Shown here: piece by piece, positions 1 to 64,000 of the stretch
How the letters are laid out: each line of letters begins with the position of its first letter
Numbering within the stretch: position 1 is the stretch's first letter
Assembly (NCBI GenBank): GCA_965231825.1
Contig: OZ246889.1
Coordinates: forward strand, 2,319,443 to 2,383,442
DNA: 64,000 bases
Source of the DNA: Acidobacteriota bacterium
GTDB taxonomy: Bacteria; Acidobacteriota; UBA6911; RPQK01; JAJDTT01
Direction of reading: 5' to 3'
Made by a program: the position numbers and the translations under genes
Notes under the pieces: generated by a model
Told to the model about the DNA's origin: nothing
Database searches by the model: none
What the model saw: only the letters and a program-made list of their open reading frames with translations

Positions 1-78
1 GATGTAGGTGAGGGAAAAGCAGGCAGCCAGGAGCAGGATCCAGAAGGTTTCCCGCCGTGCCTTGTGACTGATAGCCAT
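1..78 (-). CDS. Partial hypothetical membrane protein (N-terminus only; gene continues beyond window start)
   Basis: Reverse-strand ATG at 78 reads MAISHKARRETFWILLLAACFSLTYI with no stop before the window edge. Hydrophobic N-terminus. No clear RBS, and it overlaps the cutA RBS. Confidence 0.25.
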   Translation of the reverse strand, partial: MAISHKARRETFWILLLAACFSLTYI

Positions 79-91
79 AGAGGAGGAGCCT

Positions 92-409
92 ATGACACCG
101 GTTCGAATTGTCTTCTGTACCATCGACAGCGCCGACGCCGCCCGAAAACTGGCCCGGAGGCTGGTTCAGGATCGTCTCGCCGCCTGCGTGAACATTATCG
201 AAAACGTGACCTCGGTTTACAAGTGGGAGGGCCGGATCGAGGAGGATGCCGAGTTCCTGCTGGTGATCAAGACCCAGGAAAACCGGTTGCGGGACTTGAT
301 GGATCGGATCGCGGAACTCCATCCGTACGACGTGCCGGAAATCCTTGGCTGGCCAGTGGAGAAAGGGAGCAAGGCCTACCTGGACTGGGTCGTGGCCGAA
401 ACCGGATAG
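92..409 (+). CDS. cutA: Divalent-cation tolerance protein CutA
   Basis: 105-aa ORF with the CutA1 signature (..ACVNI..YKWEGRIEEDAEFLLVIKT..HPYDVPE). AGGAGG RBS 6 nt upstream of the ATG. Confidence 0.9.
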   Translation: MTPVRIVFCTIDSADAARKLARRLVQDRLAACVNIIENVTSVYKWEGRIEEDAEFLLVIKTQENRLRDLMDRIAELHPYDVPEILGWPVEKGSKAYLDWVVAETG

Positions 410-483
410 GTTTTGCGGAAGAGAGGAACTGGAAGTCGACGCGGGGACGCGGACAGGGCCGAGACCATGACCCGGCGCCGGAA

Positions 484-654
484 CTAATCCGCTTTCTTCT
501 CGATCTCCTTTTCCTGCGTGACCCTCATGGAATCCTTGAAGTTCCGAATTCCCTGACCCAGGCCTTTCCCCAGTTGGGGAAGGCGGCTGGCGCCGAAGAT
601 CACGACCACGATAATGAGAATGATGACCAGTTCCGAAACACCCAAACCACCCAT
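484..654 (-). CDS. tatA: Twin-arginine translocase subunit TatA/E (56 aa; absent from the ORF track because <60 aa)
   Basis: Reverse translation gives [56 protein letters not shown]: a TatA N-terminal TM helix plus amphipathic helix with the G-x-x-FG and LP.LG motifs. Confidence 0.85.
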
Positions 655-754
655 ATCCGGTGACCTCTCAGATATCCAAAATCAAGATTCGATAGTTGGA
701 TCTTAATCCTCCGGTTCCCGCACTGTCAAATCGCCAGGCGCTCCACGACGGGCC

Positions 755-2044
755 TCAAGGACGACTCCTTTGGCCCTGCAGGGTCGCTTCCAGCAGGTCG
801 ACCCGGCGGCCGACCCGCTCCAGAAACAGGGTGTCCGTCTCCGTCTTCCAGAGCCGGCGCCCCGGCGCCTCGCCCGGGGCTTCCAGCGGCTTGGCCTGAC
901 TGTATTTGAGCCGGATGAGCTTCCGGTAGGCGTCGAAGAACTCCGCGGCGTCCTCTTCGGTGTCCCAGACGGAACGGATCCAGAGTGCCAGCCCCCCGTC
1001 GGCGCCCTCGTAGAGTTGCACCGAGTCGCCATCCCAGCCGCTGGCGGCGTCCCGGGCCGGATACTCTTCCAGGAACTCGTCCAGGACCAGCCGGAGCATG
1101 AATTCACCCAGGACGTTCCGGTAGATTCGTTCCCAACGCTCCCCGAGACCGGGCGGAAGTGGCGGGGGCTCCACGTGGGTCGGATCATCCCTCGGCGACT
1201 CGTACTTCTCCGGGTGGAGAATCTGTTCCGTGGATCGGGGCAGATCGGCATAGATTCGGTCCACACCCGTCCATCCGTGCCTTCGGACGTGGTATTGAAG
1301 GAAGCGTGCCCCCTGGACGTAGGGAAAGAGCAACGCTTCCTGAAAAAAGGCGGGAACCTCCCGGAAGACGTCGTAAGTTTGTCGTGCTTCCTCCATCTGG
1401 TCCTTCTGCATCTCGACGATGTCCGGAATGTCCAGGAAGCTCTGGCCCAGCGGCTTCAGAACGTACTCCAGCATGAGTCCCAGGCCCTCCCCCTCCACCA
1501 CTGCGATGTGGGCTTGGGTGGCGTCTTCGTTTCCCTCCACTCCCTCCAGCAGCCGGTCGAGATCGAAGTGCTGGTCCTGAAGCGCATGGGCCAGCTCATG
1601 GGCCATCACCGGCAGCTGATCCTCGACCGGAACCCAGTCGGCGACGTAAAGGGTCCGGGTCTCGGGGTCGTAGTAACCGGCCACCTGTTCGGTGAGTAGC
1701 CGCACCAGTGTCCCGCGATAGTCCAGAGACTCCGGAATCAGGCCCAGCTTCGCCAGCAGGCGCCGGTCGAGCTCGAGTTCCTCGGCCGGATACTCTTCAG
1801 CCATGCGGGCGAGGACGTAGTCGCGGATCTCGCCGCGGCTCCGAACTCCAGTCGCGACGGGTTTCGTGGCCGGAAGGTTGCGGAGAGCGCTGACCCTGGC
1901 CAGAACCGTCTTTGTGGAACGGCGCAACTCGTCCGCTGCCGATTTCGGGCCACCGGCGGCGCCAGGGCAGCCGATCGCCAGAATCCCCGCCCACAGCCAA
2001 CCGAAGCTCCCGCGGCGGTCCGCGATCCTTGCCCTCACCTGAAC
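755..2044 (-). CDS. Secreted HExxH zinc-metallopeptidase-like protein
   Basis: Long ORF containing a VMAHELAHALQDQHF (HExxH) motif. Signal-peptide-like N-terminus (..FGWLWAGILAIGCPGAAGG). A probable GTG start near 2038-2044 abuts the stop of the upstream gene at 2050. The annotated ATG at 2170 would overlap that neighbour by 120 nt. Confidence 0.55.
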   Translation of the reverse strand, partial: VQVRARIADRRGSFGWLWAGILAIGCPGAAGGPKSAADELRRSTKTVLARVSALRNLPATKPVATGVRSRGEIRDYVLARMAEEYPAEELELDRRLLAKLGLIPESLDYRGTLVRLLTEQVAGYYDPETRTLYVADWVPVEDQLPVMAHELAHALQDQHFDLDRLLEGVEGNEDATQAHIAVVEGEGLGLMLEYVLKPLGQSFLDIPDIVEMQKDQMEEARQTYDVFREVPAFFQEALLFPYVQGARFLQYHVRRHGWTGVDRIYADLPRSTEQILHPEKYESPRDDPTHVEPPPLPPGLGERWERIYRNVLGEFMLRLVLDEFLEEYPARDAASGWDGDSVQLYEGADGGLALWIRSVWDTEEDAAEFFDAYRKLIRLKYSQAKPLEAPGEAPGRRLWKTETDTLFLERVGRRVDLLEATLQGQRSRP

Positions 2045-2049
2045 TCCAG

Positions 2050-3531
2050 CTACCTGAATCGGAGAGAGTAGAGGTCCGCGTCCTTCATGACGAACCTCAG
2101 TTGAACCGGTTTGCCGGCAATCCTGCTCAGGGGCTGGTCCGAGGCCGCTCGGAGGTGACTCCGTTCCCACCTCACCGTGTGCTCGATCTCATCTCCCCAG
2201 ATCAGGGGGGACTCCTCCAGGGCGAATCCGGGCAGAGGCTGCCCCTCCTCGTCCTGCAGCTCCAGGCGGATGCTCCCGGCCGCGGAGGTGGCAAAGTTCA
2301 GAACCAGGTTTCCACCCTCGAAGACCAGAGGACGACTGACCCATTCTCCTCCCCTATGGTCCGCGTGGACGGAGACGAAGCCGTCGGTTCTCAGCACCAT
2401 CCGCTCCAGGTGGGCGCTGGGATAGGTGTAGTGGCGCGCCACGTAGAGCGACATCTCGTCGTCCGCGGTGGGGACCACGCCGGCCGAGGGCATGTTGGAA
2501 CGGTGAACCCAATTCCGGGGATTCCGGCCCGGACGGATGAAGGCCTCCATGAAGCGCCGGTCCCAATGGACGCCGTCCCGGCTGCTCATGAAGACCGCGT
2601 CGGAAACTCCCGCAATGGGAATGGTGGGATGGTAGGTCCTCCAGGGAACGAACCTCTTGGGAAGCGCGATTAAAATGTGCGGCGCCCGGAAATAGGGGTG
2701 GGTGCCATTGGTGTAGAGATGCTCTCGGGGAGTGCCGCCGTAGTCGGCCCAGGTTCCGGGCGTCCAGTCCAGAAAGTCCTTCGAAGTCGCGTACTTGATG
2801 CTGCGCACGCCGTCGGCATCCCGGTAGACGGCCGCGTATTGGCTTCGGACCGGATCCCAGAAGGGAACGTTCAAAGAGTCGAACTTGCCGTCCGATATGG
2901 CCGCTTCTTCGCTGGCCAGGCGCCACCGCTTGCCGTCCGCCGAGACGAACGACTTCAGGACGTGATTGGGCCATCCCGGTCCCGCGTTGCCCAACGCCTT
3001 GTAGCGTTCCTCAGGCGGAGCATCCGGATTGTCATCTTTGAACGGCGCGAAGCAGCAGGAGGCCATTCCCTTCCAGACGATGTTGTTGTCGGTGGATCCT
3101 TGGAATTCGACCAGGCCCAGAGAGGGCCGGGTCCACTCGATCCCGTCCCGGCTCTCCAGCAGGCAGGTGACCGATTCGTGTTCGGGGACGACCTTTTCAT
3201 CGGGACTCAACTGCAATTTGTCGGCGTAGTCCTGATGGCTGCTGCCCCGGTAGTAGAGGCGATAGCCGTCACCATCCCGGAAGACGGTGTGGTAGAGGCT
3301 CGTGGTCCCTTCCCACGGCTGGTCGAAGACCACGACCTTGCCGGCGGAACGCGGTCGCTGGAGTCGAAGTTCCAGCCCGTCCATGGATTCGATGAGGAAG
3401 TCGTCGACGAACAGTTCCAGGCGGGAACCGATATTGACCGGTTTTTCGGGTTCGTTCTGCTCGGCGGACCAAACTTCCGCCAGCGAGAGTCCCAGCGCCA
3501 ACGCCGTTGCGACCAACTTGCTCGTCCTCAT
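2050..3531 (-). CDS. Secreted beta-propeller glycoside-hydrolase-like protein (GH43/32/130-like fold, family uncertain)
   Basis: 493 aa with an N-terminal signal peptide (MRTSKLVATALALGLSLAEVWSA). Repeated W/D-rich blade-like segments (FWDPVRSQYAAVYRD, SSRDGVHWDRRF). No precise family could be assigned from sequence alone. Confidence 0.45.
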   Translation of the reverse strand: MRTSKLVATALALGLSLAEVWSAEQNEPEKPVNIGSRLELFVDDFLIESMDGLELRLQRPRSAGKVVVFDQPWEGTTSLYHTVFRDGDGYRLYYRGSSHQDYADKLQLSPDEKVVPEHESVTCLLESRDGIEWTRPSLGLVEFQGSTDNNIVWKGMASCCFAPFKDDNPDAPPEERYKALGNAGPGWPNHVLKSFVSADGKRWRLASEEAAISDGKFDSLNVPFWDPVRSQYAAVYRDADGVRSIKYATSKDFLDWTPGTWADYGGTPREHLYTNGTHPYFRAPHILIALPKRFVPWRTYHPTIPIAGVSDAVFMSSRDGVHWDRRFMEAFIRPGRNPRNWVHRSNMPSAGVVPTADDEMSLYVARHYTYPSAHLERMVLRTDGFVSVHADHRGGEWVSRPLVFEGGNLVLNFATSAAGSIRLELQDEEGQPLPGFALEESPLIWGDEIEHTVRWERSHLRAASDQPLSRIAGKPVQLRFVMKDADLYSLRFR

Positions 3532-3606
3532 GTCCGATCCTCCGGTGATGAAGTAGGCTCGCTGCCCCCGTTTCGGGATTCAGGCTAACTTGGTCCGGGC
3601 AGAGGA

Positions 3607-4294
3607 TCAATCGACACGGGTAATCGTCACTCTGGCGACGGGATTGCGCCAGTCGGACTCGGCCGCGTTGATGTCGCCGATTCCCTGAATCCCGTTGCTG
3701 ATATGGATGAAGCCCTCGGCTTCCGCAGGGTCGTGGACGAAGTGGCTGGCGCAGGGTGGACCCGGTACGAACTCGCAGAGTTCGGAGTTGGCCTCGCTTC
3801 CCGCGTCGTAGGCCGGAGCATGGACCGTCTTTGATCCGGGCGCAGAGAAGAACAGGATCGGCGCCAATGGTATCTGCACGCCGCTGACGGCAAAGAAGCC
3901 GTCGTTGGTCGTCGCCAGTTTGCCGACGACCGAGAGAGACCTGAAACCGCGCACGCTCGTCACCGTTGCCGTGGTGGAATGGCCGGGAGGTATGACTCCA
4001 TAGCCGATTGCGGAATCATGGACTTCCGGCATGGTCATCAGCGATTCCAGCAACGGCACCGGGTCGCCGTCCTCCGCCAGAGCCGCCAACTCGGGGCTGG
4101 CCTCCTCTCCAATCGTAAAGAGGGACGTCGATGCATCGTGAATCACCACCACCGGCGGGGTGATGATTTGATTCCGAGTCAGGTTCCGGATCGTGACGAG
4201 GTAGGTGGACTGAGCGAGGATCGGGGTCCCGCCCGCCACGCCGATTAACATTGCGGCACTGATCAAGGCGATTCGTTTCGTCGTCTCCTTCATA
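3607..4294 (-). CDS. Secreted spondin-N (reeler-like) domain protein, paralog 1
   Basis: Start MKETTKRIALISAAMLIGVAGGTPILAQ (signal peptide), then YLVTIRNLTRNQIITPPVVVIHD...LAALAEDGDP...ATTNDGFFAV...APAYDAGSE, a spondin_N-type pattern. The longer ORF track start at 4653 is non-coding selB debris; AAGGAG-like RBS upstream. Confidence 0.7.
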
Positions 4295-4379
4295 GGGTTC
4301 TCCCTGGTGGTTGACCGGTCTTCATCCCGGGAAAATCGGGTCCGCTCCGACCCGAAATCGCCCCCGGGGAAATAGCCGC

Positions 4380-4610
4380 GCTGAGCCTCAAAATACCACT
4401 CGCCCGTCTTCGTGGCGCCGCGTGACGCTCTCCCGATCCAGATACTCGGGAAACGGGATGTTGTCGAAGAAAAATCGGTAGGGGCTCCCCTTGTGGGTGC
4501 CTTCTTCTTTCCGAAGCGGAGCTCTATGGCGCCAGACGAAGCGTCAGAGGCTGGAAAGCCGCCGACCCGGATCAGTTCGCCTTGTTGGATGAGGGAAAAA
4601 AGACCTTTTC
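4380..4610 (-). pseudogene. Decayed duplicate of the selB 3' end (C-terminal winged-helix region) lying between the two spondin paralogs
   Basis: Nucleotide similarity to 5655-5900: gatcagttcgccttgttggatgagggaaaaaaga vs gaccagatcgccttgttggatcaggaaaaaataga; tcccgatccagatactcgggaaacgggatg vs tcccttccggtccagatactcgagaaacgggatg. Translation FSLIQQGELIRVGG matches the SelB C-terminus [14 protein letters not shown]. The middle is frame-disrupted. Confidence 0.55.
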
Positions 4611-4686
4611 GCAGAAACTGGCAGGGGCCGGCGAAATCGCCGGCCCCTGCCATGAGGGCGGAATCATTCCGCCTCCGTCAGGCGGT

Positions 4687-5385
4687 TCAATCCATCCGAG
4701 TGATCGTCACTCTGGCAACGGGATTGCGCCAGTCTCCATCGGCGGCATTGATGTCGCCGGTGCCCCGAACCCCGTTGCTGATATAAACGAAGCCTTCGGG
4801 TTCGGCCGGATCGTGGAGGTGACTCCCGCAGGGTGGACCCGGAATGAAGTCACACGATTCGGAGTTCGCCTCGCTTCCAGCATCGTAGGCCGGAGCGTTC
4901 AATGTCATGGAGCGGGGCCCCGAGTAGTAAAAGGCCAGTCGGACCGGCAGTTGCACTCTGCTGACGGCGAAGAAAGAGTCATTGGTCGTTGCCAGCATGC
5001 CCACGACCGAAAGCCATCTGTATTTGGGCGAGCTCTCCACCATCACGCTGGCCGATTGACCGGGCGGGATCACCGGCGGGTCGCCGGGACCGAAGGCCAC
5101 CGCGGTGTCGAATACTCCCTCCATTCCCATTGCCGCTTCCATAAGCGGCATGGGGTTTCCCTCTTCCGCCAGCGTCGCCAATTCGGCGCTCGCGGGCTGT
5201 CCGACCGAGAAGAGGGAGGTGGAGCGATCATGAACCACGACCAACGGCGGGGTGATGAGCTGACCCCGGGTCAGGTTGTGGACCGTGACCTGGAAAGTGT
5301 CCCGAGCGAGGCCGGTGGCGCCGGACGCCAGGGCGAGAGACACAATGATGCAGACCATGAACATCGGATTCATCCTGAATTTCAT
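4687..5385 (-). CDS. Secreted spondin-N (reeler-like) domain protein, paralog 2
   Basis: Start MKFRMNPMFMVCIIVSLALASGATGLA (signal peptide, AAGGAG RBS). About 50-55% identical to paralog 1 (FQVTVHNLTRGQLITPPLVVVHD...). The 3' ends are near-identical at nucleotide level (cgtcactctggc.acgggattgcgccagtc). Confidence 0.7.
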   Translation of the reverse strand: MKFRMNPMFMVCIIVSLALASGATGLARDTFQVTVHNLTRGQLITPPLVVVHDRSTSLFSVGQPASAELATLAEEGNPMPLMEAAMGMEGVFDTAVAFGPGDPPVIPPGQSASVMVESSPKYRWLSVVGMLATTNDSFFAVSRVQLPVRLAFYYSGPRSMTLNAPAYDAGSEANSESCDFIPGPPCGSHLHDPAEPEGFVYISNGVRGTGDINAADGDWRNPVARVTITRMD

Positions 5386-5669
5386 CGGATTCTCCTTTAC
5401 GTCATTAAAGTTTTCTCCGCGGGAAGCCCGGAGCCTCCAAACTCGCACTTGGCCCGTAACGCGCCGGTACCTGGCGTCCGTCTGTTTTGGGAGTTGCGCG
5501 GGAAGGAGGTTCGGTGCCGCCCGGCTCGATAAGTCTGCGGCCACATGCTTACCGTTGCACTGTGCACACTTTCAGTTTATGAACTTTTTGCGCTCACTGT
5601 GAATTGGGGACTTGATCCGGGTCAGGAGGGATTTCTTCGGAGCGGCGTCAGCGCATTTTGCGCGGAGGC

Positions 5670-7595
5670 TCAGAGAACGACTCTTCCGTCGCCCTGGCGC
5701 CGGGTGATTCCCTTCCGGTCCAGATACTCGAGAAACGGGATGGCGTACTTGCGGGTGATCCCGAGGGAGTCCTTGAACTCGGGCACCGAAAACGATCGTC
5801 CGGGAGGGAACTTGATCTTGACCTCGTTCTTGAGACGTTGGACTTGGGACGGGGTCAGGACCAATTCACCGCCGACCCGGACCAGATCGCCTTGTTGGAT
5901 CAGGAAAAAATAGACGTCCTCGGTCCGGTCCGGCGGGTGGTGCAGCCGACGCTTCAGCTCCGTGAGGGTCGGAGGCCGGGGGAAGCTCTTCCGGAGAACA
6001 CCCAGAAGGGACTGTTGCACTGCTTCCTGAGCCGGGTTCAGACGGGGTTCCCAACCTCGCCGCATGACGATTGAGCGGTCGATGCGGATCAGATCGCGCT
6101 GCTCCAGCCGCCGTAGCAGGAAATGGAAGTAGTCGATGCGGGCGGAATTCAGGAACCGGTTCCGAAGCTCTTCCTTGGGAACGCCCGCCGCCAGTGGGTT
6201 GCGAGCGTGGCTCTCGTCCAGGTGGGCGAGTATCGACGATTCCAGATTTCGAACAGCTGCCCGCGTCACCGCCAGAGGCGGATCCTGGGGCACCAGGTCG
6301 AATTCCGGAAGCTGCTGCAGGTGCCTGAGAATACGCCCCGCCGGAGTGCCGATCCGGGCAGCCGTTTCGTTGACGTCGATTCCCATTTCCCCTTTGGACC
6401 GCACCAGGAACTCGATCCGAAGCGGATCCGGATCACGGTTTCCGGCTTCGAGCCCCGAATAAAGCGCCTTCGCCGGTAGCAGCTCCCCGGGAAGATTCCG
6501 GGCCCGGTGCCTGGGCGGGACGTCGTCCAACACCACTCCACCTCCGACGGTGACGGGTGGAGAGTCCATCCGGAGAATGAATCGGTCTCCAATCCAGCAC
6601 ACGGTCGGCTGCTCCAGACGGAGTTGAGCCAGGGCCCGTTGGCCGGGTGCCACCGTTTTTCCTTCCAGCGGATACACATGGCCCTGCCATTCTCCGCTGC
6701 CGTGGTGAAACCGGACCGGAGTCCGACGTTTGAGCGGCCGCGGAGCGCTCTCCAGTACCTTGATCGAGGCGTCCAGAGAACGAGTCGGACGTAGACCTCC
6801 GGGTCGGGAAAGGACCATCCCCCGTTTCAGGTCGTCCTTGCCCAAGCCCATGAGATTCAACGCAGTCCGCTGTCCGGCCACGGCCTCGCCGGCCTCCCGG
6901 TTGAAGATTTCGATGCGCCGGACCCTGCCCCCCTTTCCGGAAGGATAGATAGCCACGGCGTCTTCCTTCCGGATGATTCCCGAGGTCAGGGTGCCGGTCA
7001 CCACCGTCCCGAATCCTCGCTTGCTAAAGACCCGGTCCACCGGCAACCGGAACACTCTTTCGTGCCGGGAATCACGGTTTGGCTCCGATTTGGCGGCCTG
7101 CTCGATCAACGCCCTTTTGAGGGACTCCAGGCCGCTCCCCGTAATACTGTCCACGGCGATGACGGGACCGTTCTCGAGGAAGCTGCCCCGCGTCATGGTT
7201 CGAATCTCTTCCCGAACCAGGTTCAGAAGTTCCGGATCCACCGAATCACACTTGGTGAGGACGACGATTCCTCGAGGAATGTTCAGGAGCCGGCAGATGT
7301 GAAAATGCTCCAGCGTCTGCGGCATGATCGATTCGTCGGCGGCGACGATGAGCAGCGCCAGGTCGATTCCCCCGATGCCGGCCAGCATGTTCTTGACCAG
7401 CTTTTCGTGCCCCGGCACGTCGACGAACCCGATGCGGCAGGAGCCCAGGGACATGTGGGCGAAGCCGATGTCGATGGTAATCCCACGCCGCTTTTCTTCC
7501 GCCAGGCGGTCGGCGTCGATTCCCGTCAAGGCTTTCAGGAGGGTGGTCTTGCCATGATCGATGTGACCGGCGGTTCCGACCAGTATGTCTCTCAT
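5670..7595 (-). CDS. selB: Selenocysteine-specific elongation factor SelB
   Basis: [25 protein letters not shown]... GTPase domain, EF-Tu-like beta-barrel domains and C-terminal winged-helix SECIS-binding repeats. Start taken at internal M13 (7595), matching the canonical SelB N-terminus. Confidence 0.9.
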
Positions 7596-7672
7596 TTCCT
7601 GCGACTCCGAATGCAATCGACAGACTAGCAATTTGGGACGCCGAGCGCGCCGGCATTCGGGCGGGCCTCGTT

Positions 7673-7691
7673 TTGACAGGCGCGATAGAAT
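7673..7691 (+). promoter_or_regulatory. Candidate sigma70-type elements upstream of ffh (TTGACA at 7673-7678; TAGAAT at 7686-7691; spacing non-canonical)
   Basis: Hexamers read directly in the selB/ffh divergent intergenic region. The spacing between them is too short for a single promoter, so only one is likely used. Confidence 0.25.
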
Positions 7692-7717
7692 GATGCCGAC
7701 CGTTCGAGGCTGACGAC

Positions 7718-9049
7718 ATGTTCGAAAATTTGTCCTCCCGGCTCCAGAAAATTCTGAAGGACCTCAAGGGGGAGGGGCGCGTCTCCAAGGCGCACCTGAA
7801 TGCCTCTCTGCGCCAGATCCGCATCGCCCTGCTGGAGGCCGACGTCCATTTCGGCGTCGTCAAGTCGTTCATCTCCGGCATCCGGGAAAAGGCCCTGGGG
7901 CAGGAAGTGATGCGCAGCCTTACCCCGGGCCAACAGGTCGTGAAGATCGTCAACGAGGAACTCACTCGCCTCCTTGGATCGGAGGCGGCGGAGTTGGCCA
8001 AGGGAAGTCGGAGGCCGACCGTAATCGTTCTGGTCGGTCTGCAAGGGAGCGGCAAGACCACTACGACAGGGAAAATGGCGCGATGGCTCAAGGCCAAGGA
8101 TGGACGGCCCCTGATGGTGTCGACGGACGTCCGCCGGCCCGCGGCCATCCATCAACTCTCGGTAGTGGGCTCGGCCATCAGGGTCGAGGTGGAGGACCCC
8201 CCGACCCGGGACCCGGTTCGGCGAGCGAAAATGGCTCTGAAACGGGCCCGGAACATGGGGTTCGACCCGTTGCTCGTCGACACCGCAGGCCGTCTCCACG
8301 TGGATGACGCGTCTTTGACCGAGTTGCAGGAGATCGTGGCCGGGGTGGGGGCGCACGAAATTCTCCTGGTCGCCGATGCCATGACGGGTCAGGACGCCGT
8401 CCGCTCGGCCAAGAGCTTCGGAGACCGGCTCGATCTTTCCGGTGTGGTCCTCACCAAGATGGATGGGGACGCCCGCGGCGGAGCAGCTCTCTCGATCCGC
8501 ACCGTCACGGGTCAACCCATCAAATTCATCGGTACCGGTGAGGACTACGGCGCCTTCGAAACCTTTCATCCGGAGCGGATGGCCGGCCGGATCCTGGGCC
8601 AGGGGGACGTCCTCCGCCTCATCGAGAAGGCTCAAGCGGCCGTGACGCCGCAAGACAGCCGGAAGATTCTGGAGAAGATCCAAAGGGATGAATTCACCCT
8701 GGACGATTTCAGGTCCCAACTGCGGCAGCTCCGCAAGCTCGGACCCCTGGAACAGATTCTGGGCATGCTCCCGCAGGGAGGACTGTTCAAGGGGATGGGG
8801 CAAGTCCAGGTCGAAGAAAAGCAACTGGACACCATGGAGGCCATCATCAACTCCATGACCCCCTTGGAGCGGGCAAACCCCAGGATCATCAAGGGTTCCC
8901 GCCGCCGCCGGATCGCCCGCGGCAGCGGCCGGAAGGTGTCCGACGTCAACCGCCTCCTCAAACAGTATCTGCAGACTCGAACCATGATGAAACGGATGCA
9001 ACGGGGCTTTCCGGGCCGGTCGCGCGGACGTTTCAACTTCCCCGTCTAA
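7718..9049 (+). CDS. ffh: Signal recognition particle protein Ffh
   Basis: N domain, SRP54 G domain (GLQGSGKTTT, DTAGR) and M domain. 443 aa. Confidence 0.95.
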   Translation: MFENLSSRLQKILKDLKGEGRVSKAHLNASLRQIRIALLEADVHFGVVKSFISGIREKALGQEVMRSLTPGQQVVKIVNEELTRLLGSEAAELAKGSRRPTVIVLVGLQGSGKTTTTGKMARWLKAKDGRPLMVSTDVRRPAAIHQLSVVGSAIRVEVEDPPTRDPVRRAKMALKRARNMGFDPLLVDTAGRLHVDDASLTELQEIVAGVGAHEILLVADAMTGQDAVRSAKSFGDRLDLSGVVLTKMDGDARGGAALSIRTVTGQPIKFIGTGEDYGAFETFHPERMAGRILGQGDVLRLIEKAQAAVTPQDSRKILEKIQRDEFTLDDFRSQLRQLRKLGPLEQILGMLPQGGLFKGMGQVQVEEKQLDTMEAIINSMTPLERANPRIIKGSRRRRIARGSGRKVSDVNRLLKQYLQTRTMMKRMQRGFPGRSRGRFNFPV

Positions 9050-9091
9050 CGCCTCTTTTTGTTAAGATTGGATTTTGTCGGAGGTGATAGA

Positions 9092-9349
9092 TTGCTGAGA
9101 ATACGTCTAAGTCGACACGGCGCCAAGAAGGATCCTCATTATCGCGTTGTAGTAGCCGAACGCACGAGTCCCAGGGATGGGCGTTTCATTGAAATCCTGG
9201 GGTACTACAATCCAGCTCTCAAACCTGTTCGTCTCAGCTTGAATTTGGAGCGAATCGACCACTGGGTGAAACTGGGTGCTCAGCCTTCAGGAACGGTCAC
9301 GGGCCTGATCAGCAGAGTGCGGCAGCAAGAGCAGCCAGAAGTCAGTTGA
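9092..9349 (+). CDS. rpsP: 30S ribosomal protein S16
   Basis: [44 protein letters not shown] start at 9092 with a GGAGGTGA RBS at 9080-9087. The track ATG at 9059 would add a non-conserved extension. Confidence 0.85.
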
Positions 9350-9425
9350 TGGTCGCGAACAGGCTCGTGCAGGTGCCGTAGCGGCATCGGTCACGGGCTC
9401 CCGGCAGCACTGCCAGGAGGCAACT

Positions 9426-9656
9426 ATGAGAGAGCTTGTCGAGATGATCGCGAAGACGCTGGTTGACGATCCGGAAGAAGTTCGAGTGAGCGAGGTGGTG
9501 GGAGAACAGACCACCGTGCTTGAATTGAGGGTCGCGCAGCATGATCTTGGCAAGGTCATCGGCAGGCAGGGACGAACTGCCCGGGCCATGCGTACTTTGT
9601 TGGGCGCGGCCGGGATGAAGCTGCGCAAGAGATTCGTCCTGGAAATCCTTGAGTAG
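9426..9656 (+). CDS. KH-domain RNA-binding protein (YlqC/UPF0109 family)
   Basis: 76 aa; [35 protein letters not shown] is a KH fold motif. Conserved position between rpsP and rimM. Confidence 0.8.
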
Positions 9657-10172
9657 TTGAGTCAATTCATCGCCATAGCCCTCATCGTCAAGGCGAGGGG
9701 AATACGTGGTGAGGTTGCTGCGGAGGTTCTGACGGACTTCCCGGAGCGGTTCTCCTCTACGACCGGGGTTCGGGTGGCTCTTCCTGACGTGCAGTACCGG
9801 GAGGTCATCGAGTCCGCCCGTTTTCACAAGGGTCGCGTGCTGCTCAAGTTTCGGGGCCGGGAACGACCCGAACAGGTCCGGGAGTTGATTGGGGGGGAGG
9901 TTCAGATCCCGTTGGAGGAGCGCATGCCGCTCCCGGAAGGCTCGTTTTACGAGTCTGATCTCCTGGGTTTGAGAGTCGAGCAAAAGGGGCGCAACCTGGG
10001 GGTGGTCCTCGAATTGTTTCGTACCGGATCCGAAGGCGTGAATCTGGTGATCCGGGACGGGAGCGATCGGGAACTGATGATCCCCCTGGTACGTGCATTG
10101 GTTCGGGATGTGGATCTGGACCGAGGGATCATCCACGTGGATCTTCCGACGGGATTGGCTCCTTCCAGCTAG
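9657..10172 (+). CDS. rimM: 16S rRNA processing protein RimM
   Basis: KARGIRGEV...PRC-barrel C-terminal domain. Conserved synteny rpsP-rimM-trmD-rplS. Confidence 0.85.
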   Translation: MSQFIAIALIVKARGIRGEVAAEVLTDFPERFSSTTGVRVALPDVQYREVIESARFHKGRVLLKFRGRERPEQVRELIGGEVQIPLEERMPLPEGSFYESDLLGLRVEQKGRNLGVVLELFRTGSEGVNLVIRDGSDRELMIPLVRALVRDVDLDRGIIHVDLPTGLAPSS

Positions 10173-10231
10173 CAACTCGTCGCGAAACAGGCTGCGGACC
10201 GCCGGGTCGGTTTGCAGGAGTTCCTTCTGAA

Positions 10232-10936
10232 ATGCAGGTCGACGTCATCACCATTTTCCCTGGGATGTGTCAGGGATTTTTCGATTACGGTATCCTGCAC
10301 CAGGCGATCCGAAAGGGGTTGTTTCGCCTGGAGTTGGTCGACCTCAGGGAATTTACGGCCGACAGGCACCGGACGGTGGACGATCGGCCCTACGGAGGCG
10401 GAGAGGGCATGGTGCTCAAACCCGAACCCCTGTTCCGTGCGGTGGAACGATGCCGCCAGGTTCAGCGGAAGCCTTGGGTCGTGTATCCGAGTCCGCAAGG
10501 ATGCCGGTTCACGCAGGAGAAGGCGGCGGAACTGTCCCGGAAATCCCATCTGACGTTCATATGTGGGCGTTACGAGGGGGTGGATCAGAGAGCGTTGGAT
10601 GATCTGGTGGACGAAGAGATCTCGATGGGCGACTTCGTGGTCACGGGAGGCGAACTGCCGGCCCTGCTGATGGTGGACGCTGTCGTGCGGCTGATCCCGG
10701 GCGTGGTGGGCAAGCAGGCGTCATTGGAGCAGGAGTCGTTTGCCACCGGGTTGTTGGACTATCCTCAGTACACCCGGCCGGCCACTTACCGGGACCGGCC
10801 GGTCCCCGAGGTCCTGCTGTCGGGGAACCATGGAGAGATACGTTCCTGGCGGGAACAACAGGCTCTGAGACGTACTCGGGATCGCAGGCCCGATTTGCTC
10901 GCGCCGGGATCGAGTTCCGGCACGCCGAAAGGATAA
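10232..10936 (+). CDS. trmD: tRNA (guanine37-N1)-methyltransferase TrmD
   Basis: [12 protein letters not shown]...[15 protein letters not shown]...SPQG... SPOUT-family TrmD signature. Confidence 0.95.
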
Positions 10937-10946
10937 GGGTGGAGTC

Positions 10947-11288
10947 ATGAATCCGATACAACTGGTCGAACAGCCGCAGTTGAGGGATGGGATCCCGGAT
11001 TTCGGGCCTGGAGATACGGTGCGGGTCGACTTCAAGATCAGGGAGGGCAACAAGACTCGCGTGCAGTCCTTCGAGGGAGTCGTCATTGCCATTCGCAGAC
11101 GGGGCCTGGGTTCCACCTTCACGGTTCGCAGGATCTCGTTCGGCTACGGCGTGGAGCGCATTTTTCCGTTTCACTCCCCGTTGATCGAGGGCGTGCAGGT
11201 ATTGCGCAGAGGGCGAGTCCGGCGGGCCAAGCTCTACTATCTGCGCCAGCTCAAGGGGAAGAAGGCCAGGATCCGGGAGAAACGCTGA
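10947..11288 (+). CDS. rplS: 50S ribosomal protein L19
   Basis: 113 aa; ..[35 protein letters not shown].. matches the L19 family. Confidence 0.95.
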
Positions 11289-11456
11289 CTGCCCGTGACG
11301 GTATTCGTCGCGGCCTCCCACCGGCGCGAAATTCCGGCGGACAGCGTCGCCCCTCGGCGAATGACGCCTGGCAGGATCGTCCATGGCATCCGGTCCCGGG
11401 AGCGCGTCGCCCGGTTCGGTGCTGAAGCAGAACCTGGCCACTAGGAACGGCGGTTC

Positions 11457-11699
11457 ATGATTCAGAAGGTCCTGTTTGGTCTCTATGTGCTCTATTGCTT
11501 TGAGGTCGGGATCTTTCTCCTCCTGTTTCCCTGGTGGGACCAGTGGAGCCAGAATTCGCTGCTGGATATCTACCCCTGGCTCCGGCTGATCATGCTCAAC
11601 AACTTCGTTCGCGGCGCAGTCTCCGGTCTGGGGCTGGCCAACCTGATTTTGGGGACCTGGGAAATTGTCCATTTTCAGCGATATTTTCCGAAGACATAG
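11457..11699 (+). CDS. Small hypothetical membrane protein (80 aa)
   Basis: Two predicted TM helices (LFGLYVLYCFEVGIFLLLFPWW; AVSGLGLANLILGTW). Lower GC than its neighbours. Overlaps the annotated thiE start. Confidence 0.35.
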   Translation: MIQKVLFGLYVLYCFEVGIFLLLFPWWDQWSQNSLLDIYPWLRLIMLNNFVRGAVSGLGLANLILGTWEIVHFQRYFPKT

Positions 11700-12318
11700 T
11701 CCCCCCTACCTCTACGGCATCTCACATCGCATCGCGTTCCCCGGTTTGTCGCCGGAGGATTATCTGGATCGGATCTTCAAGAGTCCCGCGCACGCCCTGC
11801 AGTGGCGGGAAAAGGACCTCTCGCCGGGGGAGAACCGCACCTGGGTCAAGCACGGTGTCGAGTTGGCGGGCCCCAGCGGAAAAGTGTTTCTGGTCAACAC
11901 CCATGTGGAGCTGGCCCTTCAGGAAGGGGCCGACGGATGCCACTTGACTTCGAAGCAGGATCTGTCCCACGCCATCCGGCTCCGGGAGCGGTATGGGATC
12001 GCGCCGTTTCTCTTGGGCAAGTCGACCCATAGCGGTGGTGACGTGCTGCGGGCGGCGGCGGAGGGAGCCGACTACGTGCTGGTGAGCCCCGTTCTGGCCC
12101 CGCTCTCCAAGGAGTCCCGTGCACCGGCTCTGGGTTTCCCGGCCCTGGAGCGCATCGTCCGTTCCGTCGAAATTCCCGTATTCGCCCTGGGAGGCGTCGT
12201 GGAGTCGGACCTGAACCGTATTGCGGATTGCGGGACTGCCGGCCTGGCCGGGATCACGTGGCTGCAGCAGGCGATCGAGCGGGCGATCGAACGGCCGCAT
12301 CCGAACTCGGAGCTTTGA
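11665..12318 (+). CDS. thiE: Thiamine-phosphate synthase ThiE
   Basis: LQWREKDL...VFLVNTHVELALQEGADGCHL...GKSTHS...GADYVLVSPVLAPLSK...IPVFALGGV matches the ThiE/TenI TIM-barrel family. The exact start is uncertain. Confidence 0.8.
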   Translation: MSIFSDIFRRHSPPYLYGISHRIAFPGLSPEDYLDRIFKSPAHALQWREKDLSPGENRTWVKHGVELAGPSGKVFLVNTHVELALQEGADGCHLTSKQDLSHAIRLRERYGIAPFLLGKSTHSGGDVLRAAAEGADYVLVSPVLAPLSKESRAPALGFPALERIVRSVEIPVFALGGVVESDLNRIADCGTAGLAGITWLQQAIERAIERPHPNSEL

Positions 12319-12371
12319 CGCCGGGAACGAGCTGAAACGGGGTTCCGCGGGACGCAATGGGCGCCCGCCGG

Positions 12372-13439
12372 CTATTCCAGGTCGCCGCCCATCCCCAGAC
12401 GGCATCCCTTGCGGGCGATCTCAGTGGTCTTTTTGGCCTCCTCCAGGGTCAGCCAGTAGTCATCGTCGTCCAGCTGGACCGCCAGCTTCTCCATGGTCTC
12501 CAGGCGCGGTTCGAACTTGAGGACGTTTTCGCAGAACCTCTTCAGGACCTTCCCGATCTCCTTGCCCGAGAGCCGGCGTTGGTTTGCCTTCTCGTCGATG
12601 TTGACCATGACGCCGTCGATGGCTCGCTCGTAGGCATGGAGCAGCTCCCAGTGGGCATGGAACGTCAGCGGACCCTCGTCCTCTCCGTTCCGCCTTTTCT
12701 TCTTCTTTTTCTTGCGCTTCTTGCCGGCCTCCGCCGGCTCCTTTCCCGTCAAGCGAGTCCAGCGTTCTTCCAGCGCTTCGAGGCGATCCTTCGCAATCTC
12801 CAGGAAGACGCGGGTACGCCTGTCCAGTTTCTGCGCTCTTTGGATCTTGGTGTATTCCTTGTCGGTGAAACCGTCTGCCGATTGGGAGGAGGAAACCGCC
12901 GGGGATGCCGGCGTAAACGGCACCAGTCCGTGAGCGATTCCGGGCACAGAGCCGGTGTCCGCCGGAGTGAACCGGCCAAAGAGTTGATCCAGGAGATGCT
13001 TGCGCAGCTTTTCCAGAGATCGGATACAGTCGTCGAAATCGTCCCGGAATTCAAAGGGTAGCGTGAGTTTGAGGTCGTCCATCGCCTCTACGGTGCGCCT
13101 CGCCCGTATTTCCAGGCGTTTCGTCTCCCTGGAGCGGCCGTCCTTCTCGCGGGTCGGGGTTTCCCGGAGAGCGTGTTCGGAGAGGGCTCTCATGTCTGTC
13201 AGCACCTTCAGGACGGACCTGAGGTCCGACTCCTTCGCGGAGGCCGTCAGAAGCTTGGAATTCCGCTCCAGGGCCTTCCGAAACAGTTTCATATGGGACT
13301 TGTAATCGTTCTTACTCCGATAAACGCGCATCTCGTAGAGGGTGAAGACCTGCTCCAGCGGCGGCAGACTTTCGGAGGCTGATCCGGCAGCAAGCGATGC
13401 CAGCAGCATCAGGAACGGAATCTGGAAAACGCAGGGCAT
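12372..13439 (-). CDS. Secreted hypothetical protein with a poly-lysine tract
   Basis: Signal peptide MPCVFQIPFLMLLASLAAGSASE. Charged coiled-coil-like body with a KKRKKKKKKRR run. Sits directly downstream of argS on the same strand (3-nt gap). Confidence 0.5.
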   Translation of the reverse strand: MPCVFQIPFLMLLASLAAGSASESLPPLEQVFTLYEMRVYRSKNDYKSHMKLFRKALERNSKLLTASAKESDLRSVLKVLTDMRALSEHALRETPTREKDGRSRETKRLEIRARRTVEAMDDLKLTLPFEFRDDFDDCIRSLEKLRKHLLDQLFGRFTPADTGSVPGIAHGLVPFTPASPAVSSSQSADGFTDKEYTKIQRAQKLDRRTRVFLEIAKDRLEALEERWTRLTGKEPAEAGKKRKKKKKKRRNGEDEGPLTFHAHWELLHAYERAIDGVMVNIDEKANQRRLSGKEIGKVLKRFCENVLKFEPRLETMEKLAVQLDDDDYWLTLEEAKKTTEIARKGCRLGMGGDLE

Positions 13440-13441
13440 GC

Positions 13442-15400
13442 CTACATTCTTTCCGGAACTTCGATGCCCAGGAGTGCGAGAGACCGCGTCATGGCCCGGA
13501 GCGCCGTATCCGCCACCGCCAGATAACAGGTCTGCTTTCGCGAATCCTTCTGCGAAAGGATGTGGTGGCTGTGGTAGAAAATGTTGAAGATCTGGGCCAG
13601 TGAGAAGGCGTGCTTGGCCAGATAGGACATTTCCAGGGTCTTGAGCGACTGTTCGATGGCGCCTTGGGACCTTCCGGCCTGAAGCAACAACTTCCAGATT
13701 CGTTCGTCCTGAAGCAGATCGGCGAACTGTTCCGGGTCTTCCCTCAGGTTCCTCCGCAGATCCTCCTGCCCGCGATCCACCGTGCCGTCCCCCTGGGACC
13801 GCAGCTTGCGGAAGATGTTGTTGGCACGCACTACGGAATATTGCAGATAGGGTCCGGTCTCTCCCTCAAAGCTCAGGGCCTCCCCGAAGTCGAAGGCGAT
13901 GACCGAGTTGCGGGCAAATTTGAGGAGGAAATACCGCAGGGCGCCAACGGCGATCTGGGTGGCGATCCGCAGACGTGCCTCGCGGGTCAGGTCCGGCTGG
14001 CGGCCGGCCACTTCCAGAAGTGACTTCTCGATGAGCTTGTCCACCAGATCGTCGGCCTTGACCCCCAGTCCCTTGCGTCCGGAGACTTCCACGTAGGGCC
14101 TGGCCCGATCCGGTTCCGAGAGCTCGATCCCCAATTCCTGGCTGCACTTGAGGGAGAGAGCCACCATTTCATAGGAGAAGTGGGTGGAGTGGTCGGCCGG
14201 TGTGTCGTGGCCCAGGCTGCGAAGGCCGTGGACCACCACCCGCTGAAGATAGGATTGGCGAACGTCGATGACGTTGTAGACGCTCTGGCCGCGTCCGAAG
14301 TCCTTCTCGATGTCGGAGGCTCCGTCGGAACTGGTCATCCAAACCTGGTCCCGGTCCGGGTAACGGTGCACGACCCGGTAGCGAAAGTCCTTCTCCAGCA
14401 AGCCGAATTTCCAGAGCTGATAGGCGATGTCCTTGCCGACGTAGGTGACGGTCCCGTCGCTGCGGACGATGATCTTCTCCTCGGGAGCCTGACCGTTGTC
14501 CCCGGGTAGCCGCATCACCCAGCAGCCTCGATTGGGTCCGTCCGAAACGAAGGTGATGGCCTTGCGCTGCTTGAGCTGGTCGAAGGCCTCGTCCCAGAAC
14601 CTCTCCCTCAGGATCTGGCTTTCGCGGGGAAGGACGTCGTAACGGACGCCGATGCGCCACATGGTCCTCAGGTGGGCGTTCACGATTCGCAGGGCAATGT
14701 GCTCGGCCATCCGGCTGGTCTCGCCCTCTCCCTCTTCGATCTCTCGAAGGGTGCGGCGGCGATGTTCGAGGCGCGAGTCCTCTCCCCCGTACCAGTCGCA
14801 GACTTGGGCATACAGATCCCAGCAGTAGTAATCGAAAGGCTCGGGAATCGCCTGGACCTGCTCCAAGCTCATATTCCGCAACTGCCGGAATCCGACCACG
14901 ACGTCGGCGACTTGAACGCCGGTGTCGTCGATGTAGTTCTGGATCTCTACCGAATGACCCCGGGAGCGCAACAGACGGCCGAAGGTGTCTCCCAGGACCG
15001 CGTTCCGGAGATGCCCGATGTGAGCCGCCTTGTTGGGGTTGATATTGGTGTGCTCGACGATGATCTTCGGCCCGCGTGCCGGTTCCGGCGATGCGGAGAG
15101 GGAGTCTTGGAGATCGGCCAGAAATCGATCCCGCTTCAGATAGACATTGACGTAGCCTCCGGCCGCCTCGACCCTGTCCATCCAGGGAGGCGTCCGGAAG
15201 TTGCCGGCGATCTCCAGGGCGATGTCACGGGGAGCTCGCCGCAGGCTCCGGGCCATCTCGAAGGGAAAGGCGAAGGCCAGGTCGCCGAACTCGATTCTCG
15301 GCGGCGATTTGGCGGCGGCGGACCCCAACTCCAAGGAAAACCGCGCGCGCACGAATTCCCGGAACAACGCCTCACTCTGGCGGGCCCGGCGCAGCAACAT
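13442..15400 (-). CDS. argS: Arginine--tRNA ligase
   Basis: Class I HIGH motif (HTNINPNKAAHIGHLRNAVLGD), an Arg-tRNA synthetase N-terminal domain and a DALR anticodon-binding C-terminus. 652 aa. Confidence 0.9.
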   Translation of the reverse strand: MLLRRARQSEALFREFVRARFSLELGSAAAKSPPRIEFGDLAFAFPFEMARSLRRAPRDIALEIAGNFRTPPWMDRVEAAGGYVNVYLKRDRFLADLQDSLSASPEPARGPKIIVEHTNINPNKAAHIGHLRNAVLGDTFGRLLRSRGHSVEIQNYIDDTGVQVADVVVGFRQLRNMSLEQVQAIPEPFDYYCWDLYAQVCDWYGGEDSRLEHRRRTLREIEEGEGETSRMAEHIALRIVNAHLRTMWRIGVRYDVLPRESQILRERFWDEAFDQLKQRKAITFVSDGPNRGCWVMRLPGDNGQAPEEKIIVRSDGTVTYVGKDIAYQLWKFGLLEKDFRYRVVHRYPDRDQVWMTSSDGASDIEKDFGRGQSVYNVIDVRQSYLQRVVVHGLRSLGHDTPADHSTHFSYEMVALSLKCSQELGIELSEPDRARPYVEVSGRKGLGVKADDLVDKLIEKSLLEVAGRQPDLTREARLRIATQIAVGALRYFLLKFARNSVIAFDFGEALSFEGETGPYLQYSVVRANNIFRKLRSQGDGTVDRGQEDLRRNLREDPEQFADLLQDERIWKLLLQAGRSQGAIEQSLKTLEMSYLAKHAFSLAQIFNIFYHSHHILSQKDSRKQTCYLAVADTALRAMTRSLALLGIEVPERM

Positions 15401-15604
15401 GGGCCAATGATATCAGACGTAGGAGGGGCGACATCTTTGTCGTCCACGGGGAGGGGAGTGGCTTTCAGGCGCCCAGTTTTCCGTGTAGCTGGGCGATTCG
15501 GCGGTCAGAAAGTGTAGAGGGGGACTCCGTCCCTGTTTTCCCTGTCGGCGGCAAGGATGCCGCCGCTCCCTTTCCATCTCCCCTCCCATGCTATTGTGTG
15601 CGGG

Positions 15605-16831
15605 ATGGGAACGGACGGCGGCCGGGATCGCATACTCTATTTCGACGCCTTCAATGGTGTGAGCGGAGATATGATTCTGGGCGGATTGCTGGATCTGGGG
15701 CTCCCCTTGGACCATCTTCGGCAGAGTCTCGCTTCATTGCCGCTGGAGCCCTATCGCCTCACCGCCCGCAAGATCGACCGGAACGGGCTCTCAGGGACCG
15801 ATTTCCGGGTCGAGATCGAGAATGGGCGGCACTCCCATGGCCGGACGCCCGGGCAGATCTTCGGGCTGATCGAAGAGAGTGGGCTGGAGGACCCGGTCAA
15901 GGAGATGGCGCTGTCGGTGTTTCGGCGGCTGGCCGGCGCCGAGGCGGCCGTCCATGGAGAATCGGTGGAACACGTTCACTTTCATGAAGTGGGCGCGGTG
16001 GACGCCATCGTGGATATCGTCGGAGCTTGCATCGGATTTCACTACTTCGGCGCTCTCCGTTTTTTCTCGAGTCCGCTGAACCTGGGCAGCGGCACCGTGA
16101 CCTTCTCCCACGGCACCTGGCCCGTGCCCGCACCGGCGACCGCTGAGTTGGTCCGCGGCTATCCCGTGGTCATGGGGGAGGTGCAGGCGGAGCTGACGAC
16201 GCCCACCGGGGCGGCCATCGTCACCACGCTGGCGGCAGCCGGCGCCGCGACGCCCGTCTGGACTCTGGATCGATGGGGCTTCGGGGCCGGAGACCGGGAG
16301 TTGCCCGGAATTCCCAACATGTTGAGGCTGGTTCTGGGCCGTGAAGCCGGTGGAGAACAAGCCTCCCCGGCGGCCGCCGAAGGAGTGCGTGACGAAGAGG
16401 TCCTGGTCCTGGAGGCCGACATCGACGACCTGGATCCCGAAGCCATCGGTTACGTCATGGAGACGGTCCTGGCCCGAGGAGCGCTGGATGTCCGCTGCGT
16501 CCCCCAGCAGATGAAGAAAGGTAGGCCCGGCCACCATCTTTCCGTGCTCTGCCGCCCCCAGGACCGGGATCGCATGATGGGTCTCCTCTTCCGGGAGACG
16601 ACAACCCTGGGGGTTCGTTGGAAGCCGTGGCGGCGCTGGGTCCTGGAACGCGAGTTCCGGGAGGTGGAGACCGGGCACGGAACTGTTCGAGTCAAGGTGG
16701 GACGCTTTCGGGGAGAGCCGGTCACCGTCTGGCCCGAGTACGAAGACCTGAAAAGGATCGCCGAAAGGACCCGTCTTCCGTTGAAGCGTCTGAGACAGAT
16801 GGCGATCCGCGAGGCGACCGAGAGGGAATAG
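15605..16831 (+). CDS. larC: Nickel-pincer cofactor biosynthesis protein LarC (DUF111)
   Basis: ILYFDAFNGVSGDMILGGLLDLG N-terminus, which is the LarC/DUF111 hallmark. Start at internal ATG 15605 (MGTDGG..). Confidence 0.8.
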   Translation: MGTDGGRDRILYFDAFNGVSGDMILGGLLDLGLPLDHLRQSLASLPLEPYRLTARKIDRNGLSGTDFRVEIENGRHSHGRTPGQIFGLIEESGLEDPVKEMALSVFRRLAGAEAAVHGESVEHVHFHEVGAVDAIVDIVGACIGFHYFGALRFFSSPLNLGSGTVTFSHGTWPVPAPATAELVRGYPVVMGEVQAELTTPTGAAIVTTLAAAGAATPVWTLDRWGFGAGDRELPGIPNMLRLVLGREAGGEQASPAAAEGVRDEEVLVLEADIDDLDPEAIGYVMETVLARGALDVRCVPQQMKKGRPGHHLSVLCRPQDRDRMMGLLFRETTTLGVRWKPWRRWVLEREFREVETGHGTVRVKVGRFRGEPVTVWPEYEDLKRIAERTRLPLKRLRQMAIREATERE

Positions 16832-16837
16832 GGGGCC

Positions 16838-18769
16838 ATGTCCAAGACCTTCTACCTCACGACTCCTCTCTACTATGTCAACGACGTGCCCCACGTCGGG
16901 CATACCTACACCACCCTCATCGCCGACACCATCATCCGCTACCGGCGAATGTGCGGCGACGACGTCTCCTTCCTGACCGGCACCGACGAGCACGGTCTCA
17001 AGATCGAGCGGTCGGCCCGGCAACAGGGCATCGAGCCCCAGGAGTTGGTGGACACCTATGCCGGCAAGTTTCGCGACACCTGGGAGCGGCTCGGCTTGAG
17101 CTTCAACGAGTTCATCCGGACGACCCAGGAGCGTCACTATCGCGCCGTGGCCAAGCTCTTCCGGGCAGTCAAGAAGAGTGGAAGCGTCTATCTCGGTCAG
17201 TATCAAGGCAACTATTGCGTCGGTTGCGAGGCCTATGTGGCGGACGGCCGGAACTGTCCCGACTGCGGGCGGCCCACCGAGTTCATGACCGAGGACAGTT
17301 ACTTCTTCAAGCTGTCGGCGTTCCAGGAAAAACTGCTCCGGTTCTACCGGGAGAACCCGGACTTCGTGGTCCCTCGCTCCCGTATGAACGAGGTGGTCCG
17401 TTTCGTCGAAGGGGGTCTTCAGGACCTGAGCATCAGTCGAACCTCGTTTCGCTGGGGCATCCCCGTCCCGGACGACGAGAAGCACATCTTCTACGTCTGG
17501 TTCGACGCCCTCACCGGATATATCTCGGGCATGGGCTACGGCACCGACGACGAGAAGTTCGAGAAGTGGTGGCCGGTAGACGTCCACCTCATCGGCAAGG
17601 ACATCCTTCGCTTTCATGCCGTCTACTGGCCGGCGTTCCTGATGGCGGCCGGGCTGGCCCCTCCCAAGCGGATTCTGAGCCACGGATGGTGGACCATCGA
17701 AGGGGAGAAGATGTCCAAGTCCAAGGGCAACTTCATCACCGCCGCCGAGCTCTCGAACGTGGTCCGGACCGACTACTTCCGCTATTTCCTGCTCCGGGAG
17801 ATCCCTTTGGGTTCCGACGGGAACTTTTCCTTCGACGGGCTGCGAACGCGGGTCAACAGCGACCTGGTCAACGACCTGGGAAATCTGGCCCAACGCACGC
17901 TGAAGATGATCCGCAGCTATTTCGGCGGCGTCATTCCGGACGGAGGTTCTGCGGACGAGCGGGGCCGGGAACTCCAGGATTTCTGCGGCGAGACCGCGCG
18001 GCTCTACCAGGATCGGCTCGGGGACCTCCAGATCAACAAGGCCATGGAGGCGGTCTGGGAGCTGATCAGCCGGGTGAACAAGTACCTGGTGGTGAACGAA
18101 CCCTGGATTTTGGCCAAGGACCCGAACCGCCGGGCGCAGCTGGGGAGTGTTCTGTACCATGCCGCTGAAGCGTTGAGGCTGATCGCTCTGATGCTGGGAC
18201 CCATCGTTCCGGAGGGAGCGGCTGCCATATTGCGCCAACTCGGCATCCGGCGGCCCCTCGAGGATCATCGGATTTCCTCTTTGGATTGGGCCGGGCTGGA
18301 AAGCGGTTCCAGCATCGGGAAATTGGGTCACATTTACCCGCGTTTGGACAAGAAGGAGTTTCGAGTGAAAGTGAAGAATCGACGCGCTCCCGGCGCCGCG
18401 AAAGCGAAGAAGACCGCGGGCGCAGCGGCCGGTGGTCAGGAAAATGCCCGCATCGACATCAAGGAGTTCGCCAAGGTCAGGATGCAGGTGGCCCGGATCG
18501 TGAGCGCCGAATCCATCCCCAAGTCGACCCGCCTCCTCAAGGTCAAGGTGGACCTTGGATCGGAGGTCCGCCAAGTGGTGGCTGGAATCGCCGAGCAGTA
18601 TTCACCGGAGTCTCTCCCGGGCCGTCTGGTCGTCATCGTGACCAATCTCAAACCGGCCAAGCTTATGGGTGTCGAATCCAACGGGATGATCGTGGCGGCT
18701 TCGGACGGAGGAAAACCGGTGCTGGCGACGTTCACCGAAGATGTCCGCCTGGGGTCGGTTCTGACCTGA
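16838..18769 (+). CDS. metG: Methionine--tRNA ligase with C-terminal tRNA-binding (Trbp111-like) domain
   Basis: YYVNDVPHVGHTYTTLIADT (HIGH), KMSKS (KMSKSKGN), and a C-terminal KVDLGSEVRQVVAGIAEQY..NLKPAKLMGVESNGMI domain. Confidence 0.95.
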   Translation: MSKTFYLTTPLYYVNDVPHVGHTYTTLIADTIIRYRRMCGDDVSFLTGTDEHGLKIERSARQQGIEPQELVDTYAGKFRDTWERLGLSFNEFIRTTQERHYRAVAKLFRAVKKSGSVYLGQYQGNYCVGCEAYVADGRNCPDCGRPTEFMTEDSYFFKLSAFQEKLLRFYRENPDFVVPRSRMNEVVRFVEGGLQDLSISRTSFRWGIPVPDDEKHIFYVWFDALTGYISGMGYGTDDEKFEKWWPVDVHLIGKDILRFHAVYWPAFLMAAGLAPPKRILSHGWWTIEGEKMSKSKGNFITAAELSNVVRTDYFRYFLLREIPLGSDGNFSFDGLRTRVNSDLVNDLGNLAQRTLKMIRSYFGGVIPDGGSADERGRELQDFCGETARLYQDRLGDLQINKAMEAVWELISRVNKYLVVNEPWILAKDPNRRAQLGSVLYHAAEALRLIALMLGPIVPEGAAAILRQLGIRRPLEDHRISSLDWAGLESGSSIGKLGHIYPRLDKKEFRVKVKNRRAPGAAKAKKTAGAAAGGQENARIDIKEFAKVRMQVARIVSAESIPKSTRLLKVKVDLGSEVRQVVAGIAEQYSPESLPGRLVVIVTNLKPAKLMGVESNGMIVAASDGGKPVLATFTEDVRLGSVLT

Positions 18770-18790
18770 GCGCCGGCTGGAGATCGTTCA

Positions 18791-19609
18791 GTGTTCGTTG
18801 ACTCCCACGCCCATCTCGATGTCCCTGCCCTGTATTCCGACCTGGAGGGAGTCCTGTCCCGGGCCCGGCAGGCCGGCGTGGAGTCGATTCTGACCATCTG
18901 TTGCCTGGAAGAGAATCGTGATTCCGTCGAGACGACGCTGAAATTGTTGGACCGGTACGATTTCCTCTGGGCGGCCTTTGGCGTACACCCTCACGACGCG
19001 CGTTTCTTTTCGGACGGCATCGCCGCCGAGCTGGCCCATCTGCTGCGTCATCCCCAGGCTCTGGCCTTGGGTGAAATCGGTCTCGACTACCACTATCTGA
19101 ACTCTGATATCGACGCTCAGAGGGAGGCGTTTCTGGCACAGATCGATTTGGCTCAGGCTGCGGGTAAACCCATCGTGATCCACTCCAGGAAGGCCGAGGA
19201 GGACATCTGCTCGATTTTGGAGGAGAAGTACCCGCGTGGGGAGGGGCTCAACGGAGTGGTCCACTGTTTCACGTCCGATGAGCCGACTGCCCAGCGTTGC
19301 CTGAATCGGGGTTTCTTCATTGGTTTAGGGGGAATCCTCACCTTTCGCAAGTCCGATTCGCTCCGAGCGGTGGCGAGCCGTTTGCCGGTGGACCGGATTC
19401 TGATCGAAACCGACTCCCCTTACCTGGCCCCGGTCCCCTTCCGGGGCAAGACCAACGAGCCTGCCCGGGTGGTGGAAGTCGCGCGGGAACTGGGCAGAAT
19501 CCGGGCCATGACCCTGGAACAGGTGGGTGAGCGCACCAGATCCAACTTCGAGAGATTGTTCGGCCTCAGATCTCCGAACGTCCCGGCCGGATTGCCAGTC
19601 TCAAATTGA
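18791..19609 (+). CDS. tatD: TatD-family metal-dependent DNase/hydrolase
   Basis: MFVDSHAHLD... conserved His/Asp/Glu motifs of the TatD family. Immediately downstream of metG, as in many bacteria. Confidence 0.9.
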   Translation: MFVDSHAHLDVPALYSDLEGVLSRARQAGVESILTICCLEENRDSVETTLKLLDRYDFLWAAFGVHPHDARFFSDGIAAELAHLLRHPQALALGEIGLDYHYLNSDIDAQREAFLAQIDLAQAAGKPIVIHSRKAEEDICSILEEKYPRGEGLNGVVHCFTSDEPTAQRCLNRGFFIGLGGILTFRKSDSLRAVASRLPVDRILIETDSPYLAPVPFRGKTNEPARVVEVARELGRIRAMTLEQVGERTRSNFERLFGLRSPNVPAGLPVSN

Positions 19610-19756
19610 CGTTGGTATAGTTTTCACGAGTTCTTGCAGGGAGAGGCCGCGAGCGCGGCCGCAGAGGCGATTTCAGCCCGTCGGACGGTTATGAGAAAAA
19701 GCGGAGAACGGGACGGTTCCGGATTACCCTGCGATCCCCGGCCCGTGTGACCAGGA

Positions 19757-20755
19757 ATGGACGTGCAGATCAGCCGCCGCCTCACTCTGAAAGACATTTT
19801 CCTCCTGGTGAAATCGGATCTCGCCGAGGTGGAGATCCGACTCGATTCGGAGATCCAAAGCGCGATTCCATTGGTCAACGACATCAACCGCTATCTGCAC
19901 ACGAGCGGCGGCAAACGGCTTCGGCCGGCGGTTCTGCTGCTGGCGTCCAAGCTCTGCGGGGCCCGTACCGAAGCGGCGCTTCGGCTGAGCGTGGTCGTGG
20001 AGTTGATCCACGTGGCCACCCTGGTCCACGACGACATCATCGACAACAGCGACGTCCGCCGGGGACGGCCCTCGGTCAACGCCAAGTGGGGCAATCAAAC
20101 TACGGTCCTCATGGGGGACTGGCTCTACATGACCTCCTTCCAGATTGCCATGAAGGAGCGGTCGATGAGGATTTTGGACATCCTCATCGACATCACCCGC
20201 AAGATGGTGGAGGGGGAACTCCTGCAGTTGGAGCAGGAGGGGCGCATGGACGTCACCGAGCGACAGCAGTTGGAGATCAGTCTCTACAAGACGGCCTACC
20301 TTTTCTCCGGTTGCGGCCGCCTGGGAGCGATTCTGGGGAACATGGATCCGGCCCGGGAGGAGGGTCTCGCTCTCTACGGCCGGTCCCTGGGTTTGGCCTT
20401 CCAACTGGTGGACGACCAGCTCGACTATACCTCCGCCCAGAAGGACATGGGCAAGCCGGTCCTCAAGGACCTGGAAGAGGGGAAGATGACGCTCCCCATC
20501 ATCTTCATGCTGCAGCGGGCCCAGCGCGCCGAGACGGACTTTGTCCGGCAGGTGATTCGCCAGCACGATTTCACCGATGCCAACAAGCAGGAGATCCTGA
20601 GCCTGGTCTGGAAGTACGGAGCTTTGGATGAACTGAAGCTGCGAGCCCAGACCTACGCCCAGCAAGCCAAGGAAGCGCTTGCGGTCTTTCCCGATTCCAT
20701 CTACCGGGACGCCCTCCTCCAGGTGCCCGACTTCGTCCTGAATCGAAACAACTGA
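19757..20755 (+). CDS. Polyprenyl diphosphate synthase (IspB/HepT-like, trans-IPPS)
   Basis: First DDxxD (LVHDDIIDNSDVRRG) and second DDxxD (FQLVDDQLD) motifs. 332 aa. Confidence 0.9.
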   Translation: MDVQISRRLTLKDIFLLVKSDLAEVEIRLDSEIQSAIPLVNDINRYLHTSGGKRLRPAVLLLASKLCGARTEAALRLSVVVELIHVATLVHDDIIDNSDVRRGRPSVNAKWGNQTTVLMGDWLYMTSFQIAMKERSMRILDILIDITRKMVEGELLQLEQEGRMDVTERQQLEISLYKTAYLFSGCGRLGAILGNMDPAREEGLALYGRSLGLAFQLVDDQLDYTSAQKDMGKPVLKDLEEGKMTLPIIFMLQRAQRAETDFVRQVIRQHDFTDANKQEILSLVWKYGALDELKLRAQTYAQQAKEALAVFPDSIYRDALLQVPDFVLNRNN

Positions 20756-20784
20756 GGAGGGGCGACAGTCTTGCCCCCCTTTTC
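20756..20784 (+). terminator. Probable rho-independent terminator after the polyprenyl synthase gene
   Basis: GGAGGGGC-gacagtctt-GCCCCCC stem-loop followed by TTTT (20780-20783), immediately after the stop at 20755. Confidence 0.45.
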
Positions 20785-20897
20785 ATAACCGGCCGGGAAC
20801 CGGCGGCTGGGCGGTCCGCACCCCAAAATCCCCTTTTTTCTGCCAGGATTGTGCGTGGCCACAGACGGTGGGAGAGCTCTTCATGTCCTTCTGTTTC

Positions 20898-23246
20898 TCA
20901 GAAAGACGGTGCGGGAATGTCCTCCACCATGATGTTCGGTAGCGGTTCCGGTTCCGGCTTGGGTGTCTCAGACGCCTCTGAGCCTTCTTCTCCAGAATCT
21001 CTTTCTCCGGAGTCCCGTTCATCGGGGACCGCCTCTTCCACCGGTGCAGGAGCTGAAGTGGTCCGGCGGGCGGCGTAGAGTTCCGTCCCGAAGTTTCCCG
21101 GCGGAGTCTTGTCCACGGTCTCCTTCATGAAATCGATCCAGATGGGCAGGGCCAGGGTGCTGCCGTAGACTCTTTTACCCATCGACACCTTGGTGTCATG
21201 TCCCACCCACACGCCGGCGGTCAGCAGCTTGCTGAATCCCACGAACCAGCTGTCGGTACAGTCGTTGGTGGTGCCCGTCTTCCCGGCGACGGGAATGGGC
21301 AGGCTCCGGGCCTTGCGGCCGGTCCCAGTGAGGACCGCGTTTCTCAACAGGTCTACAAGCGCCTCGGCGGTTTTCGGCTTGACGACCTCGTCCACGCCGG
21401 CCTCGTGGCGTTCCAGAAGAACGCCATTCGAGTCCTCCACGCGGTCGATGAAATAGGGGTGGATCCGGACCCCGCCGTTGGGGAAGACGCTGAAGGCGGA
21501 CGTGATCTCCTCCAGCGTGACCTCGCCCGCTCCCAGCGCGGTGGGGAGATAGAGTGGGATTTCCCGGTCGATTCCGAACCGGTGCGCCACTTCGACGACT
21601 CTCTCGACGCCCATGGCGTTGGCCAGACGGAGCGTGGGGACGTTACGGGATTCCGCCAAGGCCTGACGGATGGGGATGCGGCCCTTGTATTTCTCGTCCG
21701 CGTTCTGGGGCCGGTAGGGGCGGCCCAGGCCGTCCAGAAACTGCACCGGGCTGTCCAGGACCGTGTCCTCGGGCGAATAACCGTTTTCCACCGCGGCCAC
21801 GTAGGTGAAGGGCTTGAAGACGGAACCGGGTTGCCTCTCAGCCTGGGTGGCTCGATTGAACTTGCTGTATCGAAAGTCGAACCCCCCAACCATGGCGCGA
21901 ATGGCGCCGGTCCTGCTCTCGATGGCCATCAGCGCCCCCTGGACCTCGGGAACCCGGTCCAGCTTCACTTCGACGGTCCGTTCCTCGCGGTTGATGCTCT
22001 CCAGGGTAAAGGCGCAGACGTCACCTGTCTTGAAGACCTGGTCCAGTCTTTTCTTTCGGGTCCAGTCCACATGCTCGGGCCGGACCGTGGCCCGGTAGCT
22101 GCCGACCTTCACCTCCGCCGTACGCTCATTCGATCGAAGGACGAGGCCGTGAACCATCTGGCCGGGAGAGAAGATCGTGTCCCAGTCGGAACGCCAATAT
22201 CCGTCCAACTTCTTCCCGGCCTCGAGGAGATTCTCTTTGGCGCCGCGCCATCTTCGCCGCTTCTTGTCGAACGCCTTCAATCCGTCACGAAGGGCCCTTT
22301 CTGCTGCCGTCTGAAGGTCGTAGTCCAGAGTCGTGTAAATCTTCAGACCTCTCGTGTGGATCTCCCCGCCGGGGTACCGTTTCTCCAGGTACTGGCGCAC
22401 CCATTCCACGAAATAGGGGGCCGATGCCTGTTGCCGGCCAAATGTCTTCAGGTCCAAGGGCGCCTGCATACTGACTCGCAGCGTCTCCGCGCCGATGAGG
22501 CCCTCCTCGTAGGTCCGCTCCAGCACCCAGTTTCTCCGTTTCAAGGCCCGTTCGGGATGATTGATGGGGGAATATCCTGCGGGATTCGGAAACACGCTGG
22601 CCAGCAGGGCCGCCTCATGCCACTCCAGTTCGTCCATGGTCTTCTGGAAGTAGAACTCGGAAGCGGCCGCCAGTCCGTATCTGCCGTGCCCCATGTACAT
22701 CTGGTTGACGTAGCGGGTGAAGATCTGCTCCTTGGACAGGGTGCGCTCGATCTGGATGGCGAAGATCATGTCCTTGATCTTGCGCATGATCGTCACCTCG
22801 GGACTGGTCAGCAGCAGTTTGCTCAACTGCATGGTGATGGTGGAGGCGCCTTTTCGTTCTCCGTAGGCGATGTTCCGGAAGATTTGGTAGATGAGGCGGG
22901 GGAAGTCGATGCCGGCGTGCCGAAAGAAGTCCGAGTCCTCGGCCGCCAGGATCGTATTCTTCACCGTGTCCGGAATCTTGTCGTAGGTGACGATCTGCCT
23001 CTTTTCCAATGCGTAAATCCCCAGCACCCGCCCGTCCGCCGAATAGACCTCGGAGATGACGTCCGGCCGGGACTGCTGCATTTCCCAGATCTGGGGCAGT
23101 TCAAAGCCCCAGGTGAGGGTCAAGCCGGTGAGGGACCCGGTTACCGCCGCCGCGATGATCAGAACGGCGCAGGTCGCCCAGACCAGAAATCTGCGCCGGC
23201 GGGGAGACGGCTTCTTGCGGGAGGAGGGTCGTTTTCGAGGGGGCAC
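20898..23246 (-). CDS. mrcA: Bifunctional penicillin-binding protein 1A (GT51 transglycosylase + transpeptidase)
   Basis: N-terminal TM, then the GT51 motifs (ILAAEDSDFFRHAGID, RKGASTITMQL). Transpeptidase domain with SxxK/KTGT motifs. Acidic low-complexity C-terminal tail. Confidence 0.9.
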   Translation of the reverse strand: MPPRKRPSSRKKPSPRRRRFLVWATCAVLIIAAAVTGSLTGLTLTWGFELPQIWEMQQSRPDVISEVYSADGRVLGIYALEKRQIVTYDKIPDTVKNTILAAEDSDFFRHAGIDFPRLIYQIFRNIAYGERKGASTITMQLSKLLLTSPEVTIMRKIKDMIFAIQIERTLSKEQIFTRYVNQMYMGHGRYGLAAASEFYFQKTMDELEWHEAALLASVFPNPAGYSPINHPERALKRRNWVLERTYEEGLIGAETLRVSMQAPLDLKTFGRQQASAPYFVEWVRQYLEKRYPGGEIHTRGLKIYTTLDYDLQTAAERALRDGLKAFDKKRRRWRGAKENLLEAGKKLDGYWRSDWDTIFSPGQMVHGLVLRSNERTAEVKVGSYRATVRPEHVDWTRKKRLDQVFKTGDVCAFTLESINREERTVEVKLDRVPEVQGALMAIESRTGAIRAMVGGFDFRYSKFNRATQAERQPGSVFKPFTYVAAVENGYSPEDTVLDSPVQFLDGLGRPYRPQNADEKYKGRIPIRQALAESRNVPTLRLANAMGVERVVEVAHRFGIDREIPLYLPTALGAGEVTLEEITSAFSVFPNGGVRIHPYFIDRVEDSNGVLLERHEAGVDEVVKPKTAEALVDLLRNAVLTGTGRKARSLPIPVAGKTGTTNDCTDSWFVGFSKLLTAGVWVGHDTKVSMGKRVYGSTLALPIWIDFMKETVDKTPPGNFGTELYAARRTTSAPAPVEEAVPDERDSGERDSGEEGSEASETPKPEPEPLPNIMVEDIPAPSF

Positions 23247-23402
23247 AACTGCATTCTACACGACTGGCCCTGTCAGTAACGGGACGGGCGAGTCGGCCGG
23301 GATGTCGGAACGATTGAGTTGACCGAATCCTGATTCACAGCTTTCCCACAGCCGGTCAACAGCATTCCGACAGGCATTGCACAACTGTTCTTCGGACGGG
23401 TC

Positions 23403-24509
23403 TCACTTCGACGCGAAGCGTGTGGCGACGTACTTCCCGGCATCGTTCTCGCTGAGCCGCACCGTGCCCGGGCCGCTCCGGACGTAGAGATCGCCCTTCC
23501 CGGCCTTCTCCAGGCTTTTCCATCGCAAGTAGACCGGCTCGGGACTTCGCTGGCAGCTCACCAGGCAAACGGTCTTGCCCTCCACAATCTGCATCCTGGG
23601 ATCGATGCAGGTGCCGGCCCGGTCGCCGAGTCCGTTGCGCACCACCTGGGCCAGGTGCAGCATGAACTTGTCGTCGGTCTCCAGGCGGTCATGCGCGATG
23701 CCCAGCACCTTGCGGTCGTCGTCCACGCCGATCAGGAGGTCCCCCCCTTCGGTGTTGAGGAATGCGGCAACGGTCTTGAGCGCCGCATGGGTCACGTGCT
23801 TGGGGTCCTTTCGATCCTCCTTCAGGTTCCAGCGGAGGCTCGACTTGAACTCCAGTGTCTTCGACTCCTGGTGCTTTAGCAATTCCTCCGCTCGCCGGTG
23901 CCGCCTGATGTAGTCGTCGAAGAGGAAGTTCTTGAGCGCCTGGCCGAAGTCGGGGTCGTCGGTGATCCGCTTGTAGAGGTCGAAGTTGGTCTCGACGATC
24001 TCCTGGATCTTGTCTTCCACCTTGGGGTCGAACGTCAGCCGCACGTTCTCGCGGGTGTTCACCCGGGCGCTGGCATCGAGGCCCGTGTCCCGGTCCAGGG
24101 CGGACCGGATCTGTTCCAGCGTCACGCGGTGTTCGCTGCCCAGGTTCAGACCGAAGAGCTCCAGGGGCTTGGGCTTCGGAGTGGCCGTGAAGGCGAACGT
24201 CGAGAGGTTGGGGAGCCGGCCGAGAAAACGCGGTTTCACATCGGTCCCATGGTGCTGCTTGAGCTTCTCCCACTTCTTCGGCTGGGTGGCTAGGAGGAAG
24301 TCGAGGACGTCGGCCGGGATCATGCAGAGCCTGCGGTCGTAGGCTTCGGGACGCCGCTTGTGGTAGCCGCCCGGCAAGGGATCATTGCCATATGCCTGCT
24401 GCGATTCCCTCACTGTCGTCGCGTCGCCCGGGCACGCGTCGGGCCCGTAACGCAGCAGCGCGCACTCTATCGCTTCCTCGAAGGCCCGCTCGGATACCTC
24501 CGAGCTCAC
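23403..24509 (-). CDS. Collapsed HsdR-like protein: HsdR N-terminal segment + relic TATP motif + C-terminal AlbA_2/Schlafen-like putative DNA-binding domain
   Basis: The N-terminus SERAFEEAIECALLRYGP...YDRRLCMIPADVLDFLLATQPKKWEKL resembles type I R-subunit N-termini. No PD-(D/E)xK nuclease core and no DEAD/helicase motifs I-II; only FAFTATP remains. The C-terminus ESKTLEFKSSL...TVAAFLNTEGGDLLIGVDDDRKVLGI matches the AlbA_2 domain. The ATG overlaps the hsdS stop (ATGA at 24506-24509). Confidence 0.6.
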   Translation of the reverse strand: MSSEVSERAFEEAIECALLRYGPDACPGDATTVRESQQAYGNDPLPGGYHKRRPEAYDRRLCMIPADVLDFLLATQPKKWEKLKQHHGTDVKPRFLGRLPNLSTFAFTATPKPKPLELFGLNLGSEHRVTLEQIRSALDRDTGLDASARVNTRENVRLTFDPKVEDKIQEIVETNFDLYKRITDDPDFGQALKNFLFDDYIRRHRRAEELLKHQESKTLEFKSSLRWNLKEDRKDPKHVTHAALKTVAAFLNTEGGDLLIGVDDDRKVLGIAHDRLETDDKFMLHLAQVVRNGLGDRAGTCIDPRMQIVEGKTVCLVSCQRSPEPVYLRWKSLEKAGKGDLYVRSGPGTVRLSENDAGKYVATRFASK

Positions 24510-25933
24510 GCGGTCTCCTTCCGGATGTCGATCTTGCCCGTGACAGCCGCAGAGATCAGGGCGGTGCGGAATTCTTTGAGGTGGACGATGGCTTGGCGTA
24601 CCTTCGCGATAAGAGTGTCGACTCTTGCCTTCTCATGAGCCAAGAAAGTTATGGTCGATGTTTGCTCTTTTACCGGCGGAATATTCAGCCAGACTTCTCG
24701 TAGCGAGTCCGAGTAGATGACGTCAATAGTGGTTGCATTGCTCATGAATCGTAGTTGATCGAGCACGATAGAGCATTCCTCGATCTGAATTTCGAGGAAG
24801 CGAGTTAAGATCCGGCGCCGGTCTGGTCGGACCCTCATCAAGCAAGGATGCAGAACGCCCCGCTCGGCCCCATCCGGCAGGATTGCACATCGCCCGATCG
24901 AGCCTTGCGTGGTGATCAATAAGTCACCAGGGAGGACCACAAATGCTCTGAGTTCTGCGAACTTCTCAAGCGAGACGTAGTTTTCACCACTCGAAAAGTC
25001 TCGATCAATCACGCTTCTTTGGTTGTATACCTTAATTTCGCCGGCCTGCATTTCAGAACTCTTGAGCTGACTTCCAAACGGCCCTGTCTTGATAGAGTCC
25101 TTGCTTGCTCTGAGGACGTGTTTCAGTTGCTTCACGTCCCAATGGGCCGGGGTCTGTCCCAACCACTCGATGCCGGAGTCCTTCATGGGGACGTTCGGGT
25201 CGAGGCCCCGGGTGATGGCCCGGGTGATGAGGGCGCTGCGTTTCTCCTGAAGCAACTCGATCAGCCGCTCCTTCCTCGCCACCAGCGCATCGATCCTTTC
25301 CGTTTCGCGGTCGAGGAATTTGACAATGGCGCGTTGTTCGTCTGACGGCGCCATCGGTAAGAGAATGGCTCCAAGAATAGAACCATTCAGATTCCCGAGC
25401 CCAGTTGTGGTTGACGAGAGGAAAATAAGCTGCTCGCGCGCAACCGGGCAGTTCATCAAATACCAGAAGAACCGGGGTAGGTGTTCGGCCGAGACCCTCA
25501 GGCGCTGCATGAAATTGGAGTAGCAGCAGTTCAGGGCTGCAATTGCTTCATCGACAACGGAGGTCTTCCCGATATGGTGTGTGCTTCCACTCGACTTCGC
25601 CACGAGCAGATCTCCCAATAACAGCTTGGCATAGGTCGCTTCGCGAGCGCTGAGTCGCCTTTGAGCTGGTTCTGTAATCCTCCACGCGCCACGCTTGGTT
25701 TGGTCGGTAGACCGCAGGACGATGGTTCCGTCGGCATCGAAGTCTTCACCCCAAACACCGCTGTCATTGCGAACCAGTGACGCCTTAAATGGCTTTGGGT
25801 TCCAATGTGCCGGAATCTTGCCTAGCCACTCGACGCCGGAGTCCCTGTACTTCGAGTAGGAAGGAAAGGGCCGTCGTTGAAGTTCGTCGATCCGATCATT
25901 TCCTTCGGTCACGCGGTCGGTCGCCTCAGTCAC
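24506..25933 (-). CDS. hsdS: Type I restriction-modification specificity subunit HsdS
   Basis: Two target-recognition domains, each preceded by the repeat DSGVEWLG.IPAHW (aa ~45 and ~265). Conserved central and C-terminal coiled regions. TRD DNA is visibly lower in GC. Likely GTG start at 25933 with a GGGAGG RBS; the ATG at 25981 is also possible. Confidence 0.9.
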   Translation of the reverse strand: MTEATDRVTEGNDRIDELQRRPFPSYSKYRDSGVEWLGKIPAHWNPKPFKASLVRNDSGVWGEDFDADGTIVLRSTDQTKRGAWRITEPAQRRLSAREATYAKLLLGDLLVAKSSGSTHHIGKTSVVDEAIAALNCCYSNFMQRLRVSAEHLPRFFWYLMNCPVAREQLIFLSSTTTGLGNLNGSILGAILLPMAPSDEQRAIVKFLDRETERIDALVARKERLIELLQEKRSALITRAITRGLDPNVPMKDSGIEWLGQTPAHWDVKQLKHVLRASKDSIKTGPFGSQLKSSEMQAGEIKVYNQRSVIDRDFSSGENYVSLEKFAELRAFVVLPGDLLITTQGSIGRCAILPDGAERGVLHPCLMRVRPDRRRILTRFLEIQIEECSIVLDQLRFMSNATTIDVIYSDSLREVWLNIPPVKEQTSTITFLAHEKARVDTLIAKVRQAIVHLKEFRTALISAAVTGKIDIRKETA

Positions 25934-26144
25934 CGCTCCCGCCTCCCGTCCGTGCCCGAATCCCAGGCCGCCACGGTCCACCCGCGGGCCAGACCTGGAT
26001 GAACGGGCTCTCCGCGATCAGGCTGTCGCAGACCGGTCCCAGGAAACGGCGCAGCTCCTCACCGACGTCCACGAGGCGATCCGGCCCATCGATGTCGGTC
26101 CCGATCTGCCGCCGCATCTCGCGGATCGCCTTTCGAGGAGTCAT
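25926..26144 (-). CDS. Small hypothetical ORF (72 aa) translationally coupled between abiEi-A and hsdS
   Basis: Its ATG overlaps the abiEi-A stop (ATGA at 26141-26144). Its stop overlaps the proposed hsdS GTG start (GTGACTGA). High-GC, Arg/Gly-rich, no recognisable domain. May be a non-functional relic (for example the stub of a deleted abiEii). Confidence 0.3.
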   Translation of the reverse strand: MTPRKAIREMRRQIGTDIDGPDRLVDVGEELRRFLGPVCDSLIAESPFIQVWPAGGPWRPGIRARTGGGSGD

Positions 26145-26797
26145 GCTGTCAGCACATCGAGTACCGGACCGACGAGCGACTTTGCTCGGCACACGTCGGC
26201 GGCCCGCCAGATCTGGTCGACGCTCGCCTTGCGGTCGCGCAGGGCGTCGCTTAGCGCCTCGATCGCGATGTCCTTGCCGACCAGCCGCCGGAAGCGGAAG
26301 CAGTCCACCACGGTGCGGGCCGGGCTCGTGATACGGACGGGGACCCCCTCGAAGGTCGCGTTCACGACGCCGTAGCGCAGCCTGACCCCGGAGAATCGCA
26401 CCACTCGGATCGGCAGCCCGGGCAGGCGGGGCGTGCGGGCCTTGTGCGGAATGGCGATCCAGACCTCGTGTGGGAGCTGCGTGCCGATCCCGTAGACGCT
26501 CAGGGCCGTCAGCAGGCAGACTACGGCGCTCGGGACCCGGGCGCACACGGCGGCCCGGGTGTAGTGCTCTGTCGGTTCCACGTGGGCGAGGCGGTAGAGC
26601 CCGCGCGCCACTCGCTCGACCGAACCGTCATCCACCAGGCGCCGGAGCGCACGTGAGTGGACGCCCAGAGCGGCCGCGTCGCGCGAACGGAAGAAGGTCT
26701 TGGAGCCGAGCCGCTGCAGGCTAGAGTCACCTGTCGGGGAATATCGCACTGAAATGTCGCCAGATGAATTCAGTTGTTTACCTTTCGATTCATGCAT
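26141..26797 (-). CDS. AbiEi-family (COG5340) antitoxin-like transcriptional regulator, copy A
   Basis: wHTH ..VARGLYRL.., then VVCLLTALSVYGIGTQLPHEVWIAIPHKAR...IRVVRFSG...GVPVRITSPARTVVDCFRFRR.VGKDIAIEAL. Same architecture as AbiEi. Confidence 0.7.
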   Translation of the reverse strand: MHESKGKQLNSSGDISVRYSPTGDSSLQRLGSKTFFRSRDAAALGVHSRALRRLVDDGSVERVARGLYRLAHVEPTEHYTRAAVCARVPSAVVCLLTALSVYGIGTQLPHEVWIAIPHKARTPRLPGLPIRVVRFSGVRLRYGVVNATFEGVPVRITSPARTVVDCFRFRRLVGKDIAIEALSDALRDRKASVDQIWRAADVCRAKSLVGPVLDVLTA

Positions 26798-27010
26798 GCC
26801 ATGAATATAACCGGTGTGAGCTGTCTAGATCAAAATGTCGATAACCATTAATATTTGCCGTCATTATCAGTCATTGGCCGGTTGTCTCGGAAAACAGGGC
26901 CACAATTTCCGTCTCCAGGATGTTCGCCTCGGTCTCCTCACCGGTCTCGCGACTGCGGGCGAGCAGCCGGTCGCGGACGGACGCCGAGATGTTCTTGAGC
27001 GGACGTGTCC

Positions 27011-27612
27011 TCACGACAGAACCGCTTCCATGTACGGCTGCAGGACCGTGCGCGCCCGGCAGACGCTGGCTGCGCGCATGATCTCATCCGGGGTGGCGAG
27101 CCGTTGGCGCAGCACGTCCCGGAGGGCCTCCAGGGCGGTGTCGAGGCCTAACTTGTTGCGGTACCGGAAGCAGTCGACGACCGTCCGGGCCGGCGATGTG
27201 ATGGCAACCGGCACGCCGAGCATTGGGCGGCGGCCGATCCCGTATGTGAGCATCGCCTTCGAGAACCAGACGACCCGAACCTGCGCCGGCACTCGGGCGG
27301 GGCGGCGCGCCTTGCGGTTGATGGCGATCCAGACCTCGTGAGGGGATTCAGTACCGATCTCGTAAACGCGGAGCGCGGTCATCAGGCAGACGATGGCGTG
27401 CGGCACGGCAGCAGCTACCATGGCGACCGTCTCCAGTTCCGTCGGCTCGACCTCGGCCAGCCGGTAAGGGCCGCCGCCGAGGTTCTCAACGGCTCCGGTC
27501 GCAACGAGTCCGCGGAGGCGACGGTAAGGGACACCGAACGGCTCGATGTCTCGCGGCCGGAAAAAGGCACCAATGCCGGCTGCTTCGAGCGCGGCCGCAG
27601 TGAGTTCAGCCA
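27011..27612 (-). CDS. AbiEi-family (COG5340) antitoxin-like transcriptional regulator, copy B
   Basis: About 55% identical to copy A (..GGGPYRLAEVEPTE..IVCLMTALRVYEIGTESPHEVWIAINRKAR..VRVVWFSK..VAITSPARTVVDCFRYRNKLGLDTALEAL..PYMEAVLS). Start taken at ATG 27612 (MAELTAAAL). The track start at 27733 would run through the upstream operator. Confidence 0.7.
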
Positions 27613-27628
27613 TGGATGTATAGTAATT

Positions 27629-27658
27629 TATGTCGGCATATAGGTAATAGTGCCGACA
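27629..27658 (-). promoter_or_regulatory. Perfect inverted repeat ATGTCGGCA-N12-TGCCGACAT just upstream of abiEi-B (candidate autoregulatory operator)
   Basis: Read directly: atgtcggcatataggtaatagtgccgacat, 9-bp arms, AT-rich spacer, within 20 nt of the ATG. Confidence 0.5.
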
Positions 27659-27729
27659 TTTTGTTCTTGCTTTGCTCAGGCCGCCATAGCCGTCGCTTCG
27701 CCTGTTTGCCGTCCAGGGCAGGCGGAGGT

Positions 27730-28158
27730 TCAAGGCGGGGCGAGCGGGTCGACACGCGTGACGGTGTCGATCTGATCGAAGTGCCGGTCTGCCGATAGCA
27801 GCCGATCGATGCCGTGGGCCTCCATCGTTGCGACGTGCAGGGCGTCCCGTGCCGGCAACCCGGGATGCTGCACCAGCAGTTCGACCGCACGGGCCGTCTG
27901 GGGTTCCGTCACCGGCAGGATCTCGTCGCAGATGTCAGTCACGGCCTGGTACACGGTCCGGGCGTCTTCGGGCCGCCTTCGGGGGGCGTGGTAGTGGAGG
28001 ATCTCCTGTAGGACTTCCGTGCTGGTGATCAACCTGGTCCCCTGCTCAGTCGCGGCCAGCAGAGCCCGTCGGCAGGCCTCCCGGTACTGGGCATCACTGC
28101 CCGCGAGGTACATGAACACGTTGGCGTCGACGAAAAGCGAGTCACGCACGCTCGTCAA
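27730..28158 (-). CDS. vapC: PIN-domain toxin VapC
   Basis: LFVDANVFMY..., TSTEVLQEIL, ARDALHVATMEAHGIDRLLSADRHFDQI: PIN-domain acidic residues. 4-nt overlap with the upstream antitoxin gene. Confidence 0.85.
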   Translation of the reverse strand: MTSVRDSLFVDANVFMYLAGSDAQYREACRRALLAATEQGTRLITSTEVLQEILHYHAPRRRPEDARTVYQAVTDICDEILPVTEPQTARAVELLVQHPGLPARDALHVATMEAHGIDRLLSADRHFDQIDTVTRVDPLAPP

Positions 28159-28460
28159 CTGTCCTCGTCACTCCCCAGACCTTCGCTGTTGTGGAGACAG
28201 TCGGTAGCCAGGCCGACCTTCAGCCGGCTGTACTGGCGCTCCCACTCCGGCAGCGATTTCGGCGCTGGGACCGCCCCCTTCGCGTACAGCCTGTCGATGG
28301 CCTCCAGTCGGCGTTGCTGCGCCTCCGGCAGAACGCAGTACTGCACGACGGCCTCCCGCACGACTGCGGCCAACTTCTTCCCTTCGCGTCGTGCAATTCG
28401 CGACACTGCCGCGTACGCTCTCGCATCGAGCGTCACTTGGACTCGCCGTGCACCTCCCAT
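28155..28460 (-). CDS. vapB: Antitoxin VapB (ribbon-helix-helix/CopG-like)
   Basis: MGGARRVQVTLDARAYAAVSRIARREGKKLAAVVREAV is an RHH N-terminus. Coupled to vapC. Start at internal ATG 28460, because the track start at 28481 lies within the promoter -10. Confidence 0.7.
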   Translation of the reverse strand: MGGARRVQVTLDARAYAAVSRIARREGKKLAAVVREAVVQYCVLPEAQQRRLEAIDRLYAKGAVPAPKSLPEWERQYSRLKVGLATDCLHNSEGLGSDEDS

Positions 28461-28461
28461 G

Positions 28462-28545
28462 GCCCGTGATCGTACAGACACATATGATTTGTGTCAACCA
28501 ATGTGACTCGATAAATTTGTGGTGTCAGATATGTGTCAACTCCTG
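28462..28545 (-). promoter_or_regulatory. Near-consensus sigma70 promoter plus direct-repeat operator for vapBC
   Basis: On the coding strand: GTTGACACA...GTTGACACAaatcatatgtgtctgTACGATcacgggccATG. The -35 TTGACA (28492-28497), a 17-nt spacer and the -10 TACGAT (28469-28474) imply a leaderless or very short-leader transcript. GTTGACACA occurs twice (28492-28500 and 28534-28542). Confidence 0.45.
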
Positions 28546-28627
28546 TGAATCACACGAAGGCTGATGGGGAGCGGCGACAGTCTCCGCTCGGTCTGCGTGG
28601 CCCGCAGCCGCCGCAGAAGGGCCGGCG

Positions 28628-30742
28628 TCAAACGCGCATCTCTTCCAGCATCGCCGCGATCTCCTTCTCCACCTGCCGGATGTCGGCCTTGATCTCTTCC
28701 AAGGGACGGGGCGGCCGGTATTCGTAGAAGTAGCGATTGAAGTTGATCTCGTAGCCCACGAGCCCGACCTTTCCGTCCTGGGGGTCCCGGCGCTTCGAAT
28801 CGATCCAGGCGTCGGGAATGTGGGGCCTCACCTCGCGCTCGAAGAACGACTCGACAGCTTCGCTGAGGGGCACGTTCTCCGTGTCGCGGAGCTGCGGATC
28901 GGGCTCGGGCCGGCCCTTCCGGTCCCGGCAGACCGCGGCTTCGGTGTTGCGCTCGGACAGGGCGGAGAGCACAGCCTTCTTGATCGGCGCGGTGAGTTTC
29001 GGCCCGGCAGTTTGCGCTGCCCGGGAGAGCTCGGATTCGAAGTCAGCCCGATCCAGGAAGAGCCGGTCGGGCAGACTCCGGAGGAGGTCGCGGATCGTGG
29101 CCTGCTTCTCACGGCCCGCCCCTTCGTCCTTGGCCTTGGCCGCGCCCCTCTTTCGCGACCGCGCCAGGTTGATGAAGGCGCGCTGGTCGTCGAGCCGCGC
29201 GATCCGCTCGGGGCTGGCCTGGAAATCGAGCCGGAGCGGCCGTTCGACCGTGATCTTGCGGAAACGGAAATGCGTGGCCGGGTAGATGCGGCTGACGACC
29301 ACCTCCCGCTCCTCGCCGTTATCGTCCACGTTGCGGGTCGCGCCGTCCTCGAATTCCGCCAGCAGCCGCAGGATGTCCTCCTTGCGGTCGAACGGGATCT
29401 CCCGGCGCTTGGCTCCCAGGCTCTTTCGCAGCAGGACCCAGAACGACGTGGCGTTGATGAGCTGGACCTTGCCCCGCCGCTCGGGCCGTTTCCGGTTGGT
29501 AAGCACCCAGACGTAAGTGGCGATCCCGGTGTTGTAGAAGAGTTGTTCGGGCAGCGCGATGAGCGCCTCCAGCAGGTCGTTCTCCAGAATCCAGCGCCGG
29601 ATCTCACGCTCGTCGCTGCCGGCATAGCCCGTGAAGAGGGGCGATCCGTTCATGATGATGGCGATTCGGGAGCCGCCCTGTGAGGGTTCCTTGGAGTGCC
29701 CAAGCATGTGGAGGAGGAACAGGAGCTGGCCGTCGCTGATCCGCGGCAGACCCGGTGCGAAACGGCCGGCGGCGCCCCGGTCGTGCTCGGCCCGCACCGC
29801 GTCCTGGTCGCGTTTCCAGTCCTTGCCGTAGGGCGGATTGGCGATCATGTAGTCGAAGCCGGTTCCGGCGTGCCGGTCGTTCGAGAGCGTGCTCCCAAAG
29901 AGTACTCTCTTCGCGTCGCGGCCTTTTTTCGACTTTATGAAGAGGTCCGACTTGCAGATGGCATAGGTCTCCGGGTTCACCTCCTGGCCGAACAGGTGGA
30001 TGTGAGCGCCTGGGTTCACGGGGTTGGCCAGACGCGTGCCCTCTCGTATCTCGCCGAGGGTTGTGTGCTCCTTGGCGATGGTGAGCATGCCGCCTGAGCC
30101 GCAGCAAGGGTCGTAGACGCTTCGCGCAACGCCCTTCTTGCGCAGTTCTTCCTCGTCGCCGGCCAGCATCAGGTCCACCATGAGATGGACCACGTCGCGG
30201 GGCGTGAAGTGCTCGCCGGGATTTTCGTTGAGTGCCTCGTTGAATTTCCGGATGAGCTCCTCGAAGATCGTGCCCATCGTGAAGTTGTCGATGGCATTCG
30301 GATGGAGATTCACCTTCTTGGGGTCGCCGAAGCGCTGCATGACCAGAAAGAGGAGGCCCGCCTCGTCCAGCTTGGAGATGGTGTTGTCGAAGTCGAACTT
30401 CTCCAGCACCTCGCGCATGTTGGGACTGAACCCGGCGATGTAGTTGCGCAGGTTCTGCGCGATGTGTGGCGCGTCGGCGAGCAGCTTCGCGAAGTCGTAA
30501 CGCGAGGTGTTGTAGAAGGCGAATCCGGAGGCGCCTTGAAGCAGTCGGTCGGGGTTTTCGATCCTGCCCGTGTATTTGGCTTGAACCTCCAGCACTTTCG
30601 ACTTGGTGGGGGCCAGTACGCAGTCGAGCCGGCGAAGCACGGTGAGCGGGAGGATCACGTCCTGGTACTTTCCGCGCTTGAAGGTGTCGCGGATCAGGTC
30701 CGCCACCCCCCAGATGAAGCTGGTGATCTCGCTGTGGTTCAT
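28628..30742 (-). CDS. hsdM: Type I restriction-modification N6-adenine DNA methyltransferase HsdM
   Basis: HsdM N-terminal domain (SFIWGVADLIRD), AdoMet motif I (DPCCGSGGML) and motif IV (NPPYG). Start at ATG 30742 (MNHSEITSF). Confidence 0.95.
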   Translation of the reverse strand: MNHSEITSFIWGVADLIRDTFKRGKYQDVILPLTVLRRLDCVLAPTKSKVLEVQAKYTGRIENPDRLLQGASGFAFYNTSRYDFAKLLADAPHIAQNLRNYIAGFSPNMREVLEKFDFDNTISKLDEAGLLFLVMQRFGDPKKVNLHPNAIDNFTMGTIFEELIRKFNEALNENPGEHFTPRDVVHLMVDLMLAGDEEELRKKGVARSVYDPCCGSGGMLTIAKEHTTLGEIREGTRLANPVNPGAHIHLFGQEVNPETYAICKSDLFIKSKKGRDAKRVLFGSTLSNDRHAGTGFDYMIANPPYGKDWKRDQDAVRAEHDRGAAGRFAPGLPRISDGQLLFLLHMLGHSKEPSQGGSRIAIIMNGSPLFTGYAGSDEREIRRWILENDLLEALIALPEQLFYNTGIATYVWVLTNRKRPERRGKVQLINATSFWVLLRKSLGAKRREIPFDRKEDILRLLAEFEDGATRNVDDNGEEREVVVSRIYPATHFRFRKITVERPLRLDFQASPERIARLDDQRAFINLARSRKRGAAKAKDEGAGREKQATIRDLLRSLPDRLFLDRADFESELSRAAQTAGPKLTAPIKKAVLSALSERNTEAAVCRDRKGRPEPDPQLRDTENVPLSEAVESFFEREVRPHIPDAWIDSKRRDPQDGKVGLVGYEINFNRYFYEYRPPRPLEEIKADIRQVEKEIAAMLEEMRV

Positions 30743-30951
30743 GCCGGGTCCGTTGAATTTAACAGATTGCCGGACTTGGATACGGAACAATGAACAGGCA
30801 CTCTGCTCGACCCCGATCCTGACCCTCCGAGGCCAACTCCAAAGACCGGGACGTGTTACCTCTTGTCAACACTGACCGGGCTCCGTCTGTTCGGCGGCGG
30901 GTATTCTGGTGTAGCCTTCGGGAGAATTCTGAAAAAGAGATGGAGGATCTC

Positions 30952-32127
30952 ATGACTTGGAGAACTATTGCCGCAGCAGGTGTGCTGGCGATCGGAGCCA
31001 TTGCCTGCGCAGCTCCTGACGACCCAGGCTCGGCCGATGAGCGTGCGGACACCACGGAGGCGCCCCGCCACGTCAAGGTCTACTTCGAGAAGGGCATGTT
31101 CGGCGGCTGGCCGGCCAACCACGGGATCTGGATCTGGGGTGAGGAGATCCTCGTCGGATTCGGCATGGGCTACTACAAGGATCAGGGATTGCGGCACCAC
31201 ATCGACCGCGAAAAACCGGAGATTCCCATGCTGGCCAGGAGCCTCGACGGCGGCGAGACCTGGGCGTTGGAAGATCCGACGGCCAATGGGCACCTGATCA
31301 CCGAGGGCGGTTATCTGCACGGGGTCACACGGCCGGGTTTGACGATTCCTCCCATGCGCGAGAGCGAGGGCGGCATCGATTTCACCCACCCCGACTTCGC
31401 CCTGACGATCCGCACCAACAGCATTCACGCCGGAATCGGCCGCGTGTTCTACTCCTACGACCGGGGGCGCTCCTGGAACGGTCCCTTCCGGCTGCCCGAT
31501 TTCGACACTCCCGGAATCGCGCCGCGGACCGACTACATCGTCGACGACAAAGACACGTGCACCCTGTTCATCACGGCGGCAAAGCCGAACGGCCTGGAGG
31601 GTCGCCCCCTCTGCGTCCGCACCGCCGACGGCGGAAAGACCTGGAAGTTCCTCTCCTGGATCGCGCCCGAACAGGGGGAGGGTTTTTCCATCATGCCTGC
31701 CTCCGTGCGGCTCAGCGACATGGAGATCCTGGTGACGGTCCGCGATCACGACGGACCTCGACGGTGGATCGCCACGTACCTGTCCACCGACAACGGCGCG
31801 TCGTGGGAATATCTCAACGACGCAGTTCCCGACGCCGGTATTGGAAACCCGCCGGCCATGATCCAGTTGCGGGACGGACGCATCTGTCTGCTCTACGGCT
31901 ACAGGGCCGAGCCCTACAGCATTCGCGCGGTGCTCAGCAGCGACGGCGGCCGGACCTGGGGCGACCACAATACGCTCCGTGACGACGGCGCCAGCCGTGA
32001 CATCGGCTACGTCCGGGCCGTCGAGAGACCGGACGGCAAGGTGGTCGCCGTCTACTACTTCACCGACGAGGCTTCCGGCCCGGAACGGTACATTGGAGCG
32101 ACGATCTGGAGCCCGCCGCCGAAATAG
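30952..32127 (+). CDS. BNR/Asp-box repeat lipoprotein (sialidase-like glycoside hydrolase fold)
   Basis: Lipoprotein signal MTWRTIAAAGVLAIGAIAC. Four Asp-box motifs S-x-D-x-G-x-T-W (SLDGGETW, TADGGKTW, STDNGASW, SSDGGRTW). GGAGG RBS. Confidence 0.7.
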   Translation: MTWRTIAAAGVLAIGAIACAAPDDPGSADERADTTEAPRHVKVYFEKGMFGGWPANHGIWIWGEEILVGFGMGYYKDQGLRHHIDREKPEIPMLARSLDGGETWALEDPTANGHLITEGGYLHGVTRPGLTIPPMRESEGGIDFTHPDFALTIRTNSIHAGIGRVFYSYDRGRSWNGPFRLPDFDTPGIAPRTDYIVDDKDTCTLFITAAKPNGLEGRPLCVRTADGGKTWKFLSWIAPEQGEGFSIMPASVRLSDMEILVTVRDHDGPRRWIATYLSTDNGASWEYLNDAVPDAGIGNPPAMIQLRDGRICLLYGYRAEPYSIRAVLSSDGGRTWGDHNTLRDDGASRDIGYVRAVERPDGKVVAVYYFTDEASGPERYIGATIWSPPPK

Positions 32128-32305
32128 CCTGCAGGTGTCGTCAACGGTCGGTGGCTATGGATAATGTGGGACTTCGCGCGCCGTCCCGCGAGTGTAACTG
32201 AGCTGCCTGAACCGAATGAATGTTTCGGTGGATTGAAATATGGCGAATATCCTGCGCGATCGTCGCGATCTCCGGTGAGAAATGGGGGCTGAAGGAGAGA
32301 TTCTG

Positions 32306-33361
32306 GTGACGGCCGGATCGGGTCCGCGCATCAGATCGATCGCTACGGCGGTTCCGCCCTACCGAATCACCCAGGACGAGGTCAGGGATTTCGGTGCCAG
32401 GTTCTTTGCCGACGATGTCGCGAGTCTGGACCGCCTCCTCGCTGTTTACGAGAACGCAGCGATCGGAGAAGGGTATTGCTGCATGCCCAGAAGCTGGTAC
32501 GGAGAGGCCGGGCATGGCTTCGAGGAGAAGAACCGCCTCTATCTTGAAAACGCGGTGGCGTTGCTGAAAGACGCGGCCATCGAATGCCTGGCCGCCGGCA
32601 ACACCGACCCGGGCGACATCGACCTGATCGTTACCGTCTCGACGACCGGCATCGCGACGCCCAGCCTGGACGCCAGGCTCATGACCGAGCTGCCGTTTCG
32701 CCGCGACGTGCAGAGACTCCCGATCTTCGGTCTGGGATGCGCGGGGGGCGTCCTGGGGCTGGCCCGTGCCGCCGCATGCGCGCGCTCTGCTCCCGGCAGC
32801 CGGGTTCTGTTCCTGGTCGTGGAGCTCTGCACGCTCACGTTCCGCGGCCGTGATCGATCCGTGCGGAACCTGGTCGCCACGGCGCTGTTCCGTGACGGCG
32901 CCGCCGCAGTATTGCTGACGGATGACGGGCCGGGACCGGCGATCTCTTCGTGGGGCGAATACACCTGGCCCGATTCGCTCGACATCATGGGCTGGGACGT
33001 GGCCGATGACGGGTTCGGGGTCGTGTTCTCGCGCAGCATTCCCGACCTCGTGCACTCACACATGCGGAGCGCAACAGAGGAATTTCTTTCGACCCGGAAC
33101 CTGGGCCTTCGGGATATCGACAGCTTCGTCTGCCACCCCGGCGGCGCCAAGGTGCTTGACGCTCTCGAAGAGGCTTTTGGCCTCCCGGCCGGCGGTCTCC
33201 AGCAATCACGGGCGGTATTGCGTGACTACGGCAACATGTCGGCCGCGACCGTGCTGTTCGTACTCGACCGCATCCTCCGGGACCGCACGGCCAATCGACA
33301 TTTGTTGACCAGCCTGGGCCCGGGGTTTTCGGCCGGATTCCTGCTCCTGCAGGCGACGTGA
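32306..33361 (+). CDS. Type III polyketide synthase (chalcone/stilbene synthase family)
   Basis: Active-site Cys (GLGCAGG), CHPGG, GNMSAATVLFVL. GTG start at 32306 with an AAGGAGAG RBS. Confidence 0.9.
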   Translation: MTAGSGPRIRSIATAVPPYRITQDEVRDFGARFFADDVASLDRLLAVYENAAIGEGYCCMPRSWYGEAGHGFEEKNRLYLENAVALLKDAAIECLAAGNTDPGDIDLIVTVSTTGIATPSLDARLMTELPFRRDVQRLPIFGLGCAGGVLGLARAAACARSAPGSRVLFLVVELCTLTFRGRDRSVRNLVATALFRDGAAAVLLTDDGPGPAISSWGEYTWPDSLDIMGWDVADDGFGVVFSRSIPDLVHSHMRSATEEFLSTRNLGLRDIDSFVCHPGGAKVLDALEEAFGLPAGGLQQSRAVLRDYGNMSAATVLFVLDRILRDRTANRHLLTSLGPGFSAGFLLLQAT

Positions 33362-33377
33362 TGCGTCTCTTTTTCCC

Positions 33378-33911
33378 ATGAGCGCGCTGCACCTGGTCGT
33401 CGGATTTCTCGTTCTTCAGCGTCTCGTGGAGCTGGCCATCGCACAGCGCAACCATCGGGCGCTGGCGTCTAAGGGGGCGATCGAGTACGGACGGCGGCAC
33501 TATCCCGTGCTTGTCGCGGTGCACGCCGGCTGGCTGCTGGCGCTGCTTGGCACCATCGATCCGCAGACGCCGGTGTCGATCCCCCTGCTCGCCGTCTTCG
33601 TCCTGCTGGAGTGCGGGCGGGTGTGGGTGGTCGTGACCCTGGGTTCGCGATGGACCACTCGCATCCTGGTCGTCCCCGGCGCCAAACGCATTCGGAGCGG
33701 ACCGTACCGCTACCTCAACCACCCGAACTACCTGATCGTGTGCGGCGAGATCGCCGTGGTGCCGCTGATGTTCGGCGCATGGACACTGGCAGTGATCGCG
33801 TCCGTGTTGAACTTTCTGGCGCTCCGCACGCGCATCCGGATCGAGAACAAGGCCCTGGCGGAGGTCTACGGCGAGGACCAGGGCGAAGTTTCAGCGATGG
33901 ACAGAAGATAG
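33378..33911 (+). CDS. Isoprenylcysteine carboxyl methyltransferase (ICMT)-family membrane methyltransferase
   Basis: 177 aa, multi-TM, C-terminal RIRIENKALAEVYGE motif typical of the ICMT/PEMT family. 17 nt downstream of the PKS, matching the srsA-srsB (alkylresorcinol) pairing. Confidence 0.75.
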   Translation: MSALHLVVGFLVLQRLVELAIAQRNHRALASKGAIEYGRRHYPVLVAVHAGWLLALLGTIDPQTPVSIPLLAVFVLLECGRVWVVVTLGSRWTTRILVVPGAKRIRSGPYRYLNHPNYLIVCGEIAVVPLMFGAWTLAVIASVLNFLALRTRIRIENKALAEVYGEDQGEVSAMDRR

Positions 33912-34074
33912 CGCCCTGATTTCAAAAGGATGAGTCACGAACCCGACCCCGCTGCCGAATGTAAGGCGTAATCGATATCATTGATGTATTGACACGTTCT
34001 TTTTTCGAACATCCGCCGGCCAGGACTGAGATGGATGCGCCCTCGTTTTTCAGAGACTCGACGGAGGTGAAACC

Positions 34075-35634
34075 GTGCAACCGAAAATGACCAAACGCCA
34101 ATTCCTGCAATCCATCGGCGCCGTCTCCGGGGTTGCCGCCATGTATCGGAGCATGAACGCGCTGGGCATGGCCAGTCCGACTACGGCCGGGACGGCCCAG
34201 TTCCAGTTGACGCCGCAGTCGGGCTACGGAACGAAAGTCGTCATCTTGGGGGCCGGCATTTCCGGTCTCGTCGCCGCCTACGAACTGTCGAAGGCGGGTT
34301 TCGACTGCACGGTCCTGGAGGCCACCGGCCGCGCCGGCGGGCGCAACCTCACGGCTCGGGGCGGGGACGTGATCCGGGAGGAGGACAGCCGGCAATGGGT
34401 GGACTTCGACGCAGAAGACCATCTCTATTTGAACCTCGGTCCGGCCCGCCTGCCGCACCACCACGCGACCATACTCGGGTATTGCCGGAAATTCGGAGTC
34501 GACCTCGAGGTCTTCACCAACGACAACCGGGCGGCTTTCTTCCACAACCAGGATCGCTTCGATGGTCCGGTCGTGGCCCGGCAGGTGATGACGGATACCC
34601 GCGGGTATATTGCCGAACTCCTGGCCAAGGCGGTGAACCGAAATGCCCTGGACAGTGAGTTGACCGGCGAGGACAAGGAATTGATGCTTGACCTGCTCCG
34701 GAGCTATGGCGACCTGGACCCGGATGATTTCTACGCGGGCACGAGCCGCGGCGGGCATCTGGGGCCGCACGTCCATGCCGGTCTGGCGCCGGGAGAGGCC
34801 AACGACCCCCTCGATCTGAGTCAACTGCTCCGGTCGGACTTCTGGCAGTACAAGCTCCATTTCAGCCAATTCCTCGATCAGAACCCCACTCTGCTACAGC
34901 CTGTCGGCGGAATGGACGCTATTGTGGCCGCCTTCGAAGAGCGGGTGGAGCCTCTCATCGCATACCGGAGCATCGTCACGTCGATTCGGAAAACGACGGA
35001 CGGAGTTCGCATCGTCTTCCGGCGACGACGCGGTAGAAGGAGAGTCCTGGAGGCGGACTACGCAATTTGCGCCATACCGGCGCCGGTCCTGAGGGACATC
35101 CCCAACGACTTTTCGCCTGAGACGCAAGCGGCGATCGAGTCGATCGAGTTCACCAACGCGGTCAAGATCGGATTCCAGGCTCAGCGGCGTTTCTGGGAGG
35201 AAGACCACGCCATCTATGGCGGCATTTCGTGGACCGACCAGGACATTACGCAGATCTGGTATCCGGCCTACGGCTATCATCGTGAAAAGGGAATCGTCCT
35301 CGGGGCCTATATCTGGGATCCCGAGCCCGGGCTGCGCTACTCGGAAATGACACCGTCCGAACGCTTGCAGGCCGCCGTCGACGAGGGTGAGCTCATCCAC
35401 CCCGGCTATGCCACGGAACTGGAATCGGGCGTGAGCCGCGCCTGGTCCAAGGTCCGGTTCCAGCGGGGGGGGGTGGCCGGAGAGCTACAAGCCGCCGGAG
35501 CAACTCCGAGAGCCCGATGGAAGGATCTATTTCGCCGGCGATCAACTGAGCGCCTTGCCCGGTTGGCAGGAAGGGGCTGCCCTGGCGGCGCAGGCCGCAG
35601 TGGCCGCGATCCACGAACGGGTCATGATGGCCTG
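34075..35634 (+). CDS. Flavin-containing amine oxidase (MAO/L-amino-acid oxidase family) with Tat-like signal; +1 frameshift in a G9 run
   Basis: KRQFLQSIGAVSGVAAM signal, then VVILGAGISGLVAAYEL...EATGRAGGR (FAD GxGxxG). After the G9 tract (35465-35473) the conserved C-terminus ..PDGRIYFAGDQLSALPGWQEGAALAAQAAVAAIHERVMMA* is in the +1 frame and ends at 35634. The track ORF to 35916 is read-through. GTG start with a GGAGGTGA RBS. Confidence 0.7.
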
Positions 35635-35688
35635 AAAGACCGCGCTGGCGGGTACGCTGCAATCACTGCGCAAGCCGCTTTCTCGGAA

Positions 35689-36153
35689 CTACTGGTCGTG
35701 GAAGGTGGTCAGTTCCATGATCTCGTAGTGCTTGGTCCCGCCGGGGGTTCGGATCTGGACCTCGTCCCCCTCTTCCCGGTTCATCAGGCTGCGGCCGATG
35801 GGAGAAGTGGTGGAGATCTTGCCGGCCTTGACGTCCGACTCCTCGCTGGTGACCAGCCGGTAGGTCACCTCGGTTTCGGTGTCCAGGTCGAAAAGGACCA
35901 CGGTGGACCCGTATGAGACCCGGTCGGTGGGGATCTTGCTCAAATTGATGAGGGAGAATTTGGCCAGTCGTGTTTGCAGATGGGAAAGTTGGGCCTGGAC
36001 GTAGGATTGCCGCTCTTTGGCGGTCTGGTACTCGGCGTTTTCCCGGAGGTCACCCAGTTGCAACGCTTTCTTGAGCGCTGCGGGAAGCTCCTCCCGCAAC
36101 TCCCGCTCCAGCTTCCGGACTTCCGCTTCCAGCTTGGCCTTGGCCTCCTTCAT
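35689..36153 (-). CDS. greA: Transcription elongation factor GreA
   Basis: N-terminal coiled-coil, then the FKBP-like C-domain (..YGSTVVLFDLDTETEVTYRLV...PIGRSLMNREEGDEV). Confidence 0.95.
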   Translation of the reverse strand: MKEAKAKLEAEVRKLERELREELPAALKKALQLGDLRENAEYQTAKERQSYVQAQLSHLQTRLAKFSLINLSKIPTDRVSYGSTVVLFDLDTETEVTYRLVTSEESDVKAGKISTTSPIGRSLMNREEGDEVQIRTPGGTKHYEIMELTTFHDQ

Positions 36154-37580
36154 AACCCTGCCGCCTCCCCTGCGATAACAAGAATCTGGGCCGGGTAGAT
36201 CCCCACGTAGAGGGTGCCGGCGGCCATAACTAGTATCACGATCCGCGCCGCCAACGGCACCGGAACAGGATCCGGCGGCGAGGAGGCTTCCTTCATGAAC
36301 ATCAGGACGATGAGCTGCAAGTAGTAGTAGAGTCCCACGGCCGAGGCCAGCACCGCCAGAATCACCAGGGCGACCAGGTCCGCCTCGACGGCGGCCGAGA
36401 AGAGGAAGAGCTTTCCGTAGAATCCGGCCGTCGGCGGGATGCCGATCAGGGAAAGCAGGAAGATGGTCAGGGAGACGCTCAGGAGCGGATGGCGGTAGCC
36501 GATCCCCCGGAAGTCCTCGAGCTTAGTGAACTGCTCGTTCCGGCGGGAGAAGACCTGCACCACGGCGAACGCTCCCAGTGTCATGAGGGAGTAGGCCGCC
36601 AGATAAAAAAGTACCCCCTGGGCGCCTCGAGGACTGTTGGCGATGACGCCGAGCAGGATGTAACCGGCGTGGGCGATGGAGGAGTAGGCCAGGAGGCGTT
36701 TGACATCGGTTTGGGTCAGGGCCGCCACGTTGCCGATGATCATGGTCGCCGCGCAAGCGATCCAGAGCAGGTATTGCCATTGGTCGGCGCTCGCAGGGAA
36801 GACCTGGTGAAGAAGGCGCAGGAGAGTGATCAGGACGGCCGCCTTGGAGCCCACGGCCAAGTGGGCGGTGATGGGCACGGGGGCTCCCTGGTAGACGTCC
36901 GGAGTCCAGACGTGCAACGGCGCCAGGGCCGCCTTGAAGCCGAATCCCACCAGCAGCAGTCCCAGGCCCAACAGGAACGTGGCCGTGTCCGCCTGCCCCT
37001 GGGTCGCCGTTTCGGCGATCCGTGAATATTGGGTCGAGCCCGTTGCGCCGTACAAGAGCGCAATCCCGTAGAGCATGAACGCCGTGGAGAAAGCGCCCAG
37101 CAGGAAGTATTTGAGAGCCGACTCGTTCGACCTGGGATCCCCCCGGCGATAACCGGCCAGGACGTAGCTGGAGATGGAAAGGATCTCCAGCCCCAGAAAG
37201 GTCATGATGAGATCGGCGCTCACGGCCATGAGCGACATCCCCACCGTCGACATCAGCAGGAGAGGGAAGTATTCGCCGTGCCGCAGTCGCTCCCGCTTCA
37301 GGTAGGAGACCGAAATCAGGGCAACCGTCGCGCTGGAGACCAGGAACAGGATCCTGGCGCCGCTGCCCAACGGGTCCATGGACACCATGCCGAAGAAGGC
37401 GGGGCCATGATCGTTCCATTGGAGTACAACGCCGGCCAGCGCTGCGGCCAGGGTCAGCGAAGCGGCATATCCCAGTCGAGCCTGGTGGCGAGACGGAAGA
37501 AGGGGGATGGCCAACATGAGCAGAATGCCGGCTACGGCCAGAAGGATCTCCGGGAGCAGGGCGGTGGGGTTAAGGGACAT
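36150..37580 (-). CDS. nuoN: NADH-quinone oxidoreductase subunit N
   Basis: 14-TM antiporter-like subunit with the NuoN/ND2 family pattern. Last gene of nuoJKLMN. Confidence 0.9.
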   Translation of the reverse strand: MSLNPTALLPEILLAVAGILLMLAIPLLPSRHQARLGYAASLTLAAALAGVVLQWNDHGPAFFGMVSMDPLGSGARILFLVSSATVALISVSYLKRERLRHGEYFPLLLMSTVGMSLMAVSADLIMTFLGLEILSISSYVLAGYRRGDPRSNESALKYFLLGAFSTAFMLYGIALLYGATGSTQYSRIAETATQGQADTATFLLGLGLLLVGFGFKAALAPLHVWTPDVYQGAPVPITAHLAVGSKAAVLITLLRLLHQVFPASADQWQYLLWIACAATMIIGNVAALTQTDVKRLLAYSSIAHAGYILLGVIANSPRGAQGVLFYLAAYSLMTLGAFAVVQVFSRRNEQFTKLEDFRGIGYRHPLLSVSLTIFLLSLIGIPPTAGFYGKLFLFSAAVEADLVALVILAVLASAVGLYYYLQLIVLMFMKEASSPPDPVPVPLAARIVILVMAAGTLYVGIYPAQILVIAGEAAGL

Positions 37581-39105
37581 TGCTTCGGACTACCTGTGCT
37601 TGCTTTACCTGGTCCAGCCGGTCCACCAGCAGTTGAATGCTGCCGTCCATGGTTCTCAGAAAGGTGCCGGAGCCGATCCCCATCCAGAGCGAAAGCGCGA
37701 TGGCCGGAATCAGCATCGCCCCCTCCCGGAAGCTCAGGTCCGGCAGCCGGCGGTTCGCTTCCTTCCCGACCCGTCCCATGAAGACCCGCTGGTACATCCA
37801 GAGCATGTATGCCGCCGAAAGAATCACTCCGCAGACGGCAACGGCGGCGGCCGGAACATTGGTGAGAAAGGTCCCCTGGAGAATCAGGAACTCGCCCACG
37901 AACCCGCCGAGGCCGGGCAGCCCGATGCTACCCAGCAGGACGATGAAGAAGCAGGCCGAGTAGCGCGGCATGGAATGGGCCAGCCCCCCGAACTCGTCGA
38001 TCCGTCGGGTATGACGGCGGTCGTAGAGGATCCCCACCAGCAGAAACAGGGCTCCGGTGGAGACTCCGTGATTGAGCATCTGGTAGGCCGCCCCCTCCAT
38101 GGACTGGAAGCTGAAGGAGAAGATTCCCAGCACCACGAAGCCCAGGTGGCTGACGGAAGAGTAGGCCACGAGCCGCTTCAGGTCGGGCTGAACCATGGCC
38201 ACGAGAGCGCCGTAGATGATGCCGATCAGCGCCAGGATGCAGATCGCCGGCGCCAACTGCGCCGATGCCCAGGGGAAGAGGGGCAGACAGAAACGCAGGA
38301 TCCCGTAGGCCCCCATTTTGAGCAGGACCCCGGCCAGGATCACGGAAGCGGCCGTGGGGGCTTCCGTGTGGGCGTCCGGCAACCAGGTGTGCAGCGGAAA
38401 GACGGGAATCTTGACGGCGAACGCCACGAAGAACAGGCCGAAGAGAAGGGTTTCGACTCCCGGGGAAAGAACCACCTCGCCCCGTTGCAGGATCCCGATC
38501 ATGTCGACCAGATCGAAGTTGCCGGTTCCCATCAGGAAATAGAGGATGACGATCCCCGCCAACATCAGCAGCGAACCCGCCATGGTGTAGATGAAAAACT
38601 TCACCGCGGCGTAGATCCGCCGGCTCGACCCCCAGATCCCGATCAGGAAATACATGGGAATCAGGGAGACCTCCCAGAAGACGTAGAAAAGGATCAGGTC
38701 CAGAGCCAGGAAGACGCCCAGGATCCCCACCTCCAACAGCAGGATGGAGGCCAGGTAGAGCTTGAGCTTGTCCTTCAGATTCCAACTGGACAACAGGGCC
38801 AAGGGGATCAGGACGGTGGTCAGGAGCACCAGGAGCAGGCTGATCCCGTCCAGTCCCAGGTAGTACTGGACTCGAAACCCGGCAGCCTGGAACCAGTCGG
38901 CCTGCTCCACCATCTGGAAGGCTCCAGTCTGGTTGTCAAAATTCCTGAAGAGAACCACCGACCAGAGAAACGCCGCCAGGGATGCGATCAGCGCGGCCCA
39001 TTTCAGGAGTCGTTCTCGTCCCGGCGGGAGCAGGCAGACCACGGCTGCTCCGATCGTCGGAATCAACAGCATCAGGCTAAGAGGAGACGTAGCCAAGGGC
39101 ATCAA
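37570..39105 (-). CDS. nuoM: NADH-quinone oxidoreductase subunit M
   Basis: NuoM/ND4 family (..GIDGISLLLVLLTT.., WLPDAHTEAPTAASVILAGVLLKMG). Confidence 0.95.
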   Translation of the reverse strand: MMPLATSPLSLMLLIPTIGAAVVCLLPPGRERLLKWAALIASLAAFLWSVVLFRNFDNQTGAFQMVEQADWFQAAGFRVQYYLGLDGISLLLVLLTTVLIPLALLSSWNLKDKLKLYLASILLLEVGILGVFLALDLILFYVFWEVSLIPMYFLIGIWGSSRRIYAAVKFFIYTMAGSLLMLAGIVILYFLMGTGNFDLVDMIGILQRGEVVLSPGVETLLFGLFFVAFAVKIPVFPLHTWLPDAHTEAPTAASVILAGVLLKMGAYGILRFCLPLFPWASAQLAPAICILALIGIIYGALVAMVQPDLKRLVAYSSVSHLGFVVLGIFSFSFQSMEGAAYQMLNHGVSTGALFLLVGILYDRRHTRRIDEFGGLAHSMPRYSACFFIVLLGSIGLPGLGGFVGEFLILQGTFLTNVPAAAVAVCGVILSAAYMLWMYQRVFMGRVGKEANRRLPDLSFREGAMLIPAIALSLWMGIGSGTFLRTMDGSIQLLVDRLDQVKQAQVVRSNVP

Positions 39106-41036
39106 TCGATCACGCTATAGAGATACAAGAAGACGAGCGCGGCCCCGGTCACGATCCAGGCCGCGTAAGTGCGGGTGTTCCCGCTCTGCATCCGGGTCGC
39201 CACGCCGCTCCATCGCCGAAACAGGGAGGCGGTGCCGTTGACCGCCCCATCCACGATGCCTACGTCGACGGCTCTCCACAAGACGCGCCTGGACAGTGCC
39301 TTGAGACCGCCGACCACGAACCGGGAATAGGCCTGATCGATCCGGAACTGGTGCAGGAGCGTGCCGTGGAGCCCCGGATACCGGTCCGCCAGCCGCCGGG
39401 GAAGAGACTGGTCCCCAGCGTAGAGGCGGTAGGCCAGGCCGGCGCCCAAAAGGCTGATGGCCAGCGCCACGCCGCCTGCCAGCAACTCCAGACTGTGGGA
39501 GGCGTGACTCGCCGAGACGCCGTGGTCATAGGAGTACCGGAACACGGGCGCCAGAAAGCGGTCCAGACGGTGATCGCCCAGGTAGGCCGGCAGACCGGCG
39601 ATTCCGGCGACCGCCGCCGCTCCGGCCAGAATGGTCAGCGGCGCGGTGACCGCAGTTCCCGCTTCCGAGCCGGATTTCCCGTGGCCGTGGCCGGGCGTAC
39701 CGTAAAAGGCCAGGAACATGAGTCGGCACATGTAGAAGGCGGTGAGGCCGGCCACCACCAGGCCCGCCACCCAGAAGACCGGATGTCCCAGGGGACCGTC
39801 GAGCGTTCGCCATAGGATCTCGTCTTTGGAGAAGAACCCGGACAAGGGGAAAATCCCGGCCAGGGCCGCGGTCCCCACCCACATGGTCCAACAGGTCACT
39901 CTCAGGGAGTTCTTCAGTCCTCCCATGCGGAACAGGTCGAGCTCGTGGTGAAGCCGCAGCAGGACGCTGCCCGCCCCCAGGAAGAGCAGGGCCTTGAAAA
40001 AGGCGTGGGTGAAGAGGTGAAAGATCCCGGTGCTGAAGGCTCCCACACCCAGCGCCATGAACATGTAGCCCAGTTGACTGATGGTGGAGTAGGCCAGGAC
40101 CTTCTTGATGTCCCGCTGGACCAGCGCCGTCAGGGCCGCCAGGAGCGCCGTCAAGACACCGACGACGGCGATCAGGAGGAGCACGTCGGGCGCCCGGCTG
40201 TAGAGGGCGGCCGAGCGCACCACCAGGTAGACGCCGGCGGTCACCATGGTGGCGGCGTGGATCAGGGCGCTCACCGGAGTGGGGCCCTCCATGGCGTCCG
40301 GCAGCCAGACTTGAAGCGGGATTTGGGCGCTCTTGCCGGTCGCCCCCAGAAACAGGAGCAGAGTGATTGCCGCCAGAACGGTGAAGCCGCTCTCGGGTTG
40401 GGGATGGGTCCGGCTCACGATTTCGAAGAGGGATCCGAACTCCAGAGTGCCGAAGGTCTTGAAAATCAGGAAAACACCCAGGAGAAAACAGGCGTCCCCC
40501 ACCCGATTCACGACGAAGGCCTTCTTGGCCGCATCCCCGGCGCTCTTCCGTTCAATGTAGTAGCCGATCAAGAGATAGGAGCAGAGGCCCACGCCTTCCC
40601 AGCCCACGAACAGCAGCAGGTAGTTCCCCGCCATCACCAGCAGGGACATCATGAACACGAAGAGGTTGAGATAGGCGAAATAACGGTACAGACCCGTCTC
40701 GCCCTCCATGTAGGCCGTGGAGTAGACGTGAATCAGGAACCCGACTCCCGTGATGACCAGGAGCATGATCATGGAGAGAGGGTCCAGCAGGAAGCTGCAC
40801 TCGGCGGTGAAGGTTCCCGCCTGAATCCAGGTGAAGAGGCGGTGGACGATCTGCTGCTCCGGTGCCGGCAGCCGGATGAACTCGGCGAAGACGGCCAGCA
40901 GGAACAGGAAGCTGGCTCCGGTAGCCGTGCAGCCGACACTGGAGACGATGCGAGCCGGCAGCCGCTTCCCGACCAGGCCGTTGAACAGGAAGCCGGCGAG
41001 GGGTGGGGCCAGAGCCAACCAGAAGTACTCGATCAT
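39102..41036 (-). CDS. nuoL: NADH-quinone oxidoreductase subunit L
   Basis: NuoL/ND5 family with a long C-terminal amphipathic-helix region. Start at ATG 41036 (MIEYFWLALAPPLAG). The track extension to 41186 would overlap nuoK. Confidence 0.95.
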   Translation of the reverse strand: MIEYFWLALAPPLAGFLFNGLVGKRLPARIVSSVGCTATGASFLFLLAVFAEFIRLPAPEQQIVHRLFTWIQAGTFTAECSFLLDPLSMIMLLVITGVGFLIHVYSTAYMEGETGLYRYFAYLNLFVFMMSLLVMAGNYLLLFVGWEGVGLCSYLLIGYYIERKSAGDAAKKAFVVNRVGDACFLLGVFLIFKTFGTLEFGSLFEIVSRTHPQPESGFTVLAAITLLLFLGATGKSAQIPLQVWLPDAMEGPTPVSALIHAATMVTAGVYLVVRSAALYSRAPDVLLLIAVVGVLTALLAALTALVQRDIKKVLAYSTISQLGYMFMALGVGAFSTGIFHLFTHAFFKALLFLGAGSVLLRLHHELDLFRMGGLKNSLRVTCWTMWVGTAALAGIFPLSGFFSKDEILWRTLDGPLGHPVFWVAGLVVAGLTAFYMCRLMFLAFYGTPGHGHGKSGSEAGTAVTAPLTILAGAAAVAGIAGLPAYLGDHRLDRFLAPVFRYSYDHGVSASHASHSLELLAGGVALAISLLGAGLAYRLYAGDQSLPRRLADRYPGLHGTLLHQFRIDQAYSRFVVGGLKALSRRVLWRAVDVGIVDGAVNGTASLFRRWSGVATRMQSGNTRTYAAWIVTGAALVFLYLYSVID

Positions 41037-41038
41037 GG

Positions 41039-41350
41039 TCAGCCCTGAAGCCTGTTGACGGAATCGATGTCCAGAGACTGGGAGTGCCGGTCGAGACCCA
41101 GGATCAGCGCCAGTCCCACCGCCGCCTCCGCCGCGGCCACGGTCATGACGAAGAAGACGAAGATGTGGGCGTCCACTTGGTTCCACGTCCGCGCGTAGGC
41201 CAGAAACGTGAGGTTGACGGCGTTGAGCATCAATTCCACCGACATGAACATGGTGATGACGTTGCGTCTGACGATGAAGCCGGCGACCCCGATGACGAAG
41301 AGGACCGCGCCCAGCGCCAGGTAGTGAGTGGCAGGGATCATACCCATCAC
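41039..41350 (-). CDS. nuoK: NADH-quinone oxidoreductase subunit K
   Basis: 103 aa, 3 TM; ..SVELMLNAVNLTF..VAAAEAAVGLALI.. matches NuoK/ND4L. Confidence 0.95.
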   Translation of the reverse strand: MMGMIPATHYLALGAVLFVIGVAGFIVRRNVITMFMSVELMLNAVNLTFLAYARTWNQVDAHIFVFFVMTVAAAEAAVGLALILGLDRHSQSLDIDSVNRLQG

Positions 41351-41846
41351 TCGGGACGATGCTTGACCAGGACGACGGCGCCCAGAATGGCCACCAGGAT
41401 CAAAATGGAGGTGACCTCGAAGGGCAGCAGATAGTCCTGGAAGAGAATCTGGGCGATCTCTTTCGGACCCTCGCCTGATCCGATCGGGTCAACTGATCCG
41501 CGGGGACGCGACGCCGGGAAGACACGAAGCAGAACAAACGCCAGGAAGGCGGCTGCCGGCAATGCGGCCAAGGCCGTCTTCTTGAACCGGTCGGGACCGA
41601 ACCTCTCCGACTTCGGATCCACAAGCATGATCACGAACAGGAACAGGACCATGATGGCCCCGGCGTAAACGATGACCTGCAGAGCGGCGACGAGGGCGGC
41701 TCCCAACTGAAAGTAGAGGATGGCCAAGGCACCGAAGCAGACGATCAGGGAGAATGCGCTGTGGACGGCGCGCTGCTGGAGAACGACCAAAAGGGCGGAG
41801 CCGACGGCTACGGCTGCAAAAACGTAAAAGACGATCTGCTCCACAC
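41347..41846 (-). CDS. nuoJ: NADH-quinone oxidoreductase subunit J
   Basis: VEQIVFYVFAAVAVGSALLVV... is the NuoJ/ND6 pattern. GTG start at 41846 with a GGGGGAG RBS. The track ORF to 42159 is a non-coding extension. Confidence 0.85.
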
Positions 41847-41872
41847 TTGGCTCCCCCGCTTGCGGAGAATGA

Positions 41873-41901
41873 ATCTTAGTGAAGGGCCCGAATGGTGTCA
41901 A
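41873..41901 (-). promoter_or_regulatory. Near-consensus sigma70 promoter for nuoJKLMN (-35 TTGACA, 17 nt, -10 TAAGAT)
   Basis: Minus strand reads cgttcgTTGACAccattcgggcccttcacTAAGATtcattctccgcaagcgggggagccaagtGTG. No nuoA-I genes lie upstream in this window. Confidence 0.4.
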
Positions 41902-42183
41902 CGAACGGACCCGAAATCGGGCTGCGGCGAGTTCCTCATTTTCCTTACGATACGGTAAGGTGCTGATAGGGCTTGTCCGGCAGGAGGACACAGTCGATGC
42001 GGGCACGGCGATGGGTACGTCGGGCGTGGAACATTTGGGCACGGCAGCCGTTTGGTTGGAGGCATCAGTCTCGTTGTGGGAGATGAGCGACCATGCCCGC
42101 GCCAGGAAGGGTTCGGCCCAATGCGATCTCGACGATCTGAAACGAGTCTTGGGGGTCATCCGCGGAAGTCTGGAGAATCAGGA

Positions 42184-44166
42184 GTGATCTTACCTCGGCT
42201 GGGGCTCATTCTGGTCGTCCTGTTGGGCTCGTTCTGCACACCCGAGCCCAGGCGTCCCGGGTTCAAGGTCGTGGTCCTGGGCTTCGACGGCGTGGACCCC
42301 GACCTGGTGGATCGATGGATCGAGGAGCTTCCCACCATCCGCCGCCTGGGAGAGCAGGGGACGCTGACCAACCTGGGAACGACCAACCCCCCCGAGTCCC
42401 CGGTGGCCTGGGCCAGTTTCGCCACCGGACTCAATCCGGGCCGCCACGGGATCTTCGACTTTCTCCGGCGGGACCCTGTCACCTACATGCCCGACATTGG
42501 ACTCGTGAAGGTGGAGAAGCCTCGTTTCCTGTTCAAGACCATCCCCATCCGCGGAGCCCGATTGACCAACAACCGCAAAGGCGTCCCCTTCTGGGAGCAC
42601 CTGGATCGCGCCGGAATCGTCACCGCCAATCTGCGGCTTCCCCTGGAGTTTCCGGCCCGGTCCCTGGACCATGGGACCACGCTGTCGGGGCTGGGGGTGC
42701 CCGATGTCCGGGGGACCTGGGGGACCTACTTCTACCTCTCCACCGACGTGAGCCGCTGGGATCTGCAGGATACGGAGTTCGGCGGCCGGGTGATCCGCCT
42801 GGAAGGGGAGGACGGCCGTTTTCAAGCGCAGATCGACGGACCCGCGGACCCCAGGGAGGAGGACCTGGTCCGGCTGACGATCCCGCTGTCGGTGGAGTTG
42901 GACCCGCAGTCGACCTCCCTGACGCTCAGGCTCCAGGATCAGGAAGAGGAAGTCGGCGAGGGACAGTGGAGCGACTGGTTCCGTTTCGTCTTCTCCGCGG
43001 GGCCGCTGGTCAAGATCCGGGGAATCAGCCGTTTCTACGTGCTGGAGACCTTTCCCGAAGTGCGGCTCTACCTGATGCCCATCAGCCTCGATCCGGCCGA
43101 TCCGGTCCTGCCTCTCTCGACTCCGGCCGAATACTCGGAAGACCTCGTTGCCCAACTCGCCCCGTTCAAGACTCTCGGCTGGGTCCATGAGACCTGGGGA
43201 CTGAACGAGGAGCAAATCGACGAGCAGGTCTTTCTGGAGGACCTCTTCCGCAACATGAACCACTTGGAGCGGCTCCTGATGCACGAACTGGACCGAGGTC
43301 AGGCCTCCCTGTATACGGCCGTCTTCACGGCCACCGATAGCGCCGCCCACATGTTCTACCGTTTCATCGATCCCCACCATCCCCGTTACGACGAGGAGGG
43401 CGCTCAGGCCTACGGCAGAGCCCTGTTGAACGTCTACCGGAAAATGGACTCCATCCTTTCCCGGGTCCTGGAGCACCTGGATCCCCAGGATCTGCTGCTG
43501 GTCGTTTCCGACCATGGGTTTCACTCCTGGCGCAAGGAATTCAACACCAACAGCTGGCTCCTGGAGAATGGCTACCTGCGCTTCAAGGACGGGCAGGCCG
43601 AGACCGAAATGAAACGGATGGAGCAGGTGTATCGCGGCGGCAGCTTCTTCCCCAACGTGGACTGGAGCCGGACTCGAGCCTATGCCCTGGGCCTGGGCCA
43701 TATCTATGTGAACCTGAGGGGGCGGGAAGGTCAGGGAATCGTCGAACCGGGCCGTGACTATATGGATCTGATTCGGGAAATATCTCGGGATATTCTCGAG
43801 TACCGGGACCCGGAAACCGGGGAGACCGTATTGCAGAACGCTTATTTCAGGGACGAGATCTACTCCGGTGATGAGATCGAGCATGCCGGAGACATCCAAC
43901 TCAGCTTCCGTTCCGGCTACCGGACTTCTTGGCAGACGGCCTTGGGCGCGGTGCCGGAGCACGTCCTCGTCGCCAACCTTAGAAAATGGAGCGGCGACCA
44001 CTGTGCTTCCGATTTTTCGGATACTGAGGGTTTTGCGGTCTCAACTCGCGTCATCGTTTCGGACAATCCGCACATCATGGATGTGGCGCCGACGCTGTAC
44101 CGCTTGTTTCAGGTCGAGAATCCCGAACCCCTGGACGGCCGCGCCTGGTCATTCGAATCGCCATGA
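42184..44166 (+). CDS. Alkaline-phosphatase-superfamily enzyme (type I phosphodiesterase/nucleotide pyrophosphatase-like), secreted
   Basis: Signal-like N-terminus (VILPRLGLILVVLLGSFC), VVVLGFDGVDPDLV metal-binding N-terminal motif and a LLLVVSDHGFHSW core. GTG start with an AGGAG RBS; the track start at 42052 is upstream non-coding. Confidence 0.7.
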   Translation: MILPRLGLILVVLLGSFCTPEPRRPGFKVVVLGFDGVDPDLVDRWIEELPTIRRLGEQGTLTNLGTTNPPESPVAWASFATGLNPGRHGIFDFLRRDPVTYMPDIGLVKVEKPRFLFKTIPIRGARLTNNRKGVPFWEHLDRAGIVTANLRLPLEFPARSLDHGTTLSGLGVPDVRGTWGTYFYLSTDVSRWDLQDTEFGGRVIRLEGEDGRFQAQIDGPADPREEDLVRLTIPLSVELDPQSTSLTLRLQDQEEEVGEGQWSDWFRFVFSAGPLVKIRGISRFYVLETFPEVRLYLMPISLDPADPVLPLSTPAEYSEDLVAQLAPFKTLGWVHETWGLNEEQIDEQVFLEDLFRNMNHLERLLMHELDRGQASLYTAVFTATDSAAHMFYRFIDPHHPRYDEEGAQAYGRALLNVYRKMDSILSRVLEHLDPQDLLLVVSDHGFHSWRKEFNTNSWLLENGYLRFKDGQAETEMKRMEQVYRGGSFFPNVDWSRTRAYALGLGHIYVNLRGREGQGIVEPGRDYMDLIREISRDILEYRDPETGETVLQNAYFRDEIYSGDEIEHAGDIQLSFRSGYRTSWQTALGAVPEHVLVANLRKWSGDHCASDFSDTEGFAVSTRVIVSDNPHIMDVAPTLYRLFQVENPEPLDGRAWSFESP

Positions 44167-45086
44167 GATGCCTGGTCACGGGTGGGACCGGCTTCCTGGG
44201 GAGCGTTCTGGTGCGCAGGCTCCGGGAACGGGGGCACGACGTGACGGTCGCTTCCAGATCCCGGGGTCAGGACGTGACCCGCATCCGGACCTTGGAACCC
44301 GGCTTCCGGGACGTCGAGGCGGTGTTTCATCTGGCCGCCCTGGTCCAGTCCCGGCCCGGCCCCTTCCTGAGGGTCAACGTGGATGGATTGAGAAACGTCC
44401 TGGAACTGGCTCGGCGCCACCGGGTTGCCAGGATGGTCCACGTTTCTTCGTTCACCATCTTCGGTCCCAGCGGTGACGGAACCCATACCGAGGAACGGAT
44501 TCCGGACCGTAACCGATTCTTCCACGGGTACGATCAGAGCAAATACGAGGCCTTTCGACTGGCCTGCCGGTGGAAGAACCGGCTTCCCATGAACACGGTC
44601 TTTCCCACTGTCGTGTACGGCCCCGGGCCGATGACGGAGGGGAACCTGCTGGTGCGGCTCCTTCGGCGGTGGAAGAAGCTGCGGGTGGCGGCACTGCCCG
44701 GCCGCGGGGCCCCCTGCTGGAACTTCGTCTACGTGGACGACGTCGCCGAAGGCCTGGTTCGATGCCTGGGTGCCGACCCTGGGGAGGATTTTGTCCTGGG
44801 AGGAGAAAACCGGACGCTCCGGGATCTGTATGCGACCTTCCGAAGGGTCGCAGACGTGCCGATCGTTTCCCTGGGTCTTCCGGATAGGCTGTTTCACGCC
44901 GGCGCCCGGTTGGAGGACTGGAGCGCGCGGCTGCGTGGGGCCTCGCCGTTGCTGGTCCCCTCAACGGCCGAGTTCTTTCTCCGGAACTGGCGATTCTCCT
45001 CGGGCAAGGCCCGCACCCATCTGGGCTACTCGGCCCGCTCCCTGGAGGAGGGCCTGAGCCGTACGAACCGGTGGCTGGGGTCATGA
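44163..45086 (+). CDS. NAD-dependent epimerase/dehydratase (SDR family)
   Basis: MRCLVTGGTGFLGSVLVRRL (TGxxGxxG Rossmann) and a catalytic YxxxK region (YDQSKYEA). Confidence 0.85.
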   Translation: MRCLVTGGTGFLGSVLVRRLRERGHDVTVASRSRGQDVTRIRTLEPGFRDVEAVFHLAALVQSRPGPFLRVNVDGLRNVLELARRHRVARMVHVSSFTIFGPSGDGTHTEERIPDRNRFFHGYDQSKYEAFRLACRWKNRLPMNTVFPTVVYGPGPMTEGNLLVRLLRRWKKLRVAALPGRGAPCWNFVYVDDVAEGLVRCLGADPGEDFVLGGENRTLRDLYATFRRVADVPIVSLGLPDRLFHAGARLEDWSARLRGASPLLVPSTAEFFLRNWRFSSGKARTHLGYSARSLEEGLSRTNRWLGS

Positions 45087-46414
45087 GAGACAGAGGCGAG
45101 GACCTGAGGCAGTTGGAACATGTGCTGCCCCTGGCCTTCGCCTTTCTCCTTCCCTACGTGGACTACGGGCTGATCCTGCTCCTGAGCCTCTTTTCGTTCT
45201 TCTACGCCGCGTTCATCTCGCCCCGTTGGATCCGCGTGACGACGCGGGCCTCTGAACGGGAAGCGGGATTCTCCCCCGGCAAGCTCTACTACGCCTTCGG
45301 CATCATGATGCTGCTTCTCCTGTTTCGCGAACACCTTCACGTCGCGGCGGCCGTTTGGGCCGTTCTGGCAGTGGGTGACTCGGTTTCCAATCTGGCGGGA
45401 CGGCGGTGGCCGTGGGCCCCACTCCCTTACAATCGGGAGAAGAGCCTGGGCGGCTCCATCGGCTTCTTCATGGGGGCGGCCGTGGGTTCCTGGACCCTCC
45501 TGGTCTGGAACCTGCCGCAATCGGACGGAAGTTCCAGTCTCAAGCTGGCCGCATGCTGTCTTTTCGGTTCCCTGGTCTGCACGTTGGCCGAGTCGCTGCC
45601 GAACCTGGTGGACGACAATCTGGTCATCGTGGTGGCCGGCGCCGGGATCTTCCCGCTGCTCCTGGGCGCGCCCGACCTGATTCCCGAGCTTGCCGAGCCC
45701 TGGTCCCACGCGGTTGGAATCAACTTCCTCCTGGCCGGCCTCAGCGTGATGGTGGGTTGGATCTCCTGGCGCGGCGCCGCTGCCGGTCTGGTTCTGGGGA
45801 TCGGCGTCTACCTGTCGACGGGAGCCGCGGGCTATGCCGTCCTCTGCGTCTTTTTCTTCCTGGGCGGGTTCAGCACCTGGTTGGGGAAGGCTCGGAAAGA
45901 GGCTCTGGGAGTCGCGGAAGAGAATCTCGGACAGAGAGGCGTGGCCAATGTTCTGTCCAAGGGACTGGTCGCGGGCATCCTGGCGCTGCTGTTTTTCTGG
46001 ACCGACAGTACGGTGGCGCGGGTGGCCTACACCGGCGCCCTGGCCGCCGCCACCCTGGACACGGTCGCCACCGAGATCGGGCAATGGTTGGGAAAGGCTC
46101 CCCGGGATCTCCGATCCTTCAGACCAGTTGCGGTGGGGACTCCCGGAGCCGTTTCACTTGCGGGCACGCTGGCGGGATCGGTTGCGGCCCTGGCGGTCTC
46201 TTCGGTTCCGGTCCTGTGGAGCTGGGTCCCCGTGTCGGCACTGCCGGCGTTGGTGGCCGGAGCCGTTGCGGGGAATGCCGTCGAGTCTTGGACGGCCGGC
46301 ACCGGCCGGGACGCCCCGGGCCGGCACCAGGTGCTCAACTTGTACAATACGTTGGTGGGAGCCTGGGCCAGCGGCGGAATCTGGATCCTTTTCTGTTCTC
46401 CGGCGACCCCTTGA
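45071..46414 (+). CDS. Polytopic membrane protein: CTP-dependent polyprenol/phytol-kinase-like N-terminal half fused to a DUF92 (TMEM19-like) C-terminal half
   Basis: N-half has NREKSLGGSIGFFMGAAVGS (CDS/dolichol-kinase-type C-motif). C-half has repeated G/A-rich TM helices typical of DUF92 (VSLAGTLAGSVAALAV). 16-nt overlap with the epimerase. Confidence 0.5.
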   Translation: MAGVMRDRGEDLRQLEHVLPLAFAFLLPYVDYGLILLLSLFSFFYAAFISPRWIRVTTRASEREAGFSPGKLYYAFGIMMLLLLFREHLHVAAAVWAVLAVGDSVSNLAGRRWPWAPLPYNREKSLGGSIGFFMGAAVGSWTLLVWNLPQSDGSSSLKLAACCLFGSLVCTLAESLPNLVDDNLVIVVAGAGIFPLLLGAPDLIPELAEPWSHAVGINFLLAGLSVMVGWISWRGAAAGLVLGIGVYLSTGAAGYAVLCVFFFLGGFSTWLGKARKEALGVAEENLGQRGVANVLSKGLVAGILALLFFWTDSTVARVAYTGALAAATLDTVATEIGQWLGKAPRDLRSFRPVAVGTPGAVSLAGTLAGSVAALAVSSVPVLWSWVPVSALPALVAGAVAGNAVESWTAGTGRDAPGRHQVLNLYNTLVGAWASGGIWILFCSPATP

Positions 46415-46507
46415 GAATTGGATCGACGCCGATGGATTCACGACGAAACGGAATCGCCGCCGGTTGCCCGTGCTTTCCGGGTTTCGAAGTCAAGCACCCG
46501 CCGCGTC

Positions 46508-47434
46508 ATGCCTGAACCAATCGTCCGCTACTTCAGGTTCATTCGGCCATTCACCCTGCTGGTGCCGGCTCTGGGAATGGTCTGCGCCGCCCTCATGGGG
46601 CTCTCGGTGGATCCGCAAGGAGTGTCCGACTGGAGCGCGGGTGGCGAAGGGATCTTCTTGAGGATCCTGGCCGGCGCCGTTCTGGCGGCGTCGCTGAACG
46701 CCTTTTCCAACGGCCTCAACCAGATCTTCGACCTGGAGATCGACCGGATAAACAAGCCTCACCGCCTGTTGCCGTCGGGGCGCATCTCCATGCTGGAAGC
46801 CTGGTGCCTGAGCCTGGTCTTCCTGGCCATCGCCCTGCTTCTGGCCGCCTGGATCAATCTCCAGTGTTTCTTCATCGTTCTTGGAGGCGCCTTGGGAACC
46901 TGTCTCTACTCGGTGCCTCCAGCGCGGACCAAGTCCCGAGGCATCTGGGCCAACCTGACCATCGCCGTGGTCCGGGGAACGCTGCTCCCGGTGGCCGGTT
47001 GGTCCACCGTGAAGCATGTGCTGCAGCCGGAGCCCTGGGTTCTCGGGGCGATCCTGGGAATATTTTTTTTGGGAGCCGTCACCACGAAGGACTTCTCCGA
47101 CGTGGAGGGGGACCGCCGGGGAGGCTGCCGGACGCTTCCCGTCATCTATGGCGTACAGCGGTCGATCCGGATCATCGCGCCATTCTTCGTCCTGCCATTT
47201 CTGGCCCTTGTTCCCGGCACGGTTTTCGGGTTCCTGTCCGGGCAACCGTCACTGCTGGTGATTCTGGGGCTGCTGCTCGCCGGTTGGGGCGGCCGGATCA
47301 TCCTCCTGCTCGTCAGGTCCTCTCGGGAATGGGAAGGAAAAGTGGACTGGGAGAACCATCCCAGTTGGCGGCAGATGTATCTCCTGACCCTGATGGCCCA
47401 GGTCGGTTTGGCCTTGGCCTATCTGCTGCGTTGA
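46508..47434 (+). CDS. UbiA-family aromatic/lipid prenyltransferase
   Basis: NAFSNGLNQIFDLEIDRINKPHRLLPSG (first Asp-rich motif plus RxLPSG), a second motif TKDFSDVEGDRRGG, and 8-9 TM helices. Confidence 0.8.
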   Translation: MPEPIVRYFRFIRPFTLLVPALGMVCAALMGLSVDPQGVSDWSAGGEGIFLRILAGAVLAASLNAFSNGLNQIFDLEIDRINKPHRLLPSGRISMLEAWCLSLVFLAIALLLAAWINLQCFFIVLGGALGTCLYSVPPARTKSRGIWANLTIAVVRGTLLPVAGWSTVKHVLQPEPWVLGAILGIFFLGAVTTKDFSDVEGDRRGGCRTLPVIYGVQRSIRIIAPFFVLPFLALVPGTVFGFLSGQPSLLVILGLLLAGWGGRIILLLVRSSREWEGKVDWENHPSWRQMYLLTLMAQVGLALAYLLR

Positions 47435-47523
47435 AGCAGGTCTCGCGCGGTTGATGTGCGTCTGCTGCCGGCTGGCAGACCGGCGCGGCGTCGTAGTAGA
47501 CTGGGCTCGAAAACGATGGACCC

Positions 47524-48507
47524 ATGGGCAAGATCCAAGTCCTTTTGAACGGCCTGCAGCACCGGGTGGAATTGGGCCGCAGCGTAGCGGATCTGGTTCA
47601 GGACCTGGAGCTTGACGGGGGCCGGGTCGCGGTCGAGATCAATGAACAGATCGTCGGCCGCGCCCGATGGGCCGAGCAGGAAATCCAAAGCGGCGATCGG
47701 ATCGAAATCGTCCATTTCGTGGGAGGAGGGGCCGTGGAAGACACGCTGACCATAGCCGGACGGGAGTATCGCTCCCGATTGCTGGTGGGAACGGGGAAAT
47801 ACGCGACCTTCGGCCAGATGGAGCAGGCCTTGGAGGCCAGTGGGGCCGAGCTGGTCACGGTGGCCGTGCGGCGCGTCAATGTGACCGACAGGACTCGGGA
47901 ATCCCTCCTGGACTACATCGACCCCAATCGCTACCAACTGTTGCCCAACACCGCCGGCTGCTATACGGCGGCCGAAGCGATCCGATACGCCCGGCTGGGA
48001 CGGGAGGCGGGCCTGTCGAATCTGGTCAAGCTGGAGGTGATCGGAGACGAGCGCACGCTTTTTCCCGACAACGAAGCCTTGCTGAAAGCCACGCACGTGC
48101 TGGTCGAGGAAGGATTCGTGGTGCTCCCCTACACCAACGACGACCCCATCGTCTGCAAGCGGCTGGAGGATGCGGGAGCGGCGGCGGTGATGCCGCTGGG
48201 AGCCCCCATCGGTTCGGGCCTCGGCATCCAGAACCCCAACAACATCCGCATCATCCTGGAGTTCGCCTCGGTTCCGGTCATCGTCGACGCCGGCGTCGGG
48301 ACCGCTTCCGACGCCACGCTGGCCATGGAGCTGGGGGTGGACGGTGTTCTCATGAACACCGGGATAGCGGGCGCCAAGGATCCGGTGTCCATGGCCAGGA
48401 GCATGAGGCTGGCCGTGGAGTCGGGGCGCCTGGCGTATAAGGCGGGGCGGATACCCCGCAAGCTCTACGCCACGGCAAGCAGTCCCCTGGAGGGCGTGCT
48501 GAGTTAG
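47524..48507 (+). CDS. thiG: ThiS-ThiG in-frame fusion (sulfur-carrier domain + thiazole synthase)
   Basis: The N-terminal 68 aa [10 protein letters not shown]...[14 protein letters not shown] is ThiS. It is followed without a stop by [24 protein letters not shown]...KLEVIGD...[14 protein letters not shown] (ThiG). An internal GTG at 47734 could also give free ThiG. Confidence 0.85.
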
Positions 48508-48594
48508 CCCGAGACCGGTTTTCCCCAAGATCTCACCAGTCGCGTCAATGCCGACACGTTTTCCCAAAGTGGCGTACCTCAGGAAAGGAATCCG

Positions 48595-49686
48595 GTGAAG
48601 ACGGTTCAGGTCAACCTTCCCGGCCGCAGCTATGACATCCTGATCGGTCCCGGTCTCCTGGCCGAGGTCCCGAGGCTGCTGAGCGACCGCAAGCCGACCG
48701 GGAGGCTGTTTCTGGTCTCCAATCCCACGGTCCACGAACTCTACGGCGAGCAGCTCATGCAGGGTCTCGCGGACTCCGGGTTCCACGTGTCGGAGATTCT
48801 GGTACCGGACGGTGAATCCCACAAGACACTCCAAACCGTCGAGGAGATCTACGGACAGCTCGTGAGCGGGGGTGCGGATCGCTCGTCGGCGCTTGTCGCC
48901 CTGGGTGGCGGCGTGACTGGAGATATCGCGGGATTTGCCGCCGCCACCTTCATGCGCGGAATTCCGTACATCCAGATCCCGACGACGGTGGTGGCTCAGG
49001 TGGACAGTTCAGTCGGAGGCAAGACCGGAGTCAATCATGGTCTGGCCAAGAACATGGTCGGCTCCTTCTGGCAACCGAGCCTGGTCTGCATCGATCCCGA
49101 GACCCTCCTCTCGTTGCCCCGGCGGGAGTATCAATCCGGACTCTATGAAGTGTTCAAGTACGGCCTCATCCGGGACGCCGAATTCTTCGATTGGCTGAAC
49201 GCGTCGTTGGAAGAGATCCAGGCCCGGAAGGCCTCCGTGACGGAGCAGCTGATCCGGCGGTGTTGCCAGATCAAGGCTGAGGTCACCGCCCAGGACGAAC
49301 GCGAATCGGATCTGCGGAGAATACTGAACCTGGGACACACCTTCGCTCACGGACTGGAATCCGCCGTCCGATTTCAGGGGGTGACCCACGGGGAAGCCGT
49401 GGGCTATGGAATGATGGCCGCCGCTCATCTCTCCCATTGGCGCACGGGTCTTTCACGGGAGTCACGCGACCGGGCAGTGCAGGCGATCCGGGAGATCGGG
49501 CCTCTGCCTAAGATCGATACGGTGCCCACGGGCCGCGTCGTGGAGGCTATGAAGAGGGACAAGAAACGCCGGAATCAACGCACCGTCGTGGTATTGCTGG
49601 CGGCGATCGGGATCACCCGAATCCGGGACGACATTCCAGACCAGGACTTGGCGCGGGCCTGGGACCGAGTGAAGCAAGGGAAATAG
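48595..49686 (+). CDS. aroB: 3-dehydroquinate synthase
   Basis: GGGVTGDIAGFAAATFMRGIPYIQIPTT, metal-binding His residues and LNLGHTFAH match the AroB family. Confidence 0.85.
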   Translation: MKTVQVNLPGRSYDILIGPGLLAEVPRLLSDRKPTGRLFLVSNPTVHELYGEQLMQGLADSGFHVSEILVPDGESHKTLQTVEEIYGQLVSGGADRSSALVALGGGVTGDIAGFAAATFMRGIPYIQIPTTVVAQVDSSVGGKTGVNHGLAKNMVGSFWQPSLVCIDPETLLSLPRREYQSGLYEVFKYGLIRDAEFFDWLNASLEEIQARKASVTEQLIRRCCQIKAEVTAQDERESDLRRILNLGHTFAHGLESAVRFQGVTHGEAVGYGMMAAAHLSHWRTGLSRESRDRAVQAIREIGPLPKIDTVPTGRVVEAMKRDKKRRNQRTVVVLLAAIGITRIRDDIPDQDLARAWDRVKQGK

Positions 49687-49726
49687 CGGCCGCCGGGAAT
49701 CGCCGCCGCGGGTTCCAGGGATTCAA

Positions 49727-50446
49727 ATGGAGGACAGGGAATCGGGGCGGATCCGCCGGATGTTCGGCCGGATTGCTCCCCGATACGACCGGGCCAACCG
49801 CCTTCTCTCGCTGTCCGTGGACCGGCGCTGGAGGCGGGTGGCGCGGCGCGAGCTGGAACGCCGGCTGCCGTCGGACCCGCGGATATTGGACCTTTGCACG
49901 GGAACCGGAGACCTTGCTCTGGAACTCGCCAGTGTGGGTTCGGTGGTGGCGTGTGACTTCTCTCATCCCATGTTGGTTTTGGGTCAGGGGAAGGCATCGC
50001 GTTCCGCAAACGGCCGCCGCATTGCGTTCGCCGAGGGGGACGCGCTGAAACTCCCCTTTCCGGAGCGGTCTTTCGATGCCGTCAGCATCGCCTTCGGGTT
50101 AAGGAATCTGGAAAGCTACCGCCAGGGTCTGGCCGAAATGCATCGGGTGCTCCGGCCCGGAGGCATGTTGGCCATCCTGGAGTTTACGCTCCCCACTTTG
50201 CCGCTGTTGAGGTCGCTGTACCTGTTTTATTTCGTGCGTATCCTGCCTCGACTCGGCGGTTGGATTTCAGGACACGGTCAAGCCTACGATTATCTCTCCC
50301 GGTCAGTGAGGCAGTTTCTCCCTCCCGAGGATCTGGACCGTTTGCTGGAGCGAGCAGGGTTCCGGGAGGTCCGCCACCGAACTCTCTCGGCCGGAATCGC
50401 ATGCCTTCACCTGGGCCGAAAATCGAGATCGGGCGGCTGCCGGTAA
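49727..50446 (+). CDS. ubiE: Demethylmenaquinone/ubiquinone C-methyltransferase UbiE/MenG
   Basis: MFGRIAPRYDRANRLLSLSVDRRWRR... is the UbiE N-terminus. SAM motif LDLCTGTGD. 239 aa. Confidence 0.9.
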   Translation: MEDRESGRIRRMFGRIAPRYDRANRLLSLSVDRRWRRVARRELERRLPSDPRILDLCTGTGDLALELASVGSVVACDFSHPMLVLGQGKASRSANGRRIAFAEGDALKLPFPERSFDAVSIAFGLRNLESYRQGLAEMHRVLRPGGMLAILEFTLPTLPLLRSLYLFYFVRILPRLGGWISGHGQAYDYLSRSVRQFLPPEDLDRLLERAGFREVRHRTLSAGIACLHLGRKSRSGGCR

Positions 50447-50457
50447 AGATCGCGCCG

Positions 50458-51696
50458 TCACAGTTTCATCTCCGGAAAGAGGAGCCGCCAACCCAGTTGA
50501 GTCGGCGGAAAGCTGCGTAGTCCCGATCGGATGGCATCCGCGTCATATCGGACTCTGGCCATGTCCGACAGATGAAGACTCAAAGGGCCCCCGCGGATCG
50601 TCTCTCCGTTCACACTCAGGTTGGAAAGCCAGAGTCCTCCGACGATCTGGGCACGGTCTCTCAGAATGACGCTTCCGCCACCCAGATGGAGCAGGATTCC
50701 CCGGAACCGGACATCTCCCTGCAGGATCAGGTTCCCCCGGGCGATGACGACGCCCGTCACCGCTCCCGACAGGGTTCCTCCCTCCGGAAGATGGACGATC
50801 CCGGTGGCCGGCGAGAGGGTCGGCAGCTGATCCTGGAAATGCCTCCAGAAGACGGCTTGGAAAAGGGAACGATAACGAGGGTCCTCACGGTATGACTCAG
50901 TCGAGTCCCGAATGGAAGGTTCCGGTCCGGCACCGCGGATCCGGCCCGCTTGGGCCGGATTGAGGTTTCGCAGAAACTCGGTGCCGAGTCCATCGCCTCC
51001 CAGGGAAAGGAAGCGAACCCCCGGTTCCCGGTGTCCACCGTCCAGTAGAAATTGGCTTCCCCCCCAATGGAAGTCTCCGTCGTCTCCCGCCAGGGTGAGT
51101 GCGCTCCGGAGTCGAAATGCTGTCTCCTGGAGAAGGCGGGATTCAATCAGAGTCACGCTGTTGCGAGTCGAAGCCAGGAAGGGGCTCCGTAGTTTGAGAG
51201 GAGCCACGCCCATGCTCCGGACCAGAACCACTCCGTCCCGGTCCTGGTGGGCCGGCTCCTCCGGGTTGTTGGAAAACCTCAAGTAGAAACGCCCTCCTCC
51301 CGGATCCGGGTAACCGTTGGGCAGCAGCGGGCTTCGGCCCCGCGCCGGGAGTCCGTCATCGCGGTCGGGTGTCCAACTCTCCGGATCCAAACGGCGAGCC
51401 GCCGAATAGGGGAGGGGATTTCTCCATTCGGGCAGATCGGTTCCGGAGAAGGAACCGTCGGGACCGGAAAGGAGTTCTTCGACATCGATCAGGGGAAGAA
51501 GGCCGCGAGCGAATTCAATTCCGTTCTGGGCCAGGACCATGCTGTAGAGTCGCGCCTCGACCCCTTGGAGCAGCCTCCACTGGATCAGGTTCTGTACGCT
51601 CAGGGTCCAGACCAGAGTCGCCACCAGAGCCGTCGTGAGCAGGGCGGCCAGCAGGGCAAGTCCTGCCTCCGATGCCGGTTTTCGGGGGTCATTCAT
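50458..51696 (-). CDS. GspK/PilX-like minor pseudopilin
   Basis: N-terminus MNDPRKPASEAGLALLAALLTTALVATLV (pseudopilin-like hydrophobic segment lacking Glu5, as in GspK). Large periplasmic body. Last gene of the pseudopilin operon. Start at internal ATG 51696, which gives an 8-nt overlap with the upstream gene. Confidence 0.55.
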   Translation of the reverse strand: MNDPRKPASEAGLALLAALLTTALVATLVWTLSVQNLIQWRLLQGVEARLYSMVLAQNGIEFARGLLPLIDVEELLSGPDGSFSGTDLPEWRNPLPYSAARRLDPESWTPDRDDGLPARGRSPLLPNGYPDPGGGRFYLRFSNNPEEPAHQDRDGVVLVRSMGVAPLKLRSPFLASTRNSVTLIESRLLQETAFRLRSALTLAGDDGDFHWGGSQFLLDGGHREPGVRFLSLGGDGLGTEFLRNLNPAQAGRIRGAGPEPSIRDSTESYREDPRYRSLFQAVFWRHFQDQLPTLSPATGIVHLPEGGTLSGAVTGVVIARGNLILQGDVRFRGILLHLGGGSVILRDRAQIVGGLWLSNLSVNGETIRGGPLSLHLSDMARVRYDADAIRSGLRSFPPTQLGWRLLFPEMKL

Positions 51697-52295
51697 CCCG
51701 GGGAGGGAAGAGGTTGGGCCGGTAGTTTCGAAGCGTGTAGTGGATCGTTTCAACGGTCTCTCCGTCCCCTTTCCAGTGCATCAGGTCGGGACTGACGGCG
51801 CCGGTGAGGCGAAGTTTCAGCAACCGTCCTCCCATCAGAATTTCCCACTGCCGGATCTGTTTCAGGACGGATTGAAAGCTCCCCGCGCCGCTTTTGAGTT
51901 GCAAATGGTCCGTCCGGCAGCGGAGCGACATACTTTCGAAATTGCCCTCGACCCGCCCGTCGGGAAACCCGTCCTCCCCATCCAGGTCGGACTCGAGCTG
52001 GAGGATCCCGGACTGGATCAGGATCCCATCCCCGTCCCGGTCCCACTCCCGGTTGCCTGCTCCCAGGATCCATCCGCCCAGCAGGATCGGGGCCAGGATC
52101 AGGTTCCGGTCCCGTTCCATCAAGCGTGTGAGATTGGTGACAGTGGTCTGAACCTGGTCGAACACTCCCAGGGAAAGGGAGAAAAGGAGTGCGGAGGCAG
52201 CGGTAGCCAGAAGGGACTCGATCAGGCTGAATCCCCGTTCCCCCTCTTTCCTCTCGGCCCCGCGGGATTCCGCCAGCGAATCAATCGGGCTCATT
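51689..52295 (-). CDS. GspJ/PilW-like minor pseudopilin
   Basis: Prepilin-type N-terminal cleavage/methylation motif ...ERG|FSLIESLLATAASALLFSL. Confidence 0.6.
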
Positions 52296-52308
52296 CGGGC
52301 GCCTCCTT

Positions 52309-52629
52309 TCAGGGTAGCGATCGCAGCACCTCCCAACTTGTGGCGTTCTCTTCCTCGGCGCCGGAGACGTTCAGGCGCCACAACGACGGGCCGTCCGGCA
52401 CCGGGACGATCCTTTCCCCTTCCGGCTCCCGGGAGCGGGCCTCTTCGCACCGGTTCCACCTTTGCAGAACCTCCTGGCGCCGTTTTTCCATGATCGCGTA
52501 GTTGCCCAGAGTCAGGGCCAAGGTCTGGATCAAGGCAAGGATGGCGACTGTCAATATCGTTGTGGCCATCAGGTGCTCCAGAAAGGCGAATCCCTTCTCG
52601 GCGCTGTCCCCGGCTATCCTCTCTGCCAT
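52309..52629 (-). CDS. GspI/PilV-like small minor pseudopilin
   Basis: ...AEKG|FAFLEHLMATTILTVAILAL prepilin motif. 106 aa. Confidence 0.6.
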   Translation of the reverse strand: MAERIAGDSAEKGFAFLEHLMATTILTVAILALIQTLALTLGNYAIMEKRRQEVLQRWNRCEEARSREPEGERIVPVPDGPSLWRLNVSGAEEENATSWEVLRSLP

Positions 52630-53084
52630 CGAATCCTCCCGGCCGGCGAGATCACGATGCGGATCTTTCCGGCGGAATTGCCCAGGACGAACGTCCCGCC
52701 AGGAGCGGCGGTCCCTCGGGAATGGAAGGATATGTCGCGGTTTGGCCTCCGGACGACCCGGACCCCCCTGGGGAGGTTCATCCAGTGTCCAGCCTCTTCC
52801 CCCTCCGGTGCGATGGTGGCGCTTCCCGCGTCGGTTGAGATTCGGATCTGTACGGTCAGATTCCGCCCGACGGCCTCCATACGCCCCTGCTCCAGGAGGG
52901 AGAGAAAGAGATGAGATCCCTGCGACAGCCTCCAGTGATCCCGCACCTGCTGATAGGCCGGCCATGCCAGCGAGGCCAGAAAGCCGATGAGCAGGCAGGT
53001 CAACGTGACTTCCAACAACTGATAGCCGTGAACATTCCCGCGTGCTCGGGATCCGGTTCGGACACGCGCCTTTCCGGCAGCCAC
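52614..53084 (-). CDS. GspH/FimT-like minor pseudopilin
   Basis: ...NVHG|YQLLEVTLTCLLIGFLASLAW prepilin motif. 156 aa. Confidence 0.6.
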   Translation of the reverse strand: MAAGKARVRTGSRARGNVHGYQLLEVTLTCLLIGFLASLAWPAYQQVRDHWRLSQGSHLFLSLLEQGRMEAVGRNLTVQIRISTDAGSATIAPEGEEAGHWMNLPRGVRVVRRPNRDISFHSRGTAAPGGTFVLGNSAGKIRIVISPAGRIRWQRG

Positions 53085-53242
53085 TCCGGTGAAACGAGTC
53101 GGAAGCAGGTTCGCGGAAGTCTCCGGCAGACGTTTCAGCGGTACTGCGTTGGTAGCGATGGTCCCACCCCTTTCCGTGTGTTGCCTTCACGAAACTCAAA
53201 CGATCCCCACCGGAAAAGTATGAAGGTGTCTTCGGGGAGCAC

Positions 53243-53366
53243 GGAAAATGAGGAAAGAGGAAAGAGGAGAGAGAAAAGAGTGAAGAAGCCGTAGCTGCCG
53301 CAGGGGGTGAGGAGCCGGCTGCCAACTCCTCTCTCTTTACTTTTTCCTCTTTCCTCTTTCCTCTCC
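53243..53366 (-). terminator. Long GA/CT-rich inverted repeat (18-bp perfect stem) + U-tract: probable tsaE terminator
   Basis: Arm 53250-53285 (gaggaaagaggaaagagg...) pairs with arm 53328-53366 (cctctttcctctttcctc...). The second arm encodes the tsaE C-terminal GEERGKRKK and stop. On the minus-strand RNA the stem is followed by AUUUUCC. Confidence 0.45.
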
Positions 53367-53795
53367 GAAGTGGATCTCCAGCAGGCGCTCGTCGCTCACC
53401 GGATCCACCAGGATTCGGATACGGACAGGGTCGTCCACGGGCAAGTCGAGCTTTTCGCCCCATTCGATGATGACAACGGCTTCCCGCTCCAGGATCTCCT
53501 CGATGCCGATGGAATGGAAGTCGTCCGCTCCCTCCAGGCGGTACAGGTCGACATGGTAGATGCGGCCGCGAGCCGACGGGTATTCGTTGATCAGGGTGAA
53601 GGAGGGACTTCGAACCAGGGTGAGATCTTCGACCTCCAGACCGGCTGCCAAGGCCTGGGTGAAGACCGTCTTGCCGGCGCCCAGCTCGCCGGAGAGCAGG
53701 ACCACTCGCGGAGGTTGCAGCGTCTCACCCAGCCTGAAGCCGATCCGCCGTGTCTCCTCTTCGCTGCCGGAGCGAAGGACCTGCCTAGCCTGCAT
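53337..53795 (-). CDS. tsaE: tRNA threonylcarbamoyladenosine biosynthesis ATPase TsaE
   Basis: Walker A (SGELGAGKT), ..PSFTLINEY...IYHVDLYRLEGADD.. matches the YjeE/TsaE family. Confidence 0.9.
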   Translation of the reverse strand: MQARQVLRSGSEEETRRIGFRLGETLQPPRVVLLSGELGAGKTVFTQALAAGLEVEDLTLVRSPSFTLINEYPSARGRIYHVDLYRLEGADDFHSIGIEEILEREAVVIIEWGEKLDLPVDDPVRIRILVDPVSDERLLEIHFGEERGKRKK

Positions 53796-55476
53796 GGCCC
53801 ATCGGGTCGTTGCGCCGCTCTCCATGGCCGCGCAGTTGGAGGAACGCCGATCCCAATTGATCGAGGATGTCTCCGGCCGTCAGCGAGTCCATGCCCCGAT
53901 GTTGGGCCGCGAGATCGCCGGCCAGGGAATGAAGGTAGACGGCGGAGACGACGGCGTCGGTCGTCTGCGATGGAGAGACGCGGGCCTGGGCCCGGGACTG
54001 GCCCAGAAACGAGGTGATCACGCCGGTAAGGACGTCGCCGCTTCCTGCGGTGGCCATTCCCGGGTTTCCCAGCGGGCAGGCGTAGACTTGCCCGTCCGGC
54101 GACGCCACCAGGGTCCGGAACCCCTTGAGCACGAGCCAGAGGTTCCGGTCCCGGGCGAATTCGCGGGCGACGGAGATCCCGTTCTCGGTGATTTGCGGAA
54201 CGGAGTGGGCTGTCAGGCGGGCAAACTCCCCCGGGTGGGGAGTGACGACCAGGGGTTGGCCCTTCAGGTTGACCAACTCGTGGGCCTGGCCGGCATAGGC
54301 GTTCAAGGCGTCGGCATCCAGGACCACGGGAACCTCGGCCTCCCGGGTCAGCCGGCGAACCACGTCGACGGTTTCCTTCTCCGTGGTCAGGCCCGGTCCC
54401 AGCCCGGCGGCGTCCTTGCCCTCCAGTAGTTCCAGGATGCGATCGATTCCGGACGAGGCCAAGGTTCCAGCGGGCGTGGAGGGGACCCCTTCGGTCATGA
54501 TCTCAGGTTGGAAGGAGGCTATCAGGGGTTGGACGGCGCCGGGGGCCACGCCCGTCACCAAGCCGGACCCGGACCTCAACGCGGCCCGGGAGGCCAAAGC
54601 GGCGGCCCCGGTCTTGCCCCGGCTCCCCGCAATGATCGCCACGTGACCGAATGTGCCCTTGTGAGAGAAGGACTTCCGGGCCGGCAGGACCGCCCGAATC
54701 CGGTCTGGCATCATCAGGTTCAGGAAGTGGTCCGGTGTATCCAGCACCTGGGGCGGGGTTCCGATGGGAGTGACGTAAATCTGTCCGAACGTCTCTGGTT
54801 CCCGGTGAAGAATGTGGGCGATCTTGGGGGCCGTGAAGGTGACGGTGGAGTGCGCCCGGACCGATGGTCCGATGGACCGGATGCCGTCGGAGGGTGTCCC
54901 CGTGGGGATGTCCACGGCCAGCACGAAGGCGCCGCTGCCGTTGATGTCCCGGACCACCTGCGCCAGCAGTCCGGTAACGGGACGTCCGAGCCCGGTTCCC
55001 AAGAGGGCGTCCACCAGGATCCGGGAGCTGCCGAGGATGGGCGCAACCTCCGCCCACTCTTCCCGGGAGGTCACGGACGCCACCTCTCCACCGGATTTCC
55101 GGTAGGCATTCAATTGGACTGCGGCGTCTCCCCGCATCCGGTCGGGACGGCAGAGCAGGACCACCGTCGGAGAAGATTCACGGCGCGCCAATTGGCGCGC
55201 CAGGACCAGACCGTCGCCGCCGTTGTTCCCTTTGCCGCAGAGAATCACGGTGGAGCGGCCGGCGAGCCGTTCCCCGAAGTGGAATTTCAGGATCTGGTAC
55301 AGGTTCAGCCCGGCATTTTCCATCAACAGCAGGCTGGGGAGTCCGCAGTCCCGGGTGGTGAGCCGATCGACGGTCCCCATCTGGGACGCGGTCAGTATTT
55401 TGACCCGGGATCGGACCTCTCCAGCAAGGAACACCGGCGGCTTCAGATGGTTGAACCCGGAACCCTGTGGAAGCAT
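53785..55476 (-). CDS. nnr: Bifunctional NAD(P)H-hydrate repair enzyme Nnr (epimerase + ADP-dependent dehydratase)
   Basis: YjeF_N (ILCGKGNNGGDGLVLAR) + YjeF_C (GHVAIIAGSRGKTGAAALA, carbohydrate-kinase fold). Conserved neighbour of tsaE. Confidence 0.9.
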   Translation of the reverse strand: MLPQGSGFNHLKPPVFLAGEVRSRVKILTASQMGTVDRLTTRDCGLPSLLLMENAGLNLYQILKFHFGERLAGRSTVILCGKGNNGGDGLVLARQLARRESSPTVVLLCRPDRMRGDAAVQLNAYRKSGGEVASVTSREEWAEVAPILGSSRILVDALLGTGLGRPVTGLLAQVVRDINGSGAFVLAVDIPTGTPSDGIRSIGPSVRAHSTVTFTAPKIAHILHREPETFGQIYVTPIGTPPQVLDTPDHFLNLMMPDRIRAVLPARKSFSHKGTFGHVAIIAGSRGKTGAAALASRAALRSGSGLVTGVAPGAVQPLIASFQPEIMTEGVPSTPAGTLASSGIDRILELLEGKDAAGLGPGLTTEKETVDVVRRLTREAEVPVVLDADALNAYAGQAHELVNLKGQPLVVTPHPGEFARLTAHSVPQITENGISVAREFARDRNLWLVLKGFRTLVASPDGQVYACPLGNPGMATAGSGDVLTGVITSFLGQSRAQARVSPSQTTDAVVSAVYLHSLAGDLAAQHRGMDSLTAGDILDQLGSAFLQLRGHGERRNDPMGHAG

Positions 55477-55546
55477 CTTAATATGGTGAAGGAAGTTAGC
55501 AGAGATGCGGCGCAGATGGAAAGGCGGTGACGGTTCCGGCGCGTTC

Positions 55547-55576
55547 TTGGCAGATCTGCCAGGCTATGGATATACT
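55547..55576 (+). promoter_or_regulatory. Candidate promoter for the M48 peptidase (-35 TTGGCA, 18 nt, -10 TATACT) overlapping a 14-bp perfect palindrome TGGCAGATCTGCCA
   Basis: Read directly from the nnr / M48-peptidase divergent intergenic region. The palindrome is at 55548-55561. Confidence 0.4.
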
Positions 55577-55611
55577 GAATGTCAGACCCCAACTCTCATG
55601 AGGGCGCTACC

Positions 55612-56673
55612 ATGATCAAAAGAACCAGAATTCCAATGAGTCTCTTGACGATCGTCCTGGTGCTTCTGCTGAACGTGCCGACGCGTTCCGGACGTAAGCA
55701 CGAGGATGTGGAAAATATCGGCAACCGGAATATCAACGGGAAGGTGGCCCTGATCTTCCCCAACTTCATATCGCTGGAGAAGGAAATCCAAATTGGAGCC
55801 CAGTACGCCCAGCAGATCGAGCAGACGGCCCGATTGGTGGAAGATCCCGTCGTGAACGAGTACGTCGACGGGTTGGGCCAACTTATCGTGAAGAACTCGG
55901 ATGCGAAAGTTCCCTTCGTGATCCGCGTGCTCGATTCCGAGGAGGTGAACGCCTTCGCCCTTCCCGGCGGTTACTTCTTTGTGAACAAGGGGCTGATCCT
56001 GGAGGCCGAGGACGAGGCCGAGCTGGCCGGAGTCATGGCCCATGAGATCGCCCACGTGACGGCTCGGCATGCCACCGAGAGGATGACCAAGGGCAACCTC
56101 ATGCAGTTTGCGGCCCTGCCGGCCCTGATTCTCACCGGCGGCTGGACTCAGTATGCGCTCTATCAGGGGCTGGGGCTGGGGATGAACCTGGCGGTTCTGG
56201 GCATTACCCGAAAGTCGGAGGCCGAAGCCGATCAGTTGGGGACCCAGTATCTCTGGAACACGGGATACGATCCGCAGGGATTCATCTCCTTCTTCGAGAA
56301 GATGCAGGCCAAGGACAAGAGCCGTCCCGGCAAATTCGCCAGCTTCTTCCGGACTCACCCCTCCTTCGAGAACCGCATCGCCAAGGTGAACGAGGAGATC
56401 TCCTATCTGCCTCCCAAGGACGAGTACGTGGTCAGCACGTCGGAGTTCGACCGGGTGAAGGCGCGGCTGATTCAGATGGATCGAGCGGAGATCCGCCCTG
56501 GACAGGGCGGAACCAAGAGTGGTGCTGCCCGACCCACGTTGAAGCGCCGGACCAACGACCGGGACGATCGGGAAGAGCCTACCTTGAAGGGAGATCGTCC
56601 GACGTTGAAACGGCCTTCCCTGAAGAGGCAGCGTCCGAGCGAGTCCGAATCCGAGTCTGAGTCCGAGAATTGA
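55612..56673 (+). CDS. M48-family zinc metallopeptidase (BepA/YcaL-like) with low-complexity C-terminal tail
   Basis: Signal/TM (MIKRTRIPMSLLTIVLVLLL), HEIAH zinc motif and a downstream EAEADQLG. Tail has PTLKR repeats and SESESESE. Confidence 0.85.
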   Translation: MIKRTRIPMSLLTIVLVLLLNVPTRSGRKHEDVENIGNRNINGKVALIFPNFISLEKEIQIGAQYAQQIEQTARLVEDPVVNEYVDGLGQLIVKNSDAKVPFVIRVLDSEEVNAFALPGGYFFVNKGLILEAEDEAELAGVMAHEIAHVTARHATERMTKGNLMQFAALPALILTGGWTQYALYQGLGLGMNLAVLGITRKSEAEADQLGTQYLWNTGYDPQGFISFFEKMQAKDKSRPGKFASFFRTHPSFENRIAKVNEEISYLPPKDEYVVSTSEFDRVKARLIQMDRAEIRPGQGGTKSGAARPTLKRRTNDRDDREEPTLKGDRPTLKRPSLKRQRPSESESESESEN

Positions 56674-56944
56674 CGGCACGTATTCCGGCGTCTCCGGCAA
56701 ATCCCGCGTAGCGCCGGTCGAATGCCACAACCACCTTCAGCGCCGGCTACCGGGACAGTCCTCCCCCGATGGCCGGCGCTTTGAGTTGGTACCCCACCTC
56801 CAGGTTGTTGAAACAATCTTCCCGTGTCGTTCGTACACCATAGGGATGAGTCCTTGAGTCCTTGGTGCGTGGTACAGTCCAGGCTGATTGTGCGGGGGGC
56901 TTTGCCACGGTCCGTCTAGTCCAGCAACCTTTCCAGGAGATGCC

Positions 56945-58630
56945 ATGAAGAGCGTCAAGGGAATTATTCTTCCGATCTTTCTCGTTATTGCGGTGCCCTT
57001 CTTGCGGGCTGTTCCCCAGGAAAAATCGACCTCTGATCAGACCGCTCCCAAGATGCCGAAGATCGACCGGCCCGAGTCATGGGCGGATCGGATGCGCCGT
57101 GAGAGGCCGGTCCGGGAGTTGAGCGTCAAGGACGCCATCCGGCTGGCGTTGGTCAATAACCTGGAGATCGCCATCGAGGACTACAATGAGGATTTGAACC
57201 GCCAGTGGATCTTCGGAACCCGGGGTTTTTACGATCCGAGGCTCCGGTTCGAGGTCGGCTGGGCGGCCACCGAGAATCCGGCTCGGTCCATTTTGGACGC
57301 GGGCCAGGGAATTCCGGTGAACACTACGGATCGGATCTACTTCGACACGTCGCTGGTGCAGAATCTGCCAAACGGCAGCAGCGTCGCCTTGAACTTCAAC
57401 AACAACCGCTTCAGCACCAACAGCGCCTTCTCCTTCATGAACCCCTCTTTCGGATCCAACTTCGCCGTGTCCCTGCGCCAGCCGCTGATGAGGGGATTTC
57501 GACAGACTCAGACCAGGCGTCAGCTCAAGCTCTACAACCTGGAGACCGAGATCAACGACAGCCAGTTTCAACAGAAGGTGTCGGAGATCGTCCAGCAGGT
57601 GCAGAACCAGTACTGGGAGCTGGTGTTCGCCATCGAGAGCTACGAGGCCATTCGCAAGTCCATGGAACTGGCCATTATTCAGCACGAGAACAACCAGAAA
57701 CGGGTCCAGATCGGAGTCATGGCGCCCATCGAGATCACTGCCTCCCGAGCCGAGGTGGCTACGCGCGAGCAGGAGATGATCCAGTCGGAGGTTCAGATCA
57801 TCACCTCCCAGAACGGACTCAAGCGGTATCTGGCCCCGGACCCGACGGCGCCCATCTGGAATCTGACCCTGATCCCGACTCAGCTTCCCCGGGTCCAGGA
57901 TTTGGCGATCACCATGGACGAGGCCATTGCCAGGGCCATGGAGCGGCGTCCCGAGTTGGAACAGAATCGGTTGCTCCGGGAACAGGTCGAGGTGGACCGG
58001 GAATACTACCGGCGGGAAGGAAGGCCCACCGTGGACCTGGTGGCGAGCCTGACCAACACCGGACGGGCCGGGGAGGTCTTCGGGAGCGAATTCGTGGATA
58101 GCGATGGAGACGGCGTTCCCGACATGCGATTGGAGAACGTGCCTCAGACGTCGAGTCCTTTCTTCGGCAGTTTCGGGAATTCGTGGGGCCAGGTCTTCGG
58201 ATTCAACTACATGAACTACACTCTGGGCGTCAGCGTGGAGATTCCCCTGAAGAACCGGGCCAACGACGCGGAGCGAGCGAGAATCCTGATCCGGGACCGC
58301 CGGCTGGCCAGCCAACTGAAGAACCAGCAGCAGATGGTCATCGTGGAAGTTCGCAATGCCTACGAGAGCATCGCCACCCAGAGGAAGCGCCTGGAAGCAG
58401 CCGGGGTTGCGCGCCAGCTCTCGGAGGCCCAGTTGGAGGGCGAAAACAAGCGTTTCCAGGCCGGCCTGTCCACCAACTTCGAAGTGCTCCGGTATCAGAG
58501 GGACCTGAGTCAGGCGCAGGTGCAGGAACTGAGGGCTCGGGTGGACTACCAGCAGGCCGTGACCGACCTGGAGAAGGCCATGTACACCATCGTCGACAAC
58601 AATGACATCGTACTGGCCCGCCGTGATTAG
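56945..58630 (+). CDS. TolC-like outer-membrane efflux protein (OEP family)
   Basis: Signal peptide MKSVKGIILPIFLVIAVPFLRA. Two OEP repeats with coiled-coil segments (..LSVKDAIRLALVNNLEIAIEDYNEDL.. / ..LELAIIQHENNQ..). No adjacent RND/ABC partner in the window. Confidence 0.8.
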   Translation: MKSVKGIILPIFLVIAVPFLRAVPQEKSTSDQTAPKMPKIDRPESWADRMRRERPVRELSVKDAIRLALVNNLEIAIEDYNEDLNRQWIFGTRGFYDPRLRFEVGWAATENPARSILDAGQGIPVNTTDRIYFDTSLVQNLPNGSSVALNFNNNRFSTNSAFSFMNPSFGSNFAVSLRQPLMRGFRQTQTRRQLKLYNLETEINDSQFQQKVSEIVQQVQNQYWELVFAIESYEAIRKSMELAIIQHENNQKRVQIGVMAPIEITASRAEVATREQEMIQSEVQIITSQNGLKRYLAPDPTAPIWNLTLIPTQLPRVQDLAITMDEAIARAMERRPELEQNRLLREQVEVDREYYRREGRPTVDLVASLTNTGRAGEVFGSEFVDSDGDGVPDMRLENVPQTSSPFFGSFGNSWGQVFGFNYMNYTLGVSVEIPLKNRANDAERARILIRDRRLASQLKNQQQMVIVEVRNAYESIATQRKRLEAAGVARQLSEAQLEGENKRFQAGLSTNFEVLRYQRDLSQAQVQELRARVDYQQAVTDLEKAMYTIVDNNDIVLARRD

Positions 58631-58709
58631 TCGGCTGCTCGAACAGCGCCATCTCCCGTCGGTCCCGGGAAACGCGGATTCTTCCGAGCTGCGCGTATAA
58701 TTGCGGGAG

Positions 58710-59525
58710 ATGGATTGGATCGCAGTCGTGCCGGCCCTGGCCGGATTGGTGGTCGGAAGCTTTCTCAACGTCTGCATTCATCGTCTCCCGCGCCGGGAGT
58801 CGGTCATCCGGCCCCGTTCCCGCTGTCCCAACTGCTCGAAACCGATATCGGCCGGGGACAACATTCCGGTCTTGAGCTTCTTGCTCCTCAAGGGCCGCTG
58901 CCGCTCCTGCCACCGGCGCATCTCGCTCCAATACCCGCTGGTGGAGGCCGCGACCGCAGTTCTCTTTGTTGCCGCTTGGATGCGGTTTGGCTGGTCCTCG
59001 AGCTTCATCGTCTGCTGCCTTTTCCTGGCGTTGATCCTGACCCTCTCGGTCGTCGACCTCTACCATCGAATCCTGCCCGATGTCCTGACGCTGGGAGGTT
59101 TGGCGGCCGGCGTCGTCCTGTCGCCCCTTCAAGATCCGGGTTTCTTCCACTGGGAGGCGGGGCCGGCGTCGCTCCCGGCCTGGAACCACCTGGGGTTCTC
59201 TCTCCTGGGAGCCGGGCTGGGGGGCGGCTTCCTGTGGCTGATCGCCACCCTCTACCGCCGTTTTTCGGGTGTCGACGGGATGGGATTCGGCGACGTCAAG
59301 ATGACCGCCATGCTGGGCGCATTCCTGGGCTGGAGGTGTGCCTGGCTAAGTGTCTTCCTGGGTTCGGTGCTGGGGGCCGTCGCCGGCGCCATCTACATGC
59401 GGGCCCGCTCCAAGGGCAGGAGCTACCCGTTGCCGTTCGGCACCTTTCTGGGTGTCGCCGCGGCTGCGTCGGCCCTTTGGGGGCCCGGGATTCTACGCTG
59501 GTATTTCTCCAATTCGCCTTCCTGA
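58710..59525 (+). CDS. pilD: Prepilin peptidase (A24 family, PilD/GspO)
   Basis: N-terminal CxxC...CxxC zinc motifs (RCPNCSKPI...GRCRSCHRRI). Catalytic DGMGFGDVKM. 8 TM. A consensus TATAAT lies at 58696-58701 with a GGGAG RBS. Confidence 0.9.
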   Translation: MDWIAVVPALAGLVVGSFLNVCIHRLPRRESVIRPRSRCPNCSKPISAGDNIPVLSFLLLKGRCRSCHRRISLQYPLVEAATAVLFVAAWMRFGWSSSFIVCCLFLALILTLSVVDLYHRILPDVLTLGGLAAGVVLSPLQDPGFFHWEAGPASLPAWNHLGFSLLGAGLGGGFLWLIATLYRRFSGVDGMGFGDVKMTAMLGAFLGWRCAWLSVFLGSVLGAVAGAIYMRARSKGRSYPLPFGTFLGVAAAASALWGPGILRWYFSNSPS

Positions 59526-59535
59526 CGAACGCGTG

Positions 59536-60819
59536 ATGCGGATCAGCAACACGCCTTTCCGGGTCAACGGGCGGGAATACCGGCCTCCGGCCAAGCCGCT
59601 GGTGGTGGTCTGCATCGATGGATGCGGACCCGACTACCTGGAGGTCTCCAGGAGCCGGGGCTGCATGCCGCACCTGGACGGTCTGGCCGCAGGCGGGTTC
59701 GAGTCCGTGGTCCGGGGCGCTCTGCCCTCCTTCACGAACGTGAACAATGCGGCCATCGTCTCCGGGGTCCCACCGTCCGTGACCGGTATCAGCGGCAACT
59801 TCTTTCTCGATCCCGGGACCGGGCGGGAACTGATGATGAACTCATCCCGCTACGTCCGGTGCGAAACGATTCTGGCGGCGGCGTCTCGTGCCGGCAGAAA
59901 GGTGGCCATGGTGACGGCCAAAGAGAAACTCCGGGATCTGCTCACGAAAGGGCTGAAGGGAATCGCGTTTTCTTCCGAGCGAGCTGCCGTCGCCTCTATC
60001 GAGACCCACGGCATCGCGAACCTGGAAGACCTGGTGGGCAGGCCACAGCCGGAGATCTACAGCGCCGACGCCAGCCTCTTCGTGCTGGCGGCCGGGGCCA
60101 GACTCGTCCAGAGGAATCTAGCCGATTTTCTCTTCCTCTCCCTATCGGACTACATGCAGCACAAGTATCCTCCCGAGTCTTCCCGGTCGCTGGAATTCCA
60201 CCAGGCGCTGGACCGGGAGATCGGCGCACTGCTGGAGACCGGCGCCCGGGTTGGAGTGACCGCGGATCACGGAATGAATTCCAAGTCCCGGACCGACGGG
60301 AGCCCCAACGTCGTCTACCTCAAATCGCTGTTGAGAGATCGTTTCGGAGAGGCGGTTCGAGTGGTCTGTCCCATCACGGACCCCTACGTCGTTCACCACG
60401 GCTCTCTGGGTTCGGCGGTCATGGTGCACGTGACCGAACCGCTCAAGGCCGCTGCCGTGGCCGCTTGGATCCGCCGGCTGCCCGGCATCGACCAAGTCTA
60501 CGACCGCACTGCGGCGTCGAGAGAACTGGAACTGCCGGCCGATCGCATCGGCGACCTGGTCGTGATGGCGGACGCGGGCGTTGTCATCGGAAGGACCCCT
60601 GCCGACCATGATTTGAGCGTCCTGAACGAACCTCTTCGATCTCACGGCGGGCGCCATGAACAGATGGTCCCCATGCTGCTTTCCGAGCCCTTGAGCGACG
60701 AGTATGAGGCCCGGGCGGCCGAGGGAGCCCGGAATTTCCACATTTTCGACTACCTCTGCAACGGCGTTCGAGAGGCAAGAGTAAAGCTCCCTCACCGGTC
60801 CGGTCCGCCGGACGCCTAG
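59536..60819 (+). CDS. Phosphonoacetate-hydrolase-like (PhnA) alkaline-phosphatase-superfamily enzyme
   Basis: VVVCIDGCGPDYL, SFTNVNNAAIVSGVPPSVTGISGNFFLD and TADHGM follow the PhnA / type I phosphodiesterase pattern. Start at ATG 59536 (MRISNTPF). Confidence 0.75.
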   Translation: MRISNTPFRVNGREYRPPAKPLVVVCIDGCGPDYLEVSRSRGCMPHLDGLAAGGFESVVRGALPSFTNVNNAAIVSGVPPSVTGISGNFFLDPGTGRELMMNSSRYVRCETILAAASRAGRKVAMVTAKEKLRDLLTKGLKGIAFSSERAAVASIETHGIANLEDLVGRPQPEIYSADASLFVLAAGARLVQRNLADFLFLSLSDYMQHKYPPESSRSLEFHQALDREIGALLETGARVGVTADHGMNSKSRTDGSPNVVYLKSLLRDRFGEAVRVVCPITDPYVVHHGSLGSAVMVHVTEPLKAAAVAAWIRRLPGIDQVYDRTAASRELELPADRIGDLVVMADAGVVIGRTPADHDLSVLNEPLRSHGGRHEQMVPMLLSEPLSDEYEARAAEGARNFHIFDYLCNGVREARVKLPHRSGPPDA

Positions 60820-60895
60820 GAGAAACAGGCATCGAGTCCCTCCGGCTCCGTCATCCTCAACGGGACCATCTCCCCTGCCGAGCCTGCTGGGCGCA

Positions 60896-60968
60896 ACCGG
60901 CCCGCCTCTCCTCACTCTTTTTTCTTTCCTCTCTTCTCTTTCCTCATCTTCGCGTTTTTCCCTTCCCC
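60896..60968. repeat. ~70-nt polypyrimidine (CT) / polypurine tract; second copy of a GA-rich ~45-nt motif also present at 53250-53290
   Basis: + strand reads cctctcctcactcttttttctttcctctcttctctttcctcatcttcgcgtttttcccttcccc. Its reverse complement contains ATGAGGAAAGAG...AAAAGAGTGAGG, matching 53247-53286 ATGAGGAAAGAG...AAAAGAGTGAAG. Confidence 0.5.
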
Positions 60969-61007
60969 AGCGTTTGGTGCAGATAGGAAACCCAATAACC
61001 AAAGGAG

Positions 61008-61322
61008 GTGCACATGCGAAAGAGTTTCTTGTTCTTGACCTTGCTGATGGCCACGCCCTGGCTCTGGTGTCCGGATGCCGCGGCTGCGGACAAGCTGGAT
61101 TTGAATCAGGCGACCGTGGAAGAGTTGGACAGTCTCCCAGGTGTCGGACCGGCGATCGCCAGACGAATCGTGGCGTTCCGGGAGAAAAATGGGGCCTTCA
61201 AGAGGATCGAGGACCTGATGAACGTCCGGGGCATCGGGGAGAAGACCTTTCTGAGGCTCAGAGACCGGATCATGGTCAACGCCCCTTCCTCTGCTCCGAA
61301 GGAGCAGGCGAAGCGTCAGTAG
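61008..61322 (+). CDS. comEA: Competence protein ComEA (helix-hairpin-helix DNA-binding)
   Basis: Signal peptide, then LDLNQATVEELDSLPGVGPAIARRIVAFREKNGAFKRIEDLMNVRGIGEKTF (tandem HhH). Confidence 0.9.
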   Translation: MHMRKSFLFLTLLMATPWLWCPDAAAADKLDLNQATVEELDSLPGVGPAIARRIVAFREKNGAFKRIEDLMNVRGIGEKTFLRLRDRIMVNAPSSAPKEQAKRQ

Positions 61323-61413
61323 CAGGCCGCCGCTCCACACCCCTGGCGTATCTTGTCGGCATTTTTCGCGAGATACGTCTCTGCGGACGCCGTCCTATTC
61401 GGTCCTTCATGAG

Positions 61414-61458
61414 AGTCCCGCGCGGCATCGGTCCCGGTGCCGCGCGGGACTTTCGGTT
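61414..61458 (+). terminator. Rho-independent terminator after comEA
   Basis: 13-bp perfect stem GTCCCGCGCGGCA / TGCCGCGCGGGAC with a 10-nt loop, followed by TTTCGGTT. Confidence 0.55.
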
Positions 61459-61472
61459 AAACTGGCGGCCGC

Positions 61473-63113
61473 ATGAGAGTCGAGCGTCTCGACCGCCGCC
61501 GGTTGCCGGGGCAGAGTCGACTTTTTCTCCAGTACCTGTACGATTTCGACCAGGTGGCACCGCTCTATCCGGCCGGACCGGCGCACACCAGTCCGGAGGC
61601 TCTGGAACAAAGAGCCGAGGCCGCGCGCGGACGGGACTCCCGGTTGCCCCGCGAGACTCTCGTCCGGATTCTCCACGATTTCAATGCCCGGGTGGGCTCC
61701 GGGCCCTCGACCGGCGAAAATATCGAGAAGCTGCGGGATTCGGGGACCGTGGCCGTGGTCACGGGCCAACAACTGGGCCTCTTCGGTGGACCGGCTCTCT
61801 CCGTCTACAAGGCGTTGACCGCCGTGAGCCTGGCCCGGTCGCTGGAGGCGCAAGGGTGTCCGGCGGTTCCCGTTTTCTGGCTTCCTTCCGATGACTCCGA
61901 TTTTCTGGAGACCCGCTCTACCGCCTTCATTGATCCGCAAGGATCGCTGCTTCGGCTGGGCTATTCCGGTCCCTCCCCACCTTCAGCAACCATGGCAGGC
62001 ACGGTTTCGCTGGAATCGGTGGGTGATCTTCTGAAGAGGCTCCAGGATGGCGCTCCCACTTCCGAGTTTCAGGAAGCGATCCTTGGAACCCTCGAATCGG
62101 CCTTCAAGCCCGGCACACCCTTTACCGATGCCCAGGGCCGCTGGCTCGCCCGGCTCTTTCGTAACCAGGGGCTCATTCTCTTCGACGCGCTCCACCCCGG
62201 ATACAAGGGCGCCTTGAGACCGGTGTTCGAGACAGCGGTCCTGGAGCGGAAACGCCTGATCCGCTCCCTGCGGAGGCGTGGGCAGAAGCTGGAGGCGGAT
62301 GGTTACCGGGTACAAGTGCCCGTGGACAGATCCGAGTCGCTCCTCTTCTGGCTCGAGGAGAGACGGCGTTACAAGTTGGAGTATCGATCCGGAGCCTATC
62401 GGAGCCGCGGAAGCCGCTCTCTCCGGCTGCGGCCGGAAGAGCTGCTGGAGCGGATACGAACCGGAACTGGTGAGTTCGGTCCCAACGTCTTATTGCGGCC
62501 CATCATTCAGGACCATCTTTTCCCGACCGTAGCTTACGTGGGAGGGCCGGCGGAGGTTGCCTATTTCAGCCAGATCGGCGCCATCAGTCCCTACTGGAAT
62601 ATCAAATGCTGTGTGTTCCCCAGGGTCGGGGTCACCGTAGTGGACCGGAAGTCCCAGCGGTTGCTGAAAAAGCACTCGCTGGATCTGGTCGAGCTGCTCA
62701 CCCTGGGAGCCTCCCGAATCACCCAACGTGTCGCCAGGGCAGGAGCTTCAAAGCACGTTCTGGAAGAGTTCGACCGGATCTCGGACGTGGTCCGGGAGAG
62801 CTTGACTCGGCTCCAGGGGGACATTGTCCGCGTTGACCCGAGTCTCGGCAAAATGGTTCCCAGGGCTTGGAAACGAGTCTTTTATCAGATGGACCGGGTG
62901 GAAAATCGATTCCTGGAAAACTATCGAAATCGCGACCGCGTCGCCGGTCGTCATCTGGACTATATCCATACCCGTCTTCATCCCGAGGAGAAGCTGCAGG
63001 AACGGGTCGTCAACTTCAATCAGTTCCTGATGGAAGAGGGCCCCGGGTTCATCGATGGCCTGTTGGAAGCGATCGACCCCTTCTGTATGGGCCACCAGGT
63101 GATCCATGTGTGA
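61473..63113 (+). CDS. bshC: Bacillithiol biosynthesis cysteine-adding enzyme BshC
   Basis: LFLQYLYD..., VTGQQLGLFGGPALSVYKAL, VPVFWLPSDDSD: BshC/DUF1022 hallmarks. 546 aa. Confidence 0.85.
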   Translation: MRVERLDRRRLPGQSRLFLQYLYDFDQVAPLYPAGPAHTSPEALEQRAEAARGRDSRLPRETLVRILHDFNARVGSGPSTGENIEKLRDSGTVAVVTGQQLGLFGGPALSVYKALTAVSLARSLEAQGCPAVPVFWLPSDDSDFLETRSTAFIDPQGSLLRLGYSGPSPPSATMAGTVSLESVGDLLKRLQDGAPTSEFQEAILGTLESAFKPGTPFTDAQGRWLARLFRNQGLILFDALHPGYKGALRPVFETAVLERKRLIRSLRRRGQKLEADGYRVQVPVDRSESLLFWLEERRRYKLEYRSGAYRSRGSRSLRLRPEELLERIRTGTGEFGPNVLLRPIIQDHLFPTVAYVGGPAEVAYFSQIGAISPYWNIKCCVFPRVGVTVVDRKSQRLLKKHSLDLVELLTLGASRITQRVARAGASKHVLEEFDRISDVVRESLTRLQGDIVRVDPSLGKMVPRAWKRVFYQMDRVENRFLENYRNRDRVAGRHLDYIHTRLHPEEKLQERVVNFNQFLMEEGPGFIDGLLEAIDPFCMGHQVIHV

Positions 63114-63810
63114 AGGAGTGGAAGTTCTCGCGGTAGGGGCGCATCCTGACGACATCGAGTTGGGTTGCGGCGGGACGCTGCTTCGCCTGAAGTCCCTGGG
63201 TCACCGCACAGGCGTCGTGGATCTGACACAGGGCGAGTTGGGAACCCGCGGTACGATCGAGACCCGGGCCCGCGAAGCCCGTCGCGCGGCTGCTCTTTTG
63301 GGTCTGGACTTCCGGGTGAACCTGGGTTTGAGGGACGGGAACGTGACTGTCGATGAAGAGAGTCGTCTGCAGTTGATTCGAGTGATCCGGCAGTACCGGC
63401 CCAAGCTCGTCCTGACTCACTCCAAATGGGGCCATCCGGACCACGGCAAGGCAACAGTTCTGGTAGAGGAAGCGGTGCATCATGCCGGCCTGGCGGCCAT
63501 CAAGACGCCTCAGCAGCGTTTCCGTCCGCGGCGGATCGCCTACTGGACCCATTTCGATCAGCCGGTCGTACCCGACGTCGGAGTGGACATTACGGGCTAC
63601 TACGAGCAGAAGGAGTGCGCTTTGGAGGCCTTTGCGTCCCAGTTGTATCGTTCGGACTCGAGCGAGCCCGCCACCTATCTCAGCGATCCACGGTTCCTGG
63701 AACGGATCCGGAGTTTTCACACGCACGTGGGGAGTCTAGTAGGATGCTCCTTGGCGGAGGGTTTCCTCATGTCCCGCCCCCCCCGGATCGGGGACCTGAC
63801 CGATTGCTGA
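63106..63810 (+). CDS. bshB: Bacillithiol biosynthesis deacetylase BshB (PIG-L/LmbE family)
   Basis: AVGAHPDDIELGCGGTLL (PIG-L signature) and HPDH. 8-nt overlap with bshC. Confidence 0.9.
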   Translation: MCEGVEVLAVGAHPDDIELGCGGTLLRLKSLGHRTGVVDLTQGELGTRGTIETRAREARRAAALLGLDFRVNLGLRDGNVTVDEESRLQLIRVIRQYRPKLVLTHSKWGHPDHGKATVLVEEAVHHAGLAAIKTPQQRFRPRRIAYWTHFDQPVVPDVGVDITGYYEQKECALEAFASQLYRSDSSEPATYLSDPRFLERIRSFHTHVGSLVGCSLAEGFLMSRPPRIGDLTDC

Positions 63811-63879
63811 GTTGAACGCCCCGCGGCTCCCGGCCAGTTCCGGTGGGCCGCGTCGGGGACGACACCGAGATGTTCGATC

Positions 63880-64000
63880 GCCAGTCTCAAGTCTACGGCA
63901 ACCTCCTTCAGGCAGCGGATATCGCCGTCGCCTTTCTGGCCTTGACCCTGGCCTATTTCTCCCGATCCTTGCTTGTGGAATGGGCGCCGGCCTCGATCGC
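63880..64000 (+). CDS. Partial: N-terminus of a putative polyprenyl-phosphate glycosyl-phosphotransferase (WbaP/sugar-transferase family)
   Basis: MFDRQSQVYGNLLQAADIAVAFLALTLAYFSRSLL... is the typical N-terminal TM region of EPS sugar transferases. Truncated by the window end. Confidence 0.35.

Follow-up and report, generated by a model that had tools for sequence, protein, structure and literature searches.

The locus studied here raises the question of whether three consecutive genes on one strand, encoding a type III polyketide synthase (PKS), an ICMT-family membrane methyltransferase and a flavin-dependent oxidase, form a single specialised-metabolite cluster, as originally predicted, or whether separate functions lie next to one another. 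We analysed them in the window, i.e. the whole 64-kb stretch of Bryobacterales-like acidobacterial DNA, and in related loci, which carry L numbers where they must be told apart. We consider it highly probable that two independent units stand side by side: a phenolic-lipid PKS–methyltransferase pair and a separate L-amino-acid oxidase gene. The three genes sit where the original prediction placed them, and Pfam matches support the flanking genes that it named. The features are as follows.

30853–32127, plus strand: BNR/sialidase-like repeat protein (PF13088, PF02012), context
32306–33361, plus strand: type III PKS, 351 aa, GTG start, stop codon at 33359–33361
33378–33911, plus strand: ICMT-family membrane methyltransferase (BpsB/SrsB/DquB-like), 177 aa (PF04140, PEMT)
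33912–34074, no strand: spacer of 163 nt between methyltransferase and oxidase genes, with the insertion point of relatives about 40 nt in, near 33951
34075–35635, plus strand: L-amino-acid-oxidase-like flavoprotein gene, interrupted, 519 aa when corrected (PF01593, 2JAE)
34075–34176, plus strand: twin-arginine-type (Tat) signal peptide, KR variant, MQPKMTKRQFLQSIGAVSGVAAMYRSMNALGMAS, assigned from the homologue motif
35465–35473, plus strand: run of nine G (G9) causing a +1 frameshift, directly 5' of the codon for the Trp that corresponds to W426 of RoLAAO, the L-amino-acid oxidase from Rhodococcus opacus
35689–36153, minus strand: greA (PF01272, PF03449), converging on the oxidase gene and followed by nuoN/M/L, context

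The PKS–methyltransferase pair

The presence of a type III PKS is borne out by the ORF that begins with GTG at 32306, which matches three chalcone-synthase-like Pfam domains (Chal_sti_synt_N, Chal_sti_synt_C and FAE1_CUT1_RppA), all with scores over the cutoff (PF00195, 75.6 bits; PF02797, 61.5 bits; PF08392, 63.9 bits). Read from this start, the protein has the same length as its homologues (351 aa), which reach 93% identity, or 98% in the tblastn locus L003. The catalytic triad consists of Cys145, His277 and Asn310; the triad and Trp230 are invariant across 121 aligned sequences, and Lys282 is conserved in the same set. The spacing of 132 and 33 residues between the triad members is that of DquA (C141/H273/N306).

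Among solved structures, the best match is Pks11 (4JAO; E 4e-58, 200 bits), a mycobacterial long-chain alkylpyrone synthase, ahead of CylI (146 bits), THNS (134), plant chalcone synthases (about 105) and Pks18 (97); this placement against characterised enzymes is a ranking by PDB score, not a tree, and it leaves out SrsA, BpsA, ArsB/C and PkqA. Homologues with 59–66% identity carry the JGI label 'alkylresorcinol/alkylpyrone synthase'. The NCBIfam search returned no specific model for the PKS, and the top match, DpgA, was rejected as a named equivalog because its 163 bits lie far under the cutoff of 425. By analogy with W281 of ArsB, to which it was mapped through its spacing from the catalytic His, Trp230 would suggest a resorcinol product. 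However, DquA carries a Trp at the putative ArsB-281 position and yet makes pyrones only (PMC9827899), so that Trp230 does not predict the ring type.

The methyltransferase gene starts 16 nt after the PKS stop codon on the same strand. The family (PF04140, 95 bits; PEMT, 37.5 bits) and gene order that had been proposed for it hold, although the gap is not the 17 nt given previously. Hydropathy, taken by itself, indicates four transmembrane-like hydrophobic segments (19-residue windows, Kyte–Doolittle values of 1.7–2.2). An ICMT gene lies directly 3' of the PKS gene in 76 of the 77 related PKS loci, which cover Acidobacteriota, Vicinamibacterales and many Alphaproteobacteria, and within 150 nt of it in 75. 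This agrees with the proposed srsA–srsB-type pairing, for which a lack of co-conservation of the methyltransferase had been named as a refuting observation. The short gap and this conservation suggest that the two genes are co-transcribed. Between the two genes there is a weak hairpin with a T-run, which was not taken as a sign of termination, and promoter and terminator scans gave nothing above shuffled expectation.

We then searched for further members of the unit. We clustered all ORFs of 82 related loci and the window; the greedy ORF caller used for this was also misled by high-GC antisense ORFs. The PKS and ICMT genes alone recurred; the next clusters were the alphaproteobacterial neighbours recG, mfd, DUF502-like and SdhE-like genes, as read by eye. 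Likewise, no third biosynthetic gene recurs beside the pair in 80 loci, and in none of them does an SrsC/PkqC-like FAD monooxygenase adjoin it. Pfam scans of 44 ORFs over the 64-kb window (ten had no Pfam match; three short ORFs were left out) found no SrsC/PkqC-type hydroxylase, the oxidase being the only monooxygenase-type protein. A UbiA prenyltransferase and a UbiE/MenG methyltransferase, 13–17 kb off past the nuo genes, were not counted in the cluster. Judged from family membership and gene order, the PKS and ICMT genes are thus an ordinary, widespread two-gene unit predicted to make methylated phenolic lipids, in the arrangement of BpsA/BpsB, DquA/DquB and SrsA/SrsB.

The adjacent oxidase gene and its frameshift

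The third gene starts with GTG at 34075, with GGAGG 7 nt 5' of it, and encodes a PF01593 amine-oxidase domain (146 bits) with the FAD-binding motif ILGAGISG near the N-terminus. It aligns over its full length with RoLAAO (PDB 2JAE; E 7e-83, query 54–517 against chain 13–486). The substrate/FAD pocket of that enzyme consists of R84, D227, Y371, W426, A466 and W467 (PMC10900486); five of these residues are kept and A466 is replaced by Gly, as read off the 2JAE alignment with a hand-counted chain numbering offset of one. The earlier view that this gene is not an SrsC-type hydroxylase is upheld by its homology to L-amino-acid oxidases (LAAOs).

From the GTG, the N-terminal signal reads MQPKMTKRQFLQSIGAVSGVAAM. 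By motif reading, its Tat region is T-K-R-Q-F-L-Q followed by a hydrophobic stretch, and the homologues share T-[KR]-R-x-F-[LI] with a hydrophobic stretch, several of them with RR. Tat signals have also been reported for the LAAOs of R. opacus and Gluconacetobacter diazotrophicus (PMC5053998). The product is, on these features, a predicted Tat-exported flavoenzyme of the R. opacus LAAO type.

The gene was originally described as a Tat-signal flavin amine oxidase. Its domain, start and signal fit that description, but its reading frame is broken. Frame 0 covers 34075 to 35467 and the +1 frame 35468 to 35635; the conserved C-terminus (GGWPESYK...HERVMMA) lies in the +1 frame and ends at the stop codon at 35633–35635. 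The end coordinate given previously, 35634, falls in this second frame, the frameshift having been read across without mention. At the break, the window reads CAGC-G9-TGG, against CAGC-G7-C-TGG in every orthologue (L086, L003, L004 and L006), and this is the only run of eight or more G in the window. Relative to the 99%-identical L086, C is replaced by G at this site and one further G is added, so that G7 becomes G9. A 99%-identical copy of the oxidase from another sample is intact, and once the frame is corrected the translated gene matches the intact protein P0121 at 99% identity.

Either a sequencing or assembly error in the homopolymer or a mutation that inactivated the gene very recently would explain the disruption. 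Long homopolymers are a classic place for such errors, and the 56 codons past the G9 run are undamaged and match P0121, so that any inactivation would be very recent. Alternatively, the frameshift could be biologically real, either as recent pseudogenization or as a slipped-strand on/off switch of a secreted H2O2-producing oxidase, which we regard as plausible but somewhat doubtful. The altered site itself, with its substitution as well as its extra base, would fit a real event, as would the rest of the assembly, which has no frame-breaking indels over about 15 kb against L003 and L086; the G9 run is the sole uncompensated indel over 3.5 kb against L086 and the sole one within the genes considered here against L003. 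The gene is also dispensable, as L001 and L005 do without it.

Gene neighbourhood and alternative readings

The pair holds a constant chromosomal position across the closest clade. The greA–nuo synteny is common to L001–L009, L011 and L086, and the BNR gene is found 5' of the PKS gene only in the closest relatives (L001–L009 and L011), with a shift of about 4 kb in L004 and L006. The base composition of the region is unremarkable (GC 0.62–0.64) and gives no sign of recent horizontal transfer. By contrast, the slot between the methyltransferase gene and greA is variable across the clade. In L006 and L086, an insertion of about 2.4 kb that carries a minus-strand AAA_15/AAA_21 ATPase gene separates the methyltransferase and oxidase genes, and inserted reverse-strand genes part them in L007 as well; L001 and L005 keep the same synteny but lack the oxidase gene, and in L005 an IS element fills the slot. 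An Rfam scan of 31900–36300 found nothing credible and no match in the 163-nt spacer. A defence island lies 5' of the locus. The proposed 'accessory-like' character of the cluster is consistent with the variable slot and with this upstream island, but not with the constant position and ordinary composition of the pair.

If all three genes formed one cluster, the Tat-exported amine oxidase would serve in place of SrsC as a periplasmic tailoring enzyme peculiar to this lineage. The oxidase gene does lie on the same strand, 163 nt 3' of the ICMT gene, it adjoins the pair in L002–L004, L008, L009 and L011, and the srs, pkq and hid operons are reported to carry a flavoprotein as third gene. However, its product is an LAAO homologue that retains amino-acid binding residues rather than a phenol hydroxylase, and alkylresorcinols and alkylpyrones offer no amine to oxidize. 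Conservation of the gene, which was to be checked in orthologous clusters, is confined to the closest clade and incomplete there owing to the absences and insertions described above, and some 66 more distantly related loci have no such gene next to the pair. Homologues with 69–80% identity occur beside an amino-acid ABC transporter, a TRAP transporter and other unrelated genes, with no PKS next to them in the three contexts sampled. Together with the frameshift, these observations speak against the predicted tailoring role, and we consider a three-gene cluster very improbable. By homology and synteny, the oxidase is a separate gene outside the PKS–ICMT unit, although read-through transcription from the pair may occur within the closest clade because the gene is on the same strand and beside the pair in most of these genomes.

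The pair could also supply a polyketide quinone as a respiratory electron carrier, a role described for PkqABC in mycobacteria and Streptomyces; the hydroxylase would then be encoded elsewhere, and the adjacency to nuoJ–N would reflect a respiratory function. Pks11 and PkqA-type enzymes are the closest characterized relatives of the PKS, nuoN is about 2.2 kb from the pair, across the oxidase gene and greA, and the stable position in both the clade and the alphaproteobacterial loci resembles that of a primary-metabolism gene. Against this, the SrsC/PkqC-like monooxygenase is missing both beside the pair in the 80 loci and from the scanned window, and the nuo adjacency is limited to the closest clade, whereas in alphaproteobacterial loci the pair adjoins mfd, recG and the gene for a conserved membrane protein read as DUF502-like. 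We therefore regard a respiratory quinone as improbable. A broader suggestion, which we advance tentatively, is that the pair is a near-core pathway kept by vertical descent, as opposed to an accessory antibiotic cluster, and that the methylated phenolic lipid it supplies serves a structural or redox function in the envelope; this would apply to marine, apparently host-associated Bryobacterales and to many Alphaproteobacteria (with the pair beside mfd and recG), all non-sporulating Gram-negatives.

Under the preferred reading of two independent units, the first (32306–33911) would be a phenolic-lipid operon of the BpsA/BpsB–DquA/DquB–SrsA/SrsB kind. Through Cys145–His277–Asn310, the PKS would load a long-chain fatty acyl starter, possibly ACP-bound, as one paper ties a Lys five residues past the catalytic His, the position of Lys282, to such starters. 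It would then extend the starter with malonyl units and cyclize the chain, and the small integral-membrane ICMT-family enzyme would methylate the product within the membrane. Long-chain alkylpyrones and/or alkylresorcinols and their methyl ethers are thus the likely products, and, as the scans found no hydroxylase, the pathway would be expected to end in a methoxy phenolic lipid kept in the envelope rather than in a quinone. The second unit (34075–35635) would stand by itself and encode a Tat-exported, FAD-containing LAAO that deaminates free L-amino acids outside the cytoplasm to keto acids, ammonium and H2O2; it sits in the variable slot and, in the window, is disrupted by one extra base in the G run.

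Comparison with known systems

Two-gene loci of a type III PKS and an ICMT-like enzyme have been described before (PMC9827899; PMC6669644). In BpsA/BpsB of Bacillus subtilis and DquA/DquB of Sporomusaceae, the PKS gene likewise precedes a nearly abutting gene for a small ICMT-family membrane methyltransferase, and there is no third biosynthetic gene, as in the window. DquA further shares with our PKS the Cys–His–Asn spacing, the Lys five residues past the His and the Trp at the putative ArsB-281 position, and in both cases the two genes stay together throughout a lineage. The hosts differ, being endospore formers there and non-sporulating Gram-negative Acidobacteriota and Alphaproteobacteria here; the likeness rests on gene order, protein families and residue spacing, the product being predicted for the window.

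SrsABC of Streptomyces griseus and PkqABC of Mycobacterium smegmatis and Streptomyces sp. MNU77 have the same order of PKS and ICMT-type methyltransferase, and Pks11, the closest solved structure, is mycobacterial. The third gene of those operons is reported to encode a flavin hydroxylase or oxidoreductase that converts methylated alkylresorcinols to quinones; no such gene was found at the window pair. HidABC of picocyanobacteria and a planctomycetal operon also combine an alkylresorcinol-type type III PKS with a methyltransferase, but in the order methyltransferase, oxidoreductase, PKS, in contrast to PKS then methyltransferase without an oxidoreductase in the window. CepA/CepB of the 'Entotheonella' sponge symbionts, i.e. 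uncultivated marine host-associated bacteria, is a two-gene PKS–methyltransferase operon of about 1.8 kb that, like the window pair, is conserved amid variable surroundings; phenolic lipids of primary importance have been proposed as its products. CepB, however, belongs to the soluble class I SAM methyltransferases and has a glycine-rich motif, whereas the window enzyme is of the ICMT-family membrane type.

These comparisons extend a known phenolic-lipid module to uncultivated Acidobacteriota/Bryobacterales and to a large set of Alphaproteobacteria, and show that it travels as a strict two-gene unit; new biology would follow only if the lipid proves central to the membrane or to respiration. 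For the oxidase, annotation of a secreted LAAO as a polyketide-tailoring enzyme is averted, and the homopolymer frameshift is flagged ahead of any pseudogene call. RoLAAO and the G. diazotrophicus LAAO share the N-terminal Tat signal with the window protein, and RoLAAO also shares the full-length alignment and the five pocket residues R84, D227, Y371, W426 and W467. The window oxidase differs from RoLAAO in the KR rather than RR of its clade's Tat motif, in the Gly at position 466 and in its frameshifted gene.

Gene organization and the PKS–methyltransferase pair

ORF listing and translation reveal four forward-strand genes; greA and nuoN/M/L come next, on the reverse strand. GC content is flat over the region. 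The four genes are as follows:

30853–32127, +, BNR-repeat protein (ORF listing, translation, Pfam)
32306 (GTG)–33361, +, type III polyketide synthase (PKS), 351 aa (ORF listing, translation, Pfam)
33378–33911, +, ICMT-family protein, 177 aa, starting 16 nt past the PKS stop (Pfam)
34075 (GTG) onwards, +, flavin amine-oxidase gene, broken by a frameshift (Pfam)

The original prediction called the PKS, ICMT and amine oxidase correctly (ORFs, Pfam) but read the oxidase as a single ORF, which a frameshift in a G9 run contradicts. The locus is best read as a phenolic-lipid gene pair of the standard BpsAB/SrsAB type, here in a new host lineage. Next to it lies an unrelated gene for a Tat-exported L-amino-acid oxidase, which is variable in occurrence and carries a frameshift in this sequence.

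We searched all loci with the window proteins by tblastn. Among the 77 loci with enough sequence to hold a downstream ICMT gene, 76 have a same-strand ICMT homologue directly 3′ of the PKS gene, and the gap is <150 nt in 75. The sole exception (L082, 9199–10218) carries in its place a reverse-strand gene for a multi-pass, transporter-like membrane protein. The methyltransferase, which has four hydrophobic segments, is thus clearly co-conserved with the PKS. No further recurrent biosynthetic gene was found near the pair when all neighbouring ORFs were clustered; its alphaproteobacterial neighbours, as read, are mfd, recG and genes for DUF502-like and SdhE-like proteins.

Across 121 aligned homologues, PKS residues Cys145, His277, Asn310 and Trp230 never vary, and Lys282 hardly does. 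Cys, His and Asn are spaced as in DquA (C141/H273/N306), and the His+5 position, occupied here by Lys282, has been tied to ACP-bound starters (PMC9827899). Among solved structures the best match is Pks11, a long-chain alkylpyrone synthase of mycobacteria (E 4e-58), which outscores CylI, THNS/RppA and plant chalcone synthases. Trp230, 47 residues N-terminal to the catalytic His, aligns with the IMGW Trp of Pks11 and is probably the counterpart of ArsB W281; this Trp is present in DquA although pyrones are its only product, and is no guide to ring type (PMC9827899).

Published PKS–methyltransferase loci share exactly this architecture: a two-gene locus of PKS and ICMT-like methyltransferase is on record (PMC9827899), srsB in srsA-srsB-srsC is annotated as an ICMT (PMC6669644), and pkqABC provides the matching operon of three genes (PMC9927152). 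The proposed srsA-srsB-like pairing holds because this architecture agrees with the domain and conservation evidence for both genes. When 44 ORFs spread over the 64-kb window were scanned with Pfam, no SrsC/PkqC-like monooxygenase was found, so the enzyme for a quinone product would have to be encoded outside the window.

PKS homologues number in the thousands, and our genome scan returned 80 loci. The closest (98–75% identity) are Acidobacteriota/Bryobacterales metagenome-assembled genomes, whose isolate names we take to resemble those of sponge-derived bins. The next (55–66%) belong to Alphaproteobacteria (Rhodospirillales, Kiloniellales, Stellaceae) and Vicinamibacterales; homologues at 59–66% identity carry the JGI label alkylresorcinol/alkylpyrone synthase. 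Sponge-associated Acidobacteriota already appear in genome-mining papers as carriers of type III PKS clusters.

Identity and linkage of the oxidase

After deletion of one G, the oxidase protein (519 aa) aligns full-length with Rhodococcus opacus L-amino-acid oxidase (2JAE, E 7e-83). Of the published pocket residues (PMC10900486), R84, D227, Y371, W426 and W467 are all kept; Gly takes the place of A466. The N-terminus carries the Tat motif in its KR form, T-K-R-Q-F-L-Q, ahead of a hydrophobic stretch; within the family this dipeptide is either KR or RR. The R. opacus and G. diazotrophicus enzymes are reported to have Tat signals (PMC5053998). The product is of the secreted L-amino-acid oxidase type and not a phenol hydroxylase.

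There is no linkage between the oxidase and the PKS–ICMT pair. The proposal that it is the cluster's third gene fails on its absences, intervening insertions and the unrelated contexts of its homologues. Its adjacency to the pair is confined to the closest clade (L002–L004, L006–L009 and L011); it is missing from L001 and L005, despite common BNR-PKS-ICMT-greA-nuo synteny, and from every more distant locus. In L006 (9608–12000) and L086 (204–1997), the latter from another sample and with an oxidase 99% identical to the window's, a 2.4-kb insertion separates methyltransferase and oxidase; it starts ∼40 nt past the ICMT stop and carries a reverse-strand gene for a 597-aa AAA_15/AAA_21 ATPase, a kind often met in defence systems. 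A related rearrangement occupies this interval in L007 (10718–11155), where a second, partial ICMT copy lies directly 5′ of the oxidase gene. Oxidase homologues at 80%, 73% and 69% identity all have unrelated surroundings: one adjoins an amino-acid ABC transporter, and another a TRAP transporter together with a xanthine-dehydrogenase-like operon. GGAGG 7 nt 5′ of GTG 34075 fits independent translation.

Oxidase-less genomes have a 243-nt ICMT–greA spacer (L001 9578–9820) with a long inverted repeat, GAGTCTGCGCGGTAGAAATGATCG ... CGATCAATTTCTGCCGCGCAGGCTC, suggestive of an insertion hot spot or of the scar of a miniature mobile element. In L005 the empty oxidase slot (9572–12295) holds a 783-aa transposase-like ORF inside this spacer, judged by eye to be IS4/Tn5-like.

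A frameshift in the oxidase gene

Frame 0 enters the G9 run at 35465–35473 and reads through into an unconserved tail overlapping greA, whereas the conserved C-terminus (GGWPESYK...HERVMMA) lies in the +1 frame, with its stop at 35633–35635. The gene end originally proposed (35634) lies in this second frame, so the frameshift had been crossed unnoticed. All orthologues read CAGC-G7-C-TGG (Q-R-G-G-W) versus CAGC-G9-TGG in the window. This site is the sole uncompensated indel against L086 across 3.5 kb, and against L003 within the PKS, ICMT and oxidase genes; it is also the only G run of at least 8 in the 64 kb. Because the run directly precedes the codon for the W426 equivalent, a real frameshift would cost the C-terminal FAD-binding and substrate segment. 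The 56 codons 3′ of it are undamaged, so the frameshift, if not an error, must be very recent.

Other genes in the window

The Pfam scans also identified housekeeping genes and nuoJ-N. A type I restriction-modification system lies 5′ of the locus (23403–30790, −), with defence and toxin-antitoxin genes between its subunits:

23403–24509, −, Schlafen/AlbA_2 protein
24506–25981, −, HsdS-like
26141–26797, −, AbiEi antitoxin-like gene
27730–28481, −, PIN toxin and small upstream ORF
28628–30790, −, HsdM
within 23403–30790, −, 240-aa ORF without Pfam match

The inserts differ in relatives (AbiEii, ParE/Phd, DDE transposase).

The nuo cluster beside greA (36150–42000, −) apparently comprises the membrane-arm genes nuoJ-K-L-M-N alone; the other complex I genes must lie elsewhere in the genome. 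The cluster is bounded by a forward-strand phosphodiesterase gene (42052–44166), a layout shared by L001. The following run (44163–50446, +) encodes an NAD-dependent epimerase, DUF92 membrane protein, UbiA prenyltransferase, ThiS-ThiG fusion, 3-dehydroquinate-synthase-like protein and UbiE/MenG methyltransferase. It may represent a prenylated quinone or lipid pathway; other lineages show no linkage between it and the PKS. The selenocysteine-specific elongation factor SelB is encoded at 5670–7631 (−), so the organism probably uses selenoproteins.

Follow-up and report, generated by a model that had tools for sequence, protein, structure and literature searches.

Reversible frameshifts at a C7 tract are known from glpK of Mycobacterium tuberculosis, so such events are possible in high-GC bacteria. 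Polymerase slippage on long homopolymers can also partly rescue genes that are frameshifted, for example at poly(A) in insect endosymbionts, and the best evidence for slippage comes from A/T runs, not from G/C runs. The contingency loci of Campylobacter, Neisseria and Haemophilus, as described in two studies (PMC4965091, PMC3315296), have polyG or polyC tracts, and share with the locus reported here an in-frame G run of at least 8 in which a change of one base toggles the frame. In the first study, polyG/polyC tracts of at least 7 in Campylobacter jejuni serve as an example of phase variation (PMC4965091). According to the second, the indel variability of simple repeats climbs steeply with repeat length, and where phase variation is selected for, repeats accumulate near N-termini (PMC3315296). 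Frameshifted gene calls also have a technical source: the indels left over in long-read consensus sequences concentrate in homopolymers, with base-specific trouble at homopolymer lengths of 8-9 (PMC9262707). Here, we analysed a stretch of 64,000 nucleotides (the window, G+C 62.4%), in which a gene for a flavin L-amino-acid-oxidase-like protein is broken at a run of nine G. The frame break exists in this record alone, and the relatives of the gene are intact.

The 5' 89% of the oxidase gene is located on the forward strand at 34075..35464, in frame 0, and encodes residues 1-463 and the first base of codon 464. The G9 homopolymer, GGGGGGGGG, follows at 35465-35473 on the same strand, at codons 464-466 of 519, and it is the site of a +1 frame break. 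As assembled, the open reading frame (ORF) begins with the GTG at 34075 and stays open to 35916, which gives 613 amino acids; it contains ...AWSKVRFQRGGVAGELQAAG... and reads through the G9 as ...AWSKVRFQRGGVAGELQ... The last part of this ORF, 35474..35916 on the forward strand, is a spurious frame-0 tail of 147 residues without a family match that runs antisense through greA and overlaps it by 228 nt. The gene greA (35689..36153, minus strand, 154 amino acids) is the convergent neighbour and is intact, and its protein is identical in four conspecific contigs. The true 3' end of the oxidase gene, 35474..35635 on the forward strand, is out of frame and encodes W467 to A519 plus the stop codon TGA at 35633-35635; in the +1 frame, translation from 35474 gives WPESYKPPEQLREPDGRIYFAGDQLSALPGWQEGAALAAQAAVAAIHERVMMA. 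This 3' end holds two conserved motifs of the FAD domain, IYFAGD (35525-35542) and GWQEGA (35561-35578). When one G is deleted, a protein of 519 amino acids is obtained, which matches the Amino_oxidase profile PF01593 over positions 1-442/443 (E 8e-50), compared with 1-392/443 as assembled. A full-length match that includes the C-terminal segment of the FAD domain (..YFAGD/E..) is thus absent as assembled and appears only after the one-G deletion. The sequence, the ORF map and the lengths of the Pfam matches therefore bear out the initial annotation on the G9 with its +1 frameshift, the 519-residue product and the run-on through greA; its end of the repaired protein at 35634 was one base off.

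Two further observations concern the surroundings of the run. A scan of the intergenic spacer 35636-35688 for promoters and terminators, together with folding, gave no signal above shuffled sequences. At the site that corresponds to 35460-35478, all relatives have an inverted repeat, CCAGC-GGGGGG-GCTGG, with a stem of 5 bp. The G9-T of the window destroys the 3' arm of this repeat, and no function is suggested for it.

Among characterised proteins, the one closest to the oxidase is an L-amino acid oxidase from Rhodococcus opacus (PDB 2JAE). It aligned over residues 54-517 with an E-value of 2.9e-83, the query being not the window ORF but the intact homologue P0001, which is 99% identical to the window protein and aligns end to end, including the C-terminal IYFAGD...WQ.GA. 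The repaired window protein adds to its full-length PF01593 match an N-terminal GxGxxG dinucleotide-binding motif, VVILGAGISG, at residues 55-64 (34237-34266; NAD_binding_8, E 2.6e-10). Two things set it apart from that enzyme: the copy as assembled is short of its last 53 residues, and none of the NCBIfam equivalogs scores above its cut-off for the protein. The N-terminus, MTKRQFLQS, includes a Tat-like motif TKRQFLQS (34090-34113), in the place of which some homologues have RR (MTRRNFIQS), and it looks like a twin-arginine export signal. The gene is a normal, selected one for a predicted Tat-exported, putatively FAD-dependent L-amino-acid-oxidase-like enzyme. In the fold of such flavoenzymes, a C-terminal strand and helix with the FAGD/E motif return to the FAD-binding domain. 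Loss of residues 467-519 should consequently abolish cofactor binding, and the lesion, if real, would inactivate the enzyme, because the missing tail holds the conserved IYFAGD and GWQEGA, which match the C-terminal end of the R. opacus enzyme in the alignment. At the break itself, the motif FQ[KR]G[GA]WP is found in 128 of the 131 homologues retrieved, all of which have 487-537 amino acids.

Genes for L-amino-acid-oxidase-like proteins with 60-72% protein identity are also present in metagenome-assembled genomes (MAGs) across phyla (loci L003-L081), many of them from sponge metagenomes. Their labels include Acidobacteriota, Binatia, Chloroflexota, Alpha- and Gammaproteobacteria, Nitrospinota, Thermodesulfobacteriota and Candidatus Synechococcus spongiarum. 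Identity this high between phyla suggests that a niche-specific, putatively exported oxidase has spread horizontally among sponge symbionts.

A protein search found two intact relatives of 519 amino acids, P0001 (99% identical) and P0002 (92%), whose contigs share the gene order of the window, in which the amine oxidase faces greA convergently and nuoN comes next. An exact match to the GreA protein of the window recovered another four conspecific contigs, which come from other assemblies. Exact searches with the 613-residue ORF, NuoN and the ICMT-like protein gave no match, and the one with GreA found other strains only. The conspecific contigs (L001, L082, L083, L084 and L085) belong to five assemblies and have 97.5-99.7% nucleotide identity, and the scaffold-, ptg- and NODE-style names of their records point to different assemblers. 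At the site of the run, 5 of 5 read CAGC-GGGGGGG-C-TGG, that is CGG GGG GGC TGG (R G G W), in frame. Across 1182 bp, L085 and the window disagree at just two further positions. L002-L005 and L073 (85-96% identical) also have the G7-C, which brings the total to 10 of the 10 closest DNA relatives, all intact. The relatives thus have GGGGGGGC (8 nt) in place of 35465-35473, as part of Arg464-Gly465-Gly466. L008 has G7-T, L006, L007 and L086 have GGGGAGGC, and other phyla have GCGGCGGC or AAGGGCGGC at the tract. There was no polymorphism of tract length among the 14 relatives with at least 85% nucleotide identity, and no pure run longer than 7 at the site in the relatives compared. Protein length is 515-521 amino acids in all 13 members of two 90% protein clusters, and the frame is broken in 1 of at least 17 sequences, the window record only.

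Two changes at the site are seen in the window only: a synonymous GGC->GGG (C->G at the third codon position) and one added G. Substitutions unique to the window amount to about 6 per 2.5 kb, and the divergence of its lineage is 0.3-1%. The dN/dS ratio of the oxidase gene against six relatives is 0.14-0.22, and the gene is under purifying selection in the lineage. From the run onwards, 57 codons to the stop, the only change against L001 or L082 is GGC->GGG. A 53-residue tail without decay would fit an artefact or a very young mutation alike. These comparisons revise the initial annotation, which had implied that a G8 became a G9, whereas the intact close relatives carry G7 followed by C.

Upstream of the oxidase, synteny differs between strains, and homology to L001 and L082 begins at window position 33951. 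The window, L002 and L086 have genes for a BNR-repeat protein, a type III polyketide synthase (PKS) and an ICMT/PEMT-like protein there; in L001 and L082, with 97.5-99% identity downstream, an AAA_15/AAA_21 ATPase takes their place.

The G9 at 35465-35473 is the only homopolymer of at least 9 bases in the 64 kb, the next being C8 at 63777 and T8 at 47063. In shuffles that preserve dinucleotides, 4.39 G9 or C9 runs are expected per window and at least one occurs in 97 of 100, so one G9 is not unexpected for this composition, and the real sequence is poorer in long runs than the shuffles, that is, depleted. The run, which the initial annotation had called rare, is empirically so here, but its presence does not exceed chance. 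The initial annotation had further proposed that the tract could act as an on/off switch. According to this explanation, reversible slippage between G8 and G9 would toggle a secreted, H2O2-producing amino-acid oxidase in the symbiont population; an in-frame G9 is a classical substrate of phase variation, and an exported oxidase that produces peroxide would be a plausible trait of cost and benefit. Such a contingency locus is nevertheless very improbable. Its tract is not kept as a pure repeat in the relatives (G7-C, G7-T, GGGGAGGC, GCGGCGGC, AAGGGCGGC) and has no length variants there, the off state occurs in 1 of at least 17 sequences only, and a second long G/C tract is absent from the 64 kb. 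The tract is also at codons 464-466 of 519 and not N-terminal. It thus departs from the known polyG/polyC contingency loci in being absent or interrupted in relatives, 3'-terminal and the sole such tract in the window. A related idea, to which we give very little credence, is that of a nascent contingency locus, in which an exported oxidase of a high-GC, non-pathogenic sponge symbiont would have newly acquired its poly-G through GGC->GGG. The comparison of G-run length among orthologues had been named beforehand as a check on the switch, and since the tract is neither conserved nor length-variable in relatives and lies at codon 464 of 519, a switch is not supported. Sequencing error and genuine slippage, which the annotation had offered side by side, are both still live explanations.

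Programmed recoding would restore the frame, and thereby yield full-length enzyme from the G9 allele, if tRNA-Gly slipped by +1 on GGG GGG G during translation or if the polymerase slipped on the G9 during transcription. A tRNA-Gly in the P site could re-pair perfectly in the +1 frame on a run of G. Programmed sites are conserved, however, and 0 orthologues have a shift at this site; moreover, the next frame-0 codon, GTG, is neither a stop nor obviously slow, and the frame-0 product past the run has no family match. We therefore consider recoding extremely improbable. A conserved programmed frameshift was rejected, since no orthologue has it.

The rest of the window was examined for similar breaks. 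Frames were assigned by a seven-state hidden Markov model (HMM) of GC content by codon position, which replaced a crude ORF map that contained antisense ORFs without Pfam matches. The frame-0 coding signal of the oxidase ends at about 35486, 13 nt past the run, and this is the sole unexplained end of coding signal; each of the other same-strand changes of phase coincides with the stop codon of the upstream gene. Among about 60 genes, codon phase and Pfam revealed no further frame break, the segments 3536-5686 and 50247-53358 being unphased: the HMM scored both as 'non-coding', and Pfam was uninformative for most of their ORFs. Pfam spot checks were full-length for ArgRS, SelB, ThiS-ThiG, DHQ synthase, UbiE, prepilin peptidase and phosphodiesterase. 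Against the conspecific contigs, aligned over 3.5-5.2 kb, the G run is the sole coding indel, and against L002, over about 18 kb, all other coding indels are multiples of three or are compensated within a few bases. Six other runs of at least 7 bases, including the C8 and the T8, sit in ORFs that look coding and are uninterrupted; the C8 falls on SRPPRIG, close to the end of an ORF of 234 amino acids. The rest of the window being clean, a generally error-prone assembly is excluded.

Several other features of the window were noticed. The segments 50247-53358 (3.1 kb) and 3536-5686 (2.2 kb) lack the usual GC signal by codon position, and their composition is atypical for the genome. The first contains a GspH-like pseudopilin ORF (52614-53084) and ORFs without a Pfam match, and the ORFs of the second have at most a sub-threshold match to Spond_N. 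A variable island of defence type, with a gene content unlike that of L002 and L086, is located at about 23400-28500. It comprises an SLFN_AlbA_2 gene (23406-24632), an ORF like the specificity subunit of type I restriction-modification systems (24509-26017), an AbiEi-like gene (26144-26824) and a PIN-domain gene; beside the AbiEi-like gene, a remnant of 162 nt (25914-26075) matches the AbiEii region of L002. ThiS and ThiG are fused in a single ORF of 327 amino acids at 47524-48507, with ThiS at residues 7-69 and ThiG at residues 76-321.

We infer that the cause of the frame break in the oxidase gene is technical. The most probable explanation, at slightly better than even odds, is that the G9 is an error of consensus or base calling in the region's longest homopolymer. 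Signal-based long-read callers could absorb a C into a run and over-call its length. In that case, the genome would in truth carry either G8-T, with a real synonymous GGC->GGG and one over-called G, or the ancestral G7-C-T, whose C was taken up into a run that was also called too long. An intact enzyme of 519 amino acids would be made in both cases, and there would be no biological frameshift. Several lines of evidence favour an error of this kind. The five conspecific contigs, from different assemblers, all have G7-C in frame, and G7-C is kept out to 85% identity (L002-L005, L073). The gene is under purifying selection with its codons after the run unchanged apart from GGC->GGG, and the lesion falls in the longest homopolymer of the window. 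Furthermore, the change is compound, and one miscall of GGGGGGGC would account for both of its parts; an unrelated substitution that hit this very base by chance would have a probability of about 0.1-0.2%, as calculated from about 6 per 2.5 kb. The locus thus shares with known long-read homopolymer errors a single-base change of length in the longest run, an undecayed downstream frame and its restriction to one record. It differs from them in that the window has no other such error, and in that C->G is not a pure error of length.

An error is also favoured by the nature of the related records, most of which are long-read MAGs of sponge symbionts, two of them with single-base breaks in the same gene. 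L079 (OZ251509.1), a long-read MAG of Alphaproteobacteria, is frameshifted at a pure G11 (3680-3690), at the site of which its 93% relative L044 has GGGGGGCACGGG (G6CACG3). In this gene family, L079 is thus a second case of frame loss at a pure poly-G that stands where a relative has a G-rich stretch with interruptions. The Binatia MAG L015 (CBDBDK010000004.1) has a one-base deletion at about 4490-4500, TTGCC-GGCTGG, where seven relatives have TTGCC[C/G]GGCTGG, and its last about 30 residues are out of frame. L086, a 9x contig of metaMDBG style, has its phosphodiesterase split into 335 and 303 amino acids (18355-20338) by a one-base insertion, ATCCG[C]GGGAATC, which corresponds to window position 43019. 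In L086 at 8285-9934, the type III PKS and the ICMT-like gene are fused into one call of 549 amino acids. The breaks in L086 may be consensus errors of low coverage. Only four G/C runs of at least 9 occur in 677 kb of related MAG loci, and one of them, a C9 in L052 (N-terminus of an aceE-like gene), is in frame. In metagenome contigs of the JGI, the G8/G9 pattern gave 0 matches, as did the G7-C control, this collection being without the lineage.

The absence of frameshifting indels and frame breaks from the rest of the window argues against a consensus error. With an accurate platform and good coverage, an error at a 9-mer is uncommon. In HiFi-type data errors of substitution are rare, and the C->G would thus be real on such a platform. 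These points speak for a real, very recent and strain-specific frameshift, a young pseudogene without an adaptive role, to which we assign a considerable but less than even probability. The synonymous GGC->GGG would have turned G7-C into a pure G8, to which replication slippage would then have added one G; the product would have lost its last 53 residues and gained 147 nonsense residues. An assembly otherwise free of frame breaks makes its consensus look reliable. The C->G is synonymous and at a third position, like most other differences specific to the window, and so agrees with a real substitution by which a mutational hot spot then arose. A pure G8, once formed, is a hot spot of slippage (PMC3315296). 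The gene is, however, under purifying selection in all relatives, with 0 of 13 cluster members and 0 of 10 close DNA loci disrupted, and two events on adjacent bases would be needed in a lineage that is 0.3-1% diverged. Nor is there additional decay past the break, although a very young lesion would show none anyway. The locus resembles known young pseudogenes formed by homopolymer frameshifts in that one strain is disrupted, the conspecifics are intact and secondary decay is absent, and it differs from them in being compatible with an artefact as well.

The frameshift is therefore real in the record and confined to it, as a miscalled homopolymer or as an ordinary, very recent pseudogene at strain level, and the finding is ordinary whichever the cause. 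It would be of wider interest only under the unlikely reading of a switch. For annotation, the gene is best described as encoding an L-amino-acid-oxidase-like flavoprotein of 519 amino acids with a predicted Tat signal and a suspected frameshift at 35465-35473, since the chimeric ORF of 613 amino acids swallows part of greA in antisense and might cause greA to be miscalled or left out. Should the extra G be real, a single strain of this sponge-associated lineage of Acidobacteriota would just have lost the enzyme, as an ordinary strain-level pseudogene.
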